Source of the DNA: Eledone cirrhosa
Taxonomy: Eukaryota
Direction of reading: 5' to 3'
Assembly (NCBI GenBank): GCA_964016885.1
Contig: OZ024741.1
Span: forward strand, 75,950,001 to 76,014,000
Length of the DNA: 64,000 bases
Shown here: piece by piece, positions 1 through 64,000 of the stretch
Layout of the letters: each line of letters opens with the position of its first letter
How positions within the stretch are numbered: the stretch's first letter is position 1
Program-made: the position numbers and the translations under genes
The notes under the pieces: model-generated
What the model saw: the letters and a program-made list of their open reading frames with translations, nothing else
What the model was told of the DNA's origin: nothing
Databases searched by the model: none

Positions 1-495
1 GCAGGTGAATGCAGAACAATTATATGAAAGACGTAAAATAAGAAAATTTTAAAAATTAAAAATCAACTTACTTACTAAAATTTTCACTCCAACTAATTAG
101 TTTCTGTAATGGGATAAATATAGTTACATAATATATATAACTATAGAGAATTCATTACGTCATCAGGGAGTCTATTCTCAGCTAAGTTCCCAGGCAATGC
201 GCGGACACTAGGAACCCATATAAAAATAATAATTCAGTAGATGGAAAGAAGCTAGCGTGGACTAAATTCCGGAGCACTGAAAAAATTTCACTGCCTCTGG
301 TCAGTGGCAGATTCTAAAGAAGCAATCACGTGACACCGAGGTTAATCAGTTAGGAGCGGGGTGGTATTATGACAAGAGCCTACTATACCATGAAACAGCA
401 GTAAATTTTGGCCAGTTTTGCTCAACAAATAATTTGGAGATAGATATAGAGAATTAGTACATCTACCAGCATATGTGTACAGATGTACATATATA
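1..495 (-). mobile_element. Diverged copy of the 523-bp hammerhead-containing non-coding repeat (retrozyme / Penelope pseudo-LTR-like), cut by the window edge
   Basis: Collinear similarity with the units at 13866-15430; no ORF; ends at a (TA)n tract. Confidence 0.75.
85..171 (-). ncRNA. Type I hammerhead ribozyme motif
   Basis: Minus strand: ACTCC-CTGATGA-CGTAATG...CATTACA-GAAA-CTAATTAG-TT-GGAGT; stem I ACTCC/GGAGT, palindromic stem III AACTAATTAGTT. Confidence 0.7.
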
Positions 496-516
496 AATCT
501 ATATATATATATATAT

Positions 517-3190
517 AGATTTTAACGGACACATAGGTAAACACTGTGACGGCTTCAATAGAGTGCATGGAGGCCATGGGGTTGGCACAAGAAATGAAGA
601 AGGATTCAGACTTCTAGAATTCTGCGACGCCAATGACATGTCGATATGTAACACAAACTTTAAAAAACCCGACAACCACCTGATTACCTATAGATCAGGG
701 GAGCATTCTAGTCAGATAGATTTTATCCTCATCAGAGGACGTGACAGATGGACAGTCGTAAACACAAAAGCCTTCCCTAGTGAGGAATGTACCTCCCAAC
801 ATAGGTCAGAACTAGACGAATCTGGAAACAGAGGCCAACCTGGAGAAGAAAGATCTGGAAGCTGAAAGACCCCTCAGCCAGTAACAGATTTAAAGATATT
901 TTACTCAACGCCTGCAACAGTAAAGAAGAACAGATAGAGACAGTCAATGTAGAAGAGCACTGGGGGTTCCTAAAAAATAACTTACTAGAGGCGGCGGATG
1001 AGATCTGTGGCTGGAGTAAGACCACAAGCAGGAGGAGAGTGATTTGGTGGTGGAACAATAAGGTAGATGAGGCAGTTAAGGCCAAGAGACAGGCATGGAA
1101 AGAATGGAAGAATGGGGGAAGCAGGGTACATTACATAGATACCAAGACGGAAGCTAGGCGACAAGTATACTTAGCTAGGAGGGAAGCAGAGGATAGAAAA
1201 TTCAAGCATGTTTTGCAACGTGAGGACCAGAAACAGGAGGTGTTCAAGATTGCGAGGCAATGTGTCAGAGAGAATTGTGATGTCATTGGATAGAAGTGTA
1301 TCCGGAATGATAAAGGTGAGCTTGCCCTCACAAGTGCTAAGAAGAAAGATGCATGGAAGAGCCATTATGATAGATTACTAAATGAGGAGAATGCATGGGA
1401 AGAAGAGACCCTACCCCAAGTAGACCCTATAGAGGGGCCAGCAGTACAAGTCATCAGCAGCGTAGTAAGTAAGACAATCAAAGATATGAAGATGGGGAAG
1501 GGAACCGGTCCATCGAGTATAGCTGCCGAGATGCTGAAGGCATCTGGGTCTGTAGGTCACACTATAACCACACGTATTGTTAACCAGGTAATACTAGAAG
1601 ATGTCATACCAAATGATTGGTGCAGTAGCATCATTGTCAACTGCTACAAAGGTAAAGGTGATGCACTAGATAGAGGAAACTATAGAGGTATAAAGCTGAT
1701 GGACCAGGTCATGAAAGTAACAGAAAGAGTTATAGTACAGTTGATTAGGGACCGAGTGAAACTAGATGAGATGCAATTTGGGTTTGTACCAGGAAGAGGC
1801 ACCATGTATAGGGGAGCAGTCAGCAAAGTTAGGATTAGCAATGAGTATAGCGAGGAATTTAGCGTACAGGTTGGTGTACACCAGGGCTCTGTTCTTAGCC
1901 CTCTCCTGTTCATCATAGTCCTGCAGGCAATAACGGAGGAGTTTAAGACCGGATGCCCATGGGAACTCCTGTATGCAGGTGACCTCGCACTTATAGCTGA
2001 ATCTATGGTAGAACTAGAGAATAAATTCCAAACTTGGAAGCAGGGACTAGAAAGAAAGGGTCTCAAAGTCAACATGACAAAGACTAAGGTCCTTGTAAGT
2101 AGACTAGAAAACAGAACCCAGATCCCCTCAGGGAAATGGCCTTGCTCAGTATGTAGGAAAAGTGTAGGTAGGAACTCCATTCTGTGCCCCAAATGCAAAC
2201 ACAATGGGTACACAAGAGATGTAGTGGGGTCTCAGGAAGCTTAATTAAGAATTTAGGCTTCACATGTAGCAGCTGTGCTGGGATAGCAAGCAGCAAACAG
2301 CCACAGGAAACAAGTACCACCAATGTCTGGGAGGGCTCTGTAGAAACAGTAGACAGCTTCTGCTACCTAGGTGACCGAATTAGCAGCATAGGTGGGTGTT
2401 CAGAAAGTACAATAACTAGGGTAAGAACGGGATGGAAGAAGTTCAGGGAACTACTGCCACTGCTAGCTGCAAAAGGCTTCTCCCTCAAAATGAAAGGCAG
2501 ACTGTATGATGCGTGTATCCGAACAGCAATGTTTCATGGTAGTGAGACCTGGGCGCTGAAGGTGGAAGACTTACGTAGATTAGAAAGAAACGAAACGAAG
2601 CCTGCATGCTCCGATGGATGTGTAATAGTAATATACGCGAACGGCAAAGCATTAATGAATTGAGAGAGACTGAGCATAAGAGGAATCAGATGCTGTGTGC
2701 AGGAGAGGCGGTTGCGTTGGTATGGACATGTGATGCGTATGAAGGATGACAGCTGCATAAAAAGGTGCAGAGCACTAGAAGTCAATGGAAACCGCGGAGT
2801 GGGGAGACCCAAGAAGACCTGGGATGAGGTGATAAAAGCCGACCTTACCCAATTACACCTCTCAAAGGCGATGACACACGACCGTGACCTCTGGCGTCAC
2901 GCAGTAATACAGAGTACCCGACCTCCCATGGGTACAAGCTGAACCATATAGACAATATGCCCCCACACCCTCCCACTGCAAAGTGGTCGTGGAGGTGCTA
3001 CGGCAAAAAAAGCACCCAGCCCACACTGTAAAGTGGACGTGTAGGCGCCACGGAAAAAAGCACCCAGCACTCACTGTAAATGAGGTTGGTGTTAGGAAGG
3101 GCATCCAGCTGTAGAAATCAAGCCAGAATCAGTTCCCGTCCCACCCTTGCTAGCAGGGAAAAGCGGACGTAAAATGAAATGAAATGATGA
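517..3190 (+). mobile_element. RTE-clade non-LTR retrotransposon, 5'-truncated and decayed (APE C-terminus + RT + 3' UTR)
   Basis: ORF pieces with SQIDFIL..SQH (APE), NYRGIKL, QFGF, GVHQGSVLSP, LLYAGD, CIRTAMFHGSETW, RLRWYGHVMR, RGVGRPKKTW; (GAAAT)/(GAT) tail; in-frame 177-bp deletion at about 1803 relative to the copy at 30657-34000. Confidence 0.93.
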
Positions 3191-3832
3191 TATATGTAAA
3201 TATATACTTATGTATTTATATCTATCGATCTATATATATATATACACACATACACATTTATATATATATTTACTCATGTATATCCGGTAATGTCATTCTA
3301 AATATGTGTGTGCTTATAAGATAGAGTGGGTGCAGACACAAATACATATTCACACACACACATCCATACACACACAAGCACTCAAGTGCATACTCATACA
3401 TTTTCACACACATTACTATACCCCTCCCTCTAAATGTTCACACACACACACACGTGTGTATGTGTATGCTGACACCCACATTCCAGAAGAAGGCTAGGTC
3501 AGGTAGTTCCTGTGATTCTTTCATTCCACACCTGTGACATTTCATTCCATACCTGCCACACATTACTGAAATACCCTCACCTTATTTTCTACCAATAGGA
3601 ATTTGCCTGTTGATCCCCACCAGTCATAATTGTTTTTCTGTTGCTGGTTTCAGTCATAAGACTGCGACCATGCTGTGGCACCTACTTAAATAGATTTAGT
3701 TGACCATATTGTCCCTAATACATATTAAATTTTTTTTTATTGAACCTTTAAGTTATGGACATAAACAAACAGAAAAATGTAAACATGCACACACACATAC
3801 AAACATACAGACACATCTATATATGTATGTAT

Positions 3833-3905
3833 GGCCCTGTGGCCTAATGGATATGGAGTCGGCCTCCGGAGCCAAAGATTGTGGGTTCAAGTCCCATCAG
3901 GGTCA
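3833..3905 (+). tRNA. tRNA-Arg(CCG)-like gene, probably a pseudogene
   Basis: 73 nt; acceptor GGCCCTG/CAGGGTC, anticodon loop CTCCGGA, T arm GTGGG-TTCAAGT-CCCAT; mismatches in the D stem and anticodon stem. Confidence 0.75.
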
Positions 3906-3977
3906 ATATGCACAAGGTTTAATTTTCCTGACTTCTCCGATACATCATTTCAGATTTATATCAAATATATGTATATA

Positions 3978-4355
3978 TCATCATCATCATCATCATCAAC
4001 GTTTAACGTCCGTGTTCCACGCTTGCATGGGTTTGGACGGGGGTATTCCCACTTGAGGCAAGAGTGATTGTCTTGCTCGCATAGGACTGTCTGGCAGGTT
4101 TTCTACAATTGGATGCCCTTCCTAACACCAACCACATTTACAGTGTGGGGCTGGGAGGTTTTTACCGTGTTGCCTACACGGCCACATTTACAGCGTGGAC
4201 TGTGTGTTTTTTTGTCGTGACACCTACACGATCTCATTTGTTTCGGCCTGGATGTTGTGGCACCAACATAACTTTACATAGGAGGGGGTGGTGTGGATGG
4301 GGTGTGGGTGGTGGGACGGGGGTGTATTTTGTTAGAGATGCCTACTGGCTGTAGT
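3978..4355 (-). mobile_element. Short non-autonomous retroposon with RTE-type 3' end
   Basis: (CAT)n tail, GGATGCCCTTCCTAACACCAACC core shared with the RTE 3' UTR; inverted homolog of 4432-4817. Confidence 0.75.
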
Positions 4356-4368
4356 AGGTTTTACTATG

Positions 4369-4410
<42 letters not shown>

Positions 4411-4431
4411 CATATATATATATATATATAT

Positions 4432-4817
4432 GTCAGTAGGCACCTCTTAACCAAATATACACCCCAACCCACTACCCCTACTCCATCCTCCCACTCCCAC
4501 CAACAGCACCCTTTCGCTGTAAAGTTATGTTGGTACCACAACATCCAGTCCAAACTAATGAGGTCGTGTAGGTGTCACAACAAAAAAACACACAGTCCAC
4601 GCTGTAATGTGGCCGTGTAGGTAACACAGTAAAAAGTTCCCAGTCCACACTGTAAATGTGGTTGGTGTTAGGAAGGGCATCCAGCATAGAAAACCTACCA
4701 GATAGTCCTATAAGAGCGAGAGACGGTCACCCGACCAATCTTGCCTCAAGTGGGACAATTCCCGTCTAACCTATGCTACCGTGGAAGATAGCCGTTAAAC
4801 GATGATGATGATGATGA
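4432..4817 (+). mobile_element. Short non-autonomous retroposon with RTE-type 3' end
   Basis: GGTTGGTGTTAGGAAGGGCATCCAGC core, CCCGTCTAACC motif, (GAT)n tail; close homolog at 24885-25205. Confidence 0.75.
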
Positions 4818-4833
4818 TATATATAAATATATA

Positions 4834-5200
4834 TGGTTTCATGCCTGGGAAAAGTACTACAGACACCCTCTTTTTAGTGAGGCAATTGCAAGAGAAGTTC
4901 TTAACCAAAAATAAGCCACTGTATCTAGCTTTTGTTGATTTAAATAATGCATATGACAGAGTACCCCGATCTATTATCTGGTGGTCTGTAAGGAAATTAG
5001 GTGTAGTTGAATGGTTGATGAGAGCAGTGCGAGTCATGTACAGAGGAGCTGTCAGCTAAGCGAGAGTAGGAAATGATTTTCGTGAGGAATTCATCAGGGT
5101 TCAGGTCTTAGCCCACTACTATTCATTATAGTTCTCTGAACTATAACAGGAGTTTAAGACCAGCTGCCCATGGGAACTTCTCCACGAAGATGATCTGGTC
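4834..5200 (+). pseudogene. RTE reverse transcriptase fragment (different subfamily)
   Basis: GFMPGKSTTDTLFLVRQLQEK..LAFVDL..AYDRVPR, then degraded QGSxLSP and CPWELL. Confidence 0.85.
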
Positions 5201-6349
5201 CATATAATATAACTCCAGTTACATTTTCGATTTCTTTTCCTTATTAATATATATATATATTAACAATAGCACTAACATTGCACGATTCATAAAAGGGGTG
5301 TACATAAGGGCATATATAATATGTTTATGTATAACAAACATAAGTCTTTTGTTATAACAGTTTTAAGCTGTGATCATATCACAGCTATCTCAGTAGCTGT
5401 GTGAGAATGCTAGACACTAATGCTTCCGGATTTTTTATTTATAACCAGTGACAATTTTGCATCTAAATCATCTACTGGTGATATCCATTTGCATATAGAG
5501 CATGTTTGAATCACTTGCATTAATTAGCATTAGCACTAATATAGTATGATATATGCATAAATATTTCATATATACCTTCATATACATCTTTATTATGAAT
5601 CACACTATATTAGTGCTACTCCAAATTAAACCAAGCTTGTTCTTGTGGTGACTCTTTGGCACTATTTGTTCCAATATAGAAACTATCAGCCTGAGAGAGA
5701 GGCCATGTTGAAACCAATCTTTAAAAAACTACCAAGATTGGAAGTTCAATATATGATTACAGGTCTACCAAATATAAACAAAATCTTTGAGTACATGGAA
5801 GCTACGAAAAGATTCAACAAGAGAAACTTCTAGCTGCTTTACAGCTTCTCTTGTTTCTTTTCTTATTCCTAATATATCTCCCATTGGCCTTCAATATTTG
5901 AAATTTTATTTTTATTTTATTTTATTTTTCATTAACCTTTTTTTATTACCAACTGTAAGGAGTATTCGATATTTCCCCTAGTCTGTCATGGCTTACTAGC
6001 TCTATAGACGTTTAAATTGAATAAATAAATAAATAAGCATGTACTATATGCAAATGAACTTCTCAAGCAAATATTTAATATGCAAAATGTATATAAGTTT
6101 CAGTTGTTCTTATCTCAATACTGAGTGAATAAGCATCACTAATTATGGATAAAATATTCTGAAACACTAGTGTATGGTGTTCCCACACAACTAGTAAGAT
6201 AGCAGTGATTTAAACAGAGTTTAAAATACTCATAGTGAAATTTATGTATGTTGACTTTTCATATACACCTTTATTAATATCTCCCATCCTCTTTGACTAT
6301 CTTTCTATCGCTCAAATTTTTTTGCTTTGTGCTTATATTAGGAATCCAT

Positions 6350-6470
6350 ATTTCCGTTCTGAGTTCAAAACTTGCCAAGGTTAACTTTACCTTTCATCCT
6401 TCTAGGGATGTTGATAAAATAAAGTTGCAACCAAGTACTGGGGTTAATTTAATTAACTATGCTCTACAGG
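6350..6470 (+). mobile_element. tRNA-derived SINE remnant with Meta-domain-like core; further copies at about 27180-27265(-), 29670-29800, 35100-35190(-), 36040-36190, 47105-47310, 48585-48640, 49435-49610, 56860-56950(-)
   Basis: B-box GAGTTCAAATCC followed by the recurrent AACTTTGCCTTTCATCCT..GGGTCGATAAAATAAAGTACCAGT core, resembling the MetaSINE/Sauria-SINE core. Confidence 0.65.
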
Positions 6471-6662
6471 GCCAGATTAAAGCAACCAGTAGACCTGGGC
6501 TAGAGAACATTTAGGGCCTTCAGCATCTGCTTGCAACAAAAATTAATGGCAATTAAAAGTACATGGGTGTAGACCTACACATAGAACAATACTGCGATTC
6601 CAGTATTGATCCATTCTGACCACTAAACAAAGGTGACACCCCAAAAAACTAAATGTACTGAC

Positions 6663-6901
6663 TGTGGTTAGAAAAAGCTACTTCACTTACCGCTTATTGT
6701 TGGCACCGCTAATCCAATGGCTGGTTTCTCTTCTTCCACGTGCGTACAATCCAACTCGTTAACCGGGAGCTCCAAAACTCACGTCCACCACCTTCGTTGA
6801 CCACCCTAGAGAGATGCAGACCTGCTGGCCCTTCCGGTCAAGCACTCTTCGGATCGAGCACTCCCCAGCCTCCGGCCACCGCACAACACACCATACCCAC
6901 A
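6663..6901 (-). repeat. 3' LTR (239 bp)
   Basis: Direct repeat of 10465-10735; two 16-bp CTTCCGGTCRAGCAC-type subrepeats. Confidence 0.93.
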
Positions 6902-6913
6902 CGCCCCCTGATC

Positions 6914-9600
6914 TCAAGGATCAATTTCCCCCTCGTCCTGCTGCATATGAAAGTCTGCTGTCCAGGTTGGTCGTTTGCGACTTCTTTGCGATCTCCGCAG
7001 TGTTGGGGTGGCACTTTGGGTTTCCTCTTCCCCGGAGTCCGTTGACACAGTAATTCTACGGACATGACGTGGTACTCCGTCCACGGACACATTGTTCTGG
7101 GAATTTACGGCCGTCACCGTTCCCCTTCCCCATTGAGATGTGCAACGTGCATCTGGGGGCTTAACCCAGACTTCTTCGCCCACCTGCACGAATGCATTCT
7201 CTCTCTCCACTGGCCGTTGTGGTGGCGTGCACAGGTGCTGCCACTCGTATCTGAATACTGCTCTGTGTGGCACCGATTCCTCAACCTGTCCCACCCGAGG
7301 AGACATGTTGTACCAGAACACTGCCTCCATTGGTGAGATGTGGTCCCACTCCGACATTGCTTTGATCGTCCGGTGGTGTCGCTCCACGATTCCATTTCCG
7401 CTCAGCCTGTACGCTGCTCTGAAGAAATGTTCTACCTTCCATCCATCGAGCATCTCCCTCAGCGTCTCCGAGCGGAACGCTGTGCTGTTGTCCATCAGCA
7501 GTTCGTTCACAGGGCCCCACTCCAAGAACACCTCTCTCAACGTCCGTGTGATTTCCTCGGCCGTTCCAGCCTTCATCTCCCTCCATATCGCCATCCGTCC
7601 CGGTCTACAGTCGACCATCGAGAGGCATGTTCCTTGTCAGTAGTGTGTTACATCCACCGCCAATCGCTTCCAGTCGCGATCCACCAGGAGGCTTCCAGTT
7701 TCGTGCACACCTGGGGTGGCATCAATGGACTGATATCGGACGCAGCCTCTAACCACTCTTTGAACACTGTGTCTGCTAACGTCCGAGTCGATTCTCCTGG
7801 CTAGGAACAGAGTCCTATCCACTCCCATGTGGTGCATGTCATGCAGCCCTTTCAGATCCGACTCGGTCAGCCGATACACGGCAGCTATCTTCTTTTCTAC
7901 ATCCTCCGCCCTATTTTTCTCTGAGGGCACGAAAACTACACTCAGCTTCAGGTCGAACTCGGTGGCCAGCTCTCCTAAAGTTCCCAGGCGGCACTTTATC
8001 TCCGCCGCCCCTCTCGTTCACACTCTCTTCTCACTGGTGAGCACTGATCTCACCATCCGAGTACAGTAGCCGAGTCGGTGCGAATTTCGATGGTGCGCAG
8101 TCCCCACCTCAGGGCGAGGTTCACCTCTCTCAACACCAGGTCCAGTTCGACCACATTGATGTGGTTGTAATTGTCCTTCTTTCTAAGCCAGGCTGCATCC
8201 CCAACCTCAACACCTCTTATCTCCAACGTGACACCTAGCGCTATGCTTCTGGCATCACACCATACGGTCCCGCTCTGCGATTTGGGAACATACCAGCGTC
8301 CCCGCACTGGGTCGTCGGCCTTCACCCTCTTCATGATCTCCTGCATCATGGTCACCGTCCTCTCTCCCACTCTGTCACTCCAAGTCACCCCGCCCGCTCG
8401 TCTCTTGACATAGCTGCATGCCATCTGGAGCCACCCAGCAATCAGGTAGTGACCCACCAACTTTCCACATGCCGAGAAAAGCTCCCGCCTACTCATACTT
8501 GGGCCCAGTTCTGGAACTTCATTTCCCCTCTGGAATACTAACACGCCCGTCCTGTCTCGCCGTAGCCTAAGTCCCAGCGAGGCTCCTCCCTCCAACGCTT
8601 CAGACGGCTTCGCAGCCAGTCCATACCCCTGTAAATGGCTTGTGACTTCCGCCGCCGACATTACAGACTCGTCCACTAGGATGTCGTCAATGTAGGAATT
8701 AGTGGCCCTCTTCATCTTGTCAGCCTTTCCCAGAATGGTCTTGAGGACCGCCGCCATGATCTTCGCCGCCATGATCTTCGTCAGGCAATATGTCCGGCCC
8801 TTATACCTGACCAGCTGATACTGCCAGAGCTTCTCATCTATGTGTAATTGTAAGTATGCCGACTTTAGATCGACGATTGCGGTGGCCCCCGTCATGCGTC
8901 ACCACTCACACAGGATTTCCCCACAGACATCCGTGACCTCGCCACCCGTGTGGCATGACACGTGCTTGTTCAGCTCCCGAAAGTCCAGTACCGGCCTCAC
9001 CTTGTTCTTCGTGGGTTGCGCCACCGCTCTTAATGGCAATACTCCACACTTCACCTCCTCTTTCCAGGGAAGCAGTATGCCCTTCTCAATCCATCTCTCT
9101 ACCTCTCGCTCCTAATGTCTCCCTTCAATGTGTGTTGATAGCAGCCCACTTTGATCTTCAGTGTTGGTGGTTCTCCCTTCCAGTACCACTCAACAACCCA
9201 TCGTTGCCCATCGAACACGGCCTTGAAGTCTTTGTACAGTGAAAGCGGGATATTTCTCCTGTCGCGTACTCACAGCGCATACCGATGCGGCGCCGCCTAA
9301 CGACACACCGACATTGTTCACTGTGACGCCTCCTAGACGGCCAATTGCGTCCATGCCCATAACTACGCCGATCCCATCCACCACGTTGTCGACTACGATG
9401 GTAGAAAGCTTTATTTTCTTTCCCCGTATCGCCATCTCCACCTCGCTGCGACCTCGGCATTCAATTTTCCTACCGCCGACTGCCCTTACCTCTCCACCTC
9501 TGCGCCACCCCCGCGGTCACCAGTGTAGTCGTACAGCCCGTGTCCACGAGGGCTCGCTGTGGTTTTCCCCTCACGAAGACTTTCACCACGGGCAGCGCCT
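6914..9600 (-). pseudogene. pol: Gypsy pol (protease, RT, RNase H, integrase), frameshifted
   Basis: ALVDTGCTTT protease (about 9520-9555), DLKSAYLQ and YIDDILV RT, WCDA RNase H, HDMHH..C zinc finger, DVTHY / DNSTAF / ERHHRT DDE integrase. Confidence 0.92.
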
Positions 9601-10347
9601 CTACTCGTAAGGGGCAGCTACCCTTGGATTGTTTCCCTGGTCGCAGCTAGTAGCGATGTGGCCTGGTCGCTTACACCGGTAGCATATTTTGTCCGGCCTA
9701 AACTCTCTACAGTCTCTCGCCATGTGCGGGCCCTGGCACCTAAAACAACAACCTCTAAACGTTCGCGGGCGACCGCGTGCCGTGGTTGCCTCTCTTTCAC
9801 CATTTTGCTGCCGGCTGCCTTGGGCCTCTGTTATTGCTATCGTCGCGACACTCTTCTTGGCATCTTCTGCTATGATGCGGGCTTGCTCCACCAGTACACG
9901 CATCTCCATTTCCTTGTAACCCGGGACTTGCTGCAGTTTCACCGCTATGTCGTCTGGAAATCCATTTATGAACGCCAACCGCACCGTGCATTCGCATTCC
10001 ACCTGATATCCAGCCAACATGGCCAATCTCCGTATTTCCGCTGCGAAAATGTCAACGCGTTCACCGTTCCATCTAATCCTTGCCAGCTTAGTAAAAGAGG
10101 CTAACGGTCCTTCCGCGAACGTTTCCATCATACGCCTCTCAATCTTTTGCGCATCCATTTGGCTGTGTTCATCCATCTCTAGGAAAAGTGCCAAAGCATC
10201 CCCTTCGAGGTACAGTGCCATGAGGCCAGCCACATCTATCTTCTGTAAGCTTGCGACCAGCCGGACTTTTTGCAACCAGGCGACAACATCGCCTTCACCA
10301 GTAAATGCTCTAATCACTTCTCCGCTCATTCGTAATCTCGTCGCCAT
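9601..10347 (-). CDS. gag: Gag polyprotein with two CCHC zinc knuckles, open ORF (248 aa)
   Basis: CFRCQGPHMARDC and CYRCKRPGHIATSC; starts about 120 bp after the 5' LTR. Confidence 0.88.
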   Translation of the reverse strand: MATRLRMSGEVIRAFTGEGDVVAWLQKVRLVASLQKIDVAGLMALYLEGDALALFLEMDEHSQMDAQKIERRMMETFAEGPLASFTKLARIRWNGERVDIFAAEIRRLAMLAGYQVECECTVRLAFINGFPDDIAVKLQQVPGYKEMEMRVLVEQARIIAEDAKKSVATIAITEAQGSRQQNGEREATTARGRPRTFRGCCFRCQGPHMARDCREFRPDKICYRCKRPGHIATSCDQGNNPRVAAPYE

Positions 10348-10464
10348 ATCCTAATGTTGTCCTGCCGTAAGTAATAAAAAACAACAGACTCCTCTCTGTT
10401 CTTCAGTAGCTTTGTTTTCGAGAAAGTTCTTTTTTTTTTATCGTCTTCCAGTGCCGAAATAGCT

Positions 10465-10735
10465 TGTGGTTAGAAAAAGCTACTTCACTTACCGCTTATT
10501 ACTGGCACCGCTAATCCAATGGCTGGTTTCTCCTCTCCCACGTGCGTACAATCCAACTCGTTAACCGGGAGCTCCAAAACTCACGTCCACCACCTTCGCT
10601 GACCACCCTAGAGAGAGGCAGACCTGCTGACCCTTCCGGTCGAGCACACTTCCGGTCAAGCACCCTTCCGGTCAAGCGCTCTTCCGGTCGAGCACTCCCC
10701 AACCTCCGGCCACCGCACACCACACCATACCCACA
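10465..10735 (-). repeat. 5' LTR (271 bp)
   Basis: Direct repeat of 6663-6901; four 16-bp subrepeats. Confidence 0.93.
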
Positions 10736-11042
10736 CTCACTACTAGTTATAATAATCTAACTGTTGAAAAATGAGTTGTGTTTCATAAACAAGATGGGTA
10801 CCCCTAGTCTGTGAAGCCCTGGGCTGCAACCTACTTAGCTTATATGTAAAGCTAATACTGGTGCTCAATACCCCAAAGTTGTTTTCCTTGTGCCTATATA
10901 AGGAATTGATATTTACAGGAACCAACATGTTACTCATTAAGATTAACAGATTAATTCTAGTATCTGTACTATCAATGGAGATAAGTTATAAACCTCCATG
11001 TAGATAAAAGTTTGTTGGGGCTAACTTTTTGAGTAGAGTCAA

Positions 11043-11100
11043 TGTCAAATATCTCCAGCTATGAAAACTCACTAGTTTTCATAGTTGGAGATATTTGACA
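11043..11100. repeat. Hairpin, 27-bp arms with a 4-nt loop
   Basis: TGTCAAATATCTCCAGCTATGAAAACT-CACT-AGTTTTCATAGTTGGAGATATTTGACA, one G-T mismatch. Confidence 0.85.
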
Positions 11101-11945
11101 ATGTAAGATAAACTCTTTTGTGACTAATAAAATACACTGCTTATGTGTTTCAATTAATTTTTTTTTTATTAACCAGGAATTTGAAAAGATTTAGCATTTA
11201 CATTACTTTATATATACTATTGTATTTTTATGGTAAAGGCTTTATCTTACATAATTATCTCACATAATATCGAATCTACGAGATTTTGATGTTATTCATT
11301 TTGAGAAAAATACCTTAACGTCAGTATGAGAAGCCAGTTATGGCTGGTTTAAATGCTGGCCAGATATGGCTGGTTTAAATGCTAATGGGTTAATAACTAA
11401 TTCCACCATTCTTAAATTGTTGATTGAAATATAACTTAACAGATAGTTCTTATGTATGATTTTGTGAGCAAGTTTAAATTTAGATAAAATATTTTTAAAT
11501 GGAAAGTTTTGTATAATAAATCAGGGAATAATCTCAAGCAGGGTGGTATCGAAATGGTTAAAAGCTTTATCATGAGATCAGTAAGAAGAAATAAACAGGT
11601 TGCACCTTTTCAATCCAGCAAATAAAACCTTTAAGAGAGAAGGATATACTCTAAAAGAGATTTGACTACTATTTCTAGCAGTTTGAGCACTCATATAGAA
11701 GCTCCTTCATTGACTCATGTTGTATATCTGGGCGTGTCTGCTTTGTCATTCTTTAGTTTAATTGTATTTAGACATTATATTGGGGGGGGGGGGGGGGATT
11801 CGCTATAATTGACACAATCATTTTCAATAGGTTTATGATGAATTTATTGACTACTTTTATGATTTATTCTGAAAAGCATTTATTTAGTGATACTTCCTCA
11901 TATATTCTGTATATGTCATTTTATATATATATTTATATATATATA

Positions 11946-12380
11946 TCATCCTCATCCTCATCATCATCATCATCATTGTCGTCATTGTTGTTTTAACGTC
12001 TGCTTGCCATGCTATCAAGGGTTGGACTGGTCTACATAGATTGAGTCAGTACTGATGCAGAGCCATTGAACTCCCAGGCAAGCCAGGGATCTGTGTCTTG
12101 CTTTATGTACAATTGACGCTTCACCAAATGCGCAGGAGAGGCTGTCATGTGTTTGACACAACTGAGGGTCCTCCCGACCCGTTTGTTTGGCAAGATTTCT
12201 TCAACTGGATGCCCTTCCAATTACTAACCCTTTTACAGCATATAATGGGTGCAATTATCATGTAGATCATTAAATACTGGGGAAGCTGTCATGTACTTGA
12301 CATGACTGAAGGGTCCTCCCAACCCTTTGTTTGTTTATTCCACATGGCTGAATAGCCTTCCAATCCCCAACTGCTTCACA
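11946..12380 (-). mobile_element. Old RTE-tailed retroposon remnant
   Basis: (CAT)n tail then TTAACGTC..CCATGCTA and CTGGATGCCCTTCC core; internal duplication. Confidence 0.6.
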
Positions 12381-12384
12381 TATA

Positions 12385-13488
12385 TCTACTATATAAATTG
12401 GAAGTGGTCGGACGTTGTATATTTAAGTAAGTAGGTGTAGTCGGATAAACGTCGAAATGGCTTGGTGGAATGCAGCGAAAATTTACAGTTATGCAGAATG
12501 ACCCGAGGAGGCGTTGGGTCGACTTTCAAGCTACAAGCTTCCATGGCTACGGAGAAAATCGATGAAACAGGAATTTCCCATTCAAATTGAACTGAGAGTA
12601 ATCTGTGAACGCAGAAGTCAATATTTCGAGAAACGTTCCAACCGAACGAAAACAGGAAGACGATATTTTGGTTCGTGAAGACGTTCCCTGGCAATGAACG
12701 GGAAAAAAAGCGAGGATAATACGTCGTTATGTGGAACGGAAAGAACAATTTCATGCAAAGACAAGACCAAGTTTATGGTATAAATGGAGTCGTTAGACTA
12801 ATATTCTATTTAACATAACAGAATGATTTCCAGCCCCGGAGTTTAAGAATGATGTAAATAAAATTGAAAACGAAAATGACAGAGGTTATTAAAATAGTAA
12901 AAGTAAATAGTGAAGATTTAGGCCAGTACATACATATGCCCCGACGGACATACACATACATACGCACACACAAATACATCCCCCCCCCCCCCACACACCG
13001 CACACACACACAAATACATACACACACACGCATTCACACACGAGCGCGCGCATGTATAAACCTTATGCATTTCTACAGTATTTTCACCAAACTTAAGACA
13101 TAGGTTACTTATGTACTCCGGATGGTCATGGGCACTTTCATTTTTACAGATATTGATTATAGGGCCTCCCGGCAGATAACCCCCTTTAACCACTTCCTTG
13201 GAGTCGACTGAAGAACTGCAGTGCAATGCAACAAAACGTCATAACTTCTGGAGTTCGCAACCGATTTTCACAAAACTTGACACATGGGCTACGTTTGTCC
13301 TACAGATGAATGTGAACTCTCAGTATTGGCACATATTGAGTAGGGGACCCCTGGGGGCAGGAACTCTCTTTTGGAAAAAGCCGGTGATTTTGTAAAAGTA
13401 TAGTTTTCGAAGTAGCACTGAAGTATTGACATAAATGGTATACAAAACTGCTATTTAATACCTGAGCAACGCCGGGTACCTCTGCTAG
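12385..13488 (+). mobile_element. Non-autonomous Helitron
   Basis: A|TCTACTATATAAA 5' end; 3' CCTGAGCAACGCCGGG hairpin then CTAG|T; no TSD. Confidence 0.8.
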
Positions 13489-13539
13489 TGTATATATATA
13501 CACACACACACGCACACACTCATATATATATGCCCCCAC

Positions 13540-13807
13540 CCTCACACTGTAAAGTGGTCATGTAAGTGTCAATACAAAAAGCGCCCAGTCCACACTGTAA
13601 AGTGGTCATGTAGGCGACACAACAAAAAGTACCCAGTACTCACTGTAAATGAGGTTGGTGTTAGGAAGGGCATCCAGCTGTAGAAACCAAGCCAAACTCA
13701 GTTCTGCTTGAAAAAGATATGGTCACCTGACCTAGCATTGCTCACAATAGGACAACTCGTCTAACCCATGACAGTGTGGAAGAATAGATGTAAAACGGGG
13801 ATGATAA

Positions 13808-13810
<3 letters not shown>
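13540..13810 (+). mobile_element. RTE 3' UTR fragment
   Basis: CACACTGTAAAGTGGTC repeats, GGTGTTAGGAAGGGCATCCAGCTGTAGAAA, (GAT) tail. Confidence 0.75.
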
Positions 13811-13871
<61 letters not shown>

Positions 13872-13917
13872 GACGTAAATAAGAAAGTTATGAAAATTGA
13901 CTTACTTACTAAAATTT

Positions 13918-13997
13918 CACTCCAACTAATTAGTTTCTGTAAGGGGATAAATATAGTTACGTAATAACTATAGAGAAGCCTTACGTCATCAGGGAGT
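13918..13997 (-). ncRNA. Type I hammerhead ribozyme motif
   Basis: ACTCC-CTGATGA-CGTAAGG...CCTTACA-GAAA-CTAATTAG-TT-GGAGT. Confidence 0.75.
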
Positions 13998-14440
13998 ATA
14001 TTCTCAGCTAAGTTTCCAGGCAATGCGGGGACACGGGGAACTTATATAAAAATAATTCAGTGGATGGAAAAAAGCGAGCGGGGCTAGATTCCAAGCCATT
14101 GAGAAATTCACTGCCTTCTTGGTCAAGTGGCAAATTCAAATGAATCTATCACGTGACACTGAGGTTAACCAGCTTGGAGTGGGGGTGCTATCAAGACAGA
14201 GCCTAGCCACTACTATCAGTCACAGTAGTAATTTCGGCAAATTTTGCTCAACAAATAATTTGGAGATAATTATAAAGAATTAATATATCTACCGACATAT
14301 GTATACAGATGCATACCTATGCTAGCAGATATATATGTTTTGTCTTAGTAACTTTGTGGTTCTATGCAGGGGAATGCAGAACAATTATATGAAAGACGTA
14401 AATAAGAGAGTTATGAAAATTGACTTACTTACTAAAATTT

Positions 14441-14520
14441 CACTCCAACTAATTAGTTTCTGTAAGGGGATAAATATAGTTACGTAATAACTATAGAGAA
14501 GCCTTACGTCATCAGGGAGT
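14441..14520 (-). ncRNA. Type I hammerhead ribozyme motif
   Basis: Same motif one period downstream. Confidence 0.75.
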
Positions 14521-14662
14521 CTATTCTCAGCTAAGTTCCAAGAAGGCAGTGAATTTTTCAATGGCTTGGAATCTAGCCCCGCTCGCTTTTTTCCATCCAC
14601 TGAATTATTTTTATATAAGTTCCCAGGGTCCCCGCATTGCCTGGAAACTTAGCTGAGAATAG

Positions 14663-14742
14663 ACTCCCTAATGACGTAAGGCTTCTCTATAGTCATTACG
14701 TAACTATATTTATCCCCTTACAGAAACTAATTAGTTGGAGTG
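14663..14742 (+). ncRNA. Type I hammerhead motif with mutated core (CTAATGA), predicted inactive
   Basis: Same fold; G5-to-A change in the CUGAUGA core. Confidence 0.65.
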
Positions 14743-15185
14743 AAATTTTAGTAAGTAAGTCAATTTTCATAACTTTCTTATTTACGTCTTTCATATAATT
14801 GTTCTGCATTCCCCTGCATAGAACCACAAAGTTATTAAGACAAAACATATATATCTGCTAGCATAGGTATGCATCTGTATACATATGTCGGTAGATATAT
14901 TAATTCTTTATAATTATCTCCAAATTATTTGTTGAGCAAAATTTGCCGAAATTACTACTGTGACTGATAGTAGTGGCTAGGCTCTGTCTTGATAGCACCC
15001 CCACTCCAAGCTGGTTAACCTCAGTGTCACGTGATAGATTCTTTTGAATTTGCCACTTGACCAAGAAGGCAGTGAATTTTTCAATGGCTTGGAATCTAGC
15101 CCCGCTCGTTTTTTTCCATCCACTGAATTATTTTTATATAAGTTCCCAGTGTCCCCGCATTGCCTGGAAACTTAGCTGAGAATAT

Positions 15186-15265
15186 ACTCCCTGATGACGT
15201 AAGGCTTCTCTATAGTTATTACATAACTATATTTATCCCCTTACAGAAACTAATTAGTTGGAGTG
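15186..15265 (+). ncRNA. Type I hammerhead ribozyme motif
   Basis: ACTCC-CTGATGA-CGTAAGG...CCTTACA-GAAA-CTAATTAG-TT-GGAGT. Confidence 0.75.
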
Positions 15266-15426
15266 AAATTTTAGTAAGTAAGTCAATTTTCATAACTTGC
15301 TTATTTACGTCTTTCATATAATTGTTCTGCATTCCCCTGCATAGAACCACAAAGTTACTAAGACAAAACATATATATCTGCTAGCATAGGTATGCATCTG
15401 GATACATATGTCGCTAGATATATTAA

Positions 15427-15501
<75 letters not shown>

Positions 15502-15504
15502 ATT

Positions 15505-16900
15505 TCATCATCATTTCTGTTTAACGTCAATTGTTCCACGTTTGCATGGGTTAGATGGGTCGTCCACGTTGGGAGGCAAGTCTAGCCAGGATTGGTCATG
15601 TGTCGCATGTTGCTCTGGCAAGGACTGTAAATTTGGTTGGGTATTTTACAGCTGGATGCCCTTTTTATCACCAACCACGTTTACAGTGAGAAACTGGAAG
15701 GCACTGTTATGAGGGGGGGGGGGGGACAGGTCAGTTGGCCATGCCGAACCCGTTTCACAACAGAACCATGTTTTCGAAGCTCAATCCAACACACAGTGGA
15801 ACAATAGTTTTGGAGCCCGGTACTGCATGGCACCGATACAAGGACCTTAACCCATCTCACTGCACAGCCACAGTGTTGGGGCCTGGTACTAAGTGACACC
15901 TCTATGAGGAAGGACAGGTGTGGAACCACAGTTTGGGAGCCTGGCGTTGGATAGTACCACTATGCGAAGGAACCAGTGATACCACAATGAAAGGGACAGG
16001 CCAGTTGGCCACACCAAACCCTTATCACGGCAATGCCTCAGTTTTAGAGCCGGACACTCTCCACATGTCGGGCACTTCTCAATGCAAAACTGGACTCTGG
16101 CAGCCTGTGATTAGATGGCACTGCTATGAGGAGGGACAGGCTAGTTGGCTGTGTCAAACCCTTCACACAGCCGACCCTCAGTTCAAGTATTGGATGCGCG
16201 TGACTCCACTATGAGGAGAGACAGGCCAGTTGGCCACACCAAACCCATCTAACAGCAGAACCACAGTTTTGGAGCCCGGCACTGGTGACACCATGATGAG
16301 AAGGGACTGGCCAGTTGGCTGCACCGAACCCCTCTTATAGTGGCACACCAGTTTCGGACATGGCCCTCCCCATGCGACGGATACTTCTCAATACGAAACT
16401 GGAGAACCACAACATGTGACGCTACCACGTGACGAACCCTTCTCAGGACGAAATCCCCCTGGGGGGTGGGGGGGGTTCTGGCGTTGGATGGCACCATTAT
16501 GTGAAGAAGTCAGTTGGAGCCCAGTACTAGATGGCACCGATACCGATACCGATACTAGATGTGCCGAACCCACCACACAGCGTAACCACAGTTGAGGAGC
16601 CCGATACTCAATGACACCACTATGAGGAAGGATAGATGCAGGACCGGAGTATAGGAGCCTGACACACAGCAGGAACACACGATCTCACTTGACCTACCTT
16701 TCAGCATCCCTACGTTGATGGTTACCACTCTGAAGTCACGGGTGGGGCATACAGCTTTCCTGGTGGTGGGTGATATCTTTGTGCCAGTTATTTTTGCCCA
16801 GTTTGGCATTTGCATCATGACTGGTCAACGCTATTTGCATGTGTTAGTGGTTGTTAAATTAACAATATGGTTGTTTTTGTGGGGAGGGGGTTATTAAGAT
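15505..16900 (-). mobile_element. Internally deleted (bipartite) RTE derivative: 5' region + APE start + degenerate tandem repeats + RTE 3' tail
   Basis: FRVVTINVGMLKGRSSEIV at about 16680-16740 (compare LRAGTINVSTMKGRAGEIV at 33.8 kb); repeated GACAGGCCAGTTGGCCACACC..GGAGCCCGG units; RTE tail at 15505-15690. Confidence 0.65.
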
Positions 16901-17284
16901 TAGAAGATGGTTGCCTCCGTGGATGTGAAGGTGTGTGTGTAATGTGGTTAGGTTTATATGGAGGTTTTGTTTTTTATTGAACTTTGTTTCAATGGAGCGT
17001 GGGGGAGGGCAGGTGGTAAAACTGTCTACAATAATTGAGACGCTTTTTTTGGCTATGGACTACACGTGTTATGATTAAAATATTCTAAATAACTATTTAC
17101 TTAAGCAATATGACAAAAATAATATGACAAAATAAACATACAAAAATAATTATTCAGTATTGACAAAATAAATATATAAATATGTATATATATCTTCATC
17201 ATCATCATTTAATGTCTATCTTCCGCAGTAGCATGAGTTAGATGGGTTTGTCCCACTTGAGGCAAGATTGGTTGATTTCATTCC

Positions 17285-19293
17285 GCTGAGGAAGAAGTGG
17301 CGGAATAGTGTTCTGAACACAGAACCAGACAGGAGAGGTACACAGTAGAAGTGAGGAACAGGTTCAGTGCTCTGTGTGGAGAGGCAGAGGAGAGAGAGAT
17401 TGTAGTGACTGAGGAGAGTGTGACGAGGAGGTCCGGGTACTTCATCAATGCAGTGGCAGAAGCAAGTGTGACCCTGGTGCTGAGGAGAGAGAAGAGGAAG
17501 ACTATCAGCTCTGCAGATCCAAAATTGTGTGCAGCCAGAGAATACCTGAAAGGTGGAGGCACTATTAGAGAAGATCAGAAGTGTGGAGAGAGCGGTTGAC
17601 AGGCCTAGGTGTAAAGAGAGCTGGACCATCATCAACAAGATCACAGGGAGGAAGAGAGGGAGTTCGAGTCAGATCCAGGGAACAGGGCCCGAGGATAGGA
17701 AGAAGAAATGGCTGGACCATTTTAAAACCATACTAGGAGAGCCACCTTCCACAGCCCAGAACACTGGGGAGATGAAGCAGCTGTTTGAGGAACTGAATAT
17801 TGAGACAGGGCCTTTCGCCAGAGAGGAGCTTCAGAGAACCAAGAAGAAGATCAAGGAGGGCAAGGCCCATGGAGAAGATGGAGTGGCATCAGAGGTGATG
17901 AAGAGGTGTGATTTTGATGACATCATCCTGGAGTGCGGTAACCAGGCACTGGAAAAGGAGTTGCACCGAATCAATGGAGGATCAGTAACATCGTCCCAGT
18001 GCCAAAGAAGGGAGATCTCTCTAACACCAACAACTACAGGGGGATCTCACTGATGTCACTTGTGGCAAAGACCCTCAACAGGATGATTTGTAACAGGATC
18101 CAGTTCAAGATGGAGAATAAGCTCAGGGACAACCAGAAAGGCTTCAGAGAGGGAAGATCAACTACCAGTCACATCCTGATGCTGAGGAGGATATTAGAGG
18201 GAGCTAGAGCAAAGGGCCTTCCTGTTGCCATGGTTTTCATTGACTTTAAGAAGGCCTTTGATTCTGTGGACCGTCACTGCCTGATGAAGATCTTATGGGC
18301 TTATGGAATTCCCAAGAAGATAGTGGACCTGATATCACTGCTCTACACCAACACCAAAGCCCAATTCATTACACCTGATGGGATGACGGAGTTCTTTGAG
18401 ATACTGGCTGGAGTGCTCCAGGGAGATACATTGGCTCCCTACCTTTTTATCATCGCAGTGGACTATTGTATGTGCTTTGCACTGGAGAAACACCAGGACT
18501 CTTGCTTTACTGTAGCACTGGCTCAGAGCAGGAGAGTTAAGGTTAAAAAGATATCGGATGCTGAATTTGCTGGCATAGTTCTGATGAAAAATACAGTGAA
18601 GGAGGCAGAGGAGTTGATGAGAGGGGTGGAGACTGTGTCGATGAGTGAGGGGCTAGGAATGAATGAGATTAAGACAAAGTATCTGGTAGAGAACATTAAA
18701 AAGCCAGAGATTTTTATGAATGTAGGCAGGAAGCCGCTACAGTTGGTTGAGGACTTCCTGTATCTGGGAGCAAAGATTGGGAACACAGAGGGAGATGTGG
18801 TTGAGAGGAAGAGCAATGCCTGGGTGGCGTGCCACAGTTTGAGATCGGTGTGGAAGTCGGACCTGAAGATCCGTCTCTTCGTTGCTACAGTGGAGTCTGG
18901 GCTACTGTACGGTTCTGAGACTTGGACACTGACCAAGAAACTCACTCAGATGGTGGATGGATGCTACACGAGAATGCTGAGGATGGCTCTGAACATTAAT
19001 CAGTATACACTGAGGATGAAGAACTCAGAGCTGTATGGGAGCCTCCCAAGAGTCAGCTCGAAAGTAACACAGAGGAGACTGCGGTGAGCTGGACATGCTC
19101 ACCGACATTCGGAGTTGACACTGCATTCAGTGCTCCCGTGGACATACTAGAAGAGGGAGACCGAGGTTGACATATATTGATACCCTAAGGCCAGACACTG
19201 GTCACTGGGAGACACAGGACATGGCCGCGATGATGAAGGACAGAGATCGCTGGAGAGAACTCGTCCATGGATCTCGGGAATATTATCCGCCCT
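17285..19293 (+). mobile_element. Second RTE-group LINE family, 5'-truncated, RT largely open (17999-19087)
   Basis: PKKGDLS..NYRGISL, QKGFREGRST, FIDFKKAFDSV, GVLQGDTLAPYLF, LLYGSETWTL, RGRPR-type end. Confidence 0.9.
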
Positions 19294-19394
19294 AGATATA
19301 TTTATGTATTTATTGCTGCGGAGGTTGCAGCAATAAATACATAAATATGAATTAAGAGAGACGAGGCTGTGTGGTTACTGATAACGAGTGTTAG

Positions 19395-19762
19395 AAAATT
19401 AAGGAAACACAAACAAGAGATAGACATTTTCCTCTTACCACTTCCATTCCCTTCATCTCTCTCTCTCTCTTTACGCTGTTCTCATTGAGAATAGACGTAT
19501 TCATCTTAGCTCTCTCGCTGTTAATAAGGCCCTTGGGTTTAAACCCAATTACCTTTTTTTAAAACTTTGTCTCTCTCTCTCCTTGATTACTTACTTACAT
19601 GTGCCATTGTCCTGTGTTTCTCCCTTCTATCGGTATGTTTGATAATAAGTTATGGACACGCTACGGATAGATGTATTGTCTATAATGCGCTGAAACATCC
19701 ATGACCCGTACCCAACTGCTGAAGGGAAAATGTCTATCTCTTGTTTGTGTTCCCTTAATTTT
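19395..19762. repeat. Element bounded by 38-bp inverted repeats
   Basis: 19395-19432 is the reverse complement of 19725-19762 with one mismatch. Confidence 0.8.
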
Positions 19763-19775
19763 GGAACAATATATA

Positions 19776-20066
19776 CAGGGTGTGGAGGATATTTGTTCGC
19801 AAGATTACTGTCTAGGAAAAAGTAACACAGTAGTTTTATTTTTTAAGATATATTTATCAAACTTGGGTCAGTTTGTCTTCATGACTTGTTCTTTCGATCT
19901 CATTCGATAAACCCGCCATTGGCTTTCATGACGGCCTCAAGGCAGCCTCGGAACCAGCTACAGGCCTTCGTCACTGTCCCCCGACTTAGGCCCCTAAAGG
20001 CACTTGTGATCCTGGCCTTCAGATCATCTTTTGTATTGCATCTAGATCTGTTGGTGTCTCGTTCCA
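19776..20066 (-). mobile_element. Tc1/mariner-superfamily right end (transposase C-terminus + TIR)
   Basis: Minus-strand translation ERDTNRSRCNTKDDLKARI..KACSWFRGCLEAVMKANGGFIE* (stop at 19900-19902); TA|CAGGGTG terminus. Confidence 0.8.
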
Positions 20067-20067
20067 T

Positions 20068-21499
20068 TGTATGCAATTTGGTATTAGTAAGTGTGCAGTC
20101 CTTGTGATGAAGAGGGGTAAATTGAGCAGAAGCAACGGAATCCAGGTACCAACAGGTGAGATGATAAAGGAAATTGACACTGAAGAAGGATACAAGTATT
20201 TGGGTGTTCTGGAGGCTGATGACATCAAGAACAAAAGAATGAAGGAATTGATAAGATCTGAATACATTCGGAGAGTAAGGAGCGTATTAAAGTCACATCT
20301 GAACAGTAGGAATGCCATAAGTGCAGTAAATTCCCGAGCTGTGTCTATTATTAGGTACAGTGCGGGAATTCTGAGATGGAATGTTGCTGAACAAAAAGAA
20401 ATGGATAGGAAGACTAGGAAGCTATTGACTATCTACAACATGTTCCACAAGAGGAGTGATGTCGATAGACTCTACTTAAGGAGATCTGAAGGTGGAAGAG
20501 GTCTTATCAGCATAGAGGACTGTGTTCAGATGGAGAAAAACAACCTACACAAATACGTGACTGATAGTAAGGAGCCAATGCTCAGAACTGTACTGAAGGA
20601 GAGGACAATAGACCAGTGGATGTCCAAGGAGGAAATAACAACAAGGAGAAAGAGCAGCCTTCAGGAAAAATCCCTTCATAGTACCTTCTTTGAGAAAACT
20701 GAATTCAGAGATCCACAGACATGGAACTGGTTGAAAAGAGGAGACCTTAAAAAGGCTACAGAAGGAATGCTAATGGCTGCGCAAGAGCAGGCCCTCAAAA
20801 CGAAGTGGTTGAAACACCATATTTACAAGGAGGAGGCTAGCCCACTGTGCAGGATCTGTGGAGAGAGAGAGAGGAGAATGTGGCCCACATTGTATCCGAG
20901 TGTAAACACCTAGCCCAGACTCACTATAAGGGCTGGAGACATGATGTGATGGGCAGGGTGATCCACTGGCACCTATGCAAAGTAAACAATTTACCACATT
21001 CTGAGAAGTGGTATGAGCATAAGCCAGAATCGGTGATAGAAAACGATCAGGTGAAGGTGCTGTGGGATATTAGGATACAGACAGACAAGAAACTGGAACA
21101 CAATAGACCTGACCTGGTGGTTTTGGACAAGGAAAAAAGATCGTGCCTGATTTTGAATGTGGCCTGCCCATTCGACACGAGAGTGCAAGAGAAGGAGAGG
21201 GAGAAAATTAACCGATACCAGGACTTAAAGTGGGAGGTAAAAAGGATTTGGAACTGCCATGAAGTCAAAGTGGTCCCGATTGTCATAGGCGCACTAGGTA
21301 CTATCTCAAAAATTTTCCAGGGATGGTTAAAGAAAATTGGCCCCGCCCCGCTTTTTGGAACACTTCAAAAGGCATGCTTGCTGGGAACAGCAAGAACCCT
21401 CTGATACGTCCTGAATATCTGAGGCTGCAGGTAGTGGCTTGATATTCATTTCAACAAACTTCCCAGTTAACTAACATCAATGACTGAGACTCAAAGAAC

Positions 21500-21529
<30 letters not shown>
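20068..21529 (+). mobile_element. R4/Dong-like non-LTR element with restriction-like endonuclease, 5'-truncated
   Basis: YKYLG, RLYLRRSEGGRGL, CRIC..HIVSEC zinc knuckle, HNRPDLVV..ACP..KINRYQDL PD-(D/E)xK-type domain; (TAA)n tail; frameshift in an (AG)n run near 20870. Confidence 0.9.
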
Positions 21530-21530
<1 letters not shown>

Positions 21531-22633
21531 GAAAGACATTTACTTTAACCCATCCCTATTTATTTTATTATACGTATTTCAAAGATACAAGGCTTATGTA
21601 TAACATAAGCCAAAACATGTTCTTTTCAGATAAAATCCACAGATGTAGAAATCATTTGATATGCAGGCGGTCAGACGAGCTGTTCAGATCCGTAGCTGGT
21701 AAGCAGAAGATATTATATGAGTGGGAGAAATATTACAGTTGAACTGGCAAGATTATGATGATACCGGATTGGTAAAAAAAAAGCAAAACAAAAACAAATA
21801 TTGACCGTTAGTCTATTTATTTATAACTTATGTTAGATTAAATTAGATACTGTACTAAAAATATATTCAAAGATGCTAAAGTAATAATCTATATATATAA
21901 AGCTGTGGTTGTCTGTCTGTCTATCGATTTTTGGCACACATCTCCTCTTAGAATCTCTGACGGAATTGCACCGAAATTGCTATACTTGTACATTGAGCCC
22001 TAGCGAAGACATCGGAAAAAAAATATTTCAAATTGACCCACCCTATGTGACGAAATTGAATCTAATGTATCGATTTTTGAGCGTAAGTGACGAGTTATTT
22101 CCCTTTGTTTTGTTTACATTGAGCGTCTTACGTTGTTTTTCTCTGCGTTGCAGTGTTTACATTTTCGATCTTTGTTAATAAATAACCAGTGCAGTTTTTA
22201 TCCCCAGCATCCTATTTTGTTATAACATTCGGGTTATCGTTATGTTTTCTTAACTTCATAAGGCATATTGTTGGTTGAGGGAATATTAATCAAAAACACC
22301 ACATGCAAGTCTGCACAGTAGACACTACAGTTTTTAAGCCAAAAAAGAAACTTAACATTGTAACTTTAACACAGCTACTGAGCGACCCCGAGCAACGCCG
22401 GGCTTTACTGCTAGTGTAACTATATAATAGTTTATAAATGACTAATATCAAAACAATTTATGTTACTTTATGTATACAATTTAATTTAGCAGATATTATG
22501 AGAGTGGAAAAAAAAATTTAACAATTGGCATTGCTATATTAATAACTGGCTTATGTTATACATAAGCCTTGCATCTTTGAAATACATATAGTAAAATAAA
22601 TAGGGATGCATTAAAGTAACTGTCTTTCATTTA
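21526..22633. repeat. Old inverted-repeat (foldback/MITE-like) element with about 87-bp arms, interrupted by a Helitron
   Basis: 21526-21612 is an imperfect reverse complement of 22547-22633. Confidence 0.7.
21888..22414 (+). mobile_element. Non-autonomous Helitron
   Basis: A|TCTATATATATAAA, (GTCT)n, 3' CCCGAGCAACGCCGGG hairpin and CTAG|T. Confidence 0.82.
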
Positions 22634-22734
22634 TTATTATTATAATAAAACTCTGGTTAAACATATACCGTTGAGTGCTTGACATCTGTTATATAAAAGT
22701 CAGCTGCTTCTAAATCAACTAACTCTTTTTCATT

Positions 22735-22770
<36 letters not shown>

Positions 22771-22941
22771 TATATGCAAAGTTTTATTTAAATTGTTGGG
22801 TTACAACGAGTAAATATTTATAACTGATATAAAAGCACTCAACAACCATACCGAGAACAATTGTTTCACTTTACCAGATCCCAACTCATCCCATGGACTG
22901 AGTGCTCTACCACTACGGATATTACCTTCTAGTGTTCTACC

Positions 22942-23054
<113 letters not shown>

Positions 23055-23056
23055 GT

Positions 23057-23091
<35 letters not shown>

Positions 23092-23194
23092 TATACATAT
23101 CATCATCATCATCATCATCATCTTCGTTTAACGTCCATTTTCCACGCTAGCATGGGTTAGACGGGAGTTGTCCCACTTGAGGCAAGGCTGGTCG

Positions 23195-23250
<56 letters not shown>

Positions 23251-23256
23251 ATTATG

Positions 23257-23312
<56 letters not shown>

Positions 23313-23325
23313 TAGAAATAGATAT

Positions 23326-24082
23326 ATTATGCTGATTGGGAGAGGAGATGGTGTATATATTTTATCAAATGATTCTATGGACATACTTTATTGTATATTG
23401 CTCTGATTGTTGATTATTTAATTAATTAATTCCTCATTGAGCCACATCGTGAATGGTCGCAAAAAACACATATATATATCTATCTATGACTTTGTCTAGT
23501 TTGTGTATATATAAATCTTGATAATCTCCCATATGGTTGAGATGCAATTTAGGCAGTATTTGGCTGCGCTTTCTAGAAACAAGCCCACTCGCCGCAAGGC
23601 ACCAATCACATTCTTTCTGACTTGACCACGTCACAGTTCTTAGCCATTTTGAATTCGTTTCTAGCGGGGATCATTTAAGAAAAATCTTCGTCCAAGTGAG
23701 TTTGTTTCCTGATGATTTCGAAACTCGTGAATTTATCCTTGATCGGATATTTCCAAAATGCGAATGAAACTCCATGGGGTAGAAACATAATTTTGGTATG
23801 CTTATATACATTTTTTCTTCTAACTTTGATTTTATACCTAATTGTGTATGGTTGACGATATATTTAATTGATTTCCACGTGCTATTAGAAATGGTGGGTA
23901 AATATTCTATAGTTGTTGATCGCGGATAGATAGCTGTCGCTTATTTATCTATTATTTCTTCATAGGTGCCTTTTAATCTTATAGCCTGGTTTAATTGTTT
24001 TTTTGTGTGGTTGATTATGCTGATTGGGAGAGGAGATGGTGTATATATTTTATCAAATGATTCTATGGACATACTTTATTGT
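23326..24082 (+). mobile_element. 688-bp non-coding unit with 69-bp terminal redundancy and a hammerhead motif (retrozyme-like 1.1-mer)
   Basis: 23326-23394 repeated at 24014-24082; TA-rich microsatellite flanks; no credible ORF. Confidence 0.78.
23703..23787 (+). ncRNA. Type I hammerhead ribozyme motif
   Basis: TGTTTC-CTGATGA-TTTCG...CGAAT-GAAA-CTCCATGGGG-TA-GAAACA; stem I TGTTTC/GAAACA, quasi-palindromic stem III, GUA cleavage triplet. Confidence 0.75.
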
Positions 24083-24630
24083 GTATATATATATATTACA
24101 TGTATATATGTGTGTATGTATATATATACATATTCACACACATATATATATGTGTGTAAATAAAAAATATATATAATGGCTACATCTCAGTTTCATGAAT
24201 TGCCATCCCTTGATCTTTTACTCATACATGGCTGGTGCAAACATAAACATCCAAGGACTTAGATTCCTTTCTGTATATACTGCAGTGAAAGAAAAAAGAA
24301 AAGATCATGCTCACACAATACATATGAAAGTCATTTGGGTTGTGATGCCTGTACTTGAAGCTTTTTTAATTGAAGAAAGGCCTTGCACAGCACCAATCCC
24401 ACTCTCAGAACAACAGTGACAGGTATCCAGACGAACAGGTCAACGTCTTTAGCTACCATTGAGTCACAAATTTTACATAAAAGTTTTCCTTTTAGAATGA
24501 TGTCCTGACAGACATGGACTAGAGGTATCTCACTCCCAGTGGCTAACTGTACGCTCAGGCACCAAAATGAGTACTTCCATGTCCCCATGCATATATATAT
24601 ATGTGTGTGTATATATGTATATGTATATAT

Positions 24631-24700
<70 letters not shown>

Positions 24701-24707
<7 letters not shown>

Positions 24708-24854
24708 TGAAAAATAGAGCGAGAAACGGGACTGCCCATCATCAGTGATCTTCTGACTATCATCGATATTTCTTCGCGCGAAGAAATATCGATGATAGTC
24801 AGAAGATCACTGATGATGGACAGTCCCGTTTCTCGCTCTATTTTTCATTCATAT
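24701..24854. repeat. 154-bp spacerless palindrome
   Basis: Centre CGC|GCG at 24777/24778; arms complementary except one position. Confidence 0.93.
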
Positions 24855-24884
24855 GTATCACACTCGCAACACCACTTTCTTTAT

Positions 24885-25205
24885 AAAGTTATGTTGGTAC
24901 CACAACATCTAGTCCAAACTAATGAGGTCGTGTAGGTGTCATGACAAAAAAAAATACACAGTCCACGCTGTAATGTGGTCGTGTAAGTAACACAGTAAAA
25001 AGCTCCCAGTCCACACTGTAAATGTGGTTGGTGTTAGGAAGGGCATCCAGCCATAGAAAACCTGCCAGATAGTCCTATACGAGCGAGGCACGGTCACCCG
25101 ACCAATCTTGCCTCAAATGGGACAATTCCAATCTAACCCATGCTAGCGTGGAAGATAGACGTTAAACGATGATGATGATTATGATGATGATGATGATGAT
25201 GATGA
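24885..25205 (+). mobile_element. Short RTE-tailed retroposon, same family as 4432-4817
   Basis: Near-identical AAAGTTATGTTGGTACCACAACATC...(GAT)n. Confidence 0.8.
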
Positions 25206-25549
25206 TATCAAAAGTATATATTGAGTTAATACTTTTGATAAATTTGCTCCATCGCTTTTGTTGAGCTTTAATAAATCGAATGGTTCTGGCTGCTATTTTT
25301 CTAGTAACCTTACGTTCTATTTGTTCTGCCTGGCACATTATTTCCATGTGCTCTCTCTTTTAATTCACATGTGTTATTTAGTTTTCTACCAAACATAGTA
25401 GTGAACTGAATATTGATATGGGTACCCGTTGAGAAACACCACCCCAATAATTCTCCTCACTGAATTTTGCGAAACAGTTCTACCTATAAAATCTCCAGGT
25501 ACATGATAGTTATCATGGTAGGTTCGTTTTTCTCAATTTATCCTTTTCA

Positions 25550-26947
25550 TTGGGTTCTGTGAACCATACTATTAAAAACTCAGCAATGTCCAGTAGTGCT
25601 AAGTTTAATATTCTGATCGCAGATTTGGTACGAGTGATGAAGAATGTGTCCCGCATGTGCGACCCAACAGAAATGGAAAGACACATCCAACACTTCATCA
25701 ACCGCATGCGGTTCCCTGGCTACAACCAAAGAGACAGAGTTAGAGTATACGAAGGAGCTATGGGGAAGTATAAGACCCTCATAGAACTGGACATGAAAGG
25801 AATTTGCCCATTATACAGGAGCAAATCATGGAATAGCTTAGATAGGGCTAGACATAGATAGGGAAAGCCACCTCATGGTACGACAACCAGAGATACCAGA
25901 GTGTCATGTTTGTGGACGCTACCCCCGGAGGGAAATTAGCTAACCAGTGTAGAAAGGCCCTGAGAAAGACCCACTTAAAAATTAAGGTGGTAGAAAAGCC
26001 AGGAACCACCATAAAAGCCCTGATCAGCAAAACCTACCCTTTTAAGAAAACCCACTGTACCAATAGGAAGTGTATCATATGTGAGGTAAACCCCCGGATA
26101 AACTGTAAAACTAGAAACGTAGTCTATAGCATACGATGTACAGAGGGTACTTGCAGAAACATGACAACAACATACATAGGTGAGACAGCTCGTAGCATAG
26201 GTGAAAGGATAGACCAACACTGGGGGGAACTAAAAGGACGAAAAAACGGGTCAGTACTATACGAACATGCTAGACAACAACATGACGGTAACATAGACAA
26301 CATAGAAATTAGAATAATATCTAAACATAGAAATGACCCAGCAGATAGGCAAATCAGAGAGGCCAGTGAAATAGAAATTAGAAGGCCAAGACTAAACAGA
26401 AAGAATGAATGGAATAACAACAACGCCCAAACAAACAACACTGACCTAAGAGAAGTATAAATAAGTAAATAAAATAAAATAAATAAATAAATAAATAAAT
26501 AAATACATACACAAACACAATAACAACAAGCACATAAACACACACTAGTCACCCATCACACAACAAACAAAACACTACACACACGCAAACGCATGCGCAA
26601 AGAAGACAAAATAAAATAAACAAACAAGCAAATAAATAAATAAATATATAGACAGACTGAATAAAAATGGCGTAGACATACAATACAACAGGAGGAAACG
26701 ATAACACCACTGACGATGTTGCAGATGTGCAACGAAAGATTTATGATAAACTATATATATGTGTTTGTGTCTATATTGTATCTGTATTATTTTTGACTGT
26801 CGGTCAGTCAATGGCAACATTGAGGACCGAGTAAGTTAGATTGCCGATATAAAAGACACAGAAGCGAGAAGCGAAAACCAACCAAACAGTGAGTGTGTTC
26901 TGTTATTAATTCTGGCAATATTACACAAATATGACCCTCCCAAGTAT

Positions 26948-26950
<3 letters not shown>
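25550..26950 (+). mobile_element. Penelope-like element, 5'-truncated (RT thumb, Cys linker, GIY-YIG endonuclease, 3' UTR)
   Basis: CTNRKCIIC linker, NVVYSIRC..YIGETARSIGERI..H, RQIREA, LNRKNEW; frameshift near 25860; ends at (TA)n. Confidence 0.9.
26703..26767 (+). ncRNA. Degenerate hammerhead motif in the Penelope-like 3' UTR
   Basis: CTGACGA-T-GTTGCA-GATG-TGCAAC-GAAA, weak stem III; stem I interrupted by TA repeats. Confidence 0.5.
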
Positions 26951-27015
<65 letters not shown>

Positions 27016-27129
27016 AAAAGCAATCGATGACGCTTCTAACTTTTTCATTATATATTAATTTTAAAAACATATATTTGTACTTTGCTTCTCTCTGCTATTG
27101 CCTACTTATATAATATCAAGGGACAACAA

Positions 27130-27662
27130 TGTGATTTATACAGATGATAATTGTTTCTACTTTTGGCACAAGGCCAGCAATCAGCCAATGCATTACTGGT
27201 ACTTTATTTTATTGATCCCGTATGGATGAAAGGCAAAGTTAACCTCGGCAGGATTTGAACTCAGAGGCTCCTGATAAGCAGACTGTTATATGTTACATTT
27301 TTCTATACATGTACTTTGCATATTCTGGGGAGTCTTGTCTGTGTATTTACAGGTTTGTAATATAGCCAGAAAGATAGTGAATGAGGACAAATAATTGAGG
27401 TTGAACATATCCATTGCTTTAACTCAGGTAGTATATAAACAAAATCCACTCTCACTGCCTTATCTATAATTTCTCCTAAAAGCTTGGATCAACTCAGCTT
27501 ATAGAAGTTCTCTCCTTTGTGATTTATACCGATGATAATATTAATTGATTAGGCTCTTGATAAGCAGACTGTTATATGTTTCATTTTTCTATGCTTGTAC
27601 TTTGCCTATACTGGGGAGTCTTGTCTGCGTATTTACAGGTTTGTAATATAGCCAGAAAGATT
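27130..27662. repeat. Local direct duplication (offset about 286 bp), first copy interrupted by a SINE
   Basis: GGCTCYTGATAAGCAGACTG...AGCCAGAAAGAT at 27266 and 27552; TGTGATTTATAC.GATGATAAT at 27130 and 27518. Confidence 0.75.
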
Positions 27663-28349
27663 GGCTAACTGGCCAGACTTGCTTCCTGAATGGGATCAGC
27701 TAGTCCAATGCTGTAAATAGGGTTGGTGTTAGGAAGGGCATCCAGCAACTGTAAAAGCCCAGCTAAAACACGGTACCACTATGAGCAAGGTACAGTGTGG
27801 CCAACTCGCCAGACCTCCCTCAAAACGAGATGACCCAACTCCCAAAATATGGTTCCACTATGAGCAGGGTACAGTGCGGCCAACTGACCAGACTCTCATA
27901 ACAGTAACACCCAGTTGCACACTGTAAACATGGTCGCTGTTAGGAAGGGTATCCGGCTGTAAAAAGCCTAGCCAAAATATATTTTCATTTGAGTAAGGTG
28001 TGGTGCAGCCAACTGGCCAGACTTGTTTCAAAACGTGGATGACGTGTCTAACCCATGCAAGCATGGAAAAAATATACGTTAAATGGTGATGATGATGATA
28101 GATAGATATTCGTATGTGGTTGACGGCTGAGAGAAAAGAGTGCTTAATACTGACGTAGAGAGTTTAAATATTAATTTTATTAATATATTAATAAAATGAA
28201 TATATATATATATATCGCACATCTCGGAAGTTGTTTTTCGTTATTTCGTGGGCCGAAATGTGAATCTCGATAATTTATGTTTGTTTATATATATATATAT
28301 ATATCGACCCACGTTGAGCAATAAAAAATCGATAGCAAAACTATTTTTT

Positions 28350-29050
28350 CTTTCGCCAAACCCAATTTCCCCTTCGTGTTGCCTTTGCGATGTCCATAAA
28401 CAAGTCGCAAGGTCAAACTCTGTCCGTCGCTGGAATTCACTTGGATGAACTTGCTTTTCGCACGGACAATTCTACGTTGCCTGCTCACGAGTTGGCAGTA
28501 GAGATAATCTCTTTGCGTTTGTTCCGAAAAGAAAAACAAAGATTATCGTCTATCCTGAAGTGGTTTAGTGTTAACAAAAACACTTATTACAGCTCTGCCT
28601 TGACTTCACTTTACTCATTACAAAACATACCAATGAATATGTCATGCAGGATATTTTGGATTATAAGTTCAAAATTTAACCATACACAGCAAAGGATGCT
28701 CTCAAAGAATACATTTTCTCTTATTCTACTCTCATTGTTTTTTTTGTTTGTATACAACTCTGCTTTCATTACAACTTTTTGTACTTTAGCAAAACTGCCT
28801 GTTTTTTTTACAGATTTGCAATGTGTATTGTCTTTAATCATTTGTATAACTACATCCTGTTCAGTGTTTTCCTTCATTATCAGCATAGTTTTATGTGTAC
28901 AAAGATTGCACTAAATATTCGTTTGCATTAATTATTGAAGACTTCTGCTTATTTTGACAGGTTGGGGACAAATAATTTTCTTCTTTTACTTCCTAGCTGT
29001 ATATTCTTAGCATAATTTCAAACCCCGAGCAACTCCGGGTAAATCGGCTC
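28350..29050 (+). mobile_element. Helitron 3' fragment (PIF1 helicase C-terminus + terminal hairpin)
   Basis: QFPLRVAFAMSINKSQGQTL..FSHGQFYVACSRV; CCCGAGCAACTCCGGG hairpin near 29025. Confidence 0.8.
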
Positions 29051-29059
29051 CCAAACTAT

Positions 29060-29505
29060 TGGTTCCGCTGTGAGCAGGGTATGGCATGTCCAACTAGCCA
29101 GTCCCTCCTCATAACGGTGCCATCCAGTAGCACACTGTAAATGTGGCTGGTGTTAGGAAGGGCTATACAAATCCCAGCCAAATTTACAGTTCCCTCAGAG
29201 CAAGGTTCAGCATGACCAACTGGCCAGACTTGTCTCATGACGTGGATGAAAATCTAACCCATGCAAGCATGGAAAATGGATGTTAAACAGTGATGGTGAT
29301 GATGATAGGTAAAGAAGCGCAGTAGAGGTAGACCACGAAAAACATGGGCGGGGGTGGTGAGAGCAGACCTCAGATCGCTGAAACTCACCGAGGAAATGAC
29401 GAAGGACCGTGACAAGTGGAGAGATGCTGTGCTGAAAAGGACCCGTCCAACCCTTGCAAGCAGGGAAAAGCGGACGTAAAATGATTATGAGGATGAGGAT
29501 GATAT
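29060..29505 (+). mobile_element. Two adjacent RTE 3' fragments
   Basis: RTE UTR core with (GAT) tail, then RGRPRKTW..DRDKWRDAV ORF end with tail. Confidence 0.75.
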
Positions 29506-30656
29506 ATATATATATATATATATATATAAATGTATATATATTTATTAAAATAACAGATTAAAGTTTAAGCAAAGAATCGCTGCTTTCACCCTGGATCTTC
29601 TGAAACTTTGAGCCCTCTTCAGATTTTAGTCTTCACATTTATTATTATTACTCTTTGACGTATAGAGTTACGGCCCTTGCCATTCTGAGTTCAAATCCTG
29701 CTAAGGTTAACTTTGCCTTTCATCCTTACAGGGTCGATAAAATAAAGTACCAGTAATGCACTGGGTAATTGCTGGCCTTGTGCCTAACGTAGAAACAATT
29801 ATTATTACTAAATATATACATATTTAACGAAGGGTTAAAATTATGTAAGAAATAGTTATTGTTAAATGGATTAGCATGGTTATAGTTGATATGATGAAAT
29901 AACTATAATAATAATAAGAAATGTAATATAGGAATATAATAATTTGGTTATATATAGTTTACTTCACGTGAATCAATTAAAAAGTACATATAAAACAGTT
30001 ACCAAGAGTTGTTAATGTTGTTATTGTTGCTGATGTGTAGTCTGTTGTTGTTGTTGGTGTGAAAACACCGAGCGACAGATAATTGTTGTTGTTGTTGGAA
30101 TTTGGGGTCCGTGGTAGTAGTTGTGAGACCGTAGTTAGTAATAGAGAGAGATATATGGTTTGTATATCTCTGAATGGTCTGTAATTAGTTGTAGACCACT
30201 GTGGCTTGTACATGGTCTGTAGAGTAGGGCTCAAATCTCTCTGTAGGCCTCATGGGGTCTGTTGATAGTGGTGAATCCTTACATAGTTTGTTGTATGTTG
30301 TGGTGCTTCGATGTCTCTGTGTTTCTGTAGACCTCAAAGGCCTGAAGGTAGCAGTGAATCTTTACATAGTTAGTTGTGTATCCTAGCGCTTCGATATCTG
30401 TCTTTTCTGTAGACCTCTGGGGTCTGAAGTTAGCGGTTAATCTTTACATAGTTAGTTATAGGTGTAATGCTCCGATGTTTCTCCTTGAGTGGGATAATAG
30501 CGCAGGTTTTATATACCTGTCGCTTCCTGTCCCCCACCTTGAGGGAATAGTCAACACATCAACTTGTCTATACCAGAAAGGTGTTGACCTAGAATTTAAC
30601 CTTTAGGTATCACCAAAAATTCAAGGCGCGGCCAGATTTCGCTACACACATATATA

Positions 30657-33600
30657 TCATCATCATCATCATCATCATCACCGTTTTACGTCCGTTCTTC
30701 CATGCTAGCATGGGTTAGACGGGTTGTCCTGTTGTGGGCAGTGTCTGGTCGGCTGACAATGCCTTGCTCATACAGGAACTGATTTTGGCTTGATTTCTAC
30801 AGCTGGATGCTCTTCCTAACACCAACCTCATTTACAGTGAGTGCTGGGTGTTTTTTTCCGTGACGCCTACACATCCACTTTACAGTGTGGGCTGGGTGCT
30901 TTTTTGCTGTGGCACCTCCACAACCACTTTGCAGTGGGAGGGTGTGGGGGCATATTGTCTATATGCTTCAGCTTGTACCCATGGGAGGTCGGGTACTCTG
31001 TATTACTGCGTGACGCCAGAAGTCACGGTCGTGTGTCATCGCTTTTGGGAGGTGTAATTGGGTAAGGTCGGCTTTTATCACCTCATCCCAGGTCTTCTTG
31101 GGTCTCCCCACACCGCGGTTTCCAATGACTTCTAGTGCTCTGCTTATGCAGCTGTCATCCTTCATACACATCACATGTGCATACCAACGCAACCGCCTCT
31201 CCTGCACACAGCATTTGATTCCTCTTATGCTCAGTCTCTCTCTCAATTCATTTATGCTTTGCCGTTCACGTATATTACTATTACACATCCATCGGAGCAT
31301 GCAGGGTTCGTTTCGTTTCTTTCTAATCTACGTAAGTCTTCCACCTTCAGCGCCCAGATCTCACTACCATGTAACATTGCTGTTCGGATACACGCATCAT
31401 ACAGTCTGCCTTTCATTTTGAGGGAAAAGCCTTTTGCAGCTAGCAGTGGCAGTAGTTCCCTGAACTTCTTCCATCCCGTTCTTACACTAGTTATTTTACT
31501 TTCTGAACACACACCTCCGCTGCTAATTCGATCACCTAGGTAGCAGAAGCTGTCTACTGTTTCTACAGAGCCCTCCCAGACATTGGTGGTACTTGTTTCC
31601 TGTGGTTGTTTGCTGCTTACTGCCCCAGCACAGATGCTACATGTGAAGCCTACATCTTAATTAAGCTTCCTGAGATCCCGCTACATCTCTTGTGTTTGCA
31701 TTTGGGGCAGAGAATGGAGTTCCTACCTACACCTTTCCTACATACTGAGCAAGCCATTTCCCTAAGGGGATCTGGGTTCTGTTTTCTAGTCTACTTACAA
31801 GGACCTTAGGCTTTGTCAGGTTGACTTTGAGACCCTTTCTTATAAATGCGAGGTCATCTGCATACAGGAGTTCCCATGGGCATCTAGTCTTAAACTCCTC
31901 CGTTATTGCCTGCAGGACTATGATGAACAGGAGAGCGCTAAGAACAGAGCTCTGGTGGACACCAACCTGTACGCTAAATTCCTCGCTATACTCATTGCTA
32001 ATCCTAACTTTGATGACTGCTCCCCTATACATGGCTTGTACAGCTTTCACAAGCCATTCATCTACTCCTAGTTTTCTAAGAGCCCACCAGATTATAGCAC
32101 GTGGAACTCTGTCAAAGGCTTTCTCGAGATCGACGAATGCCAGGTAGAATGGCTTACTTTTAGCTAGGTACTTTTCCTGTAACTGCCTCACAAGGAAGAG
32201 GGCATCAGTGGTGCCTTTTCCTGGTACAAACCCAAATTGCATCTCATCTAGTTTCACCCGGTCCCTAATCAACTGTGCTATAACTCTTTCTGTTACTTTC
32301 ATGACCTGGTCCATTAGCTTTATACCTCTATAGTTTCCTCTATCTAGTGCATCACCTTTACCTTTGTAGCAGTTGACAATGATGCTACTGCATCAATCTT
32401 TTGGTATGACACCTTCTAGTATTACCTGGTTAACAATATGTGTGGTTATAGTGTGACCTACAGACCCAGATGCCTTCAGCATCTCGTCAGCTATACCCGA
32501 TGGACCGGTTGCCTTCCTCATCTTCATATCTTTGATTGCCTTACTTACTACGCTGCTGCTGACTTGTACTGCTGGCCCCTCTTTAGGGTCTACTTGGAGT
32601 AGGGTCTCTTCTTCCCATGCATTCTCCTCATTTAGCAATCTATCATAATGGCTCTTCCATGCATCTTTCTTCTCAGCACTTGTGAAGGCAAGCTCACCTT
32701 TATTATTCCGGATACACTTCTCTCCAATTACATCACAATTCTCTCTGACACACTGCCTCGCAATCTTAAACACATGCTTGAATTTTCTATCCTCTGCTTC
32801 CCTCCTAGCTAAGTATACTTTTCGCCTAGCTTCCCCCTTGGTCTCTATGTAATGTACCCTGTTTCCCCCGTTCTTCCATTCTTTCCATGCCTGTCTCTTA
32901 CCCTTAACTGCCTCACCTACCTTATTGTTCCACCACCAAGTCACTCTCCTCCTGCTTGTGGTCTTACTCCAGCCACAGATCTCATCCGTCGCCTCTAGTA
33001 AGTTATTTTTTAGGAACCCCAGTGCTCTTCTACATTGACTGTCTCTATCTGTTCTTCTTTACTGTCGCAGGCGTTGAGTAAAATATCTTTAAATCTGTTA
33101 CTGGCTGAGGGGTCTTTCAGCTTCCAGATCTTTCTTCTCCAGGTTGGCCTCTGTTTCCAGGTTCGTCTAGTTCTGACAGTGAAGTCGCTGACAACTAAGC
33201 TATGTTGGGAGGTACATTCCTCACTAGGGAAGGCTTTTGTGTTTACGACCGTCCATCTTTCACGTCCTCTGATGAGGATAAAATCTATCTGACTAGAATG
33301 CTCCCCTGATCTATAGGTGATCAGGTGGTTGTCGGGTTTTTTTGAAGTTTGTATTACGGCTTCAATAGAGTCCATGGCATCCATGGACTCTATTGAAGCC
33401 GTCACAGTGTTTACCTATGTGTCCGTTAAAATCTCCTGCAATGATTAGGAAGTCATTGTCGTTTGTTAGAGCAGTAGTGTGCATTAGGGACTCGTAAAAC
33501 CTTTCCTTAAGTTCGTCTGGCAACCCCGTCTGGGTGCGTAAGCTGATATTATTGTGGTAATTGTTTTATTTAGGACTAGTCTGAGTTTAATGATTCTTGC

Positions 33601-34000
33601 ATTTACCCTGTTCACTGAGATTACTTTATCTACCCACTTGTCAGCGAGTAGAATACCTACACCCCCATCCCATCGTCATTTCTCACCCTGAAAAATTTGT
33701 AGCACTGACCTTTTCCTACAAGGACTCTAGCAGACTCCCCTCTCCATCTAGTCTCTTGCACACAGCATACATCAATTTCCTTTCGCTCTAGCATCTCTAC
33801 GATTTCTCCTGCTCTTCCTTTCATTGTGCTTACATTGATGGTACCAGCTCGGAGTTTTGGGCATTTGTCAACATTCGTGGGTAAGGGTCGATTTTTGCAG
33901 GGGTGTGCGTGTGCTTCCTGTCTCTGAATTGAAGCTTCACATGGGTGCTTGGTAGCTCGCGGATTCATATTCATTTTCATTTATTAATTCAGGGTTGCTC
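30657..34000 (-). mobile_element. Near full-length RTE LINE (APE + RT), same family as 517-3190, decayed; putative 5' UTR extends towards about 34880
   Basis: GTINVSTM..VCCVQETRW APE start, AGDFNGH, SQIDFIL, QFGF, FVDLEKAFDRVP, LLYADD; (CAT)n tail at 30657-30680. Confidence 0.95.
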
Positions 34001-34646
34001 AATTTATTCTCAGCTCATCCATACATAACGGTAGGAAAATTCAGGGCTAGAAGAACAGTGGTGGTGGTAATAATGGCAGGGTGTGTTGGGCTGGGACGGC
34101 GGAGGAGAGAGGTAGGTAGTAGTAGAAATGGCAGGGTTTGTGGGGTTGGTAGTGGGTGAGAGGGGCATGCTGAGGTTTGATTGGTCGAATATATTATGAT
34201 GGATGGGAGGGAGGGAAATTGTGAGGTAGGTAGCCAAATCATGGCCTGTAGCATCTCATGGCAAAATAGACGGATAGGAGTAGATGACTTTGAAGAGAAA
34301 GCGAACTGATAAATAAAACAACACTAATAATAGTGTAAGAGAGAGGAGGAGAGTAGATGACTTCGTAGAGAGGCAGCATGGTAGAGAAAATGAGGGTAAA
34401 AATAAATGTGTTGTGGAAGCTAGTGAAGTGATAAATACAGCAATAATTGTGTGAGCAGAACATTTGCAATTGGGGGAAATAGAGGGATACCCGGAAGATG
34501 TGTATGGATGGATGGCTGGAACGTGGTTAAGCAGCTCTAGTGATTCAGTTTAGCCTTTCAGAGTCAAGTGTGTCTTATCTCTTCAAGACTTCAAGATTAG
34601 TGAGGAAGAATGGGTGAGAGGGAAAGGGAGGTAATAGGTGGCTTAG

Positions 34647-34678
<32 letters not shown>

Positions 34679-34896
34679 AGGGTAGCCCTCATAGATAGAT
34701 AGAGAGAGAGAGAGAGAGAGGGTAGCCATCACAGAGAGAGGGTCGCCGTCATGGCAAAATAGACCGATAGGTGTAAATACAACAACACTAATAATAGAGT
34801 AAGAGAGAGGAAGAGAGTAGATGACTTCATAGGTAGCCAAATCATGGCCTGTAGCATCTCATTACAAGATAGACGGATGGGAGTAGATGACTTTGA

Positions 34897-34946
<50 letters not shown>

Positions 34947-36249
34947 ATTCAGGACCCCGACGGCTGAGCTCTGGCCGTTTCGACAGCTAGATCCGATAAT
35001 ATATATATTATACACCACAACCACCACCACTACCATTATTTTAACAACCCAAATTGATGGTTTCTTATTTGGGGAGAAAAAGAAAAGTGAGTTATGCCAA
35101 TCCTAGTACTTTAATGGTATTTTATCTTATCAACTCTGGAAGGATGAAAGGCAAATTTGACCTTGGCAGAATTTGAAATCAGAACCATAGCAGGTTGTAA
35201 TGAAATATTGCAATCTACCACCCAGTGTGTAAAGAAACAATAAACAAAAATGTTGCGTAATCTATTTCACACACACAAAAGCAACCTGTGAAAAATATAT
35301 TAATCGCTAAGTAAACAATGACTTTGAGATAAAAACTGCTACCTAGCTATTGTAAAATTAGTGTTGATATGGATAACCTACATTTTTATCTAAGCTAAAA
35401 TCCTAAACACCCACTGATTCACAAGCTCACACACAGGCAAACACACATATATATGCACACACACATACATGTTTATGCACACATTAAGGTAAAGTAGAAA
35501 AATACATTTTCTATTAATATTTTCAGTAAATTTAGAGAACATCTCCCTCGATTTCAGTGGGAAAAAATGTATTTTCTAATTTTTATGAATGCTGTCAACT
35601 AATCTAATCTGCAAGATGCTCGCAATCGACTTTTTTCCAGGAAAACGAAGGGGTTAGAGTGCTCCCCTCCTCAGAGTTTTCTCTACGATTCTTTTTCACA
35701 TGTTATCTACGAATATAACTTCCAAACCAATTGGAAATGACTAGCTTTGTAGAAAAAAAAAGGGGGGGGGGTAGAAAAACCATTTGAGTTTTACAGATCT
35801 ATGCCCCCTCGTGTTTGGTTGGACATAAATATTTTTCTTCAGTTTTTTTTGTATGCTATCAACTGATTTGACCTCCAAGATACTCACAATTGACTCTTCT
35901 CCCTAGAAAACGAAAACCCTAACCCTATCCATAACCTTAATCTGAGAAAAAATGTTGATGTGTGTGTGTGTATATATGTCTGTATATGTGTGTAGATGTG
36001 TGTTTACGTATGTGCATGTGTATATATAGGTTGCAAATTGGCAGAGTCGATAGAACATTTGATAGAATGCTTTGCAATATTTGTTCCAGCTCTCTGCACT
36101 CTGTGTTCAAATCCTGTTGAGGGTTAACTTTCTTTTTTCATTTTTTTTTTTTGCAGTTAATAAAATAAAGTACCAGTCCAGCACTTGGGTCGATTCTTCT
36201 TCTATACCTCTTTCTCCCTCTCTCTCTTTCTTCAGAAAAAATCTGCTGT

Positions 36250-39200
36250 GTTCAGACTGTGGCCGCACCATAGCTATGTACAGCTTTAAATAGATAGCTG
36301 GAGAGTGGCTGACAAAGGTCTTGCTGAGTGATGCTAAGACACCCTCGGCCTTCTTGACAATTTTAGAGACGTGCTTCGTCCAACGCAAATCGCTGCTGAC
36401 CGTAATGCCCAGGTCACGTTCACAAGAAGACTTCTTGATATTAGTGTTGTGGAGGGAGTATGTGGACGCTGGGTTTTTACTCCCAAAATGCATGGTGGTG
36501 CACTTGTCCACAGCTAGCTTGAGTTTCCAGTCTGTGATCCATTGTTGCATTGTGTCCAGATCAGATTGCAGGCAAGATTTATAGTGTTCAAGATCTGTCC
36601 TTTTTATCTCAAGGTACAGCTTGATGTCATCTGCATATTTCAGTACTGTGGCATTCTTTAAGTTGGCATCTATGTCATTAATATATGCCACAAACAAGAG
36701 GGGGCCAAGAACAGATCCCTGTGGTACACCAGATGACATCTCATGCGGTGAGGAATGCTGTCCTAGAACCGTGACTACCTCTCTTCGACTGAGAATGAAG
36801 GACTTCAACCAGTTAAAAAGATCATCCTTCACACTCATTGCAGAGAGTTTTGCCATAAGTCTTTTGTGTGGCACAGAATTGAAAGCTTTAGCAAAGTCAA
36901 GGTAAACAACATCCACCCATGAGCCGCCATCAGTGATCTGGGTGATGTCTTCAAGAAACTCGATCAGTTGATCACAGCAGCTGGAGTTAGGGATAAATCC
37001 AAATTGCGAGGGCCGGATAAGACTGTGAGAGTTCCAGAAGTTCCAAAGCATTTCTCTGATACAGGATTCCATCAGTTTGGCAATGCAGCTAATAACACTG
37101 ACTGGATGATAGTTCACAGTGATGTGCGGTCACCCTTTTTGAACAGACGAATGACACTGGCAGTTTTCCACTGTTCTGGAGTAGCACCGTTGTTCAGACA
37201 GAATTGGAAGAAGCATGATAGCTGGTGCAGAAGGAAGTACCTACCACGTTTAAGAAGCAGGTACGTAACACCATCAAAACCAGGAGGGGCATGATTGCAT
37301 TTATTTTTGAGGTGACGTCGCAGCATTGCAGGTGTAAATTCCATAGTTGTAATAGAATCCGATGTCATAGGTGGTGGAGACGGTACATTCTGGTCTTCAA
37401 TAGTGAAAATGCCTGCATAGCATTCAGCAATGAGCTCTGCGCATTCCTTGGGGTCGTCAGTAACCTGGCTTGTGTGGGGATTGTGAAGAGAACAACTGGA
37501 GAGTGAGGCTTCTGCTTTGAGTGAACATACTTCCAGAACACCTTACTCTCAAGGCTGGTTGCTATGCGCTGCTCAAATTGAAGTACTGCCTTTTTTGTCA
37601 CCTGTTTGAGATGGTTGGATGATTTATTTCGCTTCTTCCTATTGATATCTGATTTGTGCAGTTTGTACTCACGTTCAGCATTACAACGTCTTTCCTGGCA
37701 AGACGGACTGCTGCAGTCTCCCAAATTGCACTTTTGGGATGTTTTTCTGCTTACGTGGCACCGATGCTGCACATGCTGTCCATATTGAGCTCAAGGTGTA
37801 CTGGGGTACAGTTTTGACATCTCCAGAGTCGTAGAACTCAATCCAGTTTGGCCGTTGCAACTCGGTGCAGTAACAGTTCCAGTCTGCTTTATTCCAGTCT
37901 AAGTGAGCAGTTTGGAGATGGTTGTGGCTCTTGTTACTGGCCTTGAGGGATAGATTGGCAATGATCATAGCATGATCAGAGGCTTCAGTAGTCACACTAA
38001 TAACCATTTCAGGAGTAGTGGTTTCAGGAGTGGTGGTTTCAGGAGTGGTGGTTTCAGGAGTAGTGGTTTCAGGGGTAGTGGTTTCAGGAGTAGCTGTTTC
38101 AGGGGTAGTGGTTTCAGGGGTAGTGGTTTCAGGGGTAGTGGTTTCAGGGGTAGTGGTTTCAGGGGTAGTGGTTTCAGGGGTAGTGGTTTCGGGGGTAGTG
38201 GTTTCAGGAGTAGTGGTTTCAGGGGTAGTGGTTTCAGGAGTAGTGGTTTCAGGAGTAGTGGTTTCAGGGGTAGTGGTTTCAGGAGTAGTGGTTTCAGGAG
38301 TAGTGGTTTCAGGAGTAGTGGTTTCAGGGGTAGTGGTTTCAGGAGTATTGGTTTCAGGAGTGGTGGTTTCAGGGGTAGTGGTTTCAGGAGTGGTGGTTTC
38401 AGGGGTAGTGGTTTCAGGAGTGGTGGTTTCAGGGGTAGTGGTTTCAGGGGTAGTGGTTTCAGGGGTAGTGGTTTCAGGAGTAGTGGTTTCAGGAGTAGTG
38501 GTTACAGGGGTAGTGGTTTCAGGAGTAGTGGTTTCAGGGGTAGTGGTTTCAGGGGTAGTGGTTTTAGGAGTAGTGGTTTCAGGGGTAGTGGTTTCAGGGG
38601 TAGTGGTTTTAGGAGTAGTGTTTTCAGGGGTAGTGGTTTCAGGAGTAGTGGTTTCAGGGGTAGTGGTTTAAGAAGTGGTGGTTTCAGGGGTACTGGTTTT
38701 AGGGGTAGTGGTTTCAGGGGTAGTTGTTTCAGGGGAAGTGGTTTCAGGGGTAGTGGTTTCAGGAGTAGTGGTTTCAGGGGTAGTGGTTTCAGGGGTAGTG
38801 GTTTCAGGAGTAGTGGTTTCAGAAGTAGTGGTTTCAGGGGTAGTGGTTTCAGGGGTAATGGTTTCAGGAGTGGTGGTTTCAGGAGTAGTGGTTTCAGGGG
38901 TAGTGGTTTCAGGGGTAGTGGTTTCAGGAGTGGTGGTTTCAGGGGTAGTGGTTTCAGGGGTAGTGGTTTCAGGGGTAGTGGTTTCAGGAGTAGTGGTTTC
39001 AGGGGTAGTGGTTTCAGGAGTGGTGGTTTCAGGGGTAGTGGTTTCAGGGGTAGTGGTTTCAGGGGTGGTGGTTTCAGGGGTAGTGGTTTCAGGGGTAGTG
39101 GTTTCAGGGGTAGTGGTTTCAGGGGTAGTGGTTTCAGGAGTATTGGTTTCAGGGGTAGTGGTTTCAGGAGTAGTGGTTTCAGGGGTAGTGGTTTCAGGAG

Positions 39201-42200
39201 TAGTGGTTTCAGGAGTAGTGGTTTCAGGGGTAGTGGTTTCAGGAGTGGTGGTTTCAGGGGTAGTGGTTTCAGGGGTAGTGGTTTCAGGGGTAGTGGTTTC
39301 AGGAGTAGTGGTTTCAGGGGTAGTGGTTTCAGGAGTGGTGGTTTCAGGGGTAGTGGTTTCAGGGGTAGTGGTTTCAGGGGTGGTGGTTTCAGGGGTAGTG
39401 GTTTCAGGGGTAGTGGTTTCAGGAGTAGTGGTTTCAGGAGTAGTGGTTTCAGGGGTAGTGGTTTCAGGAGTGGTGGTTTCAGGGGTAGTGGTTTCAGGGG
39501 TAGTGGTTTCAGGGGTGGTGGTTTCAGGGGTAGTGGTTTCAGGGGTAGTGGTTTCAGGGGTAGTGGTTTCAGGAGTAGTGGTTTCAGGGGTAGTGGTTTC
39601 AGGAGTAGTGGTTTCAGGAGTAGTGGTTTCAGGGGTAGTGGTTTCAGGAGTGGTGGTTTCAGGGGTAGTGGTTTCAGGAGTAGTTGTTTCAGGAGTAGTG
39701 GTTTCAGGAGTAGTGGTTTCAGGAGTAGTGGTTTCAGGGGTAGTGCTTTCAGGAGTGGTGGTTTCAGGGGTAGTGGTTTCAAGAGTAGTGGTTTCAGGAG
39801 TAGTGGTTTCAGGGTAGTGGTTTCAGGGGTAGTGGTTTCAGGAGTGGTGGTTTCAGGGGTAGTGGTTTCAGGAGTTGTGGTTTCAGGAGTAGTGGTTTCA
39901 GGGGTAGTGGTTTCAGGGGTAGTGGTTTCAGGAGTAGTGGTTTCAGGGGTAGTGGTTTCAGGAGTTGTGGTTTCAGGAGTAGTGGTTTCAGGGGTAGTGG
40001 TTTCAGGGGTAGTGGTTTCAGGAGTAGTGGTTTCAGGGGTAGTGGTTTCAGGAGTAGGGGTTTCAGGGGTAGTGGTTTCAGGGGTAGTGGTTTCAGGGGT
40101 AGTCGTTTCAGGGGTAGTGGTTTTAGGAGTAGTGGTTTCAGGGGTAGTGGTTTCAGGAGTAGTGGTTTCAGGGGTAGTGGTTTCAGGGGTAGTGGTTTCA
40201 GGGGTAGTGGTTTCAGGAGTAGTGGTTTCAGGGGTAGTGGTTTCAGGGGTAGTGGTTTCAGGGGTAGTGGTTTCAGGAGTAGTGGTTTCAGGAGTAGTAG
40301 TTTCAGGGGTAGTGGTTTCAGGGGTAGTGGTTTCAGGGGTAGTGGTTTCAGGAGTAGTGGTTTCAGGAGTAGTGGTTTCAGGGGTAGTGGTTTCAGGGGT
40401 AGTGGTTTCAGGGGTACTGGTTTCAGGGGTGGTGGTTTCAGGGGTAGTGGTTTCAGGGGTAGTGGTTTCAGGGGTAGTGGTTTCAGGAGTGGTGGTTTCA
40501 GGGGTAGTGGTTTCAGGAGTAGTGGTTTCAGGGGTAGTGGTTTCAGGGGTAGTGGTTTCAGGAGTGGTGGTTTCAGGGGTAGTGGTTTCAGGAGTAGTGG
40601 TTTCAGGAGTAGTGGTTTCAGGGGTAGTGCTTTCAGGAGTAGTGGTTTCAGGGGTAGTGATTTCAGGAGTAGTGGTTTCAGGAGTAGTGGTTTCAGGGGT
40701 AGTGGTTTCAGTGGTAGTGGTTTCAGGAGTGGTGGTTTCAGGGGTAGTGGTTTCAGGAGTAGTGGTTTCAGGAGTAGTGGTTTCAGGGGTGGTGGTTTCA
40801 GGGGTAGTGGTTTCAGGAGTAGTGGTTTCAGGTGTAGTGGTTTAAGGTGTAGTGGTTTCAGGGGTAGTGGTTTCAGGGGTGGTGGTTTCAGGGGTAGTGG
40901 TTTCAGGAGTAGTGGTTTCAGGAGTAGTGGTTTCAGGGGTAGTGGTTTCAGGAGTGGTGGTTTCAGGGGTAGTGGTTTCAGGGGTAGTGGTTTCAGGGGT
41001 GGTGGTTTCAGGGGTAGTGGTTTCAGGGGTAGTGGTTTCAGGGGTAGTGGTTTCAGGAGTAGTGGTTTCAGGGGTAGTGGTTTCAGGAGTAGTGGTTTCA
41101 GGAGTAGTGGTTTCAGGGGTAGTGGTTTCAGGAGTGGTGGTTTCAGGGGTAGTGGTTTCAGGAGTAGTTGTTTCAGGAGTAGTGGTTTCAGGAGTAGTGG
41201 TTTCAGGAGTAGTGGTTTCAGGGGTAGTGCTTTCAGGAGTGGTGGTTTCAGGGGTAGTGGTTTCAAGAGTAGTGGTTTCAGGAGTAGTGGTTTCAGGGTA
41301 GTGGTTTCAGGGGTAGTGGTTTCAGGAGTGGTGGTTTCAGGGGTAGTGGTTTCAGGAGTTGTGGTTTCAGGAGTAGTGGTTTCAGGGGTAGTGGTTTCAG
41401 GGGTAGTGGTTTCAGGAGTAGTGTTTTCAGGGGTAGTGGTTTCAGGAGTTGTGGTTTCAGGAGTAGTGGTTTCAGGGGTAGTGGTTTCAGGGGTAGTGGT
41501 TTCAGGAGTAGTGGTTTCAGGGGTAGTGGTTTCAGGAGTAGGGGTTTCAGGGGTAGTGGTTTCAGGGGTAGTGGTTTCAGGGGTAGTCGTTTCAGGGGTA
41601 GTGGTTTTAGGAGTAGTGGTTTCAGGGGTAGTGGTTTCAGGAGTAGTGGTTTCAGGGGTAGTGGTTTCAGGGGTAGTGGTTTCAGGGGTAGTGGTTTCAG
41701 GAGTAGTGGTTTCAGGGGTAGTGGTTTCAGGGGTAGTGGTTTCAGGGGTAGTGGTTTCAGGAGTAGTGGTTTCAGGAGTAGTAGTTTCAGGGGTAGTGGT
41801 TTCAGGGGTAGTGGTTTCAGGGGTAGTGGTTTCAGGAGTAGTGGTTTCAGGAGTAGTGGTTTCAGGGGTAGTGGTTTCAGGGGTAGTGGTTTCAGGGGTA
41901 CTGGTTTCAGGGGTGGTGGTTTCAGGGGTAGTGGTTTCAGGGGTAGTGGTTTCAGGGGTAGTGGTTTCAGGAGTGGTGGTTTCAGGGGTAGTGGTTTCAG
42001 GAGTAGTGGTTTCAGGGGTAGTGGTTTCAGGGGTAGTGGTTTCAGGAGTGGTGGTTTCAGGGGTAGTGGTTTCAGGAGTAGTGGTTTCAGGAGTAGTGGT
42101 TTCAGGGGTAGTGCTTTCAGGAGTAGTGGTTTCAGGGGTAGTGATTTCAGGAGTAGTGGTTTCAGGAGTAGTGGTTTCAGGGGTAGTGGTTTCAGTGGTA

Positions 42201-45200
42201 GTGGTTTCAGGAGTGGTGGTTTCAGGGGTAGTGGTTTCAGGAGTAGTGGTTTCAGGAGTAGTGGTTTCAGGGGTGGTGGTTTCAGGGGTAGTGGTTTCAG
42301 GAGTAGTGGTTTCAGGTGTAGTGGTTTAAGGTGTAGTGGTTTCAGGGGTAGTGGTTTCAGGGGTGGTGGTTTCAGGAGTAGTGGTTTCAGGAGTAGTGGT
42401 TTCAGGGGTGGTGGTTTCAGGGGTAGTGGTTTCAGGAGTAGTGGTTTCAGGTGTAGTGGTTTAAGGTGTAGTGGTTTCAGGGGTAGTGGTTTCAGGGGTG
42501 GTGGTTTCAGGAGCAGTGACTTCAGGGGTAGTGGTTTCAGGGGTAGTGGTTTCAGGAGTAGTGGTTTCAGGGGTAGTGGTTTCAGGAGTAGTGGTTTCAG
42601 GGGTAGTGGTTTCAGGGGTAGTGGTTTCAGGGGTAGTGGTTTCAGGAGTAGTGGTTTCAGGGGTAGTGGTTTCAGGGGTAGTGGTTTCAGGAGTAGTGGT
42701 TTCAGGAGTAGTGATTTCAGGAGTAGTGGTTTCAAGAGTAGTGGTTTCAGGAGTAGTGGTTTCAGGGGTAGTGGTTTCAGGTGTAGTGGTTTAAGGTGTA
42801 GTGGTTTCAGGGGTAGTGGTTTCAGGGGTGGTGGTTTCAGGGGTAGTGGTTTCAGGGGTAGTGGTTTCAGGGGTAGTGGTTTTAGGAGTAGTGGTTTCAG
42901 GGGTAGTGGTTTCAGGAGTAGTGGTTTCAGGGGTAGTGGTTTAAGAAGTGGTGGTTTCAGGGGTACTGGTTTTAGGGGTAGTGGTTTCAGGGGTAGTTGT
43001 TTCAGGGGAAGTGGTTTCAGGGGTAGTGGTTTCAGGAGTAGTGGTTTCAGGGGTAGTGGTTTCAGGGGTAGTGGTTTCAGGGGTAGTGGTTTCAGGGGTA
43101 GTGGTTTCAGGGGTAGTGGTTTCAGGGGTAGTGGTTTCAGGGGTGGTGGTTTCAGGGGTAGTGGTTTCAGGGGTAGTGGTTTCAGGGGTAGTGGTTTTAG
43201 GTGTAGTGGTTTCAGGGGTAGTGGTTTCAGGAGTAGTGGTTTTAGGGGTAGTGGTTTCAGGAGTGGTGGTTTCAGGGGTAGTGGTTTCAGGGGTAGTGGT
43301 TTCAGGGGTAGTGGTTTCAGGGGTAGTGGTTTCAGGAATGGTGGTTTCAGGGTTAGTGGTTTCAGGAGTAGTGGTTTCAGGAGTAGTGGTTTCAGGAGTA
43401 GTGGTTTCAGGGGTAGTGGTTTCAGGAGTAGTGGTTTCAGGAGTAGTGGTTTCAGGGATAGTGTTTTCAGGAGTAGTGGTTTCAGGAGTAGTGGTTTCAC
43501 GGGTAGTGGTTTCAGGGGTAGTGGTTTCAGGAGTAGTGGTTTCAGGGGTAGTGGTTTGAGGGGTAGTGGTTTCAGGGGTAGTGGTTTCAGGAGTGGTGGT
43601 TTCAGGAGTGGTGGTTTCAGGGGTAGTGGTTTCAGGGGTAGTGGTTTTAGGAGTAGTGGTTTCAGGGGTAGTGGTTTCAGGGGTAGTGGTTTCAGGAGTA
43701 TTGGTTTCAGGGGTAGTGGTTTCAGGAGTAGTGGTTTCAGGGGTAGTGGTTTCAGGGGTAGTGGTTTAAGGGGTAGTGGTTTCAGGAGTAGTGGTTTCAG
43801 GGGTAGTGGTTTCAGGGGTAGTGGTTTCAGGGGTAGTGGTTTCAGGAGTAGTGGTTTCAGGGGTAGTGGTTTCAGGAGTAGTGGTTTCAGGGGTAGTGGT
43901 TTCAGGGGTAGTGGTTTCAGGGGTAGTGGTTTCAGGGGTAGTGGTTTCAGGGGTAGTGGTTTCAGGGGTAGTGGTTTCAAGAGTAGTGGTTTCAGGGGTA
44001 GTGGTTTCAGGAGTAGTGGTTTCAGGGGTAGTGGTTTCAGGAGTAGTGGTTTCAGGGGTAGTGGTTTCAGGAGTAGTGGTTTCATGGGTAGTGGTTTCAG
44101 GGGTAGTGGTTTCAGGGGTAGTGGTTTCAGGGGTAGTGGTTTAAGGTGTAGTGGTTTCAGGGGTAGTGGTTTCAGGGGTGGTGGTTTCAGGGGTAGTGGT
44201 TTCAGGGGTAGTGGTTTCAGGGGTAGTGGTTTTAGGAGTAGTGTTTTCAGGGGTAGTGGTTTCAGGAGTAGTGGTTTCAGGGGTAGTGGTTTAAGAAGTG
44301 GTGGTTTCAGGGGTACTGGTTTTAGGGGTAGTGGTTTCAGGGGTAGTTGTTTCAGGGGAAGTGGTTTCAGGGGTAGTGGTTTCAGGAGTAGTGGTTTCAG
44401 GGGTAGTGGTTTCAGGGGTAGTGGTTTCAGGAGTAGTGGTTTCAGAAGTAGTGGTTTCAGGGGTAGTGGTTTCAGGGGTAATGGTTTCAGGAGTGGTGGT
44501 TTCAGGAGTAGTGGTTTCATGGGTAGTGGTTTCAGGGGTAGTGGTTTCAGGAGTATTGGTTTCAGGGGTAGTGGTTTCAGGAGTAGTGGTTTCAGGGGTA
44601 GTGGTTTCAGGGGTAGTGGTTTCAGGAGTATTGGTTTCAGCGGTAGTGGTTTCAGGAGTAGTGGTTTCAGGGGTAGTGGTTTCAGGAGTAGTGGTTTCAG
44701 GAGTAGTGGTTTCAGAGGTAGTGGTTTCAGGGGTAGTGGTTTCAGGGGTAGTGGTTTCAGGGGTAGTGGTTTTAGGGGTAGAGGTTTCAGGAGTAGTGGT
44801 TTCAGGAGTAGTGGTTTCGGGGTAGTGGTTTCAGGAGTAGTGGTTTTAGGAGTAATGGTTTCAGGGGTAGTGGTTTCAGGGGTAGTGGTTTCAGGGGTAA
44901 TGGTTTCAGGAGTAGTGGTTTCAGGGGTAGTGGTTTTAGGGGTAGTGGTTTCAGGAGTGGTGGTTTCAGGGGTAGTGGTTTCAGGGGTAGTGGTTTCAGG
45001 AGTAGTGGTTTCAGGGGTAGTGGTTTCAGGAGTAGTGGTTTCAGGAGTAGTGGTTTCAGGGGTAGTGGTTTCAGGGGTAGTGGTTTCAGGAGTAGTGGTT
45101 TCAGAAGTAGTGGTTTCAGGGGTAGTGGTTTCAGGGGTAATGGTTTCAGGAGTGGTGGTTTCAGGAGTGGTGGTTTCAGGAGTAGTGGTTTCAGGGGTAG

Positions 45201-46870
45201 TGGTTTCAGGGGTAGTGGTTTCAGGAGTAGTGGTTTCAGGAGTAGTGGTTTCAGGAGTAGTGGTTTCAGGAGTAGTGGTTTCAGGAGTAGTGGTTTCAGT
45301 GGTAGTGGTATCTGGGGTAGTGGTTTCAGGAGTAGTGGTTTCAGGGGTAGTGGTTTCAGGGGTAGTGGTTTCAGGGGTAGTGGTTTCAGGGGTAGTGGTT
45401 TCAGGAGTAATGGTTTCAGAAGTAGTGGTTTCAGGGGTAGTGGTTTCAGGGGTAGTGGTTTCAGGGGTAGTGGTTTCAGGAGTGGTGGTTTCAGGGGTAG
45501 TGTTTTCAGGGGTAGTGGTTTCAGGGGCAGTGGTTTCAGGAGTAGTGGTTTCAGGAGTAGTGGTTTCAGGAGTAGTGGTTTCAGGAGTAGTGGTTTCAGG
45601 GGTAGTGGTTTCAGGGGTATTGGTTTCAGGGGTAGTGGTTTCAGGGGTAGTGGTTTCAGGGGCAGTGGTTTCAGGAGTAGTGGTTTCAGGGGTAGTGGTT
45701 TCAGGAGTAGTGGTTTCAGGGGTAGTGGTTTCCGGGGTAGTGGTTTCAGGGGTAGTGGTTTCAGGGGTAGTGGTTTCAGGGGTAGTGGTTTCAGGGGTAG
45801 TGGTTTCAGGGGTAGTGGTTTCAGGAGTAGTGGTTTCAGGAGTAGTGGTTTCAGGGGTAGTGGTTTCAGGGGTAGTGGTTTCAGGGGTAGTGGTTTCAGG
45901 GGTAGTGGTTTCAGAGGTAGTGGTTTCAGGAGTAGTGGTTTCAGGAGTAGTGGTTTCAGGAGTAGTGGTTTCAGGGGTAGTGGTTTCAGGGTTAGTGGTT
46001 TCAGGAGTGGTGGTTTCAGGGGTAGTGGTTTCAGGAGTAGTGGTTTCAGGAGTAGTGGTTTCAGGAGTAGTGGTTTCAGGGGTAGTGGTTTCAGGGGTAG
46101 TGGTTTCAGGAGTAGTGGTTTCAGGAGTAGTGGTTTCAGGAGTAGTGGTTTCAGGGGTAGTGGTTTCAGGGGTAGTGGTTTCAGGGGTAGTGGTTTCAGG
46201 AGTAGTGGTTTCAGGGGTAGTGGTTTCAGGGGTAGTGGTTTCAGGAGTAGTGGTTTCAGGAGTAGTGGTTTCAGGAGTAGTGGTTTCAGGGGTAGTGGTT
46301 TCAGGGGTAGTGGTTTCAGGAGTAGTGGTTTCAGGGGTAGTGGTTTCAGGAGTAGTGGTTTCAGGGGTAGTGGTTTCAGGGGTAGTGGTTTCAGGAGTAG
46401 TGGTTTCAGGAGTAGTGGTTTCAGAAGTAGTGGTTTCAGGGGTAGTGGTTTCAGGAGTAGTGGTTTCAGGGGTAGTGATTTCAGGGGTAGTGGTTTCAGG
46501 GGTAGTGGTTTCAGGAGTAGTGGTTTCAGGAGTAGTGGTTTCAGGGGTAGTGGTTTCAGGGGTAGTGGTTTCAGGGGTAGTGGTTTTAGGGGTAGTGGTT
46601 TCAGGAGTAATGGTTTCAGGAGTAGTGGTTTCAGGGGTAGTGGTTTGAGGAGTGGTGGTTTCAGGAGTAGTGGTTTCAGGGGTAGTGGTTTCAGGGGTAG
46701 TGGTTTCAGGGGTAGTGGTTTCAGGGGTAGTGGTTTCAGGAGTAGTGGTTTCAGGAGTAGTGGTGAAGAGTAGGTCCAAAGTGTTGTCACCTCTTGTTGG
46801 GGAGGTGACTACTTGGGACCAGTTCGAGTACAGCACTAGCTCAAGGAAGACATTTGCACATGGCGGCCAA
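36250..46870 (-). mobile_element. CR1-group LINE ORF2 remnant (APE C-terminus + RT), split by an 8.76-kb satellite
   Basis: QVVTSPTRGDNTLDLLFT..SDH (APE); PPGFDG, FKKGDR..NYHPVS, QFGF, YLDFAKAF, GVPQGSVLGP, YADD, ERDLGI; both ends truncated. Confidence 0.92.
38008..46764. repeat. 15-bp tandem satellite (TTCAGGRGTRGTGGT)n, 584 units
   Basis: 8757 bp = 584 x 15 minus three 1-bp deletions (about 39812, 41296, 44819). Confidence 0.98.
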
Positions 46871-47313
46871 TAAAAGGTTTCCCAGTCAATATGTAAGAAC
46901 CTTCATTAATTTGTGTTTCGATAAAGTTAATAATTTTACTAAATTGCTCCAAATTGTTGATGATTTTCAAAATTATTTGAAAATCATAGACAACATATTT
47001 TTTGGTAGAAATATGGAAAGAAATGGGGGTAAATCAACTAGGTCACCTATTTAATGTCATTGTGTTTCACAGCTAGGTTTTAATATATATTTTAATATAA
47101 GGGTGGTGGATTAGCAGAATTGGTAGAATGTTGGATAAAATTCCATTACAGTATTTTTCTGGTTCTTTACTTTCTGAGTTCAAATCCTGCCATGGTCAAC
47201 TTTGCCTTTCATCCTCTTAGGATTGATAATTTATAGTACCTGTGCAGTAGTGGGTTTAATTATTCATCTTTGCTCTTACCCCAAAGTTGCTGACCTTGTG
47301 CCTAAATTAGAAA

Positions 47314-47489
47314 TCTATATATAATATAAAAGAGAGATGTTTCTTGGTTGGTTTAATCACACGAAAATTGCACACACGCATATCTAAAGAGAGAAAGACA
47401 CAGAGGGAGAGGCAGAGTGAAAGAGAGAGATAGGCCGTTATACAGAGAGATACTATTAAAGTGTTAGATATTCAGATAGATAGATAGAA

Positions 47490-47535
<46 letters not shown>

Positions 47536-48135
47536 AGAGAGAGAGAGAATAGCAATGAACGCTGGTTTACACACAAACACACACATCTATATATCTGTTA
47601 GAACACGAAAAGTGTGAAACAACAGAATGTTCACTTTTCGTGTTCTAACATATATGCGTAGCTTCTTAAAAAATTTTTCGGGGATAGCCGTGGTGGTGGT
47701 GATCGTATGTCATTGGCTAATTTTCAACCAATCAGAGTACCTCTCTCTATATCTCTTCCACTGTTACTTACGCCTGTTTCTCTCTATCTGTTCCGTCTCT
47801 ATATATATCTCTTACTCTTTCGCTTTGCACTCCTCCCCTTCAATACCATCTCTCCCCCTCTCTATATATTTGTTACTCTATCGCTGCACGCTCCTCTCCT
47901 TCAATATATCAATTACACACGCTTTACACTCCTTTATCCCCAGCGCCCCTATATATACACCCCCCCTCTCCCGCATCTATATTTTAATGTACCGTTGCAC
48001 CGTGAATATATGTGTCTATATATATATACATATATATTGTATATACACATTCATGTATGTGTATACACACTCATGTATGTATATACACTGGTTTTATGTG
48101 TGTATTGTAAATTTGTACTGTTAAAACACGAAACT
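47314..48135 (+). mobile_element. Probable non-autonomous Helitron 5' portion
   Basis: A|TCTATATATAATATAAAA start and (GGTT)n like the other Helitron 5' ends; no 3' hairpin seen. Confidence 0.4.
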
Positions 48136-50162
48136 AACATTCGATTGACACTTTGATTACCTGTACAGGCAATAGTTATTAGAATGCTGTTGAAGTGTGT
48201 ATATATTTTTGGGGGACATCCTGTATATACACACATTATATATAATACAATAAACAGATAAATACACACATATATATATGAGCTTATTTAATTATAAATA
48301 TTGTGAATTTTTAACTCAGTTCAATTATATATATAAATGGTTTCTACAGGACTAGAACTGTTTCATTCGAAAGAAATCATCATAATATTGAGAGGGGGGA
48401 CTAGATAAAATATTTCAAATCAAATGTGTATAAGTTATAAGTTAAAATGTATAAATAGAGACGATAGTGGAGGTATATCTGTTTAGTGGAACAGTAGACG
48501 ATAGAATTAAATACAGACGATAATCTCCCTTTAATGAAACAGCAGACGATAGAATTAAGGCAATTTAAATTTTAAGCATTTGCATTTTTTGCCTTTCATC
48601 GTTACGGGGTCGATAAAATAAAGTACCAGTAATACACTGTCACTAGACGACTTTCAAATTGAATTGTTGGTTCCATTTCTTTAGTATTTTCAATTGTAGT
48701 TATCTACTTAAAAAGCGTTACACGGTTAGAGACATAATTCGTAAGTTATATCTTCCCTATTAAACCATTGCATTATTTCGCCTACAATAGAACAAAAATG
48801 AAATGTTCTTTAAAGAAACAGGAATATAACTTTATAAAAAAAAAAGTTGCATCCGCTTCTTTTATCATTGATAATTTTTTCGTTTTAATATTAATTGTTT
48901 TTTGTAGTTGTTTATATTAAAAATCTTACTGTAATATTTACTTAAACGAAGGCAAACATCTAAACTTATAGATTAATCTTGAGCGAAGGACTAGATAAAT
49001 CTCTCTCCCTCTCTCTCCCTCTCTCTCTATATATATATATATATAAACGAAGAATGATAAAATTTCAAGCAAAGAGTTTAATTAGGTATATTTTGTAATA
49101 TTATTAACTAATTATTATAATTAACGCGCATATTTTGCTATCCTCAAACACGTTTACGCATGGCATGAAATATAACTAATCCGAGATGGCTAGGTTTCAT
49201 CTTCTAACTGGATATACGAAATCCATTATGTCTTGACAACAACATGAGGTAACATTATGTTATTCACAGACACACTTTGTACACTGTTCCATATCAGAAT
49301 GTATTTCCTTCGTCACATTCACAAACAGTATTGAAAATATGTTCTTCGGCAAATAAAAATGTTTTGTTCATAATATTTCAACTAGCGATTACTCTACTCC
49401 ACGCACGACCACCATAAATTAATGACCAGCTCAACACAAGTATTGGTAGAGCGTCAGACACCATGCTTTGCAGTATTGTTATGGTCCTTTGCATTCTAAG
49501 TTCAAATCCTGCCGAGGTTAACTTCGACTTTCATACTTACTAATTCGATAAAATAAAGTACCAGTAATGGACTGCCGTAATGGATTTGTGCCGAAAAATA
49601 GAAACACTATTAATGTGCAATAAGAGCAAAATATAACGACATTGCTCAATTATTTTATCTAATGTTGTAATAACACAAGGAAATGTTGTTTGTGTATTTT
49701 TTTTTATATTTGCTCATAGGCTTTTACAATTTCGCTCAGCCAACAACTATTAAAAAGTGAGTTGCTTAAGATAACAATTTAATCACAAATTGTTGCTATC
49801 TTTTAATACACTCCAACAAGTCATCAAATTATGTACAATAAAAACAAATCTTATTAATTTGCTCAGGGAATATAAAGAAAATGTATATACACTGATAATT
49901 GCAATTGTATGTAAATATTTTGTTTTTGTATTGTATATTTTATGTTTTCTATTATGTATAATATATTGATTTAATATTGATTGTTTTTTGTAGTTGTTTA
50001 TATTAAAAGTCTGAAAATATTTTTATACATCTTACACTAATATTTATAAGATAATTTATAATAACAATTACATAATCTAATTACATTACAACGATAATTT
50101 ATTATTAATATATATCCTGTTTAACTAGAGTTATTACAAGCGTTGCCTTAAAAAAATATTAA

Positions 50163-51119
50163 ACTAGACATGAAAAATGCGCAAGCTCAAAAGTGCCACA
50201 GAATGTTATAATAAACCTTCAAAAGTGTGGGACTAGAGTTGTTGCTAAAAAATATTGTAATCATTATATATCGTACATTCTGTGGCATCCTTTATAAAAA
50301 TAGCTTAAACCAACGAAGCCTTTATTTTTACGCTATTTCACTTAGTTAATTCTTAGAGTGTAACATATAAAAATAAATACATCTATGTTTAATGTAATAA
50401 CAGCTATAAATAATTACGTAATATTATTATCATATACTCATAGTAACAAAATAATTGTGTTGAAACTTAATATGATGCTTATATGAACGATCAAATCTAT
50501 AATGATAATTTCTTAAATATACTAATAGTAAAATAATTTAGTTATCTATTGTTACATTTTCATAGAACTATAATATTAACAATCGTATTGCATTATCAAA
50601 TTTTTATCACTACAAACTTTCATATTGGAATTACCTTAAGCCACTTATTATTACTTCGCTTTCGTACTTTTACAGCTGTAGATATTGCGCTGTATCTTAT
50701 ATCTAATATCAATATCTCGTGGTAATTTGCATGAAGTGTAAAATAGGTTTATTAATAACTTTAATATGAAATGTATTATACAGGGCTGCGGAGTCGGCCA
50801 AAAATTGACTGGCTCCAACTCAGGATCCGATACTCCATTATTTCCTAAATTTCAGCTCCGCAGCTCTGTTATTATATTAATTAATTTATTTTATAGTTGT
50901 AAATCATATTTTTATATGTTACACTCTAAGAATTAACTAAGTGAAATAGCGTAAAAATAAAGGCTTCGTTGGTTTAAGCTATTTTTATAAAGGATGCCAC
51001 AGAATGTACGATATATAATGATTACAATATTTTTTAGCAACAACTCTAGTCCCACACTTTTGAAGGTTTATTATAACATTCTGTGGCACTTTTGAGCTTG
51101 CGCATTTTTCATGTCTAGT
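50163..51119. repeat. Perfect 213-bp inverted repeat with a 531-bp spacer
   Basis: 50163-50375 is the reverse complement of 50907-51119; no mismatch seen by eye. Confidence 0.93.
50781..50868. mobile_element. 88-bp hAT-like MITE
   Basis: TIR CAGGGCTGCGGAG / CTCCGCAGCTCTG; 8-bp flanks GTATTATA / TTATTATA. Confidence 0.7.
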
Positions 51120-54100
51120 ATATATATTAGTAGATGTCTGTGTATTTGTTTGTCTGTGCATAATGCCAATGAGGGAGTGAGAGCAGAAAGCAAGAGAGAA
51201 AGATAGAGGGAGAGATAGAGTGAAAGAAACAAACAGAGGGTGTGTGTGAGAGAACCACAGAATGAGAAAAAGACAGAGAAGAAAGAAACACAGAGAGAGA
51301 ACAAGTTTCTATTGTAGAAATTCAGAGGGAGGTAGCAGGAGAGAGAGAGAGAGACGCTGTGTTTGATACTGTATGTATAAGTGTCAGTGTAGATACATGT
51401 GTGTGCAAATAAGATGGGAAGGAAAGCAATAATTGTTAGTATGTATGTGTGTGTGTGTATGTGCACACATGCGTGTGTGAGCGTGCGCATGCGGCGTTCC
51501 ACAGAAAGTAAAAACTATCAACATGTGTGAGTGTGTGCGTGTTTGTAGGTGCACGTGTGCGTGTGTGCATTTGGGTGAGTGTGCGCATTTGGTGTGTGTG
51601 AGTAGGTGCACGTGTGCGTGTGTGCATTTGCGTGAGTGTGCGCATTTGGTGTGTGTGTGTGTGTGTGCGTGCGTGCTTGCGGCATTCCACAATCGCCATT
51701 TATTTCAATCACTCTTGTGAAGATATTCACTTAACTTTCACTCATTTCTTCATTTAATCCCCATTTTAATTTTCAAAAAAATTTCAGAGAAAAATGTTCT
51801 CACTCTCTACAAGAGGAGGCGGGGTAGATGTAGATGATCAGTATTCTACAGTGAAGCAAAAACGAGTACAAGTATCAAGAGCAAGGTCACTAGAGACCCC
51901 TGCACATCGACAGCAAAGACATGAAAATGACCGGAAGAGAGCTGCTGCACGCAGGGCCAATGAGACACAAGAGGCAAGGGAAAAATGGTTAGAACAATTA
52001 CGTCAACAAAACGCAATCCACAGAAGCCAAGAGTAAAAAAAGGAAAGAGAAAAACGTTTAAAGGATGCAAGACAAAGACAAGCTGCCACAGTTGTCAATG
52101 AGACAATAGGTCAGCGAGAGATTAGACAAAGAAAAACCAGGAGCAAACAGTTGCTGCAAGACTTCCTCAGAGGAAAGACGTAAGCGTTTTGATCAAGATA
52201 GACTGAATACATTTAACAAAAGAGTTGCACCTTTCAAGGGGATTTGGGAAAGATCAACTTTCAACTATGATTCAAAAAGTGATTATTCTACAGAGAAATT
52301 GATTGATATTGGAGCAATGTCAAAAGAGTGCAATTTTTGTAAAGGAAAGAAATGGGAAAAAGAAACCCCCACTATGTGTTGTGGTGGAGGAACGGTTGTT
52401 TTACCAGCGCTTGGTACACCCCAAAAACTTTGAAGGCATTGCTTTTGGGAAACACACCAAGGAGCATGCACTTCTTGAAAAACATTAGGAATTATAATTC
52501 TGCTTTCCAAATAACCTCCTTTGGTAGCAATATTATAAGAGAAGGGAACATGAAGCCAACTTTTAAAGTTCAAGGTCAACTATACCATCGTATTGGATCT
52601 TTGTTGCCAACTGAACGCAAAAACCCTCAGTTTTTACAGCTATATTTTGTGGCAAATTACAAGGAGCAGGCTTGAAAGAAAAGTTAATCAAATTTGAAAG
52701 AAAAGTTAATCTTTGATCTGCAAGATATGCTGCATGCAAACAATAGCTACATAAGAAACTTCAAGTATGCATTATAATCTGCACCACCCACTGAATACAA
52801 AAAACTGTGAAGTCTTTGGACCAGTCAAATGTGACATGTACTCAACTGAATGCCAAAATCGAGGATTGCTACATGCCCACATTTTGATTTGGTTACATGA
52901 AAAAACTTCAGCTAAATGATATTGATTTATTTATCCCAGCTGAACTACCTGATCCACAGCAAGATCCTTTGCTGCATGAATTGTCAAGTCCCAGATAATT
53001 CATGGGCCCTGTGGTTCAATGAATCCATCCTCCTCATGCATGAGGGATAATAAGTGTACCAAGAACTACCCATGTCCCTTTGTACAAGAAACCCAAACTG
53101 GAAAATGTGGCTACCCCCTTTACAGAAGAAGAAAACCTGCACATGGTGGATTCACTTCAAAAAAAGAAAATGAGAAATGGGCAAAAATTCATCATTGACA
53201 ATTGGTGGGTTGTACCCTACTGTCCTCTTCTTACAAAAACCTTCAAAGCCCATATCAATGTTAAATTCTGCAACTCTGTTAAGTCTATTAAGTATGTTTG
53301 CAAATATATAAACAAAAGTTTAGATATTGCAACATACACTCTTATGCAGAATGGCAGTTAGCAGATAAATAAAAATGACAAAGTTGCACAGTATGAGAGA
53401 GGAAGATACATCAGTAGCAATGAGGCTTTTTGGCGCATCTTCAATTTTCCCATTCATGAGAGGCACTCAGCCATCATTCATCTGAGTGTCCATCTAGAGA
53501 ATGGCCAAAGGGTTATCTTTACAAAACAAACAGCCTTGCAACAAACACTTTCTTCAAAAGAAACTACCCTTATTGACTTTTTTAAGTTGTGTCAAGAAGA
53601 TGAAGATGCAAGAAAACTCCTTTACCTAGAATTACCCAAGTATTACACATGGAGAAACAATAAATGGCACAAGAGGAAACATGGCACAGGTAAAATATTT
53701 GTAACAACATTGCTTCTCTCCAAGGTAAGACAACAAAAACGAATTGCAGTTACTGTAGCATCGTCTGGCATTGCTGCCACCCTTCTCCCAGGAAGACGAA
53801 CTGCTCATTCTGCTTAAATTACTGCTAAACCTGGTCAGAAATGACAGTCCAATTTGTAAGATAAGCAAAGGTTCAGGTTCAGTAGAAGTGTTGCGCCAAT
53901 GCCATCTGATCATTTGGGATGAATGCACCATGTCACACAGAGGTGCAATGGAAACTCTTGATAAGACCTTACAGGACATAAAAGTCAACAATAAATCTAT
54001 GGGAGGAGTTTCATTAGTTTTATCAGGAGACTTCAGACCAATATTACCAGTCATTCCGAGCAGAACAAGAGCTGATGAAATAAAAGCATGCATTAAGTCT

Positions 54101-55181
54101 TTGCACCAATGGAATAAAGTACAGAAATTCTCTTTCAATACTAACATGCGAGCTTTATTATATGGGGACCAATGAGCAGAACAGTTTTCAACCCAGCTCC
54201 TCCAATTAGGAAATGGGAAAGTACCAATTGATAGGAATGGTGATAACAATTTGGCTCATATTGCTATCATGGTGAATTCCCCAGCTGAATTGAAGAATAG
54301 GGTATTTCAAGACTTAAGTTATAATTATAATTCACATAAATGGTTGTGTGTAAGGACAATTCTTGCTCCCAAAAATGAGACAGTAGCAAGGATTAACCAT
54401 GAATTAATGAATAAGATTCCAACAGTCATTAAGGAGTACAAATCAGTTGATTCAGTCCTTGATGAAAATCAAGCTGTCTGCTACCCAACAGAGTTCCTTA
54501 ATTCTCTTGAGCCATCTGGAATTCCTCCACATAAACTTTTTCTGAAGGTAGGAGTCCCAATAATGCTTCTAAGAAATTTAGATTCTTCTAAATCATGCAA
54601 TGGGTCAAGGTTGATTGTGAAAACATTATTACCTAATATGATAGAAGCTACCATCATCACTGGATGTGCTTCTGGGGAAGACGTTTTCATTCCAAGAATT
54701 CCAATCAAACCAATAGACATGCCATTTGAGTTCAAACGAACACAATTCCCAGTGCGGCTTTACTTTGCAATGTCTATTAATAAAGCTCAAGGTCAGACTT
54801 TGAAATCTACTAGCTTGCACTTAATTGAGCCTTGCTTTTCTCATGGTCAACTTTATGTTGGTTGCTCTAGGGTTATTTGTCTATGCTCTAAACCAGAAAA
54901 CAAAGAATGTTGTTTTCCCAGAAGCTCTTACGTAATTTCCTTCAACATATGTCATAGAATTTATCTCCCTTCATAAAAGTGGTAAATTTTGTATTTTCGT
55001 TTTTCATCATTATTATTATTTTTTTTTTGTATTATGAATTCAGAATTGATTTTATCATGTATCCCAATTGAAGAATAAATTGAATTTAGAATAACAAATT
55101 TCTATACAACATATTTTGCTTTTTTCTTCTAATATATAAGGAACGATTTCATTCCCAGGCAATGTCGGGTGCCTCTGCTAG
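51114..55181 (+). mobile_element. Helitron derived from an autonomous element; RepHel pseudogene with internal deletions
   Basis: MCCGGG, IRNYNSAF, FKVQGQLYH, RGLLHAHILIW (HUH), KYVCKYINK, GTGKIF, VASSGIAA, IIWDECTM, GDFRPILPV, FAMSINKAQGQT, FSHGQLYV; 3' CCCAGGCAATGTCGGG hairpin and CTAG|T; 5' boundary approximate. Confidence 0.93.
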
Positions 55182-55540
55182 TTAGTATATATGTAAATCC
55201 AATACACAAATCTATTTATGATTGACCTACAAGAAATTGAAGTCACATTTCCTTCAACCACCCTCTTAGTAATTCATATCTGCTTTCAAATTTACAGATT
55301 TTGTTTGATAACTTAGTATGAGGTATAAACTATTATATTTTAAAAAAAGGGAAGCAGCTGGTGATATTCTAACAACTCAGTTATCAGTCAGTGGGTGAGT
55401 AGAGAAGGATTTATTCTTATAGTATTGAAAAGCATGGCTGTGTGGCTGACAAATTGGCTTTGCAACCAAATGGTTCTATGTTCAATCTCACACTACAGCG
55501 CCAAGGTGCTTTGACAAGTGTCTTGTCTTAAGAAGAAGAA

Positions 55541-55580
<40 letters not shown>

Positions 55581-55657
55581 GTGGTGGTGATGGTGATGAT
55601 GATGATGATGATGATCATCATCATCATCATCACTATCACCACCATCATCATCATCAA
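55541..55657. repeat. Head-to-head (GAT)n/(CAT)n microsatellite (self-complementary)
   Basis: (GAT)n switches to (CAT)n at about 55615. Confidence 0.9.
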
Positions 55658-56024
55658 TGCTGGTGTACGTTGGGTGAGACCAGAGCATTTCCTAGTCATG
55701 TGTGGCATTAAGCAACTGAAAGTGCAAGACTGCACTTTGGATTAGACACCAGTTCATTGCAGTGTTAACACTAGTTGTTACTGGAACTCATTTTCAGCTG
55801 AGCAAACTGGAACAATGTGAAATGAAGTGCTTTGTTCGAGAACAAAACAACATTCTTACAACTGTGAGACCAACACTGTAACCACTAAGTCACACATGTT
55901 TATAGTCGCAGTTTGACAATTTCAAATGTGAAGTGTCAACATGTCTCCATCCTCATCTGGTTAACAAGAGTGGAGATAGCTTTTGTTTTGTATTTTGGCT
56001 TAATAGGTTTAAAGAAAAAAGGCA

Positions 56025-56400
56025 GGGCTCATGGTCTTTACAGATCTAGTGAAACAGTCAGTGCTCATGGTCTTCACAAATCCACTGTGATCTAGAGGGT
56101 CAGTGCTCATGACTTCCACTGGCTCATCAAGGCTTGGAGAAAAATACAGGTCTCATGGTCTTCACAAATCTACTGTGGTCTAGAGGGTCAGGGCTCATGA
56201 CTTTCACAGGGTCACCAAGGCTGGGAGAAAAAGACATGGCTCATGCCCTTCACAGATCCACTGAGACATAGAAGGTCAGTGCTCATGGCCTCACAGACTC
56301 ACTGATACCTACAGGTCAGTGCTCATAATCTTCACAGACCTACTGAGACCTGGACACTCAGTGTTCATGGCCTTATGGTCTTCACAGACCCACTGAGACT
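56025..56400. repeat. Degenerate minisatellite of about 30-45-bp units
   Basis: Recurrent GGTCAGTGCTCATGGTCTTCACAGATCCACTG. Confidence 0.75.
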
Positions 56401-57174
56401 GGAAAGATGGATTGATGTTTTGCTTAAACTGCTGCAGGTCCACTCCCTTAGGAAAAACATGAACAGAGTAGGAGTACCAGAGAACTGATCTTTTGGACAG
56501 GAAGGACTGGGTATAGAGATTAGTGTAGAGCCTATGGGAGGATGGTGGTGAACACATCACTAGTGATAAAAACTAGACAGATGAGTGAGCTGGAAGTGCC
56601 TGAGTAGAGGCTGTCTGAGACTTGCAAGCTGAGTAATAAAGTAATTGTCTCAAGTAAGTAAAGACTAGATTAACATTTTTGTTTGTATTTTTAGCTCATC
56701 ATCAGACTGGACCAAGGAAACCATGTTTTAATTGGTCTTTCTATTGCGGATACTATCTCTGTCGTAACTCCTAGCAGGAGGTGAGATTTGAACTCACAAT
56801 GCAAAAATCTAGATTTGATACCAGAAAGCATCCCATCCAATTCTTTAACAATTCTGCCCCCCCCCCCCGCCACTCCAGACTGGTACTTAATTTATCGACC
56901 TGAAAGGAAGAAAAAGCAAAGTTACCATGGTAAGATTTGAACTCAGAGTGCAATGTGCCAGAGCAAAAACTCTAATGATTTTGCCAATTTGCTGCTTTTA
57001 AATATATCAAATATAATATAAGTTTGTGCCAGTAAATAAAGACTTGATTAATATATTTAAAAGGTATGTTAGTGTCAGCAGAGGTTGCATATCTCTGTGT
57101 CAAACAGTTCAGAATCTAAAAGAAAGAAAAAGAAGAGAGATTAAGAGAAAGAGGAGAGATAGATATATAGATAG

Positions 57175-57212
<38 letters not shown>

Positions 57213-58646
57213 GGGGGGGGGAAAGAAAGAGAGTGAGAGAAGATAAATAAAAAAAATGAACTTAAAATTCATTGTGTAGGCAATTGGTTACTTGTTACCA
57301 GACATATTAAATTATGGTCCCAGCAGACAGGCCTTTGTTTTGTGAAGGAATGCCAGAGGCAAGGTGAAATAAATTCTTTACCTACAGTAACACTGGCCTG
57401 TAATGTATTCCCAACACAACTTACCCAGCTAACAATGTTTTGTCATTTACAATATAATGCTCACAAATATATTCAAACCACCTCTCCTATCTCAATAGAT
57501 TGAAAGGTGAGGCCTAGCATGAAACAATTTCCTCTCAAATTCGGCCTCATCAGAACTCTGTAACCCTTTAAAATTTCCCCTCCTCTACTGACTCCCTTTC
57601 ATCAGTAATTTCTAGAACATGACAATCTCTCTAGTGCTGGTATCACAATAAAATGCACCCAGTACTAGGATCCTCCATTTCCCTTAGCTAAACACCATGC
57701 TTCCATAATTAATACATATTACTCTTTCACCTTACAGGTTAGGACCATGAATAACTATTCCCCTAGCATCTAATGTTCTTACCTTTACTTTTGGTGTGAA
57801 TACTTCCTTTCTTTCTTTTATTTATTCATCTATATTTATGTGCATGTGAATATATGTGCACATGCATTTCTGGGCTGTGTGTCTGTCTGTACATATGAGT
57901 GGTTGATCGTTCATGAGCACTTGCTTGTATGTGGATATACTGTGACTATATGACCATGCACATATATACATGTGTACAATGACACGAACCCACTATATTA
58001 AGATTTAGCTCACACACATGTTCACAGCATGTTTTACCTCAAGCACACCCCCTCTTCCTTCTGCATCACAGCTAAAATAAATAATCATTCACCAAAGACC
58101 TATGGACAACAGCATGATAATAATAGTGATAATAATATAAATAGGATTGTGGCTTCCTGCTGAGAATAAACTGATGGCCATATACTGATAGGGGAAAATA
58201 GATAAATCAACTTGTAGGAATTATTTGTATTATAGCCATTTTAAGAGCCAAATGACCGAAGAATGCGATACCTTTAGTACACTGACCTACTTTTACTTCA
58301 TAACACCACTACAGTAGCTCCCACTCATCTGTCTCTAGCTTACCAACGTTGATGTAGCATATGCCTGCTGTAATCCAAATGAACAACATCCCTTCGATGA
58401 CAGACATATCAAAAGCCAAAAAGCAAAACAAAATATTGTTTACATTTTTTAGCAACTGTCTGAAAACACACTAAATAACTATTACATAAGGACTTTATAA
58501 AGCCTCTGAAATGGGCATAACAGATGTGGTGTAAGAAAATAAACTGAAGTTGAATATGTAGAACCATCTCTCTTTTTCTTTTTTTTGTAACACATATATA
58601 TATACCCATGCTAAGCATGGAAAATGAATGTTAAAGATGATGATAA

Positions 58647-58686
<40 letters not shown>

Positions 58687-58814
58687 GGTAGGTCTGTAAC
58701 AATAGTTACAGGCACTTCAGCAGTTAGAGCACTCAATGCAGGATTTTGTTCCTCCTTACTTACATACAAATATGCATGTATCTGTACATACATACATACA
58801 TACATGCATACATA

Positions 58815-59695
58815 ATCAAAAACTCACACCCAGGGAAGTTGCCCAGCAGTACCGCAGTGAATCCATAGATGAAAAAACTGCATGCTTATCAACAATAAAT
58901 AATGCATGGATATGTTGCCAGGAAGCTCCAGAGTAAGAGTAATATAGATAAACAAAGTAGTCTATCTTGGACCAACAACCGTTATTCGCTCCCACTTTGA
59001 AGGATACACTTTTGCAATCCAAGAACAGGAGATTAGCACGAAATACCTGATTCACAAAAGAGATAGGGATGCAGGCAAAACACCTAGATGTGACAACAAT
59101 GCAGACTCTGCAGAATTAACATCGAAGATGTCACCCACGTCATAAGCAGCTGTCCAAAGATGCCATCGCGGTACTATCTACCTCTGAGGCATGATGTAGT
59201 GGCCAAAACACTGTACAATGCAATCCGTAGAAAAGATAGCCTCGATAATAAACACATTTAAAGCTACAGCAATATGGAAGATATACATATACATAATATG
59301 AAAGAGTACTGGTGGAATGTTCTAGTAAAAACCCCAATAAAATGAAGGCATAACAGACCAGATATAATGATATGGGACAGGGAAAAGAAGGCATGTACAG
59401 TAGTGGAAGTTAGTTGCCCAGCAGATGCCAATATAATATCAAAGATTAGCGAAAAGGAGAATATTTATGCAGAACTGATGAGAAATCTGCAGATACTTCA
59501 CCCTGATTACACCTTCAGATTTATGTCTGTGGCATTATTGGGGCACTGGGATATGTTAGTAACTGCCTCAATACAAATCTTGAGAAGCTAGGCTTCACAG
59601 AAACAGAAAGAACACAACTGTTTAGGAAATTACAAGTACAATCCATTAAAGGAACAATAAAAATATGTAAAACATTCCAAAAATTCTGCATCTAA
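58815..59695 (+). mobile_element. Decayed RLE-type (R4/NeSL-like) non-LTR 3' fragment
   Basis: AIQEQEI, CRLCRINIEDVTHVISSCP, RHDVVAK, HNRPDIMIWDREKK..VEVSCP. Confidence 0.85.
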
Positions 59696-60027
59696 TAACT
59701 GCATATACACTTGTACAGATACAAAGCATTTGCACATGCACACATACAACTCAAAACATACACAACCACACATACAATAACATCCATACCTGCATACACA
59801 TGCATGCAGACATGCATACATATCTACCTAGTTGATGTTGGGTAAATTCCAATAAGAAAGTCTTGTATCTATGATAAAAACCAACTCTCTCTCTATTGGC
59901 AACAATTTGAGAAATTATAAAACCAGAACATACATACATCATGGGTTCCCACGTGTTATCGAGTATGGCCATTGCACAAAAAGAAAAAAAATTTAATAAT
60001 AATAATAATAATAATAAAAAAATAAAA

Positions 60028-60140
<113 letters not shown>

Positions 60141-60149
60141 CAATTAATG

Positions 60150-60712
60150 GTGCTGCGATCGAATATGACTTTATAGCCCAGCCAATGATCTAAAATGTCT
60201 TGCACAGAGTTGGCAACTAAAACATTCACTGGCAGTGGCCGGCTGTGGTTGGAGTTCATGTACTTTTGCATGTCATTTGAATCCTCCTGCTGATTTAAAT
60301 TCTCTACCACATGCTTGGCAGGCATGATGAGTAGCATCTCCAACAGCAGCTTGGTAGTCAACCACTGGTCTCACTTTATGACTGCAAAGATGACTTTCGA
60401 GTCCAGCTGTGCTGAGGCAGAGTCTCGCACAGACGCTGCATGTCCGCGCCATAGGAGGACCTTCACTGTCTGGAAATGTAACAGCAATGCCCTTCCTCAC
60501 ATCCCTTTTTACTCTCTCGTATGCAATTCAAGATGCCTCAAAGGCAACTTTCCCCTCATATACAGTCTTTCTCCATTTATTACGATCAGCAGCTACATTT
60601 TCCCATGTATCAGCAGAGATGTTAGCGTCTTTCAAAGAGGCTTTCAACGAATCCTTATACCTCCCATCTGGTTTATGTGGAGGTCGTTTTCCTTTAGCTA
60701 ACTCTCCATACA
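60150..60712 (-). mobile_element. RTE/BovB-like ORF C-terminal fragment with C2H2-like fingers
   Basis: YGELAKGKRP..RYKDSLK..TWENVAADRNKWR; CSVCARLCLSTAGLESH; CQACGREFKSAGG. Confidence 0.8.
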
Positions 60713-60721
60713 TACATACAT

Positions 60722-60797
<76 letters not shown>

Positions 60798-62401
60798 CTT
60801 TTGTCCTTCACAGTAGACAACACGTACTTCACCTTCAACCACCACACATACAGACAGACAACAGGATTACCCATGGGATCCAGCCTATCGGGCCTGCTGG
60901 CCATCACCTATATGAACCAGCTAAAATGCCGAGCCCTCAACACCTGCCATTCCCATACCTTCTTCACCCGATATGTAGATGACATACTCATCCTTACATC
61001 ATCCCGTGAGGAGGCAGATAAAATATACACAACATTCTCCAGCATGGACGCCAGTATAAAGTTCAGCATAGAACACCCCGATGATCGCGGATCCCTATCC
61101 CTACTGGACTTCCAACTCAGGGTAACAGATGAAGGCTACATCCACACCTGCTTCTATAAAAAAGCCGCCAGCAGGGACCTGTTCGTACATTTCAGATCGG
61201 CCCTCCCAGCCGGCGCTAAGTTCGGATACATAAGGAACGAACTGGCACGTATCCGGAACAAATGCACCGACGCTAGAGACCGAGACACACTCACCACACA
61301 TTTCCTGGAAGTACTCAAACTGAACGGATACACGACATCCACCACAAACCGTGCCAGAAAGAACAGAGGACACCACACCCGAGGCACTAACACTTGCTTC
61401 CTGAAGCTCCCACACTTCAGTGACGAAACAAAAACAGCCATCCGCAGAGCTATCAGACGAGAGGGACTAGATATCCAACTGGCCCACTCAGGTCCTTCTC
61501 TACGTGGGCAGCTAACCAAAAGACACTCCACCAGACATGACAACTGCTGCAGGCTAGCCAACTGCCCCATCAACGACACAGACCTATGCCACCAGGCTTA
61601 CGTCGTATACAGACTAGAGTGTGACAAATGCAGCAACTTCTACGTAGGTAGCACCACCAGACCACTCCAAATAAGAATAAAAGAACACCTCAATACTAAC
61701 GCTTCCTCATTTAAGAAACACCTAGTTAAATGCAAAAACACCGACAAAACCATAACAGTTAGGATAGAAACTAAGGAAAGAAACCTCGGCAATCTTAGAT
61801 TTAAGGAAGCACTAATTATAGACAAAACACAACCACCAATCAATAATAAACTAGAACTCAACACCCAATTTATAACTTGATAGAGCTTCTAGCCTCATAT
61901 TTACCCCCCCCCCCCCACACGCACACACACACACACACGCTTACACCTCCACTTATTCTCTCTCACACATACACACACAAAGACACGAGATAACATCTAT
62001 CCCCCACATTTACGTATAGACATATCTTCTCACACTCACACACACACACACACTCACATACTTACACCTTCTTGCATTCTCCCACACACTTAAACAGGCA
62101 TGTACGAAGAAAAAACCCTTTTAAAGGGAGACTACTCTTTATCCACCTAATCTTAACTCTTTGACATTAGAGATAGAACAGATACTCTATACCATTTCCT
62201 GTCAGCATGACTTGGCAAGCTATTTAGAACACTGGTTTAATCGCTTTACTTCTCTCCGAAGAAGAGATATTATCTCGAAAATTAAGGACGTTTAAATAAA
62301 TCTAAGGCAAAAGACTAATTGTCAACAATATCTTTTGCATCTGCATTCTTTATTCTATGTCCATACCTGCATTGTTTTGGCTTTATTATACATATACAAA
62401 C

Positions 62402-62405
<4 letters not shown>
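60798..62405 (+). mobile_element. Penelope-like element, 5'-truncated, inserted in (TA)n
   Basis: Open RT + GIY-YIG frame, 3' UTR with a degenerate hammerhead-like core (CCGAAGA-A-GAGATA-T-TATCTC-GAAA at 62256-62280); (TA)n on both sides. Confidence 0.93.
60801..61880 (+). CDS. Penelope-like RT C-terminal half + GIY-YIG endonuclease (uninterrupted 359-codon frame, no true start)
   Basis: YRQTTGLPMGSSLS, RYVDDIL, LSLLD, FYKK, Cys linker, VVYRLECDKCSNFYVGSTTR..RIKEH, KEALII, PPIN. Confidence 0.88.
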   Translation: MSFTVDNTYFTFNHHTYRQTTGLPMGSSLSGLLAITYMNQLKCRALNTCHSHTFFTRYVDDILILTSSREEADKIYTTFSSMDASIKFSIEHPDDRGSLSLLDFQLRVTDEGYIHTCFYKKAASRDLFVHFRSALPAGAKFGYIRNELARIRNKCTDARDRDTLTTHFLEVLKLNGYTTSTTNRARKNRGHHTRGTNTCFLKLPHFSDETKTAIRRAIRREGLDIQLAHSGPSLRGQLTKRHSTRHDNCCRLANCPINDTDLCHQAYVVYRLECDKCSNFYVGSTTRPLQIRIKEHLNTNASSFKKHLVKCKNTDKTITVRIETKERNLGNLRFKEALIIDKTQPPINNKLELNTQFIT

Positions 62406-62455
<50 letters not shown>

Positions 62456-62543
62456 GTATGAATTGAAGTTGTAGCTGCCATATAGCAGGTACTAATCGAG
62501 TTAAAAAATGCATATATATTCTTTCCAATATATTTTTTTATAA

Positions 62544-63815
62544 TCTCTCTATATATAAAATTCTTGTCTGTCTGTCTTTTCCTTATGCATTCTCAAACGG
62601 CTCAACCAAATCAAATCAAATTTTACAAGGTTTAGTCACCGGGATTAACAACATGCAATTTTTATTTTCATTTGGATTAAAACAATATCACATTTTATCT
62701 AAAATAATCAACTATAGTCAATGGACATTTTATACCACTGCTACACCAACGACGTCACATTTTGTATATGAGTGGGTATGTGTCTGTCAGTGTGTGTGTG
62801 TTTGTGCGTTCGTTAGGTACGTTAATATTTAATCAGATACACAGGGAATTAAACACACGCATCTACACATACATATACATATGTGTTGACTGATAAGTAT
62901 ATGTGTATGAGTGTATGTGAGAGTGTATGTGTGTGTGTGTGTGAGTATACATACATTTCTGTGACGAATGACATAACGAACACACACACACACACACATC
63001 TAAAGAGAGACATAGAGGGAGAGGCAGAGAGAGAGAGAGAGCTAGGGTGTTATACAGAGAGAGATACAATGTGTTAGATATTCATAGAGATGGAAAGAGA
63101 GAGAGTAATGTCCCACAAAAGTGTAGAATAGGCTTAAACTGTAGATCAAAGTATCAGTTCAATGTTTAACAATATTGCGTTAGTTTTTATAAAGTCGTTT
63201 TACACTAGTCTTTGATTTTACAGAACACAGAAAAAAATTGATACTATTTGAAATTAATCTATGGTGTATGTTAATTTAGCTTTTTGAGGATAGTGTCATG
63301 TTATTATTGACCTAATTCAGATGAGAAAGACAGTCGCAACTTTCTGTTTCCTGAGACTGGAAACAGAAAGATTAAGGCAAGAAGAAAGACTATCACAACA
63401 AACAGAGGTTCAATATGAAAATCACCAAGAGGCAATAACAGTTGCGATGCAAATTTGACGAGCACAAAGGACTCTTCGAGGCAGAATAAACTGGCTAAGA
63501 GCTAAGTTTTCATATGATCCATTGAAGAATTATAGAAATGATCCTAAAGTCGCGATTGGTAGCATGGATATTACACTTGGCATGTGTTGCTTAGGAGGAA
63601 AGGTCAGACTTCCAGCTGTTATCCATATACTGCTTACAGGCCATACTAACGAAGCTAAACACTTCAGAAGCAATGTTATACGGTATATTGCTGCATACTT
63701 CGGAGGCTGAAAAAGATCATCTTGACTATGGTTATTTCACAACATTTAAAATCAAAGGCCAATGCTACTATTTAATTGGCAATTTACTCCCCCAGCCTAA
63801 TAAGAAAGTTTTATG

Positions 63816-63888
<73 letters not shown>

Positions 63889-64000
63889 TATATTACAGTC
63901 TCACCTCATACTGTAAACCAGACAACACATCCAATAATACAGTCGTTTTCTCTTTTATCTGTCTTCTCTTAACTGTTCTCCTGGGCGAAGCCAGGTACCT
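62544..64000 (+). mobile_element. Internally deleted Helitron with RepHel N-terminal remnants
   Basis: TCTCTCTATATATAAAA + (TGTC)n start; MCCLGGKVRLP, AKHFRSN, TFKIKGQCYY; terminal hairpin CCTGGGCGAAGCCAGG at the window end. Confidence 0.8.

Follow-up and report, generated by a model that had tools for sequence, protein, structure and literature searches.

A hammerhead repeat inserted into (TA)n with the anatomy of a Penelope-like element, likely a non-autonomous animal retrozyme

Our results indicate the presence, in a 64,000-nt stretch of DNA (the window), of an inserted 523-bp repeat that has no open reading frame (ORF) and carries one hammerhead ribozyme motif per unit. The insertion is likely (probability about 0.8) that of a non-autonomous animal non-LTR retrozyme mobilised by a Penelope-like element (PLE), for which monomers and circles are predicted. 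This explanation starts from what the DNA itself displays, namely the unit, its motifs and their conservation, a multi-copy family, tandem joints and ends in (TA)n. The ORF-less unit likely belongs to an already described class, and both that class and its PLE origin are published, so that the gain is a good test case and not a new system. PLE mobilisation of animal retrozymes has been argued so far from co-occurrence and from homology to pseudo-LTRs (pLTRs), and a 2026 preprint leaves the mechanism open; a retrozyme-type unit with the full set of PLE insertion marks gives anatomical support of another kind.

The locus is made of two arms that meet head to head, with a repeat period of exactly 523 bp (unit positions are given as u, u1 being 14538). 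The right arm (14538-15435, plus strand) is a partial tandem of 898 bp, or 1.72 units, running through u1-523 and u1-375. The left arm (13863-14537, minus strand) is an inverted, 5'-truncated copy of about 680 bp, or 1.3 units, with u109-523, u1-260 and two intact hammerhead cores. The 5' ends of both arms meet at an inversion junction (14538-14542) with a microhomology of 3-5 nt, and the resulting inverted repeat of 680 bp is 98% complementary. Outside it lies a one-sided tail of 115 bp (15321-15435, plus strand, u261-375). The 3' ends of both arms run into (TA)n, the left one overlapping its target tract (13810-13867) by ATATA and the right one entering the repeat tract at 15428-15501; they correspond to u260 and u375, at distances of 61 and 176 nt beyond the cut site. 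The outer ends, like the junction, are of the insertion type. No target-site duplication is readable at the locus, where both ends merge into (TA)n, and the layout does not have an LTR-internal-LTR form. The unit has a GC content of 0.36-0.37, and the longest ATG ORF of its cyclic form is 31 aa in the sense and 50 aa in the antisense direction. An AU-rich hairpin (14849-14900, plus strand, z −4.7), with further copies at 14283-14334 and 15372-15423, lies just inside a 3' end, u370-375, that recurs in other copies. The mapping of the arms and the 523-bp period bear out the first-pass annotation, which had described about 1.3 minus-strand units joined to about 1.7 plus-strand units, and the absence of an ORF and the (TA)n flanks on both sides that it reported were likewise found. 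The outer flanks (13750-13813 and 15502-15565) belong to a common repeat, present there in inverted copies (75-84%), that ends in (ATG)n and faces the (TA)n target; they are not part of the element, because identical ends recur at numerous further sites of the window. Next to the right flank, at 15700-16660, lie diverged tandem repeats of about 80-85 bp.

The type I hammerhead that had been annotated in each unit is present in four motifs, with cores at 13992 and 14515 on the minus strand and at 14668 and 15191 on the plus strand. All four contain the stem III palindrome ACUAAUUAGU, essentially loopless as first described, and a GUU triplet. Hammerheads L2 (13918-13998) and L1 (14442-14520) on the minus strand, and R2 (15185-15265) on the plus strand, have the core CUGAUGA, with predicted cuts after 13924, 14447 and 15259, respectively. 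In R1 (14663-14741, plus strand, cut-site position after 14736), the core is decayed to CUAAUGA (G5A), a change that kills hammerhead activity. Given that 1198 of 1225 reads of the public DNA run X13 carry G at the mutated position of the core at 14668, CUAAUGA is a private decay of one copy, which leaves the left arm as the only possible source of a monomer. The sole predicted cut-to-cut monomer at the locus between two intact cores has 523 nt (13924-14446, minus strand). The proposal that two tandem ribozymes would release a 523-nt monomer holds, as a prediction, for the left arm with its two intact cores, but not for the right arm, which carries G5A. The core CUGANGA...GAAA...UH with stems I-III, stem I being open, is found in three of the four locus copies and in a second, far copy of the family.

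The hammerhead motif is beyond chance. A search for it, as suggested with the first annotation, had a divided outcome: a strict descriptor, which matched only one of 5000 dinucleotide-shuffled units and gave 5 matches over 200 shuffles of 55 kb (0.025 per shuffle), retrieves it, whereas Rfam yielded no hammerhead match at the gathering score nor at E≤10. A long stem II insert and the loopless stem III are a likely cause of the Rfam miss. Rfam matches to miRNAs were rejected as chance matches of TA repeats or hairpins, far below the gathering score, and a sigma-70 scan was empty and is irrelevant here. Stem II carries an insert of 36 nt. At its foot, what had been taken for a C-A pair is better read as an extra nucleotide (C) after A9, followed by G10.1-C11.1, with one extra A before G12. 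An extra nucleotide after A9 and then G10.1-C11.1 is the consensus reported for PLE hammerheads, among which the GUU triplet is also common (PMC4209133). The two features that had been flagged as possibly lowering activity are therefore found in known families, as seen from the PLE consensus and from Hydra-clade and axolotl hammerheads; the GUU triplet stands as described and the C-A pair is better read otherwise. Literature searches found nothing on 10.1/11.1 mismatches in hammerheads and nothing of use on GUU triplets. A putative GTAAGT...CATAG intron downstream of the cut was dropped, as the extended stem I explains the conserved bases.

The second of the two family loci within the 64-kb window lies at 1-485 (minus strand), where the window edge cuts it. 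It is about 82% identical, runs unbroken through u335-523-u1-280 without an ORF, adjoins (TA)n at about 499-517, and has an intact hammerhead (core at 166) together with the pairing segment, or lock, that is described below. Between this far copy and the unit, 60 of 61 positions agree within the core, stem III and extended stem I, whereas outside the ribozyme 284 of 357 do (Fisher p=8e-5, with regions chosen by structure and only two independent copies aligned in full). In stem II the far copy has one two-sided change, from G-C to U-A. The ribozyme is thus conserved in the manner of purifying selection, with one compensatory pair. Loose ends of diverged subfamilies keep CUGANGA-C-G, and their stem II varies.

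Comparison of the unit with four of 15 listed public DNA runs (the seven small-share runs X6-X12 were left out) indicates a large family, with matches in 1700 contigs of run X1 and in 5174 of the 12.47 million reads of run X13, mostly less than 95% alike; summed contig depth was not taken as copy number. Since only 49 of the 5174 matching X13 reads are 99% alike, the family is old and diverse. Organism A of these runs may differ in strain or species from the source of the window, and run X4 (organism B) contributes a single contig, in which 169 bases match. Reads that span the u523-to-u1 tandem joint number 22, with 11 starts, and contigs of two runs contain it as well; two consecutive units with complete hammerheads, 523 nt apart, are present in the left arm (L1 and L2). 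The claim of a retrozyme-type unit is thus supported by its tandem, ORF-less and multi-copy nature and by the hammerhead in each unit. The variants discussed here come from the 40 rows listed out of 158, and the loose ends from the 20 listed out of 276, so that absence among them carries no weight. No RNA run was among the matches listed in the search of sequencing runs with the unit, and a 22-nt hammerhead pattern had no match in metagenome and viral contigs. Piles of X13 read ends at 14732, 14797, 14905 and 15050 fall on AATT words and were discounted as products of the restriction digest of a RAD library; those at 14950 and 15075 are not accounted for in this way. The 523-bp family was not found in literature on octopus hammerheads and PLEs, retrozyme pLTRs and non-autonomous Penelope elements, and it may be catalogued in Repbase or Dfam.

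PLE insertions are recognised by partial tandems, an inverted 5'-truncated copy, a one-sided tail and a bias for (TA)n (PMC8557442). The locus has the partial tandem with an inverted 5'-truncated copy, the one-sided tail and the (TA)n target, and on this anatomy the PLE link that had been suggested gains support; the tail, of 115 bp against the usual 30-40, counts against it. The (TA)n target is found at both flanks of the locus, at the far copy and at loose ends. Among the loose ends listed, (TA)n lies behind 14912 in at least six contigs and behind 14907 in at least one, and the ends recur in other copies at u370-375 (at least seven contigs) and u257 (at least one). Moreover, 14794 and 14909, the same two end positions as at the locus, are linked on opposite strands in one contig; the recurrence of the u260 end comes from this single contig. 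Two more opposite-strand joints occur at other positions, with three reads each. As the locus's own inversion junction is absent among the joints listed in the compared runs, the locus itself is without independent confirmation.

The purified enzyme of the PLE Poseidon nicks both strands of AT-rich DNA, and two internal RNA sites at which reverse transcription starts bound the tail (PMC11167929). A borrowed Penelope-like RT/GIY-YIG enzyme would copy the present element into a (TA)n tract, probably by nicking both of its strands and priming cDNA at two internal RNA sites, u260 and u375. The two cDNAs would stop early and join by microhomology, leaving inverted arms and a one-sided tail; alternatively, one cDNA might snap back and copy itself. 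By prediction, double hammerheads would divide tandem transcripts into monomers, which would then circularise, and a segment half a unit away is predicted to pair with both cut ends of the monomer and then to stop the circle from cutting itself again.

That the palindromic stem III favours a dimeric hammerhead, as was suggested at first, agrees with the energies predicted for isolated domains (−48.2 kcal/mol for the double-hammerhead fold against −36.2 for two monomer folds). For the whole left-arm RNA, the double hammerhead is predicted at −162.6, two monomer folds at −159.0 and the free fold at −167.7 kcal/mol. The double hammerhead is 3.6 kcal/mol better than two monomer folds, and the two lie 5.1 and 8.7 kcal/mol above the free fold, respectively, so that in this model the active hammerhead folds are not the lowest in energy. 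The fold of the circular monomer has z values of −5.2 and −6.1 (0 of 40 shuffles each). In vitro, one of nine predicted Xenopus retrozyme dimers cut and eight did not (bioRxiv 10.64898/2026.07.22.740005).

The pairing segment mentioned above lies at 15001-15018 (plus strand, u464-481), with a left-arm copy at 14165-14182 on the minus strand, as derived from the arm register. It is complementary to the 3' half of stem III, the cut site and the 3' strand of stem I. With its first base at position 266 of the 523-nt circle, it lies opposite the cut site. Its pairing is the strongest long-range helix of the circle among 16-mers sampled every 4 nt. The predicted duplex energy is −17.4 kcal/mol in this unit and −17.5 kcal/mol in the far copy, and 4 and 3 of 2000 shuffles, respectively, did as well; the target of this test was picked once the fold was known, and the two copies are relatives of each other. 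In the far copy the pairing persists by way of G-U-tolerant changes and a bulge that has shifted. Among the variants listed for X13, those within the lock affect 15008-15010, which face the cut, and 15014, at which a change of G to A, carried by 767 of 817 reads, still pairs with U. In the predicted circle the lock pairs with a probability of 0.95-1.0 and the native stem I with about 0, and in the linear cut-to-cut monomer both ends are predicted to pair side by side on the lock. After a first cut, the second stem I would form with P=0.05 at equilibrium owing to the lock, and therefore cutting would depend on folding kinetics or on protein help.

The lock segment is thus predicted to lock the circle and to align the cut ends. 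A bolder proposal, which we regard as tentative and on balance rather unlikely, is that of a retrozyme with its own circularisation device, in which a conserved antisense would splint the ends and then silence the ribozyme, and whose insertions would record two fixed RT starts of the PLE type. If true, the family would be a direct test of whether a circle or an uncut multimer is the template of transposition. The splint idea is weakened by eggplant latent viroid (ELVd), in which changing the opposite strand did not lower ligation (PMC5895719). Nevertheless, the predicted lock would be a simple answer to how a hammerhead circle escapes self-cutting, and it is checkable by mutation and rescue.

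The main alternative bears on mechanism and leaves the class assignment untouched. The same non-autonomous PLE could transpose without any role for the circle, the template being uncut read-through RNA of a tandem source locus, whose hammerhead would cut rarely or only with the help of proteins; we consider this quite possible, if somewhat less probable than its converse. In both arms, u125 is G in unit 1 (L1 and R1) and T in unit 2 (L2 and R2), a pattern that is left unexplained by two separate primings on a monomer circle, and which hints at a non-identical dimer as template. It is the only one in register of six variable sites in the 152 bp common to all four units, the other five being private. 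Comparison of whole arms points in the same direction, with 10 differences in 675 bp in register and 26 in 1054 between out-of-register pairs (overlapping comparisons). The main substrate of the PLE enzyme PAc is unprocessed RNA, uncut RNA is inserted in vitro and the PAc hammerhead is dispensable for that insertion (PMC11167929), and the lock, as modelled, would disfavour the active fold in linear multimers. On the other hand, u125 is a single site, and an RT error with snap-back copying, or gene conversion between the arms, would give an equal pattern; besides, the conservation of both the ribozyme and the lock opposite it is easier to explain if a cut, closed monomer exists. Unit-by-unit variants in young insertions can separate a circular from a linear template.

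Two other explanations dispute the nature of the element itself. The arms might be only pLTR debris of an autonomous Penelope-like element, locally amplified as a DNA tandem, which we find improbable. Retrozymes are indeed close to pLTRs (24 of 57 Xenopus families; bioRxiv 10.64898/2026.07.22.740005), and the hammerhead architecture resembles that of Hydra-clade PLEs. However, both arms and the 82% copy (u335-523-u1-280) complete the 523-bp cycle with no ORF in it, contigs bridge u166-334 and u244-370, and the outer ends and the junction, being of the insertion type, speak against debris. None of the 20 listed loose ends resembles coding sequence by eye, although an ORF-linked minority is possible, since these are 20 of 276. 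All the copies seen lack an ORF with RT plus GIY-YIG between the repeats, and the notion that the unit is always the pLTR of a full-length Penelope, raised against the annotation by its own author, fails for them, as the unit closes without an ORF. Far less probable still, and largely refuted, is an element or accident at the DNA level, such as a foldback or MITE-like transposon in TA with long terminal inverted repeats, an inversion by break repair or an assembly chimera. It would account for a 680-bp inverted repeat, 98% complementary with TA at both sides, and for a locus junction that is not among the joints listed in the compared runs. Yet the two ends fall at different unit positions (u260 and u375) and each arm is a partial tandem; the far copy lacks an inverted arm where it adjoins (TA)n, and opposite-strand joints of other copies occur at three different places. 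The arms are not one read folded back, given their 10 differences in 675 bp, and the conserved features are RNA structures. A non-autonomous, PLE-mobilised retrozyme thus remains the preferred reading.

Such a retrozyme resembles those of animals in its non-coding tandem unit with one type I hammerhead each, a GC content of 36-37%, many copies, a well-paired predicted circle and a weak palindromic stem III that favours dimers (PMC7229834; bioRxiv 10.64898/2026.07.22.740005). As in axolotl HHR_Amex2, the foot of stem II has a mismatch or additional bases, and an axolotl ribozyme with such a mismatch does cut. At 523 bp the unit is longer than the tested animal retrozymes (150-450 bp) and within the 51-972 bp of the 2026 survey; the 36-nt insert in stem II is a further difference, and so is the predicted blocking of the hammerhead in the circle, which among animals is reported as an exception, for some mussel circles (PMC7229834). 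The main texts of PMC7229834 and bioRxiv 10.64898/2026.07.22.740005 say nothing about retrozymes in inverted copies or at (TA)n targets, and the latter treats animal non-LTR retrozymes as non-autonomous derivatives of PLEs. With insertions of endonuclease-bearing PLEs the locus shares the partial tandem, the inverted 5'-truncated copy at the 5' end, the one-sided tail, (TA)n and a hammerhead shortly upstream of the 3' ends, and non-autonomous head-to-tail PLEs have been described from Chlamys (MRC1); it departs from PLEs in the absence of an ORF and in a tail of 115 bp where they have 30-40 (PMC8557442; PMC11167929). Unlike PAc, which starts without homology, both ends here overlap the target by short TA-rich microhomology (PMC11167929). 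Hydra-clade PLE hammerheads have extra bases on both sides of stem II and a stem III palindrome of 3-5 bp with a loop of 0-3 nt and GUU or GUA (PMC8557442 File S2; PMC4209133 Fig. S3), and this clade also prefers (TA)n (PMC8557442). The likeness is architectural only: the stem III word of the unit is absent from the supplement of PMC8557442, and the Hydra-1_Obim motif differs in sequence. In plant LTR retrozymes and hammerhead viroids, too, a complementary strand typically blocks the ribozyme in the circle, and plant retrozymes differ in having type III hammerheads, LTRs, PBS and PPT (PMC7229834). In ELVd the ligation site likewise faces the opposite strand (PMC5895719).

An autonomous partner for the unit was not found in the window. 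Two PLE families there had been put forward as possible mobilisers, but their remnants have no sequence in common with the unit and both 3' ends score at shuffle level against it, so that neither is shown to be the mobiliser. One remnant (60798-61880) contains RT plus GIY-YIG and is part of a 5'-truncated PLE between (TA)n tracts (60798-62408, plus strand) with a minimal hammerhead-like core, CCGAAGA, at 62256. The other (25600-26950, plus strand) has a CX4CxxC linker, a GIY-YIG-like domain at 25858-26460 and a minimal hammerhead-like core at 26710, ends in (TA)n and appears Neptune-like by motif. The hammerheads of both are minimal and differ in sequence from that of the unit. The six frames of the window gave no protein motif of the Hydra type. 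Upstream of the Neptune-like remnant, non-coding DNA at 25206-25620 has short words common to the unit; the region 25200-25620 was rejected as a relative, its similarity being insignificant against shuffles. A second ORF-less partial tandem, with a period of 688 bp, lies between TA-rich tracts at 23326-24086 (plus strand). Its unit contains a type I hammerhead at 23709 with U/U at the foot of stem II, a palindromic stem III and GUA, and its circular fold has −158.7 against −145.3 ± 4.8 for 20 shuffles. Its similarity to the 523-bp unit is weak and depends on scoring, beating shuffles in two of four schemes (0 of 300), and to the far copy it is weak or none (14 to 290 of 300 shuffles).

The window holds other repeats, and its repeat content points to an animal host, possibly an octopus. 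An 8.7-kb satellite with 584 copies of a 15-bp unit (38007-46764) interrupts LINE-like sequence and has long open frames on both strands, including one of TTPET repeats. Broken frames of LTR-retrotransposon type, in which a gag zinc knuckle, RT and integrase were recognised by eye, lie at 6914-10350 (minus strand), and a tRNA-like sequence at 3833-3905 (plus strand; Rfam 51 bits) is possibly the head of a SINE. Frames at 28336-28914 and 53362-54976 resemble, by eye, fragments of a Helitron helicase.

Follow-up and report, generated by a model that had tools for sequence, protein, structure and literature searches.

A 584-unit minisatellite apparently grown in place from five codons of a broken LINE endonuclease

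Introduction

Tandem repeats born from transposable elements (TEs) are a documented class (PMC3389668, PMC9659126). In the human survey of Ahmed and Liang (2012), as far as the portions drawn on here go, TE-derived minisatellites take a piece of the host element as their unit and are mostly confined to a single locus, 94% of them showing neither flanking direct repeats nor an incomplete end unit, and the two standard models explain only 6% of the cases (PMC3389668). The same portions state that units over 20 bp were required, that 601 cases were associated with L1 and that Alu-derived arrays had a mean of 2.3-2.4 copies, and the catalogue of 7,276 repeats may include long L1-ORF2 cases (PMC3389668). 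The start of a minisatellite is, on the whole, poorly explained. Germline instability has been measured for the mouse arrays Ms6-hm, Hm-2 and (GGCAGA)n. In the sources, as far as they were consulted, Ms6-hm and Hm-2 (both in MaLR LTRs) and the VNTR family (GGCAGA)n (from SINE B1) appear as in-place expansions of a motif, like the array described here (PMC9659126, PMC6947457), although they occupy non-coding parts of non-autonomous elements, unlike an array in ORF2. LINE ORF2 sequence turned tandem is likewise represented by chicken HinfI (CR1), PROsat and Pvc20 (L1), which the cited parts of the review present as satellite families with monomers that include, or look like, parts of LINEs (PMC9659126).

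The array analysed here lies in a window of 64 kb (the whole stretch of DNA that was analysed) and belongs to this well-described kind, being notable for its size and its intact junctions. It resembles the human TE-derived minisatellites, as the portions of that survey describe them, in its native unit, its local duplication and the lack of flanking direct repeats, and differs from them in its 584 units of 15 bp, its position within the ORF2 codons of a different group of LINEs and a host genome that looks invertebrate (PMC3389668). In contrast with HinfI, PROsat and Pvc20 as reviewed, its 15-bp unit keeps both parent flanks and apparently occupies one locus. We put at roughly 0.85 the probability that it is a minisatellite in a broken LINE, which originated at this site following insertion and expanded through slippage, later through unequal exchange, without coding selection. 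In the Creative Commons literature of PMC and bioRxiv, we found no report of this array or of cephalopod LINE-derived minisatellites.

Results and Discussion

The array and its junctions

TRF run on the window reports a repeat at 38007-46764 with period 15, 584.1 copies, 92% matches and a score of 14639, which a unit parse resolves into 584 head-to-tail units over 8,757 bp, numbered here from the 5' side of the LINE.

38008..46764, minus strand: array of 15-bp units (TTTPE codons), from TRF and the unit parse

An array of TTTPE units between the halves of a LINE endonuclease, as noticed in the first-pass annotation, is thereby confirmed far beyond chance, and its 15 bp repeated head to tail 584 times place it among minisatellites (units of 10-100 bp, head to tail). 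The parse gives 15 bp for 581 units and 14 bp for the other 3. Four common unit types account for 475 of the 584, and an in-frame stop is present in nine; of the 580 full units translated, only 493 read TTTPE. On translation, the residues before the array (PTRGDNTLDLLF) and after it (MVISVTTEASDH) are both in the TTTPE frame, and each junction is exact, the array ending in a whole unit with no base added. A Haber-Louis minisatellite origin involves direct repeats of 5-10 bp on either side of the unit, and a test at period 15 does not bear it out, with 0 matching bases for the 5' junction and only 1 for the 3' junction; a Thr that follows the unit in the related protein P0001 would permit 2 matching bases in the ancestor. 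No sequence within 2 mismatches of the unit occurs elsewhere in the window, DNA folding of six stretches (array and both junctions) gave no hairpin beyond shuffles in any of them, and Rfam over 33000-50000 returned nothing at the gathering score.

The host LINE copy

The array interrupts a LINE copy, putatively CR1-like by its motifs, the C-terminal part being missing from the window. Its nearest sequences are P0001, P0002, P0010 and P0018, and the following parts are preserved:

46765..46890, minus strand: 5' remnant of the ORF2 endonuclease (IDWETF to LDLLF), from homology to P0001 (tblastn)
37120..38007, minus strand: endonuclease tail (SDH) and ORF2 linker, frameshifted, from homology and family reads
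37980..37986, minus strand: net loss of 12 bp (4 codons) just before SDH, from a gap relative to P0001 and loose ends of contigs and reads
36245..37141, minus strand: reverse transcriptase (RT) part of ORF2, cut off on its 3' side, from Pfam RVT_1 and P0002

The copy thus has the RT domain and the upstream APE endonuclease of an APE-type non-LTR retrotransposon ORF2, in the LINE order of endonuclease C-terminus, linker and RT. RVT_1 is matched with an E value of 2.4e-36, and the RT part is 54.5% identical to residues 347-665 of P0002, of which the last ~140 residues found no match beside it. The two endonuclease pieces alone matched zero Pfam families, and they align to residues 49-114 of P0001, within its Exo_endo_phos_2 match (9-114, E 1.9e-13); the top PDB match of P0001 is the RNA-directed DNA polymerase 8c8j, followed by R2 proteins. 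The pieces adjoining the array are 69-87% identical to P0001, and the 5' remnant together with the first unit agrees with P0001 49-95 at 41 of 47 residues. Only ~128 bp of LINE are left upstream of the array, the tblastn homology ending near 46890, beyond which the DNA is AT-rich and unrelated. Reads of the family have an additional base behind each of 37492, 37688 and 37741. Compared with related APE-type ORF2, the copy is truncated on either side and frameshifted, has lost 12 bp ahead of SDH and is 583 units longer; an active LINE was rejected, given the truncations near 46890 and 36245, the frameshifts and the stops. The neighbouring open frames that were scanned resemble transposon remnants. 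By its repeat content, the host may be an octopus.

Origin of the unit

At the array site, P0001 has a single TTTPE and reads LDLIFTTTPETVISVTTEEPLGDSDH. No five-residue repeat and no second TTTPE occurs in any of the 154 related proteins examined, and among the 134 that could be parsed (20 could not) the DL-to-SDH spacing is 20 residues in 117. Two contigs of X4, another sample of the organism that was also sampled in X1 (organism A), diverge from the reference at 38022 and continue with the letters of window positions 46765-46773, passing from unit 1 straight into the 5' flank. At the sequence level, these comparisons establish that the unit corresponds to five codons (TTTPE) native to the endonuclease, where they lie between its DL and SDH motifs. 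That it is LINE sequence amplified in place, as initially proposed, is supported by P0001, by the spacing in the relatives and by the X4 contigs, and the check suggested at that time, a 15-mer occurring once at this site in the family, came out positive in P0001 and in the two contigs. The same annotation held that removing all but one unit restores an ordinary APE C-terminus, which proved wrong: reduced to a single unit, the copy in the window separates DL from SDH by 16 residues (by 11 if no unit is kept), because the net 12 bp were lost just downstream. Most family copies are without this loss, and loose ends at 37985 occur in 8 contigs of X1, 3 contigs of X4 and 102 reads of X21.

Read evidence and copy number

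One X1 contig goes back 45 bases, which places tandem units in independent reads. Reads could not be placed along the array itself, and no read or contig was seen to join it to the LINE copy. X1 may be the source sample of the window; it holds only 44% of the flank's words, and its depth with the window's own letter is 8-12 at five sites and none at 5 of the 15 sites where at least 97% of its depth differs from the window. Of the runs that share only a small part of the words, X17 alone was used, and none of the runs listed as sharing half of them was an RNA library, which has no bearing on expression. Over units 2-3 the summed X1 depth is 6,644, which divided by 8-12 gives a rough estimate of about 550-810 units, a single-copy depth of 16-20 giving about 330-420 instead; this depth is not meant as a copy number. 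Taken as a rough guide, the depth would agree with a single array of some hundreds of units more than with a genome-wide satellite, classical satellites being very long, high-copy and usually multi-locus arrays of heterochromatin. Depth over units 2-3 is 0 in X4, X17 and X21, where X4 would be expected to show 26-158, its contigs attesting presence only, and where X21 is a reduced-representation library whose missing tandem units are uninformative.

The array is likely neutral, and it is probably a single-locus minisatellite derived from a retrotransposon. The clean record of satellite origin initially claimed for it stands as to the clean, intact junctions and was overstated as to "satellite". 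Tentatively, it may even be a very young segregating allele, with ~584 units on one haplotype of one individual and one or few on the others at this LINE copy. If this were true, the path from a single copy that lacks flanking repeats to 8.8 kb would be recorded within one species, by the flanks of the parent element, the internal variant map and a private 12-bp marker at a distance of 23 bases, and population long reads would show the unexplained first step of minisatellite birth.

Block duplications and reading frame

Comparison of the unit order with 20 shuffles revealed repeated blocks of 12, 13, 19, 21 and 99 units that have rare mutations in common, and a unit parse located the three shortened units:

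40887..42370, minus strand: 99-unit block, first copy (units 294-392, 1,484 bp), from block comparison against shuffles
39403..40886, minus strand: 99-unit block, second copy (units 393-491), from block comparison
44816..44829, minus strand: unit 130 with a 1-bp deletion, a separate event, from the unit parse
41292..41305, minus strand: unit 365 with a 1-bp deletion in a C run, from the unit parse
39808..39821, minus strand: unit 464, a copy of the unit 365 deletion, carried by the 99-unit duplication

The five block pairs score 19-149 (the 99-unit block 149), against a best of 9-15 in the shuffles, and cover 288 of the 584 units, as expected for growth by local duplication of units. The 99-unit copies are adjacent, head to tail, with 1 mismatch in 1,484 bp, while the copies of the other blocks are 21 to 375 units apart and have 0-1 mismatching units. 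Short higher-order periodicity is absent (0.27-0.34 at lags 1-12, with 0.29 expected), only lag 99 standing out.

The deletions of units 365 and 464 have an identical context within the 99-unit duplication, which copied the one into the other; two deletion events, rather than three, underlie the short units. It had been noted that the two LINE halves share a frame owing to three 1-bp deletions, and the frame does hold (46836-38007 = 8829, a multiple of 3), although only by coincidence: without the copy made by the duplication, the length leaves a remainder of 1. Because the unit length divides by 3 and one deletion was merely copied, the match carries no information; conservation of frame as a signal of selection was rejected, the match being a by-product of block duplication.

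C runs are frequent error sites of long reads. Since the adjacent 1,484-bp copies differ by 1 base and two of the three deletions fall in a four-base C run, the 99-unit duplication, and perhaps the C-run deletions, could be long-read errors that inflated the assembly, the true array then having ~485 units and being out of frame. We consider this unlikely: the other block copies lie 21 to 375 units apart with 0-1 mismatching units, so block duplication is a real process here, the rough estimate by depth asks for no shorter array, and the tandem units in X1 show that the array as a whole is no artefact.

At 15 of the 40 sites displayed, at least 97% of the X1 depth differs from the window, which puts the divergence of the LINE flank from its family at about 2% or more of 700 bp, against 1 in 1,484 between the 99-unit copies. 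The 99-unit duplication thus appears far younger than the LINE copy and, since block copies differ by 0-1 units and the flanks by ~2% or more, most of the growth would be later than the insertion.

How the array may have grown

On the preferred reading, growth in place after insertion, a 15-bp tandem duplication would have come first, with no direct repeats on its flanks (the junctions match at 0-1 bases) and perhaps aided by the near-triplet make-up of the unit. Small-scale slippage or conversion could then have spread two transition variants across the array, and unequal crossing-over or repair synthesis would have copied whole blocks, the latest of 1,484 bp, with the equal frame of the LINE halves as a by-product. 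No microhomology is present to explain the first duplication. Such a path points to no new mechanism or function; nevertheless, the locus is a well-preserved test case for the start of minisatellites, because the one-unit ancestor survives in many copies, the junctions are exact and the rare variants date the blocks.

The growth could alternatively have been driven by G-quadruplexes, the four-G run of the commonest unit type (plus strand) having stalled replication forks. This run is found in 331 of the 584 units and is missing from both terminal units, and 26 non-overlapping G4-like motifs occur with loops of up to 12 bases. In the part of the literature consulted, minisatellite instability is triggered by short loops (3 bases or fewer), against 11 bases here (PMC5491262), and the units with G runs are unclustered (24 runs of 4 or more, against 26 +/- 3 in shuffles). 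A G-quadruplex drive is therefore not supported, and we regard it as very unlikely.

Highly improbable, too, is an imported array, grown in another LINE copy or site and brought in by gene conversion at the 15-mer, or belonging to a multi-locus satellite. The family is abundant in organism A (a summed X1 depth in the tens of thousands), which makes ectopic exchange possible, whereas the X1 depth over units 2-3 fits about one array, none of the 154 related proteins carries the repeat, and X4, X17 and X21, as presence-only data in which absence is not proved, have no tandem units. Three tandem units had 0 matches in a metagenome collection, a weak scope for an animal, and the 121 pattern matches for related loci in metagenome contigs yielded 0 confirmed cases.

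There is very little probability left for an array made at once by stuttering of the reverse transcriptase at insertion. Retrotransposition may start some tandem repeats, according to the portions of the human survey used here (PMC3389668), and the junctions have no direct repeats, but the block copies are far closer to each other than the flanks are to the family; the very first duplication alone could date from the insertion.

Coding potential

Arrays of this sort can be miscalled as mucin-like genes. When the second copy of the 99-unit block is left out, the rare substitutions show no synonymous bias: of 108, 20 are synonymous (~25% expected, p = 0.15), 80 alter a residue and 8 create stops, these not being independent events, since the smaller block copies stay in the count; over the whole array, 27 of 124 are synonymous and 88 change a residue. 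Two common unit variants are transitions, both synonymous in the TTTPE frame, with a chance of about 0.1. A protein query made of the junction and 11 units retrieved only P0001 among 24 candidates, and the array gives no sign of a coding function. Adoption of the frame as a mucin-like exon rich in Thr and Pro, or as a functional protein derived from the LINE, for which the synonymous common variants and the open frame of units 1-129 may be invoked, is the least credible of the alternatives in view of the nine stop units, the three frameshifts, the mostly residue-changing rare substitutions, which are not those of a repeat exon under purifying selection, the outcome of the protein search and the transposon-like neighbouring frames. 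An open frame of 1,869 codons spans 41293-46902.

Array structure and host element

With a score of 14639, Tandem Repeats Finder places 584.1 copies of a 15-base period in a single array at 38007-46764, at 92% matches, and an edit-distance parse divides 38008-46764 (8,757 bp) into 584 units, three of which (units 130, 365 and 464, counted from the 5' side of the LINE) are each one base short; the 584-unit array that the first-pass annotation placed between two LINE halves is confirmed by both methods. On the minus strand, PTRGDNTLDLLF lies ahead of the array and MVISVTTEASDH behind it, with the TTTPE frame (the five codons of one unit) in both. Most units, 475 of the 584, belong to four types (272, 155, 33 and 15 copies) that differ in two C/T transitions, each at a third codon position, and no unit was found at up to two mismatches outside the array within the 64-kb window. 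The host element comprises:

Host LINE copy (read on the minus strand)
Upstream of the array: endonuclease remnant, only ~128 bp; homology stops near 46890
Downstream of the array: SDH motif, then linker, then reverse transcriptase (RVT_1, E 2.4e-36)
Near 36245: reverse transcriptase homology stops, with no match to the last ~140 residues of P0002, a related LINE protein

The linker is frameshifted, family reads having one extra base behind each of 37492, 37688 and 37741. With both ends missing and the linker frameshifted, this copy of an APE-type LINE is dead, and only an internal fragment of it remains. The label CR1-like is plausible from its motifs. The repeat content suggests an octopus as host, and CR1 is named among Octopus vulgaris LINEs (PMC13282606), a listing that by itself does not place this window.

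Origin of the unit

The closest relative is the LINE protein P0001 (one match among 147 candidates), which has 87% and 69% identity with the two pieces flanking the array and reads LDLIFTTTPETVISVTTEEPLGDSDH, with a single TTTPE lying within its Pfam endonuclease match. Among 154 related proteins no five-residue repeat was found, and in 117 of the 134 that could be parsed the endonuclease motifs DL and SDH are 20 residues apart (the others: 12 and 31 once each, 19 in ten, 21 in three, 22 in two). In the window copy the spacing would be 16 residues if a single unit is counted and 11 if the whole array is left out. Contrary to the earlier claim, a single unit does not quite restore the ordinary C-terminus, because this copy lost four residues separately from the array.

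Sequencing runs were compared against 37300-38052, a stretch containing three units. Over units 2-3, depth falls to zero in X4 (a second sample of the same organism), X17 and X21 (a reduced-representation library). Among the loose ends listed, two X4 contigs depart from the reference at 38022, and their next nine letters are those of 46765-46773; others, at 37985 (8 contigs in X1, 3 in X4, 102 reads in X21), contain the coding letters of EEPLGD, missing from the window copy. The single TTTPE of P0001, the spacing in the relatives and the X4 loose ends show that the unit is native LINE sequence and support the earlier proposal that it was amplified in place; we give an origin in place a probability of about 0.85.

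Growth of the array

The unit string was compared with itself, with 20 shuffles as control. Five block copies exceed chance (scores 149, 39, 29, 22 and 19, versus 9-15 in the shuffles), with 0-1 mismatching units per copy, and jointly span 288 of the 584 units:

Block copies from self-comparison of the unit string
42370-40887 and 40886-39403: 99-unit block, head to tail
21-unit block, copies 375 units apart
19-unit block, copies 90 units apart
12-unit block, copies 285 units apart
13-unit block, copies 21 units apart

The 99-unit copies, whose duplication could be an assembly error, show one difference in 1,484 bases and hold an identical one-base deletion in identical context; hence, the three one-base deletions are two events and one copy. 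The first-pass annotation had ascribed the common frame of the LINE halves to three deletions, and its arithmetic (46836-38007 = 8829) is correct, but without the copied deletion the array length leaves a remainder of 1 on division by 3. The common frame is therefore a coincidence of the latest duplication, and frame conservation is uninformative. In the LINE flank, at least 97% of X1 depth differs from the window at 15 of 40 sites listed, a divergence from X1 family depth of at least about 2%; since the 99-unit copies differ so much less, block copying would have continued long after the LINE insertion.

At period 15, no bases match at one junction and one at the other, and the flanking direct repeats of 5-10 bp needed by one model of tandem repeat birth (PMC6947457, PMC3389668) were not found at the array junctions, as is also the case for most transposon-derived repeats in the PMC3389668 survey. 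By analogy with established tandem-array behavior (PMC9659126), the first steps may have been slippage, and the block copies may reflect unequal exchange or repair synthesis. G-quadruplex drive seems unlikely: a four-G run is present in 331 units, which are not clustered, and the loops would be 11 bases long, whereas minisatellite instability is tied in PMC5491262 to loops of up to 3 bases.

A coding role has one point in its favor, both common variants being synonymous in the TTTPE frame (chance ~0.1). Against this, the 124 rare substitutions (1.4% per base), not fully independent events, comprise 27 synonymous changes, 9 stops and 88 changes of residue. Once the second 99-unit copy is removed, 20 of 108 are synonymous versus ~25% expected (p = 0.15). 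A protein search with the junction plus 11 units recovered only P0001. The sequencing runs listed as sharing half of the words include no RNA run, which has no bearing on expression. The array is likely neutral, without coding role.

Copy number and polymorphism

In X1, possibly the window's source sample, which contains only 44% of the flank's words, a contig going back 45 bases at depth 42 demonstrates tandem units as such; none of the listed evidence joins the array to this LINE copy. Summed X1 depth over units 2-3 is 6,644, which by itself is no copy number. At five private sites a depth of 8-12 carries the window's own letter, and at five further ones none does; the resulting rough estimate is ~550-810 units at 8-12, and would be 330-420 at 16-20. 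As a loose guide, these values agree with one array of roughly the assembled length and not with a genome-wide satellite, and the array is probably a single-locus minisatellite.

No tandem units were seen in X4, where scaling predicts a depth of 26-158; because contigs show presence only, this is a lead towards polymorphism and not a result. It is rather unlikely that the array is still segregating after a jump from a single unit to about 584; if true, it would be a test case for minisatellite birth.

Comparison with known repeats

The birth of tandem repeats from transposable elements is already well described. The human genome holds 7,276 such repeats, 601 of them L1-associated (PMC3389668), mouse Ms6-hm, Hm-2 and a B1-derived VNTR are further cases, and satellites arisen from CR1 and L1 ORF2 are on record (PMC9659126, PMC6947457). 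In the features tested, the array behaves like these repeats, as a transposon-derived minisatellite. It differs in having grown from a few endonuclease codons, in retaining both parent flanks and in size, Alu-derived repeats averaging 2.3-2.4 units in PMC3389668, whose full table of repeats may include long L1 cases. No paper on this array was found in the partial, open-access literature covered.

Other elements in the window

Other transposon remnants crowd the remainder of the window. Two decayed LINEs of one other family, with RVT_1 matches and very similar translations, lie ~30 kb apart in opposite orientation (805-2663, plus; 31252-33414, minus); by their motifs, they are presumably RTE-like. 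Further non-LTR reverse transcriptase remnants occupy 17550-19087 and 19990-21404 (plus), with an RVT_1 match at 17942-19084 and no Pfam match at 20841-21401. The region 6914-10350 (minus), of raised GC, holds LTR-retrotransposon-like fragments with zinc knuckle, DUF7047 and weak integrase matches in separate frames. A Penelope-like frame at 60798-61880 (plus; 360 open codons, reverse transcriptase and GIY-YIG matches) is resembled by 25858-26460 (plus), itself without Pfam match. Helitron-like PIF1 helicase fragments lie at 52343-54976 (plus) and from 28336 (PIF1, E 1.7e-28; Pif1_2B, E 3.6e-17).

Two-copy tandem repeats at 2974, 4556, 13543 and 30823 have related-looking 48-49 bp units and are probably parts of one dispersed element; short tandem repeats at 16200, 30240-30483 and 56051-56373 (2-3 copies, 82-88 bp units) are unrelated to the main array. 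A SINE-like short dispersed repeat occurs near both LINE-fragment ends (47110-47270, 36037-36190) and at 29681, 27266, 35184, 49439, 56982 and 6351. P0006, a clear relative of the LINE endonuclease-linker, is an NCBI hypothetical protein on a 1.8-kb contig of a Verrucomicrobiota metagenome bin, and is likely host DNA within that bin.
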